This document shows positions 1 through 45,029 of a stretch of DNA of 45,029 nt, one piece after another. Each line of letters begins with the position of its first letter. Position 1 is the first letter of the stretch. The notes beneath the pieces are model-generated. The model had not been told where the DNA came from, ran no database searches, and worked only from the letters and a program-made list of their open reading frames with translations. The DNA lies in NCBI GenBank assembly GCA_964576115.1, contig CAZNUA010000030.1:1-45029 (forward strand), in the 5' to 3' direction. The position numbers and the translations under genes were made by a program. The DNA comes from an uncultured Gemmatimonadota bacterium. Lineage in GTDB: Bacteria; Blakebacterota; Blakebacteria; Blakebacterales; Blakebacteraceae.

Positions 1-2
1 CC

Positions 3-260
3 AACTACCCCAACCCCTTCAACGCCGAGACGGTGATCCGCTTCCAGCTGCCCACGGCGCAGAAGGTGCGTTTCTACGTGTTCAATGTGCGGGGTCAGCG
101 GGTGGCGACCCTGGCCGACGAGGAGTACGAGCCCGGCTACCACACCATCCGCTGGGACGGGCGCTCAGATGACGGCCGGCGGGTCGCCTCGGGGATCTAT
201 ATCTACCTGATCCAGGCCGGGCCGCACCGGGCCTCGAAGAAGATGACGATTATCAAGTAG
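3..260 (+). CDS. 3' end of a secreted protein with a FlgD-Ig / T9SS type-A-like C-terminal domain (5' partial)
   Basis: Frame open from the window edge: NYPNPFNAETVIRFQL...FNVRGQRVATL...WDGRSDDGRRVASGIYIY...KKMTIIK*, a typical FlgD_ig/CTD signature. Confidence 0.85.
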   Translation, partial: NYPNPFNAETVIRFQLPTAQKVRFYVFNVRGQRVATLADEEYEPGYHTIRWDGRSDDGRRVASGIYIYLIQAGPHRASKKMTIIK

Positions 261-264
261 CCGA

Positions 265-326
265 CCGGGGAACGTTCACGTTCTCGGAGCACAACGTCTA
301 ACGGCGGCCTGTCGGGCCGCCGTTTC
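265..326. terminator. Hairpin pair between convergent genes; probable bidirectional terminator
   Basis: AACGGCGGCC (300-309) pairs perfectly with GGCCGCCGTT (315-324) around a 5-nt loop; a weaker hairpin lies at 265-287. The U-tract is short. Confidence 0.55.
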
Positions 327-358
327 CGTCAGATCGATGATTGGTCCGAGCGCTGTGT

Positions 359-1660
359 TCAGGGTTCCCGCAACATTCCTACCATGGTGACATCGTCGTC
401 GAAGGGGCGATCGCCGGCCCAGCTGCGCACCTCGACCTGCACCTCGTGCAGGATCGAACGCAGGGGCATGCCGACGGTGTTGCGCAGGATCGTTTCGAGG
501 GCTTCCTCACCCATCAGATCCTCGTCATCGTTCATGACCTCGGTCACCCCGTCGGTGAACATGAAGAGCAGGTCGCCTTTCTCGAAGGCCACCGTGGCCG
601 AACCGTACGGAGCCGAAGCCATCATCCCGTAGGGGATGCCCCCCTCCTTGAGTTCGACCAGATCTTCGCCGGCCGAGCCCGCGGCCCGCACCAGGTAGGG
701 AGGGTTGTGACCGGCGTTGACGTACTCGAAGGTGCCGGTCACCGGATCGAGCAGGCCGCAGAAGCCGGTGATGTACTGCATCACGTCGGTCGAGCGGTGG
801 ATGAAGTCGTTCACCCGGCCGATCATCTCGGGCAGATCGCATTCGTAGATGGTATGGCTGCGCAGGGCGGCGTAGAGGTTGGCCATCAGCAGGGCCGCCG
901 GAACGCCGTGACCGACCACGTCGGCGATCGAGATACACCAGCGTCCGTCGTCGAGGGGAATGAAGTCGTAGGCATCGCCCCCCACGGCCTCGCAGGGAAT
1001 GCACTCGGCCGACAGATCCCAGCCCTCGATTTCGGGGGGATCGGTGGGCAGGAGCCGCTTCTGGATGCTTCCCGCCACCTCGAGCTCTTTCTCCATGGCC
1101 TGCTTGGCGAGCGATTCCTGCAGGAGGTACGCGTTCTCGATAGCAATCGCGGCATGGGCCGAAAGAGCGTCGAGGAAGGCGACATCCTCGTCGGTGAAAG
1201 AACCGTCCTGTTTGTTCAGAAGCTGGAAAACACCGATGATATCGCCGGTCTTGTTCCGCATCGGGGTGGTCAGAAGCGATTTGGTGCGGTACCCGCTGGC
1301 GCGGTCGACCTCCTGGTTGAAACGGGGGTCGGCGTAGGCGTCATCGAGGATGATGACGTCGCCGGTCTGGGCTACAAAACCCGAAAGGCCCTGCCCCAGC
1401 GGCATGCGAATCTCAAGTTTCTCCTCCCCCTGCAGGACCTTCGACCAGATTTCGCCGGCCGCTGTGTCGACCAGGAAGATCGTGCCCCGGTCGGCCCCGG
1501 TGTTTTCGGTGGCGGTCTGCAGGATGCGGGGCAGGACCTCGTCGAGTTCAAGGGTCGAATTGATCGTCTGGGAAGCCTCGATGAGCGAGGAGAGCTGGGT
1601 GATCTTCTCCTGGGCGGCCTGCAGATTCTCGGGCGTTTTCTGTTTCTGAGGTGGGCTCAT
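359..1660 (-). CDS. GAF domain + PP2C/SpoIIE (RsbU-like) phosphatase
   Basis: GAF motifs (ADRGTIFL, DAYADPRFNQEVD, QLLNK), coiled linker, PP2C motifs VGGDAYD, ADVVGHG, FTDGVTE, DDDVT. ATG at 1660 (MSPPQ) avoids overlap with tsaE. Confidence 0.9.
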   Translation of the reverse strand: MSPPQKQKTPENLQAAQEKITQLSSLIEASQTINSTLELDEVLPRILQTATENTGADRGTIFLVDTAAGEIWSKVLQGEEKLEIRMPLGQGLSGFVAQTGDVIILDDAYADPRFNQEVDRASGYRTKSLLTTPMRNKTGDIIGVFQLLNKQDGSFTDEDVAFLDALSAHAAIAIENAYLLQESLAKQAMEKELEVAGSIQKRLLPTDPPEIEGWDLSAECIPCEAVGGDAYDFIPLDDGRWCISIADVVGHGVPAALLMANLYAALRSHTIYECDLPEMIGRVNDFIHRSTDVMQYITGFCGLLDPVTGTFEYVNAGHNPPYLVRAAGSAGEDLVELKEGGIPYGMMASAPYGSATVAFEKGDLLFMFTDGVTEVMNDDEDLMGEEALETILRNTVGMPLRSILHEVQVEVRSWAGDRPFDDDVTMVGMLREP

Positions 1661-1673
1661 GACGTCCCCGTCG

Positions 1674-2111
1674 TCACTCCCTGCGACGAACAGCGGGCGG
1701 GCCCTCTGACACCGTGAGGTGTCGGCCGCCCTGTTCCGCATAGTCGAGTGTAACCGTGATGGTGTCTTCGGGCAGCAGTTCCGCCACCCGGTCGGCCCAC
1801 TCTATCAGGGTGATTCCGCCGGTGTCCAGCCACTCGTCGAAACCCAGGGCGAGGAACTCGGCCGGACCCTGGACCCGATAGAGATCGAGATGACAGATCG
1901 GCAGGCTGCCCCGATAAAACTGCATCCGCACGAAGCTGGGCGAGGTCACCTCATCCTCTACGCCCAGTTCTTCGGCCACAGCTTTGATGAAACTGGTCTT
2001 TCCCGCCCCGAGGGGGCCGACGAGGGCGACGACCGCTCCGGGCCCGAGTCCGGCTGCAAGCCGCCGTCCGGCGGCCGCTGTGGCGTCAGGATCGGGAAGA
2101 TGCCCGGTCAA
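1674..2111 (-). CDS. tsaE: t6A biosynthesis ATPase TsaE
   Basis: GPLGAGKT P-loop, VTSPSF, HLDLYRV, IEWA motifs; TTG start directly after the upstream stop. Confidence 0.95.
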   Translation of the reverse strand: MTGHLPDPDATAAAGRRLAAGLGPGAVVALVGPLGAGKTSFIKAVAEELGVEDEVTSPSFVRMQFYRGSLPICHLDLYRVQGPAEFLALGFDEWLDTGGITLIEWADRVAELLPEDTITVTLDYAEQGGRHLTVSEGPPAVRRRE

Positions 2112-2714
2112 TCAGGCCCCCGGAGTGAGGATGGTCTCCAGGATGGTGGTGATGGCGGTACGATATTCTTCTGCGTCAGCGAATCCCCGGGCGATATGAC
2201 GCACGATGCCCTCTTTGTCGATCACGATCGTGCGGGGCAGGGAATTCACGCCGTAGCGCTTGCCGATCTCCCGGAAGGGATCCATCAGCACGGTGCGGTC
2301 CGACAGGTCGTGGTCGACCATCCACTGCGCCGCGGCGGCATCGGTGTCGCCGAAATTGACGAAGAAGAGTATGACCTCACGCTCGGCGTAGGCCTCGGCG
2401 ATCTCGGCCAGTACCGGGGCTTCTTCGGCGCACGGTTTGCACCAGGTGGCATAGAAAGACAGGATGACCGTTTTGGGCGTGTCGCCCCTGAAGACCGCCT
2501 GCTGTCGCAGTTCTCCCACCAGATCGCTGAGAAAGACGTACTCGGTGGTGCCCATCTGCTTCATCACGAACGTCGGGGCCTCCATCCCCACCGCCAGGGA
2601 GTCCACTTCGAAGCCGGTGACCTCCTGGGCCCGGGCGCCGGCCGGCAGGACCAGCAGACAGAGAGCCGCGAGCAGTGTGGTTGCAGTCGATCTGTAAAGC
2701 ATGATGTCTCTCAT
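2112..2714 (-). CDS. Exported TlpA-family thiol-disulfide oxidoreductase
   Basis: Signal peptide (..AGARA-QE), FYATWCKPC, YGVNSLPRTIVID. Start at 2714 or 2702. Confidence 0.85.
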   Translation of the reverse strand: MRDIMLYRSTATTLLAALCLLVLPAGARAQEVTGFEVDSLAVGMEAPTFVMKQMGTTEYVFLSDLVGELRQQAVFRGDTPKTVILSFYATWCKPCAEEAPVLAEIAEAYAEREVILFFVNFGDTDAAAAQWMVDHDLSDRTVLMDPFREIGKRYGVNSLPRTIVIDKEGIVRHIARGFADAEEYRTAITTILETILTPGA

Positions 2715-2731
2715 CCCACCCGTGGTTGCGT

Positions 2732-3586
2732 TCAGTTTCTTTGCGGCGGATCGGGACGGGTCGGCGGGGCGCTGATCCGGTCGGGCCCCGATTCTCCCCC
2801 ACCTCCACTCAGAGCAAGATAGCCCCCGCCACCGACCGCACCCAGCAGCAGTAACCACAACCAGCCGTTGCGGCGGCGGGGCCGCTGCTGCTCGCCCGTT
2901 TCGCCGGTTTCGACCGGTTCGGTCGGCTGCTGCTCGGGCTCGGCCTGCCGGCGGGTCGGATCCTGGGCGGGATCCTGGACCGGGGCCGGCTCGGCCGGCT
3001 CGACCGCCTGGCCGGTGACGTTGGAGGCCAACTCGTTGGCGACCTCCCGGGTGGCTTCGGTCAGCACGTACTCGATGCCTCGCGGCTCATCGTTGAAGGA
3101 GGTGTGCTCGATCCGCGAGGTGGTGATGTCGATGATCCTGATCTGCAGACTGTAGAGGGTGCCCACCTTCGAGACACTGCCCGCCACCATCTTGCTGGCC
3201 CCCAGGACCCGTCCGACCTGCACCACGCATTCGTCGGTGTCGCAGGCCCCGGAGAACTGAAAGCCCATCTCCTCCATGATGTTCTCCATCTGGTTGCGCT
3301 CGATCACCTCGAAGACGCCGGTGCGTCCGAGCCAGATACGCAGCCGCCCGGTGATTGTGCGGGCTTCGGTGTCATCGACGCCCTCGGCGTCGAGATCGAG
3401 CACACCGATGGTGAGCTTCTCCTGCTCCTGGACCTGCAGCGGTTGGTACGTCCGGGTGTCATCCATTGCCCCTGCCGTCACCGTGGCCGCTTCAGCCAGG
3501 GCCGGTCCGACCGAAAGCAGGACCATCTGGCAGGCCACGGCCAGCGCCGTACAACGCATCCAGCCGTGCAGGGGGCGGACGTTCAT
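2732..3586 (-). CDS. Exported CsgG/HfaB/FlgO-like domain protein with Pro/Gln linker and C-terminal hydrophobic Gly-rich segment
   Basis: Signal peptide; TIGVLDL..GV, FEVIERNQMENIMEE, GACDTDEC, GRVLGASKMVAGSV; ATG 3586 overlaps the upstream stop (ATGA). Confidence 0.7.
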   Translation of the reverse strand: MNVRPLHGWMRCTALAVACQMVLLSVGPALAEAATVTAGAMDDTRTYQPLQVQEQEKLTIGVLDLDAEGVDDTEARTITGRLRIWLGRTGVFEVIERNQMENIMEEMGFQFSGACDTDECVVQVGRVLGASKMVAGSVSKVGTLYSLQIRIIDITTSRIEHTSFNDEPRGIEYVLTEATREVANELASNVTGQAVEPAEPAPVQDPAQDPTRRQAEPEQQPTEPVETGETGEQQRPRRRNGWLWLLLLGAVGGGGYLALSGGGGESGPDRISAPPTRPDPPQRN

Positions 3587-4389
3587 CTCTGCCTCCTCCT
3601 CTTCGCAGTTCCAGGCGGCAGGGCGGGCTGCGGCTGCGGCGGCGGGGTCCGGGCGATCTCGCGGTCGCGCTCCTGGTTCCACTGTACCCAGTCGAGGCGG
3701 GCGTCGGCCTCGGGATCGAACTCCGATTTGACCGGAGTCAGGCCCCGGGTCACGACCAGCTGTTCGTTGGCCGAGACCAGTTCGAGCCACTGCTGGGGCG
3801 AGACCTCGCGCGGGGGGGCGATCTCGCGGGGAGCGTCGACCTCACGCAGGGCGCCGCTGCCGGGGGGCGGAGCCGGATTGTCACGCACCTCCATCTGCCC
3901 CTCGTACACCCGCAGGACGGTCGTGCTGTCACTGGGAATGTCGATCCGGAAGACGGTGCCCCGCACCGCCGCCAGCACGGTCGGGGTCTCGATGGTCAGG
4001 TTTTCACGGTCGGCGGCCATGCGACGCACGTTGGTCCACAGGCGCCCCCGTCGGGCCGTGGCCCGGGTACCCGGTCCCTTCCAGTCCTGCAGGCTGCGGG
4101 TGCTGATTTCCAGCTCCGAGTTCTCGTCGATGCGCACCACCAGGCCTTCGTCGCTGGTCTTGAGCTCGAGCCGCGATTCGGCACCGGTGCGCACCGCGTC
4201 GCCGGCGAAAAGGGACTGCTGCAGGACAATATCGGACCATTCCTCGGACTGCGCCTTTTTGTAGCCCACCTCGCCCAGGAAAAAATTGACCTTGGCCAGC
4301 ACCCAGGCCTGGGCGCTCACCAGTCCGGTCAGCATCACGGCCAGAGCGCCCGCCAGAAGCAGGGAGCGGATACCGTGCGGGCTCCTCAT
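3583..4389 (-). CDS. Exported FecR-domain protein
   Basis: Signal peptide; GDAVRTGAESRLEL, VRIDENSEL, IETPTVLAAVRGTVF, LRVYEGQMEV. ATG 4389 has an ATGA overlap with the upstream gene. Confidence 0.85.
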   Translation of the reverse strand: MRSPHGIRSLLLAGALAVMLTGLVSAQAWVLAKVNFFLGEVGYKKAQSEEWSDIVLQQSLFAGDAVRTGAESRLELKTSDEGLVVRIDENSELEISTRSLQDWKGPGTRATARRGRLWTNVRRMAADRENLTIETPTVLAAVRGTVFRIDIPSDSTTVLRVYEGQMEVRDNPAPPPGSGALREVDAPREIAPPREVSPQQWLELVSANEQLVVTRGLTPVKSEFDPEADARLDWVQWNQERDREIARTPPPQPQPALPPGTAKRRRQR

Positions 4390-5600
4390 CGGCCGCCCCC
4401 CTTCGGGGTCACCCTGATCTGCACCTGGTTGGCGGTCATCCCGGTGATGGCGATCTCGAATTCCTCCCACTCTTTCGAGGCCAGTTCGGTGGCCAGGTCC
4501 ATGGCCGTGCCGGTGAACTGCACCTCGAGAATCGTCAGCCCCTCGGTGAAGCTCTTCTGGACCACGCTCTGGGCGCCGCGTACGTAATAGGGCACGAGTC
4601 GGATGAAGCGCTGCACGTTCATGAAGTCGAGGCCGTTGACGATGTGCAGTTCGACCCTGGTGCCGCTCGTGACTTCCTCGTTCCAGCGCTCGAGGATACG
4701 CTCTTCCAGGCGCGGCATGATCTTGTTCATGGTTCGTTCGATACCGCGGTGGGTACCATCGATTGGACTGAGCCCGATACCGGCTTCCTGGTCCTGGGTC
4801 GTGGTCATGATCTCGCCGGTGTCGGCCCGGATGACCCGGATCGCGATCGAGACCTGCATGCTGATCATATTGCCCAGCTGCTGCATTTCATTGGTATTGC
4901 GCCGGGCCACGGTCGTGCCGAGCACAACCACTTCGGCCTGGAAGGCCCGCCCGATCTGTGCCGCCTGAGCCATGTCACCCTCCAGGGCCGACGTCAGCAC
5001 CGCCCGCTCGGTGTTCATGGCCACCGTGGCAGGATCGACAAAGCGGAAGCCCTTGGGCTGCAGGACCTCCATGAAGGCGGTGGCGGTGGTGGCGTTGTCG
5101 ATGGTGGTGGGAACCCGCTCCTCGCCCCCCTCGTCGACGAAGATCTGCTCGTCGATCAGGACCAGCATGCGGGGGAAGCTCATCCGCTCCATGAGAACCC
5201 CGATCGCCTGGAGATCTCCGACCAGTTCCGATTCCTTGACCACCGCCCGCACCTGGACGGTGATCATGTCGGGATCTTCGGTCGTCGAGAGAACCTCGTA
5301 AGAGGAGATGTACCCCTCGGTGCGGGTGTAGATGCGATCCTGGATCATCATGAAGTTCTCGGTCAGGGAGCTCGAGTTCACGTGCGTTCCCATGACCTGT
5401 TCGACCGCATTGCGCAACGCGTCGTTCACCGCATCTTCTTCAGCTTTGACCTTGTCGCCGGCGATGATCGAGCCGCGTCCCTGAACGGTCACGGTCACCC
5501 CCTCCTGGGGAACGTCCTGCGCCCGGAGAGTTCCGGGGAGAAGGAGACCCAGCACCGCCGCTGCGGCCACGGCGGATGCCAGCCGTTTGTGAGCAGACAC
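4386..5600 (-). CDS. Exported FlgT N-terminal-domain protein (FlgT-like)
   Basis: Signal peptide; KAEEDAVNDALRNAVEQVMGTHVNSSSL...RTEGYISSYEVL...VQVRAVV resembles FlgT_N; CsgG-like middle domain; GTG start overlaps the upstream TAG. Confidence 0.7.
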   Translation of the reverse strand: MSAHKRLASAVAAAAVLGLLLPGTLRAQDVPQEGVTVTVQGRGSIIAGDKVKAEEDAVNDALRNAVEQVMGTHVNSSSLTENFMMIQDRIYTRTEGYISSYEVLSTTEDPDMITVQVRAVVKESELVGDLQAIGVLMERMSFPRMLVLIDEQIFVDEGGEERVPTTIDNATTATAFMEVLQPKGFRFVDPATVAMNTERAVLTSALEGDMAQAAQIGRAFQAEVVVLGTTVARRNTNEMQQLGNMISMQVSIAIRVIRADTGEIMTTTQDQEAGIGLSPIDGTHRGIERTMNKIMPRLEERILERWNEEVTSGTRVELHIVNGLDFMNVQRFIRLVPYYVRGAQSVVQKSFTEGLTILEVQFTGTAMDLATELASKEWEEFEIAITGMTANQVQIRVTPKGGGR

Positions 5601-6718
5601 TATCGCAGCGCTCCCTTCAGGTTGCGGATGATCAGAATCGCCTCGTGCCCCGGCAGGGTGCCCTCGAGGAAGAAGGTGCCGTCGGGTTTGCCGTCCATGA
5701 TGCCGCGGGTGGTAGCCAGCATGATGGCATTGAAGGCATAGTGGGTGTTGGGCACGTCGGCGAAAGGACTCGGGGAACCGAAGAAACGTGATTTCAGCCC
5801 CGGGTCCTCCCAGGCCTCGACCAGGACCCGCTGTATCAGGTTGGCCAGCTCGACCCGGCTGACCACCTGGTTGGGCCGGAAGGTGTTGTCGGGAAACAGA
5901 TCCATCGCGCCCGTGATGACTGCTTCCTCAATGTGCTGGCGGGCCCAGTGATCGAGGGCATCGATCGGCTGCGGGATGTGGCCGATTTCGGGATTGGCCT
6001 GCCCCGGCGGGACGAAGCGACGTTCCTGCGGGGCCTCGGGACCGATGAAGATGTCGTGGAGGTCGAGTTCCTCGTTCAGGAGAACCGCCAGTTCGGCCCG
6101 GCTCAGAGCCTGGCTCAGGGCGATCTCACGGTAGCGCTCGGGCACTCCCAGGGTAGCCCGCTGCAGCTCGCTGACCCGCTGCCAGCCGTCGTTGAGAGCC
6201 ACATTGTCGGGCAGGGCGTTGATCCCGCGCCGGTAGGCATCGACGGCGGCATCGAAATCGCGCAGGATGACGTGCACCTGACCCAGCTCGTCGTAGGCGT
6301 CGGCGTAGCGCGGGTCGATCTCGATGGCGTCCTCGAAGGCCCGGATAGCCCGGTTGTGCCGTCCCTGTCCGACGTAGGCTTTGCCCAGGCCGACGTGAGC
6401 GGGCACGTAGTTCCGGTCCTTGCCGAGCGAGCGCTGGAATTCGCGCTCGGCCGAGTCGAAGTCGCCCTCTTCCAGATCGCAGAGACCCAGCCCTTCGTAG
6501 CCGGGGGCGAAATCGCGGTCGAGCCCGAGAGCGTACTCGAATTCGGCCCGGGCCTCGGCCACCTTGTCCTGATCGAGGAAGGCCTTGCCGGCCTGGTAGT
6601 GCGCCTCGGGGGTATCGAGGACCGATTGCTGTCTGATACGGCCGGCGCACGCACCGAGCACCGCCGCCGCCAGCAGAATGACCGCCCCGGCGCTGCAGAT
6701 TCTCGTGATCGGCTTCAT
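5600..6718 (-). CDS. Lipoprotein with TPR repeats and C-terminal SLH domains
   Basis: Lipobox VLGA-C; about 4 TPRs; SLH motifs DHWARQHI..GAMDLFPDNTFRPNQVVSRVE and FADVPNTHYAFNAI..RGIMDGKPDGTF. Confidence 0.85.
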   Translation of the reverse strand: MKPITRICSAGAVILLAAAVLGACAGRIRQQSVLDTPEAHYQAGKAFLDQDKVAEARAEFEYALGLDRDFAPGYEGLGLCDLEEGDFDSAEREFQRSLGKDRNYVPAHVGLGKAYVGQGRHNRAIRAFEDAIEIDPRYADAYDELGQVHVILRDFDAAVDAYRRGINALPDNVALNDGWQRVSELQRATLGVPERYREIALSQALSRAELAVLLNEELDLHDIFIGPEAPQERRFVPPGQANPEIGHIPQPIDALDHWARQHIEEAVITGAMDLFPDNTFRPNQVVSRVELANLIQRVLVEAWEDPGLKSRFFGSPSPFADVPNTHYAFNAIMLATTRGIMDGKPDGTFFLEGTLPGHEAILIIRNLKGALR

Positions 6719-6748
6719 TTCACCGTTCCTCCTTCGCGAACTCCGGGT

Positions 6749-7594
6749 TCAGTCGCCGGCACCGAGAACGATCATGACCCGGCATTCTTCCAGGAAGGGC
6801 ACGTTCCCGGCCGCCTGCCGGATACGGGCCGCATCGTCGCTGGAGATGATCAGGTCGCAACCGTTGGCACCGGTGGTACGCAGGGCCCTCACGACGAGAG
6901 GATTGCCGGCCACCCGTTCGTTCTCGCGGGCCTGCCCCACATCGTTGTGGTACCCCACGACCCCCTGTTGCAGGGCGTACTGCCGCATCACCTCGGACGT
7001 GCCGTACACCTCGGTGCCCTCTTCATCGATGATCTTGGGCGCCATGGCCGGGGTCACGTCGAGCCCCGAGGCGTCGACGATCAGCCCCGAGACCGCCCCG
7101 CTCGAACGGGGAGCCGGGTTCGGCGTGGCGACCTCCCCCGTCCGGCCTCCCCGATCGCCGGGCAGGAGCACGTCGTAGAGCGCCCCGGTCAGAGGCATCT
7201 CGACGATGATTCCCACATCCATGGCCTCGAAGTATTTCACGTCGAGCACGGTGAAGTCCGTGACCGTCCCCTCGACGCGGGAACGGATGATGTCGCTGGT
7301 GAGCATGGCGTTTTCCACCGTGGTGGTGGAGGTCACCGCCACTCCCTTGACCGCTTCGAGCAGATCGCGGTAGGCGGCCTGGCGGGCCGCCCGCACCGCC
7401 GAGGTCCGCCAGGCGGGGCGGGGGAAGTCGGTGTTCGGCGCGCCGAGACTGTGCACAATGACGACCTGGCGCTCCCAGTCGATCGTAAAGGCACCGGGTT
7501 CGGGCCAGTTCTCCTCCTGAGCCTCGGCCCCCGCGAGGGGAACCAGCAACGCTCCGGTCAGCAGGAGCGCGAGATACGGACGCAACGGCTTCAT
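6749..7594 (-). CDS. Exported LPP20/FlgP-like domain protein
   Basis: Signal peptide; IDWE..V.SLGA, AVRAARQAAYRDLLEAVKGVAVTSTTTVEN; C-domain SGLIVDASGL..PAMAPKIIDEEGTEVYG. ATG 7594 preceded by GGAGG. Confidence 0.7.
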   Translation of the reverse strand: MKPLRPYLALLLTGALLVPLAGAEAQEENWPEPGAFTIDWERQVVIVHSLGAPNTDFPRPAWRTSAVRAARQAAYRDLLEAVKGVAVTSTTTVENAMLTSDIIRSRVEGTVTDFTVLDVKYFEAMDVGIIVEMPLTGALYDVLLPGDRGGRTGEVATPNPAPRSSGAVSGLIVDASGLDVTPAMAPKIIDEEGTEVYGTSEVMRQYALQQGVVGYHNDVGQARENERVAGNPLVVRALRTTGANGCDLIISSDDAARIRQAAGNVPFLEECRVMIVLGAGD

Positions 7595-7664
7595 GCCGTC
7601 CTCCTTGGCTTCTGTCTGCGCCGGACCGGGTTCCTCGCTCCCGCTCCGGAACACAGGACACATA

Positions 7665-9854
7665 TTACTTCGTTGTCATGGTCCAGACCCCGTCCCACTC
7701 CTCACCCGGCGGCTGCTCTTTCAAGGTGCGGCAACGGTCGCTGAACACCGCTGCGGCCGGATCGTCGGTGAGCCGGGCGAAGATTTCAAGAGCCTGGTCC
7801 CACGCCTGGGCCCGGTAATACTGTAGGCCGTCGGCGAAGGCATCGGCAAGGCGGTGAGCCTCGGGGGTGTCGTGGTCCGATCCGGTCCGGCCCAGCACCT
7901 CGTAGATCACCACCGGTTTTTCTTTGCCTTTGACCCTCACGCTGTCGAGTTCACGCACCAGAAAAGCGTCGCCCACAGCGTCGAGGGTCGCTTCGGAAAT
8001 CAACAGGCTGACCCCGTACTGCCGGGTCAGGGCTTCGAGCCGGGCGGCCAGGTTGACGTTGTCGCCCAGCACGGTGTAGTCGAACCGCATATCGCTGCCC
8101 ATGTTGCCCACCACCACCGGACCGGTGTTCAGGCCCAGCTTCAGGTCGAACGTCCCGGGCAGGAAATCCCCCCATTCCTCGCGCACCCGCTCGAGTTCCT
8201 CGCGCATGCCCAGGGCTGCCCCCACCCCCCGTTCGGCGTGATCGTCGAAGGCCAGCGGAGCGCCGAAAATGGCCATGACCGCATCCCCGATGTACTTGTC
8301 GACCGTACCCTGATACTCGAAGATCCGCCGGGTCATGGAGGTCAGGAACTTGTTCAGGAAAGCGGTCAGCTCCTCGGGATCGAGCTTTTCGGAAAAGGAG
8401 GTGAAGCCCTGGATGTCGGCGAAGAGAATGGTCAGCTCGCGCCGCTCCCCGCCGAGCCGGAGTTTGTCGGGATCGTCGAGCATCTCGTCCACCACCGCCG
8501 GCGAGACGTACTGCTGGAAGGCCCCCTTGATGACCCGCTTCTGCTTCTCTTCGGTCATATAGCGGTAGACCATGGCGCTGGTGTAGCCCACCACCAGGCC
8601 GAAGGCGGGCCGGAAGAGTTCGGACCAGTACGAGACGCGCAGATAGATATAGAAGGCGGCGATGAAGAAAAGGACGAAGAGCACGGCGGTCAGGATCGCT
8701 CCCAGTGAAATGCGGAAGCGGAAGGCGAAAAACGCCACCAGGGCCCCGAGCAGGACGGTCAGCAGGATGCCCAGCCATTCGGGCATCCGTCCCACCTGAT
8801 CGCCCATGAAGAGGTTGGCCAGCAGGGTGGTGTGGATTTTCACCCCGGCGAGGGCGGGATCGACCGGTGTGGGTTTGATGTCCCCCAGGGCCGCCGCGGT
8901 CGGTCCCACGATGCAGATCTTGCCCTGGAAGTACTCGGCGGGCAGTCGCTGGGCGAAGACATCGGAATACGAGATTTCCCGGTAAGGCGGGTAGTCGTTG
9001 GGATACCAGTGGAGCAGAAACCGCCCCAGGTTATCGACCGGTATGGCGTAATCGCCCACATGCAGAGCCACCCCCGGCTCGAAACGCACCTCGTCGAAGT
9101 TGATCCCCATCAGGTCGAGGAAGAGGTGGAAAGAGGCGGTGGGGAGCACGTAGCCGTGATTGCGCCACAGCAGCGGCTGGCGCCGTACGATCCCGTCCTC
9201 GTCGGGAAAGGCGTTCACCAGCCCCAGCCCCAGACTGGAGCGGATGAGCCGCTCGCCCGGTCCTTCGAGGATCTGCCGCCGCAGACCGCTCATGTCGGGC
9301 AGAGCCTCGGCGCCGGCGATGTTCTCGACCGGCACGATCGAGCGGGGAGCGTTGCGGATGAAGACATCCTCATCCACCGTGGACATGAAGACATAACTCG
9401 AGGAATCGATCAGGCTCAGGGCGGTGTAGACCACCCCGGCCTGTCCGAATCCCCGGGCGACCTCGAGGTCCATGGCCGGATCGATGTCCTCCTGGAAAAA
9501 GACGATATCGAAAAAGATCGCCGCCGCCCCGGCCTCGGCCAGATAATCGGCCAGGTAGGAGTGCACGCTGCGCGGCCACTGCTCGAAACGTCCCATCTCC
9601 TCGAGCGAACGGTCGTCGATCCGGATCAGGACAATCCCGGTTTCCTCGCCCTCATACGGGTCGGTCTGCGCCGCGGCCAGCCAGACCCGGGAGTCGAAAA
9701 GGGAGTACTCGATCTTCTGAAACGACCCGGGCGCGATGATATAGGTGAAGAGCGCCACCAGCAGCGCCGCTCCGCCGCCGACCCCCAGAGCCTTGAGGAT
9801 CGTCCAGCGGGCCGCCGTGCCGCCCGTTCGTTCGTTGTCGTTCCCGTTTGCCAT
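7665..9854 (-). CDS. CHASE2-domain class III adenylate cyclase
   Basis: CHASE2 (IDDRSL..G..QWPR, AIFFDIVF, DEDGIVRR, GVKIH), 3 TM helices, cyclase motifs FADIQGFT, DKYIGD, DYTVLGDNVNLAARLE, and C-terminal TPR-like tail WDGVWTMTTK. Confidence 0.95.
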   Translation of the reverse strand: MANGNDNERTGGTAARWTILKALGVGGGAALLVALFTYIIAPGSFQKIEYSLFDSRVWLAAAQTDPYEGEETGIVLIRIDDRSLEEMGRFEQWPRSVHSYLADYLAEAGAAAIFFDIVFFQEDIDPAMDLEVARGFGQAGVVYTALSLIDSSSYVFMSTVDEDVFIRNAPRSIVPVENIAGAEALPDMSGLRRQILEGPGERLIRSSLGLGLVNAFPDEDGIVRRQPLLWRNHGYVLPTASFHLFLDLMGINFDEVRFEPGVALHVGDYAIPVDNLGRFLLHWYPNDYPPYREISYSDVFAQRLPAEYFQGKICIVGPTAAALGDIKPTPVDPALAGVKIHTTLLANLFMGDQVGRMPEWLGILLTVLLGALVAFFAFRFRISLGAILTAVLFVLFFIAAFYIYLRVSYWSELFRPAFGLVVGYTSAMVYRYMTEEKQKRVIKGAFQQYVSPAVVDEMLDDPDKLRLGGERRELTILFADIQGFTSFSEKLDPEELTAFLNKFLTSMTRRIFEYQGTVDKYIGDAVMAIFGAPLAFDDHAERGVGAALGMREELERVREEWGDFLPGTFDLKLGLNTGPVVVGNMGSDMRFDYTVLGDNVNLAARLEALTRQYGVSLLISEATLDAVGDAFLVRELDSVRVKGKEKPVVIYEVLGRTGSDHDTPEAHRLADAFADGLQYYRAQAWDQALEIFARLTDDPAAAVFSDRCRTLKEQPPGEEWDGVWTMTTK

Positions 9855-9911
9855 CGCTGTTCCGATCGTGTCTCCTGCTGTCGCTGCCCTTCTTCGGATC
9901 CCTGCGGTCCG

Positions 9912-12900
9912 TTACCGTACCAGGGTCATCTTGCGGATGCGCACTTCGGTACCGGCCTGCAATCGGGCCAGGTAGATACCGCTGGCCACCGCCCGGCCAT
10001 GACGATCGGTGCCGTTCCAGCTCAGGGTGTGGGTACCGGCTTCGAAGCTCCGGTCGGCGATGACCGTCACAAGCTGGCCGCGCACGTTCCTGATCTCGAG
10101 CCGTACCTCTCCGGCTTCGCGCAGGGCGAAGCGGAGGGTGGTGACGGGATTGAATGGATTGGGGTAGTTCGGGTGCAGCTCGACCCGCGCGGGGAGCCGT
10201 TCCAGCCCCGCCGTCATGCCCGCGAGCCAACCCGGTGTTCCGACCAGCAGGCGCAGCTCGCGCCGCACCACCTGGCCGAGCGAAACCGCGGCGTTCCGCA
10301 CCGGGTAGAACCGGTAGGGAGCACGCCCTTCACAATCGATGCGCAGACCGGCGGCAGGATCCACGAGCACGGCCTCATAACCGTCAGGCAGGGCCTCGAT
10401 CCCGCTCACCGTCAGGCTCGCTCGCCGCTGACCCGAAATCGATTCGACCATCAGCGGCCAGGTATAGCCTTCGCCCACTCCGGGCACGTAATCGGTGGCA
10501 TAGGTCCCCGGATCGCTCGAGCGTTCGAGCCGGTTCACCGCCAGCCGGGCGGTACCGTCGATCGACATCGGCGGGTCGGGATAGTCCCCGGGATCCCACT
10601 CGATCTCCGATCCGGCCCGCACGCCGATATAGTTCTGATCGTCGACCGCAGCCGAGCCCTCCTGCGAGAGTAACAGCTGCAGGCGCCAGCCGTCGAAGAC
10701 CTCATCGGCGCCCCGGGACGCTTCACCCGCAAGAGCGGCACTGGCATCCACCGGCGGTATCTGGAGCGTCAGGCTACCCGAGGTACGGTTGTAGACCGAC
10801 ACCCCCCGCCAGACCGGCACGTCCTGTCCGACCGCCGGCAACCCCCAATCGCTGCCGTTGTAGGTGTAGACCCCCGCGACCTGCGTGCCGGTCAGGCCTG
10901 AAGCGGTCAGAATCTCTCCCCAGTCCACATCGAAGAGCCAGGGGGAACCGATGTCGTTCCAGCCCGGATTCAGGGTGATCTGGAAGGGATTGCCGGTATC
11001 GATCGTTTCACCCGTACCGATTTCGAAATGCACCCCGCTGCTGCGGTGGTGCAGCCAGTATGCCCGGCCGGTTTCCAGGTTGGCCCCGCTGACCTCCTGG
11101 TAGCCGCCGTTGTTCCAGCGGAAGAAGCGCCAGACCGTATCGTCGTACTCACCCACCCCGGTCAGAATGTCCTGGATGTAGCTGTTGTCGGGGTAGTGCG
11201 GCACCGAGACCATGAGCCAGCCCTCGGGGGGGATGTTGCCCGAGGCGGGCAGGCCGGTGAAGCCCATCTGCACCCCGCCCGACACCCCCTCGCCGACGGT
11301 CCCGTCGGAGGTGGCCCGGTTCTCGTTCCCGGCCATATCGCGGGCGACGACCAGGTACTGGAAGCCGTCGTAGCCCGCCGCCCAGGCGGGAACGTCGCCG
11401 CTGTAGCCGTCCCCGCCGGTGGAGCTCATGGTCATATGGTTCCAGTCGGTGGTGCCGGTGGGACGGTAGAGAAGCCGAACCCACTCCAGCTGCATGTTGT
11501 CTGTCGCGGTGGCGTCCACGGTCGCGGTGGTGTTGTACAGGGGACTTCCCAGAGGATCGACCGTGAGGCCGGGAGTGGTCGTGTCGACCTTGAAGGCCCA
11601 GGTGTTTGACCAGTCGGAGGTGAAGAAGCCGTCCGAGGCCTGAACCCGCCAGAAGTACTCTCCATCGGCCTCATAAGGGCTCGCCATTCCCAGGTCGAGC
11701 TGGGCCGTGGTCCCGTACTCGGTCCAGCTGTTCACGATATCGGTTGGATCGAAGTTCGCGGTAACCGCGACCTCGATGTCGTACTCGGTGGCGTCGGCGA
11801 CCGACTGCCACGCGAAATCGACCGTGCTTGTATTCAGCCAGCTGTTATCGGCAGGACCGGAGAGCACCGGGGTCGAGAGGGTGGTCAGGGAATACATGAC
11901 CGAGTACGTGGAAAAGCCCGTCAGGGAAGCCAGGATCTCATCGTCGGCGGCATTCACGGTGGCGCTGATCTGCTCCCACTGGAAATTCGAATCGTTGTAA
12001 CGCCAGAGAGTCAGGTTGTCTTCGGGGTAGCTGCCGGGCAGGCCGGCCGGATCGTAATGCACGTTGAACTCGACCGGAGCGTTGAAATCGCCGGCCGCCA
12101 GCGGCGTGGCCGACCAGAAGAGCTGCCCGAAGAGATCGTAGGCCACGAAATGTTCGTACCCCGAAGGCGGGGCCGGCACCTGGGTGTTGATGTCGAGCGA
12201 GAAAATTTCCAGCTCCACGGCTTCGTCGAAGGTGAAGGGATCGATATAGAGCCAGGTGCCGTTATCGACCAGGGCGTAGACAAACTGTTCGACGGTCTCG
12301 TCGATCAGGGTCGGACCGCCCCATACGTGGATCGGGCCGGCCCGGCCCCACCGGCCGCCGTCGTCGTAGACGTAGAGCCAGGTCGTCCCGGCCGCCAGGG
12401 CGGAGAGCTGCCCGGTAGCATTCACCGTGGCGATCTCGCGGTCGTCGACGGGGTGATGATCGACCCAGTAGTAGTACGAGCCCACCCCGCCCGAGGGGGT
12501 GTACTGGAGCTGATCTCCGACCGGCAGGTACTCCTCACCTGCGGGGGAGAGACCGAGGAAGAGATCGGCGGGGGTTTCGTAGATCGAGAGCAGGTAGGTG
12601 TCGCTGGCCGCGAACCAGTCCGTGCCCGGGGTCACCTGCCGGGTGAAGCCGGCGCTGGCCACCCCGGTTTCTTCGTAGACCGCGGTCGGATCGTCCCAGT
12701 TCAGGATCCGGACGCCCCAGTACCCGTCGGCCAGCATGGCGTTGGTCTCGAAAGGCGTGAGCATCATGTAGTCGCCGCCGGCGACGGCCCAGCTGCCCAG
12801 CCAGGTGTACGAACCGGTGGAGATGTCGTAGGCATCGATCTGAGCGTTGGTGTCGGTCACCCAGAGGTTGCCGTCGTCGTCGGCCGCCACCCGGTTGGAC

Positions 12901-14750
12901 TGGCTGAACGCGGGGGGAACCGTGAAGGCCAGTGAGGGCGAACCGGGGGTGAAGATATCCCAGACATCGACCCCATCTTCGTCGTTGGCCACCGCCAGCT
13001 GGTCCCAGTCCTCGACGTAGGTCAGGTCGGTGGACCCGACCGTGCCCGCCCCTGAATAGGCAATGGTATTCACGAGCCAGGCCGAAGCGGGATCGGAGAC
13101 GTTGATGATCATGAGCCCGCCCAGACCGGCCGTGGCGTAGAGGTACTCGTATTCCCCCGGACCGGCGGTTTTCAGTTCCAGGTGTTCGACCAGGCGGTCT
13201 GTCGGCGGAGCGATGGAACCGTAGTCGGTGAAGGAGTTGCCGGACTCGTCATAGGTCAGCACCGTGACCCCTGCGGTGCTCTCGGCGACATAGATCCAGG
13301 GCCAGTCGACAGACAGGTCCTTGACCCAGCCGTCACTCACGTACCTGTTGATCACAAGCGGAGCCGAGGGGGCGCTGACATCGAGCACGGTGAGACCGGT
13401 ATGGCCATTGGCCACGAAGAGCAGGTCGCCCCGCCGGTGGGTCATGTAGACCCGTCCCGATTCTCCCGCGCGGGCCAGTTCGGTCAGAGGCGTACCGGCA
13501 TCCAGCAGGGAGAACTGCGAGGTCCCGCCTAAGAGCTCGGCGACCAGCAGGCTGCGGCCGGTGGGTGCCACCGCCAGACCGTTGGGGGTGAACTTGCCGG
13601 TCGTCGAGCCGACGAAGCTCGGCGTCGTGCCGCTGGTGATATTGGTGATGTCGATCGCGACCGGATTGAGACCGCCGAAGGCTACATAAGCCTGGTTTTC
13701 GAACAGCTCGACATCCCAGACACCGCTGCTGTTCCCCGTCAGGTGTACCTCCTGCGGAGCTCCGCCCAGGGTGTGGGTACTCGCATTCCAAGTGTAGAAA
13801 TCCACCGTGAGTTCGTACCCGGCCGTGCCCGGATCAGTCATCAGGCCGCCGAAGCAGAGGATGTCGGCCGAGTGAAAGGCGCCCCCGGGCAGGAAATCGA
13901 CCTGGACGTAGTTGCGGTCGCCGGGGTTGTAGTCGTCATACCACAGGGGATTGGAGGGCGTGGTGACATTCAGGACCTCGAACCCGAGAGCCGCCACGGT
14001 GATGAAGGCATAGCCGTTCGATACGGCGACATCGACACTGCGGCTGCCCCCCAGATAGGTATTCAGCGGGGAGGGGGAAGAGGGAGTGCTGACATCGACG
14101 ATCTCGATCCCGAGCGTACTCCGGGCCAGGTAGATGACGTTGTTCTCGGCCGCAATGTTCAGGATCCGGCCGGAGACCGCCGGTTCGTATTCCCCGAGCA
14201 GGCTGGGAGAACCGGGATTGGAGATGTCGAAGATGAAGACCCGGGTTTCGTGCCAGTCCACGACATAGAGGCGGGTGCCCTCCACCTCCAGCCGGTAGGT
14301 CCCCAGGTCGGTATACCAGGTGTAGTAGGGCAGGGGACTGCCGGTGCTCAGGTTATAAAACACGAGCCCCGGTTCGACGGCGGCCACGGCATAGTCGGTG
14401 CCGCCGCTGGTGAAGGTGGCGATATCGTAGTACCCGGTCCAGAGAGTGAAGGAGAGGGAGGTCGGGAAGGAGGAGGCGGAAGATCGCGAGAAACCGGCGG
14501 GATCGGACCGACCAGCCGGAACGGGCAGATCGAAATCGCGCTTGAAATCGGGCAGATCGGCGTCGGGGATCCGGGTCAGATCGCCGATTCCGGAAAGAGG
14601 TGGAACAGACCCGATCCTGACTGCCCGGGTTGCGGCCCGGATCGGGTCGGCGGCCTGGGCCAGGGTCGGAGCCGACTGGATCAAGAGGATGGTCGCCACG
14701 GCGGCGCTGACCGTGAGCGCACACCCGCCTGCCCGCATCGTTCTGCTCAT
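9912..14750 (-). CDS. 1612-aa secreted multidomain protein: LVIVD-type beta-propeller repeats, Big_2, ZU5-like, FN3/Ig domains, FlgD-Ig/T9SS-like CTD
   Basis: Signal peptide; repeats such as IFDISNPGSP, IVDVSTPSSP, VLDVSAPSAP, IINVSDPASA; IATVNATGQLSALAAGTT; EYFWRVQA; C-terminal NYPNPFNP...VASGIYLARL...RKMTLVR. Confidence 0.85.
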   Translation of the reverse strand: MSRTMRAGGCALTVSAAVATILLIQSAPTLAQAADPIRAATRAVRIGSVPPLSGIGDLTRIPDADLPDFKRDFDLPVPAGRSDPAGFSRSSASSFPTSLSFTLWTGYYDIATFTSGGTDYAVAAVEPGLVFYNLSTGSPLPYYTWYTDLGTYRLEVEGTRLYVVDWHETRVFIFDISNPGSPSLLGEYEPAVSGRILNIAAENNVIYLARSTLGIEIVDVSTPSSPSPLNTYLGGSRSVDVAVSNGYAFITVAALGFEVLNVTTPSNPLWYDDYNPGDRNYVQVDFLPGGAFHSADILCFGGLMTDPGTAGYELTVDFYTWNASTHTLGGAPQEVHLTGNSSGVWDVELFENQAYVAFGGLNPVAIDITNITSGTTPSFVGSTTGKFTPNGLAVAPTGRSLLVAELLGGTSQFSLLDAGTPLTELARAGESGRVYMTHRRGDLLFVANGHTGLTVLDVSAPSAPLVINRYVSDGWVKDLSVDWPWIYVAESTAGVTVLTYDESGNSFTDYGSIAPPTDRLVEHLELKTAGPGEYEYLYATAGLGGLMIINVSDPASAWLVNTIAYSGAGTVGSTDLTYVEDWDQLAVANDEDGVDVWDIFTPGSPSLAFTVPPAFSQSNRVAADDDGNLWVTDTNAQIDAYDISTGSYTWLGSWAVAGGDYMMLTPFETNAMLADGYWGVRILNWDDPTAVYEETGVASAGFTRQVTPGTDWFAASDTYLLSIYETPADLFLGLSPAGEEYLPVGDQLQYTPSGGVGSYYYWVDHHPVDDREIATVNATGQLSALAAGTTWLYVYDDGGRWGRAGPIHVWGGPTLIDETVEQFVYALVDNGTWLYIDPFTFDEAVELEIFSLDINTQVPAPPSGYEHFVAYDLFGQLFWSATPLAAGDFNAPVEFNVHYDPAGLPGSYPEDNLTLWRYNDSNFQWEQISATVNAADDEILASLTGFSTYSVMYSLTTLSTPVLSGPADNSWLNTSTVDFAWQSVADATEYDIEVAVTANFDPTDIVNSWTEYGTTAQLDLGMASPYEADGEYFWRVQASDGFFTSDWSNTWAFKVDTTTPGLTVDPLGSPLYNTTATVDATATDNMQLEWVRLLYRPTGTTDWNHMTMSSTGGDGYSGDVPAWAAGYDGFQYLVVARDMAGNENRATSDGTVGEGVSGGVQMGFTGLPASGNIPPEGWLMVSVPHYPDNSYIQDILTGVGEYDDTVWRFFRWNNGGYQEVSGANLETGRAYWLHHRSSGVHFEIGTGETIDTGNPFQITLNPGWNDIGSPWLFDVDWGEILTASGLTGTQVAGVYTYNGSDWGLPAVGQDVPVWRGVSVYNRTSGSLTLQIPPVDASAALAGEASRGADEVFDGWRLQLLLSQEGSAAVDDQNYIGVRAGSEIEWDPGDYPDPPMSIDGTARLAVNRLERSSDPGTYATDYVPGVGEGYTWPLMVESISGQRRASLTVSGIEALPDGYEAVLVDPAAGLRIDCEGRAPYRFYPVRNAAVSLGQVVRRELRLLVGTPGWLAGMTAGLERLPARVELHPNYPNPFNPVTTLRFALREAGEVRLEIRNVRGQLVTVIADRSFEAGTHTLSWNGTDRHGRAVASGIYLARLQAGTEVRIRKMTLVR

Positions 14751-14818
14751 GCGATTCCCGTCCGTGGTGAATGTGAGATGCCCTTCCGCGGGTGTGCACG
14801 ACCCGCAGAACCCAGATG

Positions 14819-16504
14819 CTAAGGGGTGCCGGAGAGCGGCGTCAACCGGATGAGGGGAACGACCATTTCAGCCAGGGAAACACCGCCATGCTGGAAAGAA
14901 CCGGCCCAACGCCGTTTGTGATCGCCCCGATCGCCGGCGAAGATCAGGAAAGCGTCCTCGCGGGCCAGCAGGCAGGTGTCGGTGAGCCGGCCGGGGGGCA
15001 GACGCCAGGCCGCCGGATCGTCGATGCGGTGTGTCCAGCGGGGATCGGCGTTCAGGTTCCGCCCGATCTTGTACCGCACCCCGCTGGTGGCGGTGCGATC
15101 GGCCCTGACCTCGACCGGGCGGGCCACTCTCGTACTGCCGTGATCGGTCGCAATCACGACCGGCGTGCCCTGCTCGAGCAGATGCCCGATCAGGCGGGGA
15201 AAGGGAGAGTGCCGGAACCACTCCCGGGACAGAGCCCGGAACGCGCCTTCGTCGGGCGCAAGTTCCTGAACCACCGTCGATTCGGCATGGTCGTGCACCA
15301 GCAGATCAAGAAAACTGACCACGATCACCGCCAGCCCCTCGGGAGCTCCCGCGTCGAGCCGGCGCACCACCGCGTCGGACTCGCGGGGTGAACGAACCCG
15401 CTCAAACAGCGCCAGGGAACTTCCTTTCCGGCTCCCTGAACCGGTCTGTTCGAGTGCTTCGGCGAGCAGCTGCGGTTCATAACGGTTGGGACTTTTCGTC
15501 TCTGCTGCATCCTCGCCGGTCAGCCCGGGGAATGAGGCGGCGATTTCATCGGGATAGCGCCCCGAGAACAGGGCGTTACGCGAATAGGGTGAGGCCGAGG
15601 GAAGCAGCGAGAAGAGCGAGCTGCGTTCCAGGTGCGCCCGGGAGGCCAGGAGAGGTTCTATGGCCAGCCACTGATCGTAGCGCAGGCAATCGAGAACGAG
15701 CAGAACGGCTCGTCCGGCATGGGCCAGGGTCGGCCGGAGCACCGCCCCGGGTAGATCGACGGTCAGACCGGGCCGGTCGCCGCGGCCGGCCGGCTGGACG
15801 GGCAGGGCCGGCAGGCTGCCCGCGCCGGCGGCGGTACCGGCGCTTGCCGCCCCAAGGGCTCGCAGGCGCTCTATCCACGACCCCGCTTCAGCGACCCAGT
15901 CCGGATAGGCTTCGAGCACCTGCCGGGCGAAGACCGAGTCGGCCTCGCGCTGAAGCGAAGCGAGCGATTCCGCCAGTCCCTCCTGGCCGGTTTCATCGAG
16001 CCGGAGGCTCCACCAGGCCAGGGCTTCAGCCAGATCTCCCCATTCGGCCGGAGTCAGGGGGGCTCCGGAGAGACGGTTCGTAATCCGGGTGAACTCCCCG
16101 GTGTAATCGCGTGCCAGGGTCTCATCCCTGATCCGCTCGCGTTCGAGCAGGCGCTTGCAGACCGAGAGAACCTGACTCGGATTGACCGGCTTGGTCAGAA
16201 AATCGGCGATCGAGCGGCCGATCGCCTCCTCCATGAGGCCTTCGTCCTCCTGTTTGGTGATCATGACCACCGGCAGGTCGGGCCGGATACCTTCCAGCCG
16301 CTCGAGCACGGTCAGACCGTCGACCCCCGGCATGCGTTCGTCGAGCAGGAGCAGATCGAAGGATTCGACCGTACAGAGGGCAAGCGCATCCTCGCCGCTG
16401 GAGGCCCGTACGACCGTGTACCCCCGCTCTTCGAGGTACAGAATGTGCGGGGTGAGCAATTCGATCTCGTCGTCGACCCAGAGAATGCGGTAGCGGCCCG
16501 CCAC
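14819..16504 (-). CDS. porX: PorX-like response regulator (REC + PglZ/alkaline-phosphatase-fold domain)
   Basis: REC ILWVDDE/LLDERMPG/MITK/LTKP; PglZ DCLRYDQW, YSRNALFSG, FLDLLVH, ATDHG, FQHGGVS. Confidence 0.85.
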   Translation of the reverse strand: MAGRYRILWVDDEIELLTPHILYLEERGYTVVRASSGEDALALCTVESFDLLLLDERMPGVDGLTVLERLEGIRPDLPVVMITKQEDEGLMEEAIGRSIADFLTKPVNPSQVLSVCKRLLERERIRDETLARDYTGEFTRITNRLSGAPLTPAEWGDLAEALAWWSLRLDETGQEGLAESLASLQREADSVFARQVLEAYPDWVAEAGSWIERLRALGAASAGTAAGAGSLPALPVQPAGRGDRPGLTVDLPGAVLRPTLAHAGRAVLLVLDCLRYDQWLAIEPLLASRAHLERSSLFSLLPSASPYSRNALFSGRYPDEIAASFPGLTGEDAAETKSPNRYEPQLLAEALEQTGSGSRKGSSLALFERVRSPRESDAVVRRLDAGAPEGLAVIVVSFLDLLVHDHAESTVVQELAPDEGAFRALSREWFRHSPFPRLIGHLLEQGTPVVIATDHGSTRVARPVEVRADRTATSGVRYKIGRNLNADPRWTHRIDDPAAWRLPPGRLTDTCLLAREDAFLIFAGDRGDHKRRWAGSFQHGGVSLAEMVVPLIRLTPLSGTP

Positions 16505-16510
16505 GGTGCC

Positions 16511-17680
16511 TTACCTGCCCCCTCCGCCCCCGGGAGGCACCTCTTCGGCGGTGCGGGCGTCACGGCCGCCGACCAGCACCCCTGCGCCCTGGCCCCGCCG
16601 GGCCCGAAGGTGTTCGGCGTAGGTGCGGCTGAAGATGTGCGTGCCGTCACCCCGGGCGACGAAGTAGAGGTAGTCGGTTTCGGCGGGCTGGACCGCGGCC
16701 CGCAGGCTGGCTTCGCCGGCATTGGCGATCGGACCGGGGGGCAGACCCCGGATGAGGTAGGTGTTGTACGGGTGATCGATCTCGAGATCGCGTTCCCACA
16801 ACCGCCGCTTGTAGCGGCCCAGGGCGTAGAGGACGGTGGCGCACGATTCCAGGCGCATACCCCGCCGCAGACGGTTGTGAAAAACGGCGCTGATGATCGG
16901 CCGCTCCCCCGCGCTGGCCGCCTCGCGCTCGATGATGCTGGCCAGAGTGACGACTTCATGCCGGCTCAAGTCGTGCTCGCGGGCCGGACCCGACAGGGCC
17001 CCTTCCCACAGGTCGAGAAACTGCCCGACCATGAGCCGGATCACGTCGGCGGCCGGCATGCGGTAGAAGATGTTGTAGGTCTCGGGCAGCAGGTACCCGG
17101 CCAGGGTTGCCGGAAGAAATCCGCCCTCCCCGGGCGGCAGAAGGCCGGCGATGAAGGTGGAATCGCTCACCAGGGTCATGAAGGTCGCCGAATCGACTTC
17201 GGCTTCGCGAGCCACGATCCCCGCGATCTCGTGCGCCCGGAGTCCTTCGGGGATGGTAACCAGTTCGTGGACCGTATCGCCGTTGGTGAGCCGGTGCAGG
17301 ACCGCCAGGACATTCTCTGAGCCGGGGAAGCGGAACCGCCCGGCCTGTATCGCACGCTGCGAGCCGGTCAGCCGGGCGGCGACGACCAGCGCGCGGGCAT
17401 TGTCGATCACCCCTTCGGCCTGCAGCCGCCGGGCGGTGACCGAGACCACCGTGCCCGGTTCGATGACGACCGTGACCGGTTCGGTGAGGACCTCCCCCGG
17501 ACGGCTCCAGAAGAGATCGGCCAGCACGAGACAGCCCAGGGCCACCACCACGCTCAGAGTGAGCAGCAGAACGCGAACCGTCCGGCCTGTCGGGCGGCGG
17601 GCGAGCCAGCCGGCCAGCAGAGCGGCGAGGAGCAGGGGCCCGAGGACCCAGAGAATCGATATCAGGACGAGTCCGCTCAC
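16511..17680 (-). CDS. mltG: Endolytic transglycosylase MltG
   Basis: VTIPEGL, GYLLPETY, LASIIEREA, VFHNRL, PYNTY..GLPPGPIAN, YLYFVA. Confidence 0.95.
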   Translation of the reverse strand: MSGLVLISILWVLGPLLLAALLAGWLARRPTGRTVRVLLLTLSVVVALGCLVLADLFWSRPGEVLTEPVTVVIEPGTVVSVTARRLQAEGVIDNARALVVAARLTGSQRAIQAGRFRFPGSENVLAVLHRLTNGDTVHELVTIPEGLRAHEIAGIVAREAEVDSATFMTLVSDSTFIAGLLPPGEGGFLPATLAGYLLPETYNIFYRMPAADVIRLMVGQFLDLWEGALSGPAREHDLSRHEVVTLASIIEREAASAGERPIISAVFHNRLRRGMRLESCATVLYALGRYKRRLWERDLEIDHPYNTYLIRGLPPGPIANAGEASLRAAVQPAETDYLYFVARGDGTHIFSRTYAEHLRARRGQGAGVLVGGRDARTAEEVPPGGGGGR

Positions 17681-18129
17681 CCGTCTTTCCCCTCCTGGCC
17701 CGGTTTTTCGGCGGCGCGGGTATCGAACCAGCTCTGCAGGATGAGGATAGCCGCGGCCGTGTCGATCATGCCTTTCCCCGCTTCGCTTTCGGCCCGCCGG
17801 CCGGCGGCCAGCCTGATCCGGTCGACTTCGACCGTGGTCAAACGTTCGTCCTGGAAGACGACCGGGCGGCCGAACCAGCCGGTGAGGCGGCGGGCGAAGG
17901 CCTCGACGGCCCGGCAGCGCTCCCCCCGCTCGCCCGCGAGCGTGCGCGGGTAGCCCACCACGAACAGCTCCGGCTCCCGCTCGGCGATGACCTCTGTCAG
18001 GCGGGTGCGCAGTTCACGCCGGGAGGCATAACCGATCATTCCCACGCCGGTCGCCACCCCGAGTTCCCGGGTTCCGGCGGCCACGCCGATCCGACGCTCA
18101 CCGAAATCGAAACCGATGATCGCGCTCAC
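17677..18129 (-). CDS. ruvX: RuvX/YqgF nuclease
   Basis: FDFGERRIGVA, VVGYP, DERLTT, IDTAAAILILQ; usual linkage with mltG. Confidence 0.93.
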   Translation of the reverse strand: MSAIIGFDFGERRIGVAAGTRELGVATGVGMIGYASRRELRTRLTEVIAEREPELFVVGYPRTLAGERGERCRAVEAFARRLTGWFGRPVVFQDERLTTVEVDRIRLAAGRRAESEAGKGMIDTAAAILILQSWFDTRAAEKPGQEGKDG

Positions 18130-18252
18130 ACCCGGCCGGCTTCCTCTGCCCTGGCAGCATGCATGCTGGCATGATAGGGGGTCGGGCCCGGCGGCGCACG
18201 GCCGAAGCGCGACCGGGTTGCGTCACAGCACCGCAGAACGTTTCTTCTCGTG

Positions 18253-20580
18253 ATGCGCATCATCCTGCACCCGACATCTCTGCGATCGGCCGGCGCTCTC
18301 GCCCTGCTGCTGACGCTGCCCGCCGGGGCCCTGGCCCGACCGCAAGGCCCCTCGGGCGGGTCGGACGGAACCTTTGTCGTCGACGAGGCCCGGATCGGAG
18401 CCGTGACAGCCTCTCACGCCATCCGGATCGATGGCGAGATCACCCCGTCCGAATGGCGGGGTGCACCGGTCATCACCGAATTCACGGCCCGTAATCCGGT
18501 CGAGGGAGCCGCACCGAGCCAGCGGACCGAAGTCAGGATCCTGTACGACGCCCACCGGCTGTATGTCGCCTTCACCTGCCACGACGACGAACCCGACGGT
18601 ATCGTCTACCGGGTCAGCACCCGCGACTCCTGGCTGCTGCAGAGCGACAAGATCCAGGTCGACATCGATCCCTATCACGATCGCCGCAACGCCTACCATT
18701 TCATCGTCACCGTCGCCAACACCCAGACCGACACCTACGGCATGGACATCAACTGGGACGGGGTCTGGGATTCGGCCACCCGCATCACCCCCACCGGCTG
18801 GAACGTCGAGCTGGCCATCCCCTTCACTGTTCTGCGCTTCGAACCGCAGGCCGAACATGTCTTCGGGATCAACTTCGGACGCACCATCCAGCGGACCAAG
18901 GAGGACCTGAACTGGCAGGCGTGGGCCCGGGACGACTGGTTGCGGGTCGACAAGTACGGCACCCTGGAGCAGCTGCGGGGCCTGCGCGGCGGCGGCAATC
19001 TCGAGGTCATGCCGTACGCCAAAGCCAGCCGGGAAAGGTACCACCGCTCCGGGACCGCCGACCTGGGGTACGAGCGCGACGGTCTGGGCGACATCGGACT
19101 CGATCTCAAATACAACCTCTCCAGCAACATGGCCCTCGACGTGGCCCTGAATCCCGATTTCGGCCAGATCGCTCCCGATGCCGAACAGATCAACGTCACC
19201 CGTTACGAACGCTATTACCACGAGCTGAGACCCTTTTTCCAGGAGGGGCAGAGCATCTTCCGCGCCCCCCTGCAGATCTTCTACAGCCGGCGGATCGGCA
19301 AGCAGCCTCCCGGGGGCGGCCCCGAGGCCAATCTCATGGCCGGCGCCAAACTGATCGGGCGAACCGGCCCCTGGCAGATCGGCCTGATCAACGCTCTGAC
19401 CGAACGGCGTGACTACAGTCTCGAGTATGCCGGAAGCGCCTATGAGGGAACCCTGCCGATGGCCGATTTCACGGTCGTGCGGGCTCAGCGCGACATCCTC
19501 GACCGCTCGACCGTCGGGGTGCTGGCGGCCAGTAAGGATTCCCGGACCGGGACCGATTATCTGGGCCGTACGGTGGCGCCCTATCAGCGCACACTGGGCC
19601 TCGACACGCACCTGCGCTCCGCCGACAACCACTACCTGACGGGTATGATCGCCCGCAGTCTGAACCACGGCCCGGGGGGTGACGACTGGGGGGGAGAGAT
19701 CTCGGCCGGACTGCGTTCCGATCTCTGGGAGTACGGGGCCAAGTTCACCTACCTGGGCCCCGAACTGGACGTCAACCAGATCGGCTACATCACCCAGGTC
19801 GACCGCCGGCGGGGCGGTTTCAACGTCGGCTGGAAACCCCGCCCCGAAGCCTGGGGAATCAGGCGGATCGAACTGAAAGCCAGCGCCGACGCCTCGCGCA
19901 ATTTCGCCGGAGAGTATACCTACGGCCGCTACCGCTTCGAAGGCACGGTCCAGGGTATGAACTACATGCAGCTCGAGGTTCAGGCCGGCCGCAGCGACAG
20001 CCGCTGGCGCGACGTCTATGCCCCGCAACCGTGGGCCACCTCCGAGACGGCCCGGGTCTATCAGGGCTGGGATTATCAGCTGAAGTTCAGTACCGACGGC
20101 AGCCTCGACTATTCCTTTTCGGCCACCGTCAACTGGGGTGACTTCCTCGATTACGGCGACTATTACCGGGGCCGCGATCTCTCTGTCCGCGCCGGGTTCA
20201 GCTTCCGCCCCAGCGCCCGCTTCTCGGGCAGTCTGAACCTGACCCATATCAGGGAATACCACCCCGGCGGCATCCTCGACGAGACCAAGAACCTGCTGGT
20301 GAGCCGGCTCTCCTACTATTTCACCTCCGCCGTGGCGGTGAAGCTCTACAATCAGTTCCGGCTCTATACCGTCAACGATGCAAACATCCCCGATAGCGGC
20401 GCCAACACCCTCAACGTGGTCTTCAGCTGGTTCATCAACGCCAAGAGCATTCTCTACGTGGTCTACAACGAGATCCGCGACGACGCCATCGCCGACCGCG
20501 CCTACTACGAACGCTACGGGGCCCTGCCGCTGAGCGACCGGGCCCTGCTGGTCAAGCTCACCTACTGGTTCGATTTCTGA
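18253..20580 (+). CDS. CBM9-like N-domain + DUF5916 probable outer-membrane beta-barrel protein
   Basis: IRIDG..EW, TEVRILYD..LYVAF, WDGVWDSA, ELAIPF, NPDFGQI, ELRPFFQEG, FYSRRIG; C-terminal beta-signal-like KLTYWFDF. Start at 18250 or 18253. Confidence 0.8.
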   Translation: MRIILHPTSLRSAGALALLLTLPAGALARPQGPSGGSDGTFVVDEARIGAVTASHAIRIDGEITPSEWRGAPVITEFTARNPVEGAAPSQRTEVRILYDAHRLYVAFTCHDDEPDGIVYRVSTRDSWLLQSDKIQVDIDPYHDRRNAYHFIVTVANTQTDTYGMDINWDGVWDSATRITPTGWNVELAIPFTVLRFEPQAEHVFGINFGRTIQRTKEDLNWQAWARDDWLRVDKYGTLEQLRGLRGGGNLEVMPYAKASRERYHRSGTADLGYERDGLGDIGLDLKYNLSSNMALDVALNPDFGQIAPDAEQINVTRYERYYHELRPFFQEGQSIFRAPLQIFYSRRIGKQPPGGGPEANLMAGAKLIGRTGPWQIGLINALTERRDYSLEYAGSAYEGTLPMADFTVVRAQRDILDRSTVGVLAASKDSRTGTDYLGRTVAPYQRTLGLDTHLRSADNHYLTGMIARSLNHGPGGDDWGGEISAGLRSDLWEYGAKFTYLGPELDVNQIGYITQVDRRRGGFNVGWKPRPEAWGIRRIELKASADASRNFAGEYTYGRYRFEGTVQGMNYMQLEVQAGRSDSRWRDVYAPQPWATSETARVYQGWDYQLKFSTDGSLDYSFSATVNWGDFLDYGDYYRGRDLSVRAGFSFRPSARFSGSLNLTHIREYHPGGILDETKNLLVSRLSYYFTSAVAVKLYNQFRLYTVNDANIPDSGANTLNVVFSWFINAKSILYVVYNEIRDDAIADRAYYERYGALPLSDRALLVKLTYWFDF

Positions 20581-20602
20581 AGCTCCGGGCCGGTCTTGCG
20601 TC

Positions 20603-20631
20603 TTGACCGCCCGGCACCGAATACCTAGTGT
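20603..20631 (+). promoter_or_regulatory. Putative sigma70 promoter for rmlAB
   Basis: TTGACC (20603-20608), 17 nt, TAGTGT (20626-20631). Confidence 0.55.
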
Positions 20632-20695
20632 CTGTCACACGACACAGGTCGGTACCGACAAACTTTCTCACCCTCTTCCGGAACGGAATCGTGTC

Positions 20696-21424
20696 ATGAA
20701 GGGCGTTGTTCTGGCCGGCGGTCTCGGCACCCGCCTCGCTCCCCTCACGCGGGTCACCAACAAGCACCTGCTCCCCGTCGACCGCAAACCGATGATTTTC
20801 TACCCGATCGAGGCTCTGGCGGGGGCCGGGATCCAGGAGATCATGATCGTCACCGGGGGCAACAATGCCGGCGATTTTCTGCGGCTGCTCCAGAACGGAC
20901 GGGAGTTCGGCCTCAAGCATCTCAACTACACCTACCAGGAGGGCGAGGGGGGGATCGCCGAGGCCCTCGGCCTGTGCCGGGCGTTCGTGGACGAGGATCC
21001 GGTGGCGGTGGTGCTGGGCGACAATATCCTCGAAAAGAGCATCCGGCCGCACGTCGAGGCCTATACCGAACAGGGCGGCGGGGCCCGGGTCCTGCTCAAG
21101 GAGGTACCCGATCCGCAGCGGTTCGGCGTGCCGCGGATAGAGGGCGATCGCATTACCGGGATCGTCGAGAAGCCTTCCGATCCGCCCTCGCGCTATGCCG
21201 TGACCGGTATCTATTTCTACGACCATCAGGTCTGGGAGATCATCGACGGGCTTGAACCGAGCAACCGGAACGAGCTCGAGATCACCGACGTGAACAATTT
21301 CTACATCGACCAGGGAACGATGCAGTACGGCGTTCTGGAAGGCTGGTGGTCGGACGCCGGTACTTTCGAATCGCTCAAACTCGCTTCGGATCTGGTCGCC
21401 CGGACGGGAGCGAACAATCCCTGA
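20696..21424 (+). CDS. rfbA: Glucose-1-phosphate thymidylyltransferase (short RmlA/SpsI type)
   Basis: MKGVVLAGGLGTRL, NKHLLPV, LGDN, VEKP, ELEITD, WSDAGT. Confidence 0.92.
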   Translation: MKGVVLAGGLGTRLAPLTRVTNKHLLPVDRKPMIFYPIEALAGAGIQEIMIVTGGNNAGDFLRLLQNGREFGLKHLNYTYQEGEGGIAEALGLCRAFVDEDPVAVVLGDNILEKSIRPHVEAYTEQGGGARVLLKEVPDPQRFGVPRIEGDRITGIVEKPSDPPSRYAVTGIYFYDHQVWEIIDGLEPSNRNELEITDVNNFYIDQGTMQYGVLEGWWSDAGTFESLKLASDLVARTGANNP

Positions 21425-21460
21425 CAGGATAAACCACCTGACAGGCTCCGGAGGTCTGGT

Positions 21461-22471
21461 ATGGGACATCTGGTGATCACCGGCGGCGCCGGCTTCATCG
21501 GCGCCAACTTCGTGCAGTGGCTCGTCGAGACCGAGCCCGGGCTCGAACTGGTCGTGGTCGATGCCCTTACCTATGCCGGGAACCTGGCCAACCTCGAGCC
21601 GGTCCGGGACCGGATCGGTTTCGAGCGGGTCGACATCACCGACGCCGAGACCATGGCCGGAATCGTCTCGGGAGCCGACGGGGTGATCAACTTTGCGGCC
21701 GAATCGCACGTCGACCGCAGCCTCGAGGATCCCGCCCCTTTCCTGCGCAGCAATGTCACCGGGGTGCAGGTCCTGCTCGACCTGGTGCGCACTCATTCGA
21801 TCCCCCGCTTTCTGCAGATTTCGACCGACGAAGTGTACGGATCGGCTCCCAAGGGGGTGCATTTTTCAGAAACGGATAGCCTGCAGCCCTCTTCGCCCTA
21901 TGCCGCCAGCAAGGCCGCCGGCGACCTGCTGGTCCTGGCTGCAATGCACACCTGGGGCCTGCCGGCCCTGATCACGAGGGCATCGAATAACTACGGACCC
22001 TATCAATTCCCCGAGAAACTGCTCCCGTTGATGATCACCAATATCATGGAAAACGCGCCCCTGCCCGTGTACGGCGACGGTCAGCAGAGGCGCGAGTGGC
22101 TGCACGTACGCGATCACTGCGCCGGAATCTGGGCCGCCTGGAAGCGCGGGGAACCGGGCCGCATCTACAACCTGAGTACCGGGGTGGACGTGCCCAACCT
22201 GGAGGTTATCCGGACCCTTATCGCTCTGATGAACGCTTCCGAGGATCTGATCACCTTCGTGACCGACCGACCCGGCCACGACCGCCGCTACGCTCTGGAT
22301 GTGAGCCGGGCCCGGGACGAACTCGGCTGGCAGTCAGAGGTCGATCTGGCCGACGGGCTGGCCGAAACGGTGGCCTGGTATACCGGGCACCGGCAGTGGT
22401 GGGAAGAGGTCAAGAGCGGGACGTACCGCGAGTACTACGATCGGATGTACGGCTCGCGCGACACGCTCTAA
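21461..22471 (+). CDS. rfbB: dTDP-glucose 4,6-dehydratase
   Basis: TGGAGFIG, FAAESHVDRS, STDEVYG, YAASK, NNYGPYQFPEK, DRPGHDRRY. Confidence 0.96.
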   Translation: MGHLVITGGAGFIGANFVQWLVETEPGLELVVVDALTYAGNLANLEPVRDRIGFERVDITDAETMAGIVSGADGVINFAAESHVDRSLEDPAPFLRSNVTGVQVLLDLVRTHSIPRFLQISTDEVYGSAPKGVHFSETDSLQPSSPYAASKAAGDLLVLAAMHTWGLPALITRASNNYGPYQFPEKLLPLMITNIMENAPLPVYGDGQQRREWLHVRDHCAGIWAAWKRGEPGRIYNLSTGVDVPNLEVIRTLIALMNASEDLITFVTDRPGHDRRYALDVSRARDELGWQSEVDLADGLAETVAWYTGHRQWWEEVKSGTYREYYDRMYGSRDTL

Positions 22472-22524
22472 CCCCCGGCTGTTCTCCTGTTTCGCCCATC
22501 TGGTACTTTTCTGCGCGAGGTTTC

Positions 22525-23100
22525 TCAGTCCTCGTCGGGCGGGACATAGCGGGGCAGGGGCCCGTAACCGAAGAGCCGGGCGAACCACCGGTGGGGAAGC
22601 CGGTGACGGTTCTCTTCATATTCGTCCACGGCTTCATTGTAAAGCCGCCGCGCCACCGCCGCGGCCTGGTTCAGTTCGCCCAGCTGGCGGCGCCAGACGG
22701 CCCGGCCGGGAGCGGGCACGGTCCCGGGCAGACGCTCGACCAGATCGGCGACGAGGGCGAAAACGCCGTCCACCTGCGCCTGGGCGCCGACTTCGGCTTC
22801 GAAATCGGGGGCGGCATCGAAATCCCGCTGGCGCAGACGCAGCCGGTCGAGAGCGGCTCCGAGAGCGGGCTCGAGTGAATCGGATTCGGCCAGGCGCGCA
22901 ACGAGGACGAGGCGCTCGTCGTGCACGTTGCGCACCTCATCCCAGGCGTCGAGCACGGTCTGCTCGCGGCTCTGCAGGGCCTCGAAGGAGGTTATCCCCA
23001 CGATTGCCGCCGCGAGGGTCAGGATGACCAGCGCGGTGAGCACCCCGAGCGTTCTGAGCAGGCGGCGCCGGCGGGTGGAATCGTTCTCCGTGCCGATCAT
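22525..23100 (-). CDS. lemA: Divergent LemA-family protein
   Basis: N-terminal TM, AW.EV...ER..LV, ARRLYNEAVDEY....LP...FARLFG; the usual YPDLKA motif is degenerate. Confidence 0.7.
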   Translation of the reverse strand: MIGTENDSTRRRRLLRTLGVLTALVILTLAAAIVGITSFEALQSREQTVLDAWDEVRNVHDERLVLVARLAESDSLEPALGAALDRLRLRQRDFDAAPDFEAEVGAQAQVDGVFALVADLVERLPGTVPAPGRAVWRRQLGELNQAAAVARRLYNEAVDEYEENRHRLPHRWFARLFGYGPLPRYVPPDED

Positions 23101-23115
23101 GATCTCAGATCGTCC

Positions 23116-23265
23116 TCACAGCAGGTTCTCCACCTCGTCGACACCGTTCTCGGTCTCGTCTTCCCCACCCTTGCCGCGGGTCGAGGTCAACCGGCGGCTG
23201 AGCAGGAAACCGAGCAGGAGCAGGGCGAAGATACCGCCTCCCATCAGGAGCAGGACGTCGCTCAT
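23116..23265 (-). CDS. 49-aa single-TM small protein (absent from the ORF track)
   Basis: MSDVLLLMGGGIFALLLLGFLLSRRLTSTRGKGGEDETENGVDEVENLL*; ATG overlaps the lgt stop (ATGA); GC3-rich codons; fills the lgt-lemA gap. Confidence 0.7.
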   Translation of the reverse strand: MSDVLLLMGGGIFALLLLGFLLSRRLTSTRGKGGEDETENGVDEVENLL

Positions 23266-24314
23266 TCACCTTGCCCCCCGGCGTCTGCCAGCCGGTTCCC
23301 GGTGTTTTTCCCTTCACCAGCGTCCGCTTCTGCGGCGACCGAAACGGGAGGCCGGGCGGGCCAGGCCAGGCCCGGCGGCCCCTTGCCCCTGACGACCTGT
23401 ACGATCACGAAGATCCCGGCCCCCAGGACCGCCAGACTGAGAATCTGTCCCATGGTCAGAGGTCCGAGCACGGTGCCCAGCGAATCGCCCGGTCCGGTGA
23501 ACTGCGGGTCGGGCTGACGGTAGTTCTCGACGACGGTGCGACCCAGACCGTAACCGATCAGGAAAATCCCTCCCAGCAGTCCGACCGGCAGGTGCCATTC
23601 GCGGCGGCGCACGAGCCAGACAATCGCCCAGAGCAGGGCGAAGAGCAGAACGCCCTCGAGGGCCGCTTCGTAGAGCTGGGAGGGGTGCCGGAGCGGGATC
23701 TGGCTCTCGATCTCACTCCACAGGCCGGCCTGACGGGCCGCCTCGGCGGCGCGGTAGATCTCGTCGGGAGTCCCGGGCGGGATCCCGAGCAGGCGCAGGG
23801 CCACCGGATCGGAGGGAAAACGCATGGCCCACGGCACTCCTTCGCCGGCGATGCGCCCGTAGAGTTCGGCGTTGACGAAATTGGCCAGACGCACCGCGGC
23901 GATCCCCGGCGGCGCCGCCAGCACGATCCCGTCGGCGATGGCCAGAAAGGGGATCTTCTCGCGCCGGCAGAACCACCAGAACGCCAGCACGACCCCGAGC
24001 AGACCGCCGTGGAAACTGAGCCCCCCCTCCCACAGCTTGATGATCTCGAGGGGGCGCAGCAGGCTCGAGGGATTGTAAAAAAGCATGTATCCGAGCCGGC
24101 CCCCGACGATCACACCCAGGGCCACCAGGCCCACCAGCTCCCCGACCTGCACCGGCTTCAGAGGCAGGCGTCCGGAGCGGGCCAGGGCGCGCAGGATCAG
24201 GTAGCCGAGCCCGAAGCCGACCAGGTACATCAAGCCGTACCAGCGCAGGGCGAAGGGCCCCGGCAGATCGAGCAGGACCGGGTTGATATGGGGAAATGTC
24301 CAGCCCGGGGTCAC
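23262..24314 (-). CDS. lgt: Prolipoprotein diacylglyceryl transferase
   Basis: LRWYGLMY, GGRLGY, GLSFHGGL, RLANFVNAELYGR, HPSQLYE, LTMGQILS. Confidence 0.96.
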   Translation of the reverse strand: MTPGWTFPHINPVLLDLPGPFALRWYGLMYLVGFGLGYLILRALARSGRLPLKPVQVGELVGLVALGVIVGGRLGYMLFYNPSSLLRPLEIIKLWEGGLSFHGGLLGVVLAFWWFCRREKIPFLAIADGIVLAAPPGIAAVRLANFVNAELYGRIAGEGVPWAMRFPSDPVALRLLGIPPGTPDEIYRAAEAARQAGLWSEIESQIPLRHPSQLYEAALEGVLLFALLWAIVWLVRRREWHLPVGLLGGIFLIGYGLGRTVVENYRQPDPQFTGPGDSLGTVLGPLTMGQILSLAVLGAGIFVIVQVVRGKGPPGLAWPARPPVSVAAEADAGEGKNTGNRLADAGGQGE

Positions 24315-25771
24315 GGTTGCTCCTCTTCGGAAGCGGGCGTCGGCGGCGGCCCGTCATCGTGGTTCTCTTCCTGCCTGCCGGACGATCCCGCGGTTTCGTC
24401 CCCCGCCCGTTCGGCGATCAGTTCGGCTCGTCGCCGGCGCAGCCAGGCGAGCCGTTCGGCCAGCCGGCTCTCGAGCCCCTGATCGGTCGGTTCGTAGAGC
24501 CGGATCCCGGACAACTCGTCGGGAAGATACACCTGCGGCGCCAGCGTGTCAGGGAAGTCGTGATCATACGCGTACCCGGCCCCGAAACCGAGCTGCTTCA
24601 TCAGACCGGTGGGCGCGTTGCGCAGGTGCAGCGGTACGGGATGAGCAGGATTCTCGCGCACCGTCCGCCGGGTTTTCTGTTCGGCCCGGTAGAGGGCGTT
24701 GCTCTTGGGCGCCAGGGCCAGGTAGACGACGGCCTCGAACAGGGCGATCTCGCCCTCGGGAGAACCGAGGAAGTGGTAGGCGTCCCGGGCCGCCAGGGCG
24801 ATGGTGAGCGCCCGCGGATCGGCCAGGCCGACATCTTCGGCAGCCATGCGGACCACCCGGCGGGCGACGAAGAGCGGATCCTCGCCCCCCTCCAGAATGC
24901 GCCCCAGCCAGTAGAGGGCGCCATCGACATCGCTCCCGCGCACGGCCTTGTGCAGGGCCGAGATGAGGTTGTAGTGCGCCTCTCCTTCTTTATCGTGCCG
25001 CAGCACCTTTTTCTGGACCAGACCGCGTATCAGCTCGGGACTCACCTCACCCGACTCCGCGGCCGCCGCCATCTCCACCAGCCCCAGCAGGGTACGGGCA
25101 TCGCCGTCGGCCAGGCCGATCACGAGCTCGCGGGTTTCCTCCGGCAGGGTAAGCGGTTCACCGTCGGTGCCCCGCACACTCCGCTCGGGATCGGTCAGGG
25201 CCCGGTCGAGAATGCGGCCCAGATCCTCGGCGCTCAGGGCCCGGAACTCGAAGACGGTCGACCGCGAAAGCAGGGGAGCGTTGACTTCGAAACTCGGGTT
25301 CTCTGTGGTGGATCCGACCAGCACGATCAGGCCCGCTTCCACGTGGGGCAGGAAGGCGTCCTGCTGCGCTTTGTTGAAACGGTGGATCTCGTCCACGAAG
25401 AGAATGGTCGGGCACCCCTCGACCCACTGCCGGCGCCGGGCCCGCTCGACGATCTCGCGTACCTCTTTGACCCCCGCCAGAACCGCCGAGAAGCTCTCGA
25501 ATGCGGCTCCGCCGTACTCGGCCAGCAACCGCCCCAGAGTGGTCTTGCCCGTCCCCGGCGGCCCCCAGAGGATCATGCTCGGGATCTGCCCCGATTCGAT
25601 CATCCGGCGTAGCGGCTGACCGGGGGCGAGGAGGTGATTCTGGCCGACGAATTCTTCCAGCGAGCGCGGCCGCAGGCGTTCGGCCAGCGGTACATGGACA
25701 GCGGGCGAGTTCGTCTCACCGGGCGCCGGAGCGAACAGATCGCCCCCGCCGCCGTTCGGGTCCTCAGCCAT
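24311..25771 (-). CDS. rarA: Replication-associated recombination protein A (RarA/MgsA)
   Basis: [56 protein letters not shown]. Confidence 0.96.
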   Translation of the reverse strand: MAEDPNGGGGDLFAPAPGETNSPAVHVPLAERLRPRSLEEFVGQNHLLAPGQPLRRMIESGQIPSMILWGPPGTGKTTLGRLLAEYGGAAFESFSAVLAGVKEVREIVERARRRQWVEGCPTILFVDEIHRFNKAQQDAFLPHVEAGLIVLVGSTTENPSFEVNAPLLSRSTVFEFRALSAEDLGRILDRALTDPERSVRGTDGEPLTLPEETRELVIGLADGDARTLLGLVEMAAAAESGEVSPELIRGLVQKKVLRHDKEGEAHYNLISALHKAVRGSDVDGALYWLGRILEGGEDPLFVARRVVRMAAEDVGLADPRALTIALAARDAYHFLGSPEGEIALFEAVVYLALAPKSNALYRAEQKTRRTVRENPAHPVPLHLRNAPTGLMKQLGFGAGYAYDHDFPDTLAPQVYLPDELSGIRLYEPTDQGLESRLAERLAWLRRRRAELIAERAGDETAGSSGRQEENHDDGPPPTPASEEEQP

Positions 25772-25811
25772 GGCAATCAGGTGGTGGGAAGGGAGTCAGT
25801 GCTCTGAGTCA

Positions 25812-26789
25812 CTAGTGGCCGAGCACGTCGGCAAGGCGGTCTTCGTAATAGTGATACCAGGGGTTCACCTCCTTGCCGTTGAACTTGATCTCGTAGTGGA
25901 GGTGGTACCCCGTCGACCGGCCGGTGTTACCCACATAGCCGATGACCTCGCCCCGGCTGACCGTGGCACCCTGGCGGGCCCGGGCGTGCAGGTGGTCGAG
26001 ATGACCGTATATGGTCCGATAACCGTTGCCGTGATCGATCTCGACGTAATTACCGAAGCCAAAACGGCTGGGGCCACTCTTGTCACTCTCGGCTACCCTG
26101 ATGCGGCCGTCGGCGGTGGCCCGGACCGGGGTGCCCCTGGCCGCCGCCCAGTCGTTGCCCCAGTGAAATCGGCGGTCGTTATACAGGGGATCGTCGCGCC
26201 AGCCGAAGGCCGAACTCATCCGGGTGCGGTAGCGGCTCTGATCGATCGGGGTGATGCTGGGATAGCCGAGCAGAAAGGCTTCGGATTCTTCGAGCCGGGT
26301 GGTGATCTCGAGCAGCGATTCCAGTTCGAGCTGGGCCTCCCGGTTGAGCTGGTTCAGGCGGCTCTGCACGTCCTTGACCCGGCTCCCCGTCTCGCTCGAG
26401 AGCAGGAGCACCTGGCTGTTGAAATCCAGCCGGCCGCCGACCCCGGCCCGGCGGATCTCCTCGGCCAGCGGTTCCATCTCGGCCATCATCCGCAGGGCGT
26501 CGTCGCGCCGGGCGATGACCTGCATCTGATCCGACAGGGCCAGTACGGTGCGGTCCATCTCGTCGAGCTGGGTGCGCAGGATCTGGTTCTCGCGCTGCAG
26601 GCGGGCATACTCGACCCCATCAACCAGGCCGGTACCGTAGGTTGCTGCCATGGCCACGAAGATGACGGCTGCCGTCGCGATGCCCGCAGCCGTCAGGATG
26701 ATCGAGGAAGCTGAAAGCCGGAATTCGCGCACACCCCGGCTCTCGTTCCCGCGGGGTACGATCAGAAGTGAAAAGCCGTTGCGGTCCAT
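25812..26789 (-). CDS. M23-family peptidoglycan metalloendopeptidase (TM + coiled coil + LytM)
   Basis: SSAFGWR, HWGND (HxxxD), YGHL, GRSTGYHLHYE (HxH). Start at 26789 or 26795. Confidence 0.92.
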   Translation of the reverse strand: MDRNGFSLLIVPRGNESRGVREFRLSASSIILTAAGIATAAVIFVAMAATYGTGLVDGVEYARLQRENQILRTQLDEMDRTVLALSDQMQVIARRDDALRMMAEMEPLAEEIRRAGVGGRLDFNSQVLLLSSETGSRVKDVQSRLNQLNREAQLELESLLEITTRLEESEAFLLGYPSITPIDQSRYRTRMSSAFGWRDDPLYNDRRFHWGNDWAAARGTPVRATADGRIRVAESDKSGPSRFGFGNYVEIDHGNGYRTIYGHLDHLHARARQGATVSRGEVIGYVGNTGRSTGYHLHYEIKFNGKEVNPWYHYYEDRLADVLGH

Positions 26790-26857
26790 CGGCACCTCAG
26801 CGAGTATTGCCCGGGCTCACCAGGCGCACGTCCCCCTCGTGCGCGAATCGCCTGAGG

Positions 26858-26886
26858 AGGATAGAATGCGCCTCCAGAGAGGTCAA
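26858..26886 (-). promoter_or_regulatory. Putative sigma70 promoter for the M23-rarA-lgt operon
   Basis: Minus strand TTGACC (26886-26881), 17 nt, TATCCT (26863-26858). Confidence 0.6.
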
Positions 26887-26972
26887 GCGGCACTTCGATA
26901 ACGCCGCAAATCCTATATACGGCCTTATCGCCCTCCTCGTTGCGGTCTGGGGGGGGAGTGGGGGGGATGCCC

Positions 26973-27158
26973 GACGAACTGCGCGGAGGCGTACTGATGG
27001 TACGCCGCACAAGCGCGAGGATTGCGGTCGATCACCAGAGCAGCGGATTCTCCGTCAGATCAAGGAAGCCGACGAGACAGGCGGAGGCGTAGTTTCTCTA
27101 CGCCGCACAACTGTCGAGGATGGCTGACGCTGAGATGGCGGAGAAGACGCGCTCTGGT
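26973..27158 (+). repeat. Two copies of a structured hairpin motif; the second is nested in a ~125-nt irregular stem-loop
   Basis: GACGA-N5-GCGGAGGCGTA-S-N5-S-TACGCCGCACAA-N4/5-GAGGA at 26973-27021 and 27071-27120. Outer stems 27034-41/27151-58 and 27048-57/27136-45. Confidence 0.75.
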
Positions 27159-28015
27159 TATTGGGCGTAGGGCGAGAGGGCGCGCGCCCGGGACGAATGC
27201 CGCAGCCGCCGAATAGCCTTTTCCTTGATCTGCCGCACCCGCTCGCGGGTCAGACCGAATTTGGTGCCGATCTGCTCGAGCGTCATGGGCTTTTCCCGCC
27301 CGATCCCAAAGTAGAGCCGGATGACTTCGGCTTCGCGGTCGGTCAGGGTGGAGAGGGCTTTGACGACTTCTTTCTGCAGGGCCTCGTCGAAGAGTTCCTC
27401 GTCGGGAGGAGCCTGCACTTCGTCCTCGAGAACGTCGAGCAGGCGGTTGTCCTCGCCCTCCTGAAAAGGAGCGTCGAGGCTCAGGTGACGGCTCGAGATC
27501 TTCAGGGTGTCGGTCACCTCGCTCGAACTCATGTCGAGCTGTTCGGCGATCTCTTCGGCCGAGGGCTCGCGACCGTAGTTCTGTTCCAGGTCGGAAGAGA
27601 CTTTCCCGATCTTGTGCAGGGCGCCGACCCGGTTCAGGGGCAGACGGACGATGCGGGATTGTTCGGCCAGAGCCTGCAGGATGGCCTGGCGGATCCACCA
27701 GACGGCGTACGAGATGAATTTGAAACCCTTGGTTTCGTCGAATCGCTTGGCGGCCTTGATCAGCCCCAGGTTCCCCTCGTTGATGAGGTCACCGAGGCTG
27801 AGCCCCTGGTTCTGGTACTGCTTGGCGACACTGACCACGAACCGCAGGTTGGCCTGGACGAGCTTGTTGAGCGCGTCCTGATCGCCCTGTTTGACCAGCT
27901 TGGCCAGACGCACCTCTTCCTGGGCATCGATGAGGTCGACCTCACCGATCTCCTGGAGATACTTGTCCAGCGATTGGTCTTCGCGGGTATAGGGTTTTTT
28001 GGTAAGCTTCGCCAC
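27158..28015 (-). CDS. RpoD/SigA-family sigma70 factor, short type lacking region 1.1
   Basis: [59 protein letters not shown] start with GAGGAG SD. Confidence 0.95.
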
Positions 28016-28040
28016 TATCTTCTGTACTCCTCAGACCTCG

Positions 28041-28092
28041 TTTCCGTTTCTTCCGTTTTTCCAGTTTTTTCCGTTTTTCCGCTTCTTCCATT
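28041..28092 (-). repeat. Six imperfect ~9-nt GGA-A-rich repeats in the sigma factor 5' leader
   Basis: Minus strand ATGGAAGAAGCGGAAAAACGGAAAAAACTGGAAAAACGGAAGAAACGGAAA; GGA spaced 8-10 nt apart. Confidence 0.8.
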
Positions 28093-28300
28093 CGGTCTGC
28101 GATAGTTACTCACATCCTGCAGAAACTGCCGCGTGCGGGATCTCGATCGGAAACGCTGGATGGCGAGTTCGAGGCAGAACGTGCTCGTCAGCAGGACGCA
28201 CCGTCCGGATCCAGATCCCTCTCCCCTCCCGATAGAGAGTGACACCGTCCGTCGGAATACCTGTGTGCACGAATGGCCGGGTAGACATCCGTAGTCCAGC

Positions 28301-28329
28301 AGTATCCCCGTCGGTTTTCAGAGTGTCAA
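28301..28329 (-). promoter_or_regulatory. Putative sigma70 promoter of the sigma factor gene
   Basis: Minus strand TTGACA (28329-28324), 17 nt, GATACT (28306-28301). Confidence 0.65.
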
Positions 28330-28441
28330 GGGAATCCGGTTCCTCAGGAGGGTACACCCCGGCGCTTCCTGCCACCGCGATTCGCCCGTCATCCCTACCC
28401 TTCCCTACATGTGTACAACGCCCGAGCTTCAGGGAAGTTTA

Positions 28442-29524
28442 TCACAGGGGTGGGAAAAAGCGAAGAAAACTGCGTCTGCGGATCTCGACTCCGGGCTGCC
28501 GCGAACGGGCGGAATCGGCGGCTGCCGTGATCACACTGCTGCCGAGTTCGGGCCAGAGTTCGCTGGGCACCGGGCGGGGACGGAATTCGCGGCGCAGGTT
28601 GTTCACATCGAGGGGGTAGAGATCGGCCCAGACCGGCTCTCCATCGGCAAAGGTTATCAGCAGGAGCGCTCCCCGGGCGGTCCGGGTATAGGAGCCGAAG
28701 ACGAAATTGCCCAGGGAGTACGCGATGAGCCGGCCCCGATACCACTCCAGCGGCTGGAGGGTGTGCGGGTGGTGACCGATCACCAGGTCGGCCCCGGCGT
28801 CGATCGCCAGGTGGGCGAAAACCTGCTGGTATTCCTTCGGCCACTCGCGCAATTCGGCCCCCCAGTGAAAGGAAACCACGACCAGCTCGGCCTCGGCGGC
28901 GGCCCGGCGCACGTCACGACGCAGCCGGAGCGAATCGGCGTGAGCCGTGCCGGGCCGGTCCTCGGAAGCCCAGAACCCGGCCGGGAAGGTATGGCTGTAC
29001 GCCAGAACCGCAATCCGGGTCCCGGCCCGTTCGATCAGAACGTGGCGGTGGGCCTCGGTTCGGTTGCGCCCGGTGCCGACATGGGCCAGACCGACCGAGT
29101 CGAGGACCGCCCAGGTTTCGAAGAGTCCGGCGGGACCGTAATCCAGAATGTGGTTGTTGGCCAACCCGAGGACGTCGAAGCCGGCCGCGGTGACCGCGGC
29201 CACCGCGGGCGGAGGTACTGCGAAGGTCCAGGTCTTGTCGGCCCGCTGTATGCCGGTGGTATCGGCCAGGAAGGGAGCTTCGAGATTGCCGATCAGAGCG
29301 TCGGCCTGTTCGAGGAGAGGCTGCAGGTCGGCATAGGGGTAGTCCGGCCCGCGGCTGCGGATCACCTCGATGACCCACGACCCCAGCATCACATCGCCGA
29401 CCGCACCCACCACGAGGGTGTCGGCGGGTGCCCCCCCCACCCGTCCCGCTCCGGCGGCCGGGTTTGTACAGAGGAGGAGACCGGCGGCGAGGAAGGAGGC
29501 AGCGAGCGGAAAGACGTGTTTCAC
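28442..29524 (-). CDS. CapA/PGA_cap-family exported metallophosphoesterase-fold protein
   Basis: Signal peptide, [45 protein letters not shown] 29524 overlaps the kbl stop; the longer ORF-track start overlaps kbl and is not used. Confidence 0.9.
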
Positions 29525-30729
29525 GCGCGATCCGACCGGGGGTCGAGCACACCCAGTTCGCGCCCGATGGCGCCGAAGAGCTCGATGGCCGAGTCGAGAT
29601 CGGCGATCGAGTGAGCGGCCGAGATCATGGCCCTGATGCGGGCCGTATCCCGCGGCACGATCGGAAACCCGATCGCCAGGGCGTAGACGCCTTCTTCGAA
29701 GAGCCGACGCGAGAAGGTCTGAGCCAGCTCGGCGTCGTAGAGCATGACCGGGATGATCGGGGTCCGGGTCCGGCCGGTATCGAAACCGAGTCTCTCCAGA
29801 CCGCGGCGGAAGTGGTCGGCGTTGGTCCAGAGAGTGCGTACGGCCGAGTCGTCGGCTTCGAGCAGCTCGACCGCGGCGGTGGCCGCGGCGGTATCGGCGG
29901 GGGAGAGTCCGGTGGAGAAGAGGAAGGGACGGCCCTGCTGTTTGAGGTAGTCGATCAGGGTCCGGGAGCCGGCGACGAAACCGCCCACGACCCCGAAGGC
30001 CTTGCTGAGGGTGCCGACCTCGATGGCGCAGCGCCCGTGCAGGCCGAAATGATCCACGATGCCGCGACCGTGATCGCCGAGTACTCCTTCCCCGTGAGCG
30101 TCGTCCACCATGACCACGGCGTCGTATTCTTCGGCTGCGGCGACGATCTCGTCCAGCGGAGCGATATCGCCATCCATCGAGAAGACCCCGTCGGTGACGA
30201 TCAGACGCATGCGGGCTTTGCGCACCTCCGGCTCGGCCAGCAGCTCCCGCAACTGGCCGACATCGGCGTGCCGGTACACCCGTCGGGCGGCCCGGGCCAG
30301 GCGGATCCCGTCGATGATCGAAGCATGGTTGAGTTCGTCGGAGAGAATGACATCTTCGGCCCCCGTAATGGCGGGGATGACGGCGCCGTTGGCCGTAAAG
30401 CCCGACTGCAGAACCACCGTCGCCTCGACCTTCTTGAAAGCGGCCAGCGCGCGCTCGAGTTCGTCGTGCAGAGTCATCGTCCCGGCGATGGTCCGGACCG
30501 CACCCGGCCCGACACCCCACTGCCCGATTGCGGCACGAGCCGCTTCCTTCAGGTCGGGGTCATCGGCCAGACCGAGGTAGTTGTTCGAACAGAGGTTGAG
30601 GATCCGGCGGCCTTCGATGGACAGCCAGGCCCCCTGGGGCCCCTCCAGGACGCGGAAATTAAGCCGCAGTCCCTTCGACTCCAGATCATCGAGGCGGTCC
30701 CGCAGATGTGCGAAATCCTTTCCCATCAC
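29521..30729 (-). CDS. kbl: Glycine C-acetyltransferase (2-amino-3-ketobutyrate CoA ligase)
   Basis: [53 protein letters not shown]; next to tdh. Confidence 0.93.
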
Positions 30730-30757
30730 GTCACCTCACCCCATCTCGCCCGTCCGG

Positions 30758-31801
30758 TCACGAGACCGTCAGGACAACCTTGCCGCACAGCCCGGCATCC
30801 ATGAGTTCCATACCCTCGGCCCACTCTTCGAGCCCGAAGGAGTGCGTCAGCACGGGGGTGATGTCGAGCCGGCCGTCGGCAAGCAGACGGCTCATGACAT
30901 CCCAGGTTTCCCAGAGGCGGCGGCCGACGATGCCGTAAAAGCGGATGCCCTTGAAGATGAGCTCGTTGAGGTCGAACTCCATGGTATCGGGGGGCAGGCC
31001 CAGCTGAGCGATATGCCCGCCGGGAATGACGCACGCCACCGCATCGCTGATCGCCCGGGGATGGCCGCTCATTTCCAGGACGGCGTCGACCCCGTCGCCG
31101 GTCAGCTCGGCGACCCGTTCGGGCAGGGGTGTCTCGGCCGGATTGATAAGCACGTCGGCCCCCATTTTCGCTCCCAGTTCGAGCCGGTAGGGATTCGGTT
31201 CGCTGACCAGGATCTGGGCCGCACCGGCGGCCCGCGCAACCCCCACGCTCATGGCCCCGATCGGACCCATGCCGGTAACGAGCACGCGCCGCCCTATGAG
31301 CGGTTCGGCCAGGGCGGTGTGCACGGCGTTGCCGAGCGGTTCCTGGGCGCTGGCGACATCGGGGGGCAGATCGGGAGGATTGTGCCAGAGGTTCTCGGCC
31401 GGTACGGCGATATAGTCGGCGAAACAGCCGTCGCGATCAACCCCCAGGATCGAAGTGTTGAGACAGACCTGGTACTGGTTGCGGCGGCAGGCAGGGCAGG
31501 TATGGCAGACGATATGGGTTTCGGCCGACACGTAGTCGCCGATTTTCACCCCCTCCGCGCCCGGCCCGAGCGCCTCGACGATACCGCAGAATTCATGCCC
31601 CATGGTCTGGGGCAGGCGGGGCCCGAGTCGTTTTTCGGCCCAGGGATTCCACTCCCAGATGTGATGATCGGTACCGCAGATCGAGGTGGCCTTGACCCGC
31701 ACCAGCGCCTCGCCGGGACCCGGAACGGGGATCGGGACTTCCTGCAGTTCAGCCCCGCGCCCCGGAGCCGTCTTCACGATCGCACGCATCGTCTCACCCA
31801 T
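30758..31801 (-). CDS. tdh: L-threonine 3-dehydrogenase
   Basis: ICGTD, GHEFCG, VSAETHIVCHTCPAC..C, EPLGNAVHT, GMGPIG, GIVGRRLWETW. Confidence 0.95.
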   Translation of the reverse strand: MGETMRAIVKTAPGRGAELQEVPIPVPGPGEALVRVKATSICGTDHHIWEWNPWAEKRLGPRLPQTMGHEFCGIVEALGPGAEGVKIGDYVSAETHIVCHTCPACRRNQYQVCLNTSILGVDRDGCFADYIAVPAENLWHNPPDLPPDVASAQEPLGNAVHTALAEPLIGRRVLVTGMGPIGAMSVGVARAAGAAQILVSEPNPYRLELGAKMGADVLINPAETPLPERVAELTGDGVDAVLEMSGHPRAISDAVACVIPGGHIAQLGLPPDTMEFDLNELIFKGIRFYGIVGRRLWETWDVMSRLLADGRLDITPVLTHSFGLEEWAEGMELMDAGLCGKVVLTVS

Positions 31802-31860
31802 CGGCCTGTCCTTCCCTGCTCACTCCGTCGTTCGGCTCGCCCACCATACCATGAGTTATA

Positions 31861-31888
31861 AGTTTCCCTCCCCTGCCGGGAGTGTCAA
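31861..31888 (-). promoter_or_regulatory. Possible promoter for tdh-kbl-capA
   Basis: Minus strand TTGACA (31888-31883), 16 nt, GAAACT, followed by TATAAC; the -10 assignment is uncertain. Confidence 0.4.
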
Positions 31889-32017
31889 CCGCCACGTCGC
31901 CCCCCTGCGCCCCAGGGCCTCGGGCTGCACAGCCCGGACGGCGGTCGCGCGCGCCTCATCCGCCGCACTCATGCGCGCATCTTGTGCCCCGCCGCACCAG
32001 AAGGTAACGTACACACC

Positions 32018-32700
32018 ATGTCTGCCCTCTACTTCATCAGCGACGTGCACCTCGGCATCCAATCGGCCTCCGAAGAGACCGCCAAAGAGGCCCGCCTGCT
32101 CGAGCTGCTGGCCCGGATAGAGACCGACGGCGACCGCCTCTGCATTCTCGGCGATCTCTTCGATTTCTGGTTCGAGTACCGGCACGTCGTGCCGGCCGGC
32201 TCGACGGCGGTCCTGGGCGCCCTCGAACGGTTGGCCCGCAGCGGGGTGGAAGTCCACTACCTGGCCGGCAACCACGATTTCGCCCTCGGTCGCTATCTGA
32301 CCGACCGGATCGGCCTGGTGATTCACCCCGAACCGTTCGCGATGGACTACGGCGGCAGCCGGTTTTACCTGCACCACGGCGACGGTCTGGCCGGCCGTGA
32401 TCTCGGTTACCGCATCCTGCGGCGCATTCTGCGCAACCGGGTACTGCAAACCCTCTGGCGCTGGGTACACCCCGACCTGGCCTTCGCTCTGGCCGGTCTC
32501 GTTTCGCGTTCGAGCCGCCGTTATACCGACCGCAAGGACTACGGTCCTTCTGCCTACCGCGAGAGCCGGCTGGCCGAACTCGCTGCCGACGGGTACGACT
32601 GGATCATCATGGGCCACACCCACGAGGCCGAGCTGTACGATCTGGACGGGAGCACGCGCTACCTGAATCTGGGCTCGTGGCTGGAGGGGGGTTCACCCCA
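32018..32700 (+). CDS. lpxH: UDP-2,3-diacylglucosamine diphosphatase (3' end lost in gap)
   Basis: FISDVHLG, LGDLFDFWFEY, GNHDF, HHGDG, MGHTH, YLNLGSW; ATG at 32018. Confidence 0.88.
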
Positions 32701-32800
32701 NNNNNNNNNNNNNNNNNNNNNNNNNNNNNNNNNNNNNNNNNNNNNNNNNNNNNNNNNNNNNNNNNNNNNNNNNNNNNNNNNNNNNNNNNNNNNNNNNNNN
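32701..32800. other. Assembly gap (100 N)
   Basis: Run of N. Confidence 1.
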
Positions 32801-33519
32801 TCCAGGGCTTCGCGCCGGCTCTCACCCGGAGCGATCTCGAGGGTGAGGGTTTCCCCGAGCGCAACCACGATCCGCCCCCGCCCCAGCAACGAGCGCTCGA
32901 GCCCGCGGATACCGTGGAAGATGATCGGAAGAACCGGTACCGGCTCTTCCCGGCGGGCGAAATGCCAGGCCAGCTGGGCGGCGCCCCGCTGCAGCTTTCC
33001 GAGCCCTTCCTCGGGGCTGAGCTGTCCCTCGGGAGCCATGCCGATCACCTCTCCGCGTTCCAGGGCCTGGATTGAGGCCCGAAAGGCAGCCCGGTTGATC
33101 GAGGTGGCCCCCGGTTGATCGGGATCGCGGGCCACCGGAATGCTGCCCAGCCGCCGGTTCTGCCGGGCCAGCCAGTCGGCCGCTACGGTCGCAAAGCGCC
33201 GGCTCCAGGTCGGCATGCGGTAACCGGTCTGCAGGGCCTTTTCGATCTCGTTCCTCACGTAGGCAGTGTCCAGGAGCCCCTGTTCGAGCAGAATGCGGAC
33301 CGGACGGGTGAAGATCCGGTACCCCAGCAGAATCTCTTCCCGATGGGGATGATTCGAGGTGGCGATGCAGGGTCCGTCGGGGATGCGGTCGGCTCCGACG
33401 AGGATGACCTCGGGGCGCATGATCAGGTCGATCAGAGCGAGAAACGACCGATAGGGAACGGTCGGCAGCCGCAGGCGGGGACCGGAAGGGTCGGGGAGAC
33501 CGGGCGCCGGGGCCGTCAC
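32801..33519 (-). CDS. PlsC-like lysophospholipid acyltransferase (3' end lost in gap)
   Basis: GADRIP.GPCIATSNH, GSIPVAR, IGMAPEG, GKLQRGAA, VPVLPI. Confidence 0.8.
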
Positions 33520-34934
33520 GGTCCGACCTCCGCCAGAACCCCCTCGAGATCGTGCTCGCCGGCCGCCACGATCTCGACCGGAATGATTTGGCCCGGTTCC
33601 AGTCCGCTCCCGGCCGGGCGGTCGGTACCGGCGTCAAACTCGAGGTAAACGCTGCCGTCGACTTCGGGCGCGTCGCCGGCCCTGCGCCCTACCCAGGCGA
33701 AGGGGGGCAGATCGGCGAGGGGAGCATCGAGCATGACCGGAACGACCCTCCCGACGAACCCGGCCAGACGCTCGGCCGAGATTTCTTCCTGAACCCGCAG
33801 CACTTCGGCGATCCGCCGTTCGATCTCCCCGGCTTCGATCCGGGGCTTGAGAGACCAGGCCGGCGTGCCCGGCTCGGCGGAGTATCCGAAGACTCCCAGC
33901 CGGTCGAAGCGAACCCGCCGCATCAACTCGAGAGTCGCCTCGAAGTCCGCCTCGCTCTCGCCGGGAAAGCCCACTATGAGACTGGTGCGCAAGGTCAGAT
34001 CGGGGATCCGCGCCCGGGCCCGATCGAACAGCTCGACGAGCACATTCCGGGTCAGGGGACGGCCCATCCGGCGCAGGACGCTGTCGGAGCCGCTCTGTAC
34101 GGGAACGTCGAGATAGGGCACGAGCCGGGGTGTTTCGGCCAGCACGTCGAGCAGGGCATCCGTGATTCGGGCCGGATGGGCATACATGAGACGGATCCAT
34201 TCCAGGTCCGCGATCCCGTTCCCCAGGCGGGTCAGAAGCGCCGCCAGGTCGGGCACCCCACCCTCGCCCCGCGGCTCCAGGTCGCTGCCCCAGGCGGTCG
34301 TGTCCTGAGCCACCAGCAGCAGTTCCCGCACCCCGGCCGCGGCCAGAGCCTGCGCTTCGGCCAGCAGTTCTTCGGCCGGTACACTGCGGGTGGCGCCCCG
34401 GATCTGCGGGATGGTGCAGAAGGTGCAGGTGTTGCTGCACCCCTCGGCGATTTTCAGATAGGCGTAGTGCCCCGGGGTCATCAGCCGGCGGGGCCGGGGC
34501 GAGGCCACGCAGCCCGGCGGAGCCGCTTGCCGGGGGACGGGCAGCGGCCGGGGCGCACAGCCGAGTTCGGTCGCCAGTTCAGTGCAGACCTGCACGATCT
34601 CCTCCGAATCGAGCAGACCGACGAAGCGATCGACTTCGGGCAGAGACCGGCGCAGTTCGTCGCCATGACGCACGCTCAGGCAACCGCCGAAGATGAGTGC
34701 CGTGGGCCGCCCTTCGGCTTTGAGACCGGCCAGGAGCAGGAGCGTATCGATCGACTCTTCCCGGGCCGGTTCGATGAAACCGCAGGTGTTCAGCACGGCG
34801 ATATCGGCCCGGCCGGGATCGTCGACGAGTTCGAAGCCGGCCCGAAGCAGGGTTGCCACGGCCTGTTCTGAATCGACCACGTTCTTGGCACAGCCAAGGG
34901 TGATGACCGCAACCCGGGGAGGGTTCGGGCTCAC
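33516..34934 (-). CDS. rimO: Ribosomal protein S12 methylthiotransferase RimO
   Basis: LGCAKNVVDSE, NTCGFI..AREES, YAYLKIAEGCSNTCTFC, WIRLMYAHP, DAPEVDG, TRAM domain; GTG 34934 overlaps the cdaA stop. Confidence 0.95.
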   Translation of the reverse strand: MSPNPPRVAVITLGCAKNVVDSEQAVATLLRAGFELVDDPGRADIAVLNTCGFIEPAREESIDTLLLLAGLKAEGRPTALIFGGCLSVRHGDELRRSLPEVDRFVGLLDSEEIVQVCTELATELGCAPRPLPVPRQAAPPGCVASPRPRRLMTPGHYAYLKIAEGCSNTCTFCTIPQIRGATRSVPAEELLAEAQALAAAGVRELLLVAQDTTAWGSDLEPRGEGGVPDLAALLTRLGNGIADLEWIRLMYAHPARITDALLDVLAETPRLVPYLDVPVQSGSDSVLRRMGRPLTRNVLVELFDRARARIPDLTLRTSLIVGFPGESEADFEATLELMRRVRFDRLGVFGYSAEPGTPAWSLKPRIEAGEIERRIAEVLRVQEEISAERLAGFVGRVVPVMLDAPLADLPPFAWVGRRAGDAPEVDGSVYLEFDAGTDRPAGSGLEPGQIIPVEIVAAGEHDLEGVLAEVGP

Positions 34935-35734
34935 GCGCCGGTCACCTGCGGCAGGGCCGGGATGGTGGCTCCGCGCGGCCCGAGCAGGGTGAGAAGCTGC
35001 TGGCGCAGGGTGGCGGCATCGAGGTTGCGTGTCAGTCGCCCCCCGACCGCCAGGGAGATGACCGAATTCTCTTCGCTCACCACGACGACGACGGCGTCCG
35101 ATTCCTCGGTTACTCCGGCGGCGGCCCGGTGGCGGGTGCCGAGTCCCTCTTCGATGCGGGTGCTCTGGCTCAGGGGCAGCAGGCAGGAGGCAGCCGTGAT
35201 GACGCCGTCCTGGATGAGGACGGCGCCGTCGTGCAGCGGCGAGCGGGGAAAGAAGATCGTTTCGAGCAGCGAAGCGCTCACTTCGGCGTCGAGCCGCACC
35301 CCGGTTTCCTGAACCGTCTTGAGGCCGACTTCGCGGGTCAGCACGATCAGGGCGCCGATTCCTTTCCGGCTCATGCGTTCGGTTGCGGCGCAGACCTCGT
35401 CGACGATGTGCGGTTCCTCGACCTTGACGAAGTAACGCACCAGCCGGCTCTGACCCAGAATGACCAGGATCCGCCGCAGTTCGGGCTGGAAGATGATCAC
35501 GAAAGCGATCAGCCAGACGGCCCCGATCCCCTCGATGATCCACGACAGGGTACCCAGCTGGAGGACCTGTGCGGTCCAGGCCACCAGGAAGAGGATCAGA
35601 ACCCCGAAGACCATCGGCACCGCCCGGGTTCCACGCAGCATCTGCATCAGCTTGTAGAAAAGAAAAGCCACCAGCAGAACGTCGAGGAGATCCCAGAAGG
35701 TGATGGTGAGGAAGCTGAAGTGGAAGAGGGTCAT
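34931..35734 (-). CDS. cdaA: Diadenylate cyclase CdaA
   Basis: 3 TM helices, IFQPELRR, PLHDGA, GTRHRAA, VVSEE. Confidence 0.95.
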   Translation of the reverse strand: MTLFHFSFLTITFWDLLDVLLVAFLFYKLMQMLRGTRAVPMVFGVLILFLVAWTAQVLQLGTLSWIIEGIGAVWLIAFVIIFQPELRRILVILGQSRLVRYFVKVEEPHIVDEVCAATERMSRKGIGALIVLTREVGLKTVQETGVRLDAEVSASLLETIFFPRSPLHDGAVLIQDGVITAASCLLPLSQSTRIEEGLGTRHRAAAGVTEESDAVVVVVSEENSVISLAVGGRLTRNLDAATLRQQLLTLLGPRGATIPALPQVTGA

Positions 35735-36942
35735 GATACCCGGTCCTCTATCAGGGCTCCGCGTATCTCGTCGGCTGTGTCGAGCGCGGCCCGCACGGCC
35801 CCGACGTCATGCGCACGCACGATCTGCACCCCCTCGCGGGCGAGCAGAGCGCAGGCCGCCAGGGTGCCGGGCAGACGCTCGGCCGGCCCCCGGTCGGCGG
35901 GTCCGGAGAGGTGCCGCTTGCGCGACGGCCCGACCAGAAGAGGATAGCCCAATGAATGCAGCTCCGCCATGCGCCGGTAGAGTTCGAAGTTGTGCTGGCG
36001 GCGCTTGCCGAATCCGAGGCCGGGGTCGATAGCAATCGCATCGGCCGCCACTCCCGCAGCCCGGGCGACTGCGGCCTGACGGGCCAGGAAGGCGCTGATC
36101 TCGCCCATGAGATCGTCGTAGCGGGGATCGTCCTGCATCGTCGCCGAGAGCCCCCGCCGATGCATGAGCACCAGTCCGGCTCCGCTCGAGGCAGCCAGAT
36201 CGAGCAGAGCCGGATCGTCGGTCCCGGCCGAGATGTCGTTGACGATCACAGCGCCCGCCTCTATAGCCGCCGCAGCCACTTCCCTCCTGCGGGTGTCGAT
36301 CGAAACCGGCAGGGAGCTGAGACCGACCGCTTTCTCCACGGCCGGCAGAACCCGTTCGATTTCGACTCCGGCAGCAAGCGGTTCGGCTCCCGGACGGGTG
36401 GATTCGCCGCCGATGTCGAGCAGGTCGGCTCCCCCGTCGACGGCGGCTTCGATGGCCTCTTCGACCGCCTTCTCGTTCTGCGACCGGCTTCCGGACCAGA
36501 AGGAATCAGGCGTGGTGTTGATGACCGCCATGAGCAGGGTTTTCGGCCCCAGGTCCAGAGAGGTGCCGCGCAGACACCACTGCCGGCGCGGATCGAGACC
36601 CGCCCCGGCCCGGACCGCCGCGACGGCTTGTGACGTCTCTTCGGCCCCGGCTTCGACCCAGGCCAGCAGTTCGGCCAGCAGACCGGTGGCGATGAAACCG
36701 TTTTCGCCCCGGGTGCGAACGACAGCGGCGGGCAGCGGGCCGTTCAGGAGAAGGGCCGGGATCGGCGGGTCGAGTCGCAGGGCAACGAGGGTGGCGGGGT
36801 CGAGAGGGGCCGAGCTGTTACGGACGGGGGTGCCGAGCGGGCCGCGCCACGGCTCTGTCGCGCCGATTCGTTCCAGCTCCTGCCGGGCTTCGGCCGCGTT
36901 CGAGGGCCAGAGCAGGCGGGCCGGAAAGAGGGCTTCGCTCAC
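35731..36942 (-). CDS. folP: Dihydropteroate synthase with ~130-aa N-terminal extension
   Basis: NTTPDSF, DIGGESTRPG, SIDT, NDISAG, DPGLGFGK, GPSRK, RAHDV. Confidence 0.94.
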   Translation of the reverse strand: MSEALFPARLLWPSNAAEARQELERIGATEPWRGPLGTPVRNSSAPLDPATLVALRLDPPIPALLLNGPLPAAVVRTRGENGFIATGLLAELLAWVEAGAEETSQAVAAVRAGAGLDPRRQWCLRGTSLDLGPKTLLMAVINTTPDSFWSGSRSQNEKAVEEAIEAAVDGGADLLDIGGESTRPGAEPLAAGVEIERVLPAVEKAVGLSSLPVSIDTRRREVAAAAIEAGAVIVNDISAGTDDPALLDLAASSGAGLVLMHRRGLSATMQDDPRYDDLMGEISAFLARQAAVARAAGVAADAIAIDPGLGFGKRRQHNFELYRRMAELHSLGYPLLVGPSRKRHLSGPADRGPAERLPGTLAACALLAREGVQIVRAHDVGAVRAALDTADEIRGALIEDRVS

Positions 36943-37502
36943 CCCCGTCCTCCATAGATGTGGTGGAGGGCTTCGAGGCGCGAGGCCTCTTCGCGCAGCT
37001 GCCCGCGCATGGCCGAGGTGACGATCTGCGAACCCGGCTTCTTGACCCCGCGCATGGTCATGCAGAGGTGTTCGGCTTCGACCAGGACGAGCACGCCGAG
37101 CGGTTCGAGAGCTTCCATGAGCGCTTCGCAGACCTCGGTCGTCAGTCTTTCCTGAATGGTCGGCCGGCGGGCGGCCGCTTCGAGCATCGTGACCAGATTC
37201 GAGACCCCCGTGATCCGGTTGCCGTCGGGAATGTAGGCCACGTGGGCGTGACCGAAGAAGGGCAGCAGGTGGTGCTCGCAGACCGAGTAGAAAGGGATCT
37301 CCCGGGCCACGACCATCTCGTCGTGGTTCTCGACGTCATAGACCCGGATCTCTTCGGCAAAGGGCCGGCCGATGCCGCTGAAGATTTCGGCATAAGCCTC
37401 GGCCACCCGTTCGGGGGTGCGGCGCAGGCCTTCGCGCCCGGAGTCCTCTCCGATCCCCTCGAGGATCTGCCGGACTCCCGCCACGATCTTCTCTCGGTCC
37501 AC
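36939..37502 (-). CDS. folE: GTP cyclohydrolase I
   Basis: REGL..TPERVA, SVCEHHLLPF, QERLT, AEHLCMTMRGV, TSAMRG. Confidence 0.93.
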   Translation of the reverse strand: MDREKIVAGVRQILEGIGEDSGREGLRRTPERVAEAYAEIFSGIGRPFAEEIRVYDVENHDEMVVAREIPFYSVCEHHLLPFFGHAHVAYIPDGNRITGVSNLVTMLEAAARRPTIQERLTTEVCEALMEALEPLGVLVLVEAEHLCMTMRGVKKPGSQIVTSAMRGQLREEASRLEALHHIYGGRG

Positions 37503-37504
37503 GG

Positions 37505-39483
37505 TCAGCTCCCTTCGGGCGGGCTCCGATCGATCTCCGGCGCTCCTGCCTCGCCCTCGCTCTCCTCCGCCTCGCCGCCGGGATCGGCGGACCCGGGACC
37601 GGGGGCATCGGCGCTCAGGCGCTCGCCGACCGGTGCGGGCGGAGGCGGCAGGGGCGGTCCCTCGGCCCCGGTCTTTGAAGCCCCGGTGGGGGGCTGCTCC
37701 GGTTCGCCCGGCTCGCGTCCCAGGGGCTTGCCCGCTATGGCCAGGTCGATCTCCTCACCGCTCAGGATCTCGTACTCGAGCAGAGTCTCGGCCAGGTTCT
37801 TCAGGCCTTCGAGGTTCTNNNNNNNNNNNNNNNNNNNNNNNNNNNNNNNNNNNNNNNNNNNNNNNNNNNNNNNNNNNNNNNNNNNNNNNNNNNNNNNNNN
37901 NNNNNNNNNNNNNNNNNNCCGGCCATGAGGTGCTTGATGACCCCGAGCAGGTAATCGCGGGGCAGCAGGTGGCGTTCGTCGATCGGCAGGTAGTGGGTCA
38001 GCCCCAGGGCCCGGCCTCGGGGGATGATGGTGACCTTGTGCACCGGGTCGGAACCGGGAACCAGTTTGCCGATGATGGCGTGACCCGATTCGTGGTAGGC
38101 GATCCGCTTCTTCTCTTCATCAGCGATCACCATGCTGCGCCGCTCGGTCCCCATCATGACCTTGTCCTTGGCCTCCTCCATGTCGACCATGGTCACTTCG
38201 TCGCGGTTGAAGCGGGCGGCCAGAAGGGCGCCCTCATTGACCAGGTTGGCCAGGTCGGCCCCCGAGAGACCGGGGGTGGTCCGGGCCAGGATGGCCAGAT
38301 CGACATCTTTGGACAGGGGGATATTGCGGGTGTGCACCCGGAAGATCCCTTCGCGACCCTTCACGTCGGGCAGATCGACCACCACCTGGCGGTCGAAGCG
38401 GCCCGGTCGCAGCAGGGCCGGGTCGAGCACGTCGGGGCGGTTGGTGGCCGAGATCAGGATCACCCCGTCGTTGGATTCGAAACCGTCCATCTCGACCAGG
38501 AGCTGGTTGAGGGTTTGCTCGCGCTCGTCGTGGCCCCCTCCCAGACCGGCGCCGCGGTGGCGGCCGACGGCATCGAGTTCGTCGATGAAGATGATGCAGG
38601 GCGCGTTCTGCTTGCCCTGCTCGAACAGGTCGCGCACCCGGCTGGCCCCCACGCCGACGAACATCTCCACGAAATCGGACCCGGAGAGGCTGAAGAAGGG
38701 CACCCCCGCTTCACCGGCCACCGCCCGCGCCAGCAGGGTCTTGCCCGTTCCCGGCGGGCCGAGCAGGAGCACGCCCTTGGGAATGCGGCCCCCCAGGCGC
38801 TGGAATTTTGCGGGGTCTTTCAGAAACTCGATGACCTCTTCGAGTTCCTGCTTGGCTTCATCGGCCCCGGCCACATCGTTGAAGGTGACCTGCACCTTGC
38901 CCCCGGTGAGCAGGCGGGCCCGGCTCTTGCCGAAGCTGAACACCCCCCGCTGCCCCCCCTGCATCTGCCGCATGATGAAGAGCCAGACGGCCAGAATCAG
39001 GATCCAGGGCAGGATACCGACCAGGTAGTCGGTCCAGGGACGGGTTTGCTCCTTGAAGGTGTACTCGACATTTTTTCCGTCCCAGTACTGCAGCAGCTCG
39101 ATGTCGATGATCCCCTCGGGCAGCACCAGGGTGAAGTGGCGGAAGGTGCGGGTCTGCCCGCGGATCTCGCGCAGGATGGGGGAGCGCACCCGGCCGGTGA
39201 CCATGGTGTTGCCCTCGATGGTGATCGAGGCCACATCCTCGCGCTGTACCATTTCGGTGAATTCGGGGTAGGTGATCTCGATCTGGTTCCCGCTCCCCGG
39301 ACTGTTGAGCACACTCACGATCATGACTCCGCCGAGGAAGATGACGGCCCAGATGAAGAGCATGCGGGTGAAATTGCTCCCGCCCTTGAGCGGATTCTGG
39401 CCGCCGTCTCCGGGGCGGTTCCGGCGGTCGCCGGGCCGTGGGGGCGGGGGGATCTTGTCGCGCCTGCCGTCCATATCGCTCAC
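37505..39483 (-). CDS. ftsH: ATP-dependent zinc metalloprotease FtsH (interrupted by assembly gap)
   Basis: 2 [30 protein letters not shown]. After the gap: [16 protein letters not shown] and a Pro/Gly-rich tail to TGA 37505. GTG 39483 with GGAGG SD. Confidence 0.95.
37819..37918. other. Assembly gap (100 N) inside ftsH
   Basis: Run of N. Confidence 1.
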
Positions 39484-39487
39484 TGCC

Positions 39488-40045
39488 TTACCTCCCGGGA
39501 TCATCCTCGGGCAGACCGGAGAGTGTAGCCACATAGGGAAGGTGGCGGTACTTCTCCGCGTAGTCCAGCCCGTATCCTACCACGAAGACGGGCGGAACGG
39601 TGAATCCGACGTACGAAACGGGAGGGAGTTCCTCCTCGTCCACTCCCTGTTTACGCAGCAGCGTGATGATCCGGACCGAGTCCGCGCCGCGGGCGGCGAG
39701 TTCGTCGGCCAGAAACCGGATCGTCAGGCCGGTGTCGATGATGTCCTCAACCAGCAGGAGGTGGCGCCCGGCCACCTCGTTGCCCAGATCCTGCGTGATC
39801 CGCACCTCCCCGGTCGATTCCGTGCCCCCGGCATATGACGAGACCGCGATGAAGTCGATCTCATGCGGGATGGTCAGCCGCCGGGTCAGGTCGGCGGTGA
39901 AGATGTACGATCCTTTCAGCACGCAGACGACGAGCAGATTCTCCCCGGCGTAATCGGCATCGATCTGCGCCGCCAGTTCGTCGATCCTGGCCTGGAGCCG
40001 CTCGCTTGAAAGCAGCGGCTGGGGCTGTATCTCGCGCTCGGTCGT
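39488..40045 (-). CDS. hpt: Hypoxanthine phosphoribosyltransferase (apparent ACG start)
   Basis: [36 protein letters not shown]. Hpt-like sequence extends upstream of the ORF-track start ([22 protein letters not shown]) to ACG 40045 behind an AAAGGA SD. Confidence 0.9.
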
Positions 40046-40086
40046 GGCCGGGTCCTTTCCCTGGCAGCCGCTGCCGCGACACCCCT

Positions 40087-41571
40087 TCAGACCGGATCGA
40101 AGTGTATCTGCAGAGCCGGCTCGTCCCCCGCGAGCCGGGCCGGCTCGGCGGTGCGGACCGCCGCCAGCCAGAGGATCGTGGGCCCGCTTTCGACGACCGG
40201 CAGGCGCGCCCGCCTGAGTCGCGGTACCCGGGCCTGGCCGAACAGATCAGCCAGCGACGCCGAGCCCGCCGCCCCGAAAGGGTGCAGGCGATCGCCCGCC
40301 CGCGGGTAGCGGACCGTATAGGTCCGGCCCCGCCGAGGTGCGGGCAGGATCGTAGTCCGGCGCCCGTCCAGGCCCGAGATCGTACCACCGGCCTGCAGCT
40401 TCTCGCAGGTCCCGGGGTCGGCCGGATGCCAGGACAGGGTACCACCCCGGGGCAGGATAAGCGAACCCCTGGAGGCAGCCCCGGCCCCGGTTGCGTTCGG
40501 GTCGATCCGGCCCTGCCACGAAGCGCCCCTCTCCCAGTGCGGATCGCCGCCCGCGACCAGCAGGAGTCCGGCGGCGGTCGACTCGGCCCAGAGCCGGGGC
40601 GCGATCTGCACCAGATACCCTCCGCCCGGTGCTCCCCCCCGTCGCCACAGATGCAGTACAGCATCTCTCACACGCGATGAAACGGTACGGGGATCGGTCC
40701 CGGTGCGTTCCAGGGCCGCATCGAGAAGGGCCTGTTCAAGTTTACCAAGATGTGCGGGGGTTTCGGGCCTCTCAAGCACAATCTCCCCGCTCAGAAGGGC
40801 CCCGGGACCGACCGGCCGATCGGTTCGATCCCGGTCGGCTGCAGTTCCCGGCCCGTGCTGCGAACGCCCCGTCAGCCACCACTGCGCCAGGCCCTCGATC
40901 TCCGGCTGAAGGGCGCGGGCCCGTCGACTCAGGTCGTCGGCGGCGTCGAGCAGCCCGCTGTAATCCCCCTCGTCGAGGGCCTCGAGGCACCGCCGCCAGC
41001 GGTTGCGGTCCAGGGAGGTGTCGCGGTTCGATTCATCCTCGCACCACCTCGCTCCGCGGGCTTCGAGCCAGGTCCGCAGTTCGTTCCGGCGTACTCCGAG
41101 CAGGGGCCGCACCACCCCGTCGGCCCGCCGCGGCAGAATGGCCCTCAGGCCGCGCACCCCGGCCCCCCGCTCCAGACGCAGGGCCACCGTCTCGAGCTGA
41201 TCGTCGCGGGTGTGCCCGGTCGCAATGAGACCGCCCGGCACATGGGTGTCGCGCACCCGACACAGGAAGTCGTAGCGCAGGCGGCGCGCCGTTCCCTCCA
41301 TGCTCTCCCCCCCCCGACGATCCTCACCGACCGCAGCGCGCTCGCTGATCACAGGCAGGTCCCGCTCGGCGGCCAGCTCGCGTACGAACCGGGCCTCACC
41401 GGCCGAGGTCGGGCGCAGGCCGTGATCGAAGTGGGCGACGAGCAGACGCCAGTCGCGCTGCGGGGCCCGATCGGCCAGCAGGTGGAGCAGCGCCACCGAA
41501 TCCCCTCCACCCGAGCAGGCGATGACGATCTCCGCTCCCGGGGGCAGATATGTCGTATCCAGCTCCGGCAC
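40087..41571 (-). CDS. tilS: tRNA(Ile)-lysidine synthetase
   Basis: ACSGGGDS PP-loop, HFDHGLR, ARRLRY, GHTRDDQLET, RPLL, EDESN, TilS_C-like end. GTG 41571 after GAGGAG (alternative start 41586). Confidence 0.93.
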   Translation of the reverse strand: MPELDTTYLPPGAEIVIACSGGGDSVALLHLLADRAPQRDWRLLVAHFDHGLRPTSAGEARFVRELAAERDLPVISERAAVGEDRRGGESMEGTARRLRYDFLCRVRDTHVPGGLIATGHTRDDQLETVALRLERGAGVRGLRAILPRRADGVVRPLLGVRRNELRTWLEARGARWCEDESNRDTSLDRNRWRRCLEALDEGDYSGLLDAADDLSRRARALQPEIEGLAQWWLTGRSQHGPGTAADRDRTDRPVGPGALLSGEIVLERPETPAHLGKLEQALLDAALERTGTDPRTVSSRVRDAVLHLWRRGGAPGGGYLVQIAPRLWAESTAAGLLLVAGGDPHWERGASWQGRIDPNATGAGAASRGSLILPRGGTLSWHPADPGTCEKLQAGGTISGLDGRRTTILPAPRRGRTYTVRYPRAGDRLHPFGAAGSASLADLFGQARVPRLRRARLPVVESGPTILWLAAVRTAEPARLAGDEPALQIHFDPV

Positions 41572-41653
41572 CGCGCTCCTCTGCACGCAGAAAGGGGAAG
41601 GCGGAGGCCTTCCCCGTGTCCTTACCGGCCCCCGCTCGAGGGGCTGCCAATTG

Positions 41654-41730
41654 TGGTGGCGGTGCAGGGACTCGAACCCCGGACACGTGGATTATGATTC
41701 CACTGCTCTAACCAGCTGAGCTACACCGCC
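41654..41730 (-). tRNA. tRNA with CAT anticodon, most likely elongator tRNA-Met
   Basis: GGCGGTG TA GCTC AGCTGGTTA GAGC A GTGGA ATCATAA TCCAC GTGTC CGGGG TTCGAGT CCCTG CACCGCC ACCA: full cloverleaf with encoded CCA; G1-C72 is paired, so not an initiator. Confidence 0.95.
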
Positions 41731-41875
41731 GATGAAATCATGCAGAGAAATATCAAGATGACGGTCCCGCAGCATTGAAGCAACTCTCATGTGATCGGTT
41801 CCCGGAGCGGTTCCCGCCGATCCTGTCCGGTCCTGTGCCCCGACTGCCCGAAGGACCCCGTATCGGTTCCGCGAA

Positions 41876-41910
41876 ACCTATTTATATAACTAACGTAGTA
41901 AAAAAACATC
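41876..41910. promoter_or_regulatory. AT-rich patch upstream of padR; candidate promoter/operator
   Basis: AACCTATTTATATAACTAACGTAGTAAAAAAAC in a high-GC background; small inverted repeats TTATATAA and ACTA-acg-TAGT. Confidence 0.4.
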
Positions 41911-41962
41911 CCGGGAGCCTGTCGGAGCAACCGGCCCCAACCTGATAGACCTGGAGAACCCG

Positions 41963-42304
41963 ATGGCTGAGACCCGCCTGCGTGAGTTCGAAGAACTGGT
42001 CCTGCTTGCCGTCATGGTGGGCGCGGACCGGTCGACCGGAGCCGTGATCCAGGAGGTTCTGGAACGGGAGGCCGACAGAACCGTCTCCATCGGCGCGATT
42101 TACACCGCCCTGGACCGTCTGGCCCGCAAGGAGCTGGTCGAGTCATGGCTGGGGGAACCGACCCCGGTTCGGGGCGGACGCCGCAAGCGCCATTACCGGG
42201 TGACCCCTCTGGGCCTGGATCACCTCACCGCAGTGCGCCGGGTACGCGATCGGATGTGGGCCAAAGTACCGGCGGGACTCATCGAGAAAGAGGTGACCTC
42301 ATGA
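41963..42304 (+). CDS. PadR-family transcriptional regulator
   Basis: EFEELVLLAV, VSIGAIYTALDRL..K.LVES, TPVRGGRRKRHYRVT..G; GGAG SD. Confidence 0.93.
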   Translation: MAETRLREFEELVLLAVMVGADRSTGAVIQEVLEREADRTVSIGAIYTALDRLARKELVESWLGEPTPVRGGRRKRHYRVTPLGLDHLTAVRRVRDRMWAKVPAGLIEKEVTS

Positions 42305-45029
42305 TCGCCCCGCCCCGGCTGGCCTCGGCGCTGCTCCGCTGTTTCTGCGCCCCCGAACGACTCGCTGAGACCCGGGGCGATCTGCGGGAGGCCTTTGAGC
42401 GCTGGATGCATTCCCGGGGAGTGGGGTACGCCCGCCGTCGGTACTGGCGGGAAACCCTGCTGGTGCCGTTCTGGCGCAACGTGAGCTGGTGGCGCGCTGT
42501 CCGGGATGCCGCTACGACCGGAAAGGCCGCCGACGAAGGCGACGAGCGGATTGCCCCGGAGAGGACTGCCCCGGAGAGGATTGCCCCTTCACCCCGACCG
42601 GCGCCCGACCTCATCCCCCCTTCCCCCCGACACCCGGGAGAGTTCGGGTGGAATGTAGGCCAGGATATACGCTACGCCCTGCGGGCCCTGCGCCGCAGTC
42701 CCGGCTATACCCTCACCGCCCTGCTGATCCTGGCCGCCGGCATCGGAGGGGGGGTGACGGTCTTCACCCTGGCCGACACCCTGTTTCTGGAACCGCCGCC
42801 GCACATCCGGGAGCCGGAGACACTCGTCGGATTCGAACAGGTCATGGACACCGGGCAAGCCATGCTCTCCTGGGGTTATTACGATTATGACTGGTATCGA
42901 GAACGAACCGAGGTGTTTTCCGGGATCACGGCCTATACCGGTTTCCCCGGCACCCGGGGGATGAGTCCCCAGACGGGGGGCGAGATCGCCGTCGGTGAAG
43001 GGGAAGACATCGTCCAGGCGCTGGCCTGGGTCGTATCGGGCAATTTCTTCGACGTTCTCGGTACGCCCCTGGCCCGGGGGGGCGGATTCACGCTCGATGA
43101 CACGGGTCTCGAGAGCGGCCGGCCCGAGGTCATCATCAGCCATGGTTTCTGGCGGCGGCAATTCGGCGAAGATCCAGGTGTACTCGAGCGCCCGCTCCAT
43201 CTGAACGGACATTCTTTTCGTGTTGTCGGTATCGCCCCCGAAGGATTCCGGGGGGTGAATCCTCTCGAGGTACCCCCCGATCTCTATCTCCCCATTCTGG
43301 CGGCGAGCACGACTTTACAGAGCGATATCGTCAACTTTGAACGCTTCGATCGCGAGGGGAATCCGACCGCAGGGCGATCGCTCGTGCTCGTCGCCCGCCT
43401 CGAACCGGGCGTGGATGTCACCGCCGCCAGGACGCACCTGGCGGTTCTGCAGGAAGAATGGGAGGCGGAGTTCGGAGCGTGGTCTGAAGCCATGTACGAC
43501 GGATCCTATCGCGCACGGCTGCGTTCCGATATTCACTCCAGCCCGCCGGTCGAGCAGAGCCTGACCTTTCTGGCGCTCATCGTCGGAGCGGTCTTCCTGA
43601 TCGCCTGTGCCAATATCGCCATCCTGCTGCTGGCCCGGACCTCGGCCCGGCAGCGGGAAATCGGTATCCGCACGGCCCTGGGGGCGGGCCGGACCCGGAT
43701 CGTCCGGCAGGTTCTCACCGAGTGTCTGCTTCTCTCGGGTATCGGAGGCGTGCTGGGGATCGGGGTGGCGATCCTGACGGTCCGGGGGGCCGCCGTGACT
43801 TTGCCCTGGGATATCGGGGCGCGGATCGCTTTTCATCCCGATGCCACCGTCATCCTCTTCGCGGTTCTTCTCGCCACTCTGGCTGCGGTTCTTTTCGGGA
43901 CCGGTCCGGCCTGGAGCCTGTCCCGTCTCGCTCCGACCCGGGTCATACACCGCTCGGAACGGGGCCGGACGCGGATCCGGTTACGCAACGGTCTCGTCGT
44001 GGGGCAGTCGGCCCTGTGCATCATCCTGCTCGTGATCGGCGGTCTGCTGGCCCGCAGCCTGGATGCGGCCCGCGATGTGGAGCTGGGTTTCGAACCCGAC
44101 CGCCGGATACTCATGAGCCTTCGATTGGGGAATCACGGTTATTCCCAGACCGAAGGGCGGGAGCTGATCACCGGCATGCTGGACCGGCTCGCCGCCGAGC
44201 CGGGTGTAGCCGGGGTTTCCACCTGCCACCGCCGACCCTTCTGGGGAAGCTGGACGATGGATTTCACGCCCCCCGGCGCCGGTCCCGATGCTGAGACCTT
44301 TCAATCAGCCATGAACCTCGCCGGTCCCGGCTACTGCGAACTCATGGGGATCGACCTCGCGGCGGGACGGGAGTTCAACCGGGACGACAATCTGTCGGCC
44401 CCGCGGGTGGCCGTTGTCAGCGAGGAATTCGCCCGCCGCATGTGGCCCGGCGAGAATCCGCTGGGCAAGACTCATCCCTTCCTGTCTCCGTACTCAGAGG
44501 AGAACTGGACAGTCGTCGGCGTGGCCGGTGATGCCATCTATTACACCATTCAGGAATCGACCTGGCCGATGGTCTACCTGCCCCATCTCCAGCTCTATCA
44601 GGGCCGGATGTCGTTCGTGGTCAAAACCCACGACGATCCCCGGGCGATGCTCCGCCCGGTCGAACTGGCGATGCGGGAACTCGATCCCAACCTGGCCATC
44701 GAACCCCTGGTCCTGTCCGATCTCGTGACCGAAGAATGTGCTCCTTACCGTATCTGGGGTACTTTCGTGGCCCTCTTCGCCGCCCTGGCGCTGCTCCTGT
44801 CCGCCGCCGGCCTGTACGGGGTACAGGCTTTCCTCATCACCCGCCGCAAGCGCGAGATCGGTGTCCGGATGGCCCTGGGTTCGACCGGACGGCAGGTTCT
44901 GCGCACGATCATCGGCCGCGGACTGTTGCTCGGCGGTCTGGGGGCGACGATCGGTATCCTTGCCGCCCTGTGGCTGGAGCGTCTGGTCCGGGGTCTGCTC
45001 TTCGGGGTTTCACCGCACGACCCGACCGT
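42301..45029 (+). CDS. ADOP-type (MacB/FtsX duplicated) ABC permease, 3' partial; absent from the ORF track because it has no stop in the window
   Basis: ATG 42301 overlaps the padR stop; MIAPPRLA..GDLRE..ARRRYW, QDIRYALRALRRSPG, LIACANIA..RQREIGIRTALGAGR.RIVRQ, GLYGV..RR.REIGVRMALG. Confidence 0.92.
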   Translation, partial: MIAPPRLASALLRCFCAPERLAETRGDLREAFERWMHSRGVGYARRRYWRETLLVPFWRNVSWWRAVRDAATTGKAADEGDERIAPERTAPERIAPSPRPAPDLIPPSPRHPGEFGWNVGQDIRYALRALRRSPGYTLTALLILAAGIGGGVTVFTLADTLFLEPPPHIREPETLVGFEQVMDTGQAMLSWGYYDYDWYRERTEVFSGITAYTGFPGTRGMSPQTGGEIAVGEGEDIVQALAWVVSGNFFDVLGTPLARGGGFTLDDTGLESGRPEVIISHGFWRRQFGEDPGVLERPLHLNGHSFRVVGIAPEGFRGVNPLEVPPDLYLPILAASTTLQSDIVNFERFDREGNPTAGRSLVLVARLEPGVDVTAARTHLAVLQEEWEAEFGAWSEAMYDGSYRARLRSDIHSSPPVEQSLTFLALIVGAVFLIACANIAILLLARTSARQREIGIRTALGAGRTRIVRQVLTECLLLSGIGGVLGIGVAILTVRGAAVTLPWDIGARIAFHPDATVILFAVLLATLAAVLFGTGPAWSLSRLAPTRVIHRSERGRTRIRLRNGLVVGQSALCIILLVIGGLLARSLDAARDVELGFEPDRRILMSLRLGNHGYSQTEGRELITGMLDRLAAEPGVAGVSTCHRRPFWGSWTMDFTPPGAGPDAETFQSAMNLAGPGYCELMGIDLAAGREFNRDDNLSAPRVAVVSEEFARRMWPGENPLGKTHPFLSPYSEENWTVVGVAGDAIYYTIQESTWPMVYLPHLQLYQGRMSFVVKTHDDPRAMLRPVELAMRELDPNLAIEPLVLSDLVTEECAPYRIWGTFVALFAALALLLSAAGLYGVQAFLITRRKREIGVRMALGSTGRQVLRTIIGRGLLLGGLGATIGILAALWLERLVRGLLFGVSPHDPT
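42544..42588 (+). repeat. 3 x 15-bp in-frame tandem repeat (ERIAP-ERTAP-ERIAP)
   Basis: GAGCGGATTGCCCCG / GAGAGGACTGCCCCG / GAGAGGATTGCCCCT. Confidence 0.85.

Follow-up and report, generated by a model that had tools for sequence, protein, structure and literature searches.

A CHASE2 adenylate cyclase gene at the head of a FlgT/LPP20-like envelope gene module, with a possible role in reading that module

The one worked case, in the literature consulted, of how a CHASE2 sensor receives its input is the NsrA–Clr pathway of S. meliloti, in which, as far as the available part of PMC13001267 describes it, the CHASE2 cyclases CyaD1, CyaD2 and CyaK signal via the outer-membrane protein NsrA. According to the accessible portion of PMC5192318, it was not known which environmental factors CHASE2 domains recognise; the same paper also describes a Burkholderia “BiofilmReg” operon made up of a response regulator, a LysM–FecR protein and a CHASE2 histidine kinase. 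In Campylobacterota, a CHASE2 adenylate cyclase is encoded with a cAMP phosphodiesterase, an outer-membrane protein with a FecR domain, and a TPR protein (PMC9239204, partial text), and clusters of CsgG, CsgF, CsgA/B, FecR and an adenylate cyclase are reported from Alphaproteobacteria and pelagiphages (PMC9599517, likewise partial text). Thus, the claim of an earlier note on the present DNA, that its combination of genes is undescribed, holds only in part. CHASE2 with FecR and TPR proteins, LysM–FecR beside a CHASE2 kinase, and CsgG–FecR–cyclase are in print in the accessible parts of these sources, but our literature searches found no paper that pairs CHASE2 with FlgT, LPP20 or CsgG, nor a description of a module composed of LPP20, FlgT, CsgG and FecR proteins.

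The locus considered here lies in a 45,029-nt stretch of DNA that was analysed whole (the window). Seven co-oriented ORFs occupy positions 2112 to 9854 of its minus strand, listed in the order of transcription:

7665..9854, minus strand: CHASE2-sensor class III adenylate cyclase, 729 aa (Pfam CHASE2 and Guanylate_cyc; CyaB match)
6749..7594, minus strand: exported LPP20/FlgP-like two-domain protein, 281 aa from the MKPL start (Pfam LPP20 below cut-off; Foldseek)
5600..6718, minus strand: TPR lipoprotein with two SLH stretches, 372 aa (Pfam TPR families and SLH; LGAC lipobox)
4386..5600, minus strand: exported FlgT-like three-domain protein, 404 aa (Pfam FlgT_N; Foldseek)
3583..4389, minus strand: periplasmic FecR-domain protein, 268 aa (Pfam FecR; hydrophobic-segment scan)
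2732..3586, minus strand: LpoB/CsgG-N-like domain protein, 284 aa (Pfam partial CsgG, DUF3280, LpoB, TolB_N)
2112..2714, minus strand: exported TlpA-like thioredoxin, peripheral and of uncertain membership (Pfam AhpC-TSA, Redoxin)

An ORF check found all seven at the coordinates given earlier, and reading the junctions on the minus strand confirmed the three stop/start overlaps: TAGTG at 5600 between the TPR-SLH and FlgT-like genes, ATGA at 4386–4389 between the FlgT-like and FecR genes, and ATGA at 3583–3586 between the FecR and LpoB/CsgG-N-like genes. The remaining gaps, previously put at 17–70 nt, measure 70, 30 and 17 nt when computed with start codons backed by relatives. All products had been described as membrane or exported proteins, in agreement with the N-terminal hydrophobic segment present in each of the six non-cyclase products (hydrophobic-segment scan) and the transmembrane regions of the cyclase. 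The tight co-oriented run extends past these borders. On one side, tsaE begins right after tlpA (2111/2112) and is followed by a GAF-SpoIIE phosphatase gene (the GAF-PP2C gene); on the other, 57 nt separate the cyclase from the end of the upstream gene, which encodes a 1612-aa LVIVD/T9SS protein. Therefore, close spacing does not by itself delimit a functional unit. A long array of housekeeping genes makes up the remainder of the window.

The cyclase matches Pfam CHASE2 over residues 33–371 (E 4e-45) and Guanylate_cyc (E 2e-25). Its predicted topology is a transmembrane segment at 17–45, a periplasmic CHASE2 domain at about 46–356, a transmembrane block at 357–410 and a cytoplasmic catalytic domain, so that Pfam and the hydrophobic segments together place CHASE2 between membrane spans. 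The motifs FADIQGFT, DKYIGD and DYTVLGDNVNLAARLE hold what we take, following the class III cyclase literature, to be the two metal-binding Asp residues, the substrate Lys and Thr/Asp, and the transition-state Asn and Arg. These catalytic residues are identical in P. aeruginosa CyaB (PDB 3r5g, E 4e-41). Hence the catalytic site is intact and, as the earlier note had it, the enzyme looks like an active class III adenylate cyclase, judging from residue identity.

Nearly all of the other domain assignments also held on checking by HMM and Foldseek, the exception being the “CsgG-like” gene. The LPP20-like protein scores 23 bits against Pfam LPP20 (E 1e-4), under the 25.9-bit cut-off that its homologues at other module loci exceed (27.5 and 28.4 bits). 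Its ORF is open up to 7663, and the product has a signal peptide and no lipobox. The AF2 model of this protein (pLDDT 78) matches T. pallidum Tp0624 (5jir, E 8e-11) and, less closely, the C. jejuni motor scaffold 9hmf_A (E 0.011, TMt 0.65) in Foldseek, which suggests a FlgP-like fold. The TPR-SLH protein, with its TPR repeats, two SLH stretches (Pfam SLH E 2e-14) and LGAC lipobox, is a probable cell-wall tether. The FlgT-like protein exceeds the Pfam FlgT_N cut-off (E 1.6e-7), and in Foldseek its AF2 model (pLDDT 73.6) finds its top matches in Vibrio FlgT (3w1e) and the LPHT ring (8z5n), each at E 7e-11 over some 410 columns. The predicted three-domain fold is that of FlgT, but TM-scores are low (0.26) because the domain orientation differs.

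The FecR protein carries a FecR domain (PF04773, E 4e-12) at 64–165, and its whole length aligns with FecR proteins of the module in other phyla. It shares this periplasmic domain with FecA–FecR–FecI signalling, yet it is hydrophobic only at its N-terminus (a signal-like segment at 6–34), and Pfam and the hydrophobic-segment scan detected neither a cytoplasmic anti-sigma domain nor an internal transmembrane segment. Nor did a Pfam scan of the 41 ORFs of the window find an ECF sigma factor or TonB-dependent transducer, in line with the earlier note, which saw neither in the window; the sole sigma factor (27158–28015) carries regions 1.2 to 4. The gene that had been called CsgG-like matches Pfam CsgG only at profile positions 44–100 of 210 (E 1e-6) and matches DUF3280, LpoB and TolB_N as well. 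It encodes a short LpoB/CsgG-N-like domain with a linker of low complexity and, at the C-terminus, a hydrophobic tail rich in Gly. A 486-aa paralog in a relative shares 67% identity with it, and three of the eight loci of this phylum lack the gene. Its identification as a pore-type CsgG, or as the module's usual CsgG ortholog, was rejected, since the domain is partial and the true ortholog, a full-length CsgG, is an orphan on another contig of the genome (G000:C1). The TlpA-like protein (AhpC-TSA/Redoxin, E 5e-18; WCKPC motif) had been counted as a member of the system. It now appears peripheral, as TlpA adjoins the module at only two of 72 loci outside this phylum, both labelled Zixibacteria.

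Comparison with the described systems brings out what is particular to this locus. Like the Campylobacterota cluster, so far as the available text of PMC9239204 describes it, the window encodes a CHASE2 cyclase together with FecR-domain and TPR proteins and without an ECF sigma factor. It differs in adding FlgT-like, LPP20-like and LpoB/CsgG-N-like proteins and in the SLH stretches of its TPR protein, and Pfam finds no phosphodiesterase domain in the seven products. The arrangement resembles the NsrA pathway, within the portion of that report at hand, in that CHASE2 cyclases have an outer-membrane-associated partner in a trans-envelope route to cAMP, here proposed from the genes. The partner in S. 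meliloti is a β-barrel, whereas the candidates here are ring-type proteins, either soluble or lipid-anchored. The cluster itself has no barrel-like gene, and one of 725 aa accompanies the other cyclase of this genome. As in BiofilmReg, going by the accessible text, a periplasmic FecR-domain protein is encoded beside a CHASE2 sensor; there the output is a histidine kinase, LysM is present and the FlgT/LPP20 module is absent, while LysM is absent here.

Five of the seven genes belong to an envelope module that is conserved in many phyla: an LPP20/FlgP-like protein, a TPR-SLH lipoprotein, a FlgT-like protein, a FecR-domain protein and a CsgG-family protein. Relatives of the FlgT-like protein mark 80 loci, in MAGs labelled Calditrichota, Zixibacteria, Edwardsbacteria, UBP2, Syntrophales, Myxococcaceae, Acidobacteriota and others. 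Counted over the 72 loci outside this phylum, and over the 52 of those that have 3 kb or more of sequence on each side, the LPP20-like gene is present at 56/72 (40/52), FecR at 53/72 (38/52) and TPR-SLH at 29/72 (19/52); CsgG, which gives a full-length Pfam match at other loci (E 2e-39), is found at 34 of the 52. The window has the co-oriented LPP20-like, FlgT-like and FecR genes that define the module, with CsgG and TPR-SLH as optional members, in the order of Calditrichota-type loci, and all five of its module genes score highly against the HMMs. A cyclase accompanies the module at four of the 72 outside loci and is absent from the other 68. Therefore, the primary role of the module is not cAMP signalling, and the idea of seven genes forming a dedicated cAMP system gives way to that of a pre-existing module joined by a cyclase.

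The earlier expectation that cyclase and envelope genes would co-occur in other genomes was borne out, as they are neighbours in two distant lineages. In the small phylum of the window, a catalytically intact CHASE2 adenylate cyclase is encoded at the head of the module in all five assessable genomes. This synteny also takes in the housekeeping gene tsaE and the GAF-PP2C gene, which makes adjacency weak evidence at this depth. The second lineage is an acidobacterial class of 30 species, in which 24 genomes have the FlgT-like gene; in 22 of these 24, a CHASE2 gene lies directly upstream of it on the same strand, and 21 of the 22 have no further CHASE2 match (G028 has a second, partial one). The gene order is lpp20-cyc-flgT-csgG, with junctions of 7 nt, an overlap and 33 nt, so that the cyclase gene sits between module genes, unlike in the window. 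The acidobacterial cyclases are only 20–21% identical to the window cyclase in the CHASE2 region, and in a CHASE2 tree they are not its sister. The deep branches of that tree have weak support and suffer from long-branch effects, so the two pairings may descend from a single ancient origin followed by rearrangement. As the genomes inside each lineage are kin, support for the cyclase–module pairing amounts to about two events, not 27. The embedding of a CHASE2 cyclase within the module in two separate lineages supports a functional link between them.

We propose, with a probability of about one half, that the locus combines an old and widespread non-flagellar envelope module with a receptor-type adenylate cyclase whose CHASE2 domain was recruited to read the module's scaffold. 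Most likely, the module proteins (LPP20/FlgP-like, FlgT-like, FecR, CsgG-family and TPR-SLH) would build a scaffold, shaped like a ring or a brace, that underlies the outer membrane. In this phylum, the periplasmic CHASE2 domain would have been recruited to sense the assembly, occupancy or deformation of that scaffold, and the cyclase would convert its state into cAMP. What we infer from the genes is that CHASE2 physically contacts the module, in which direction the signal passes, and that the proteins assemble in a ring-like form. The partners common to both lineages are the LPP20-like and FlgT-like proteins, FecR occurring only in the lineage of the window. It is tempting, if distinctly speculative, to go further and suppose that the non-flagellar FlgT/FlgP-like scaffold is itself the CHASE2 input, with CHASE2 acting as a protein-contact sensor of the assembly or mechanical state of a periplasmic ring attached to the outer membrane. 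If so, bacteria of at least two phyla would use a relative of flagellar ring proteins to gauge the state of their envelope, with cAMP as output. This would give a function to a widespread, unstudied module and a general mode of input for CHASE2 sensors.

Other explanations must be weighed against this proposal. The genes may be neighbours only, the module being a structural brace of the envelope and the cyclase sensing something unrelated, with a shared transcript or stable order but no coupling. The usual absence of a cyclase beside the module fits this, as do the presence of tsaE, the GAF-PP2C gene and the unrelated upstream LVIVD gene in the same co-oriented run, and the housekeeping array around it. 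However, the pairing repeats in a second phylum with another gene order and a distant cyclase, in nearly all FlgT-positive genomes, and there the cyclase gene is inserted between module genes; we consider mere neighbourhood rather doubtful. The earlier note had made FecR the link to CHASE2, as a periplasmic relay that contacts the sensor and couples an envelope complex to the cyclase. This genome has only two class III cyclases, each adjoining one of its only two FecR genes; the second locus encodes, in order, a secreted protein, FecR, the 725-aa probable outer-membrane barrel (barrel-like, ending in Phe and with no Pfam match) and a CHASE2 cyclase. CHASE2–FecR neighbourhoods are also in print for Campylobacterota (PMC9239204) and Burkholderiales (PMC5192318), as far as the available parts of those papers show. 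Against a FecR relay, the acidobacterial cyclase–module clusters retain LPP20-like, FlgT-like and CsgG proteins and lack a FecR domain by Pfam and by hhalign (probability 0.4 for the LPP20-like protein), the FecR genes there being on other contigs, with none of four near the module. Moreover, FecR is a core part of the module where the cyclase is absent (38 of 52 loci), and in five other module-bearing genomes, whose CHASE2 genes are far from the module, only one of 13 CHASE2 genes is near any FecR gene. The relay is thus weakened, and we regard it as unlikely.

A secretion apparatus of the CsgG type (type VIII-like), under the control of FecR and cAMP, would agree with the clusters of PMC9599517, where CsgG, FecR and an adenylate cyclase occur together, and with the full-length CsgG of other module loci. 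Its probability is small, since the window gene spans just 57 of the 210 CsgG profile positions, the genome's full-length CsgG lies on another contig as an orphan, and CsgF, CsgE and curlin repeats were not found by Pfam in the window cluster or at seven surveyed loci; the available text of PMC9599517, for its part, does not state that the cyclase is of the CHASE2 type. Even more improbable is a set of flagellar accessory genes equivalent to an H-ring or basal disk. The FlgT_N domain and the FlgT three-domain and LPP20/FlgP-like folds are indeed those of the Vibrio H-ring (FlgT/FlgP/FlgO; 3w1e, 8z5n) and the Campylobacter basal disk (FlgP; 9hmf), and CsgG/FlgO/FlgT_C-type partners, as in the H-ring, are seen at related module loci. 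Unlike those structures, the module includes FecR and TPR-SLH proteins, joined here by a cyclase; flagellin (PF00669) and FliF (PF01514) gave no match in this 93.7%-complete genome, both controls being positive in four flagellated model genomes, and no flagellar gene was found among the Pfam-scanned neighbours at seven other module loci.

The analysis shows that flagellar-ring-protein relatives have uses outside flagella. The occurrence of a CHASE2 cyclase within the module in two distant lineages offers a concrete and testable set of partners for CHASE2, and its recurrence in a second phylum suggests what this poorly understood type of sensor may listen to. In turn, cAMP provides a measurable readout for a module that is otherwise hard to approach functionally. 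The genome of the window also contains five cNMP-binding genes, whose products are possible receivers of cAMP.

The seven co-oriented genes described in the earlier note are all present, at these positions:

7665..9854, minus strand: CHASE2 cyclase
6749..7594, minus strand: LPP20-like protein
5600..6718, minus strand: TPR-SLH protein
4386..5600, minus strand: FlgT-like protein
3583..4389, minus strand: FecR-domain protein
2732..3586, minus strand: CsgG-like protein
2112..2714, minus strand: TlpA-like protein

Three junctions overlap on the minus strand (TAGTG at 5600, ATGA at 4386-4389 and ATGA at 3583-3586), and the remaining gaps are 70, 30 and 17 nt, with start codons chosen by support from relatives. 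The tight run extends past these borders: tsaE starts immediately after tlpA and is followed, in the same co-oriented run, by a gene for a GAF-SpoIIE phosphatase (359-1741, minus strand), and a gene for a 1612-aa protein with LVIVD repeats, a FlgD_ig domain and a T9SS sorting tail (9912-14750, minus strand) ends 57 nt upstream of the cyclase. Therefore, the unit cannot be delimited by spacing, and other genomes must be compared. A consensus scan for promoters gave nothing above shuffled expectation, and a terminator scan found no terminator within the cluster. The LVIVD/T9SS gene was rejected as a member of the system, as it is unmatched in the relatives' loci wherever the upstream flank exists. 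The remaining window is an array of housekeeping genes, with MltG-like, Lgt, MgsA, a sigma-70 factor, CdaA, FolP, FtsH and TilS among them; the window also encodes a response regulator-PglZ fusion (14819-16504, minus strand) and, inside the otherwise minus-strand array but on the opposite strand, a DUF5916 and CBM9 protein (18250-20580, plus strand). The window DNA is listed in sediment, seawater and estuary metagenomes, and no RNA data set is among these listings.

Pfam bears out most of the domains assigned earlier, the LPP20 and CsgG matches being weaker than had been assumed. The cyclase matches CHASE2 (4e-45) and Guanylate_cyc (2e-25), with a transmembrane segment at residues 17-45 and a transmembrane block at 357-410. 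In an alignment with the solved P. aeruginosa CyaB catalytic domain (3r5g, E 4e-41), the cyclase's catalytic motifs have identical residues; following the class III cyclase literature, we take these to bind the metals, specify the substrate and act in the transition state. The LPP20 match has 23 bits, below the 25.9-bit cut-off; the TPR-SLH protein has TPR repeats, two SLH stretches and an LGAC lipobox; FlgT_N (1.6e-7) is over its Pfam cut-off; the FecR domain matches at 4e-12; and the TlpA protein has a thioredoxin fold (AhpC-TSA 5e-18) with a WCKPC motif. A hydrophobic segment stands at the N-terminus of all six non-cyclase products. A PDB sequence-profile search with the FecR protein gave a sole, chance-level match (E 0.022).

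The phylum is small in GTDB (10 species genomes), and its related MAGs are titled Gemmatimonadota or Zixibacteria at NCBI. A FlgT-like gene is found in eight of the nine other genomes, and in all eight loci the order, to the contig ends, is cyclase, lpp20, tpr-slh, flgT, fecR, (csgG-like), tlpA, tsaE and gaf-pp2c, the csgG-like gene being absent from three loci of one genus. That the genes co-occur elsewhere is thus borne out: the cyclase is present in 5/5 loci with an upstream flank, a count that excludes three contigs that break inside lpp20. Since tsaE is equally syntenic, however, comparison within the phylum cannot tell function from inheritance. Because its synteny with the cluster, too, extends across the phylum, the GAF-SpoIIE (PP2C) phosphatase was considered as the receiver of cAMP, and was dropped because none of the tests spoke for cAMP binding; it may act downstream as a regulator.

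A scan with a FlgT-like protein alignment, taking one genome per species, returned 80 loci, every one of them from a MAG. Module HMMs were built and iterated from the window proteins, every ORF of these loci was scored, and the 72 loci beyond the phylum were counted together with the 52 that have at least 3 kb on both flanks.

Genes accompanying the FlgT-like gene outside the phylum (all loci; well-flanked loci)
LPP20-like: 56/72; 40/52
FecR: 53/72; 38/52
CsgG-family: 44/72; 34/52
TPR-SLH: 29/72; 19/52
Cyclase: 4/72; 3/52
TlpA: 2/72; 1/52

It follows that five of the seven genes are a pre-existing, widespread module that normally lacks the cyclase. Its usual order in Calditrichota-labelled MAGs is lpp20, tpr-slh, flgT, csgG, fecR, and Myxococcaceae loci carry lpp20, flgT and fecR; all-against-all ORF clustering revealed no further widely conserved neighbour. 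TlpA, which had been counted as a member of the system, is peripheral. The only outside loci that repeat its association are from two Zixibacteria-labelled MAGs, where the gene next upstream of the module encodes a TlpA-like thioredoxin (L038, 7914-8645; L040, 2447-3139).

The four outside loci with a cyclase are all labelled Acidobacteriota, and they hold an lpp20-like gene, a CHASE2 cyclase, a FlgT-like gene and CsgG with FlgT_C, tightly joined. We searched this acidobacterial class as a whole (30 species), in which 24 genomes have a FlgT-like gene and 25 a CHASE2 gene. In 22 of the 24 FlgT-positive genomes the gene immediately upstream of the FlgT-like gene, on its contig and strand, is a CHASE2 gene, and in 21 of these 22 it is the genome's only CHASE2 match, G028 having a second, partial one. 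As for the two exceptions, one has both genes as fragments on separate contigs, and in the other CHASE2 is unmatched. The acidobacterial cyclases are only 20-21% identical to the window's over the CHASE2 region, branch separately from it in a FastTree phylogeny of 78 CHASE2 regions (with weak deep support and a long-branch warning), and stand in a different gene order. We read this as two separate recruitments of the cyclase into the module, or a single very old one; either way, selection keeps it inside the module in two phyla. Thus, of the trans-envelope cAMP system that had been proposed, the association of a CHASE2 adenylate cyclase with the envelope module is real and conserved, and this link holds better than synteny within the phylum alone would suggest, but the module goes beyond a cAMP system in age and breadth.

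Is the FecR-domain protein, then, the relay that couples the envelope complex to the CHASE2 cyclase, as the earlier note proposed? In its favour, the window's own genome has only two class III cyclases, each adjoining one of its only two FecR genes, and CHASE2 and FecR neighbourhoods are in print, as far as the accessible parts of two reports go (PMC9239204, PMC5192318). Against this, the acidobacterial clusters lack FecR. By hhalign, their LPP20-like protein is homologous over its full length (E 3e-51) and holds no FecR domain (probability 0.4), and in four of these genomes the FecR genes are on contigs other than the module's. FecR is, moreover, a core part of the module also where the cyclase is absent, and in five other module genomes CHASE2 lies elsewhere in all five, with only 1 of 13 CHASE2 genes near a FecR gene. 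A complex prediction for CHASE2 residues 46-356 (78-row alignment) with mature FecR 29-248 (47 rows) scored 0.00, which counts neither for nor against binding. The evidence points both ways and, taken together, speaks against a general role; FecR is probably not a general adaptor. Both cyclase-bearing versions share the LPP20-like, FlgT-like and CsgG-family proteins as partners. No fusion of the LPP20-like protein to CHASE2 or FecR turned up when longer forms were sought, which is weak evidence.

The FlgT-like model (pLDDT 73.6) matches Vibrio FlgT (3w1e) and the LPHT ring (8z5n) at E 7e-11 over about 410 columns, with low TM-scores (0.26) because the domain orientation differs; CsgG, HpaA, GNA1162, PelC, TolB and LpoB follow. 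The LPP20-like model (pLDDT 78) matches T. pallidum Tp0624 (E 8e-11), and one of its domains the C. jejuni motor scaffold 9hmf_A (E 0.011, TMt 0.65). Since neither flagellin nor FliF was matched in the window's genome (93.7% complete), with the controls detected, the module is non-flagellar here.

The label "CsgG-like" was overstated. In seven loci examined with Pfam, the module's CsgG is normally full-length (E 2e-39) and joined to FlgT_C, with weaker FlgO, LpoB and TolB_N matches. The window gene matches CsgG only at profile positions 44-100 of 210; its product, which shares 67% identity with a relative's 486-aa paralog, consists of an LpoB/CsgG-N-like domain joined to a linker and a hydrophobic, Gly-rich tail. 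The window gene scores 182 bits with the module CsgG HMM, against 267 bits for a full-length gene on another contig of the same genome (G000:C1, locus L102, 8069-9007, minus strand), which is 39% identical over 318 aa to a Calditrichota module CsgG. This full-length gene stands among unrelated ones, for a PLP-dependent enzyme (Pfam PALP), an M23 peptidase and hydrogenases, and is apparently the CsgG of the module, moved out of the cluster in this phylum.

The window holds neither an ECF sigma factor nor a TonB-dependent transducer, as had been noted, and its FecR protein has no anti-sigma domain or internal transmembrane segment; accordingly, this is not Fec-type cell-surface signalling. The closest published arrangements, going by the accessible parts of the reports, are a Campylobacterota CHASE2 cyclase/PDE/FecR/TPR cluster (PMC9239204), the S. 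meliloti route from NsrA to CyaD1/D2/K (PMC13001267) and the CsgG-CsgF-CsgA/B-FecR-cyclase clusters of Alphaproteobacteria and pelagiphages (PMC9599517), the accessible text of the last making no mention of CHASE. In the full-text literature, where most subscription journals are not covered, only that pelagiphage report, as far as accessible, is relevant to LPP20, FecR and CsgG together, and CHASE2 paired with FlgT, CsgG or LPP20 was not found. The combination is thus not wholly undescribed, CHASE2 with FecR having precedent. We class the locus as one of a known sort, a receptor cyclase with periplasmic partner proteins, in which the new element is the link of cyclase and module. It is useful as a pointer to what CHASE2 sensors detect and to what the module does.

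Five cNMP-binding genes in the window's genome could be receivers of the cAMP signal. On G000:C10 (locus L002, 5043-11277, plus strand), the second CHASE2 cyclase (a 752-aa ORF) follows genes for a secreted 379-aa protein, for a FecR-domain protein and for a 725-aa protein without a Pfam match, which ends in Phe and is a probable outer-membrane barrel. This layout resembles the NsrA-type arrangement; about 4 kb upstream is an MscS channel with a cNMP-binding domain. A third CHASE2 protein is a Ser/Thr kinase without a neighbouring FecR (G000:C16, locus L001, 8864-11038, minus strand), whose C-terminal CHASE2 domain, 42% identical to the window's, is the closest paralog. Elsewhere, in 14 loci with mostly Myxococcaceae labels, the remainder being delta proteobacterium or Myxococcota (L077, L078, L085, L087, L090-L093, L095-L100), a small PilZ-domain gene (Pfam 7e-11 in L096, 8664-9008) and another small conserved ORF lie directly upstream of lpp20-flgT-fecR, so that the module is also linked there to a c-di-GMP receptor.
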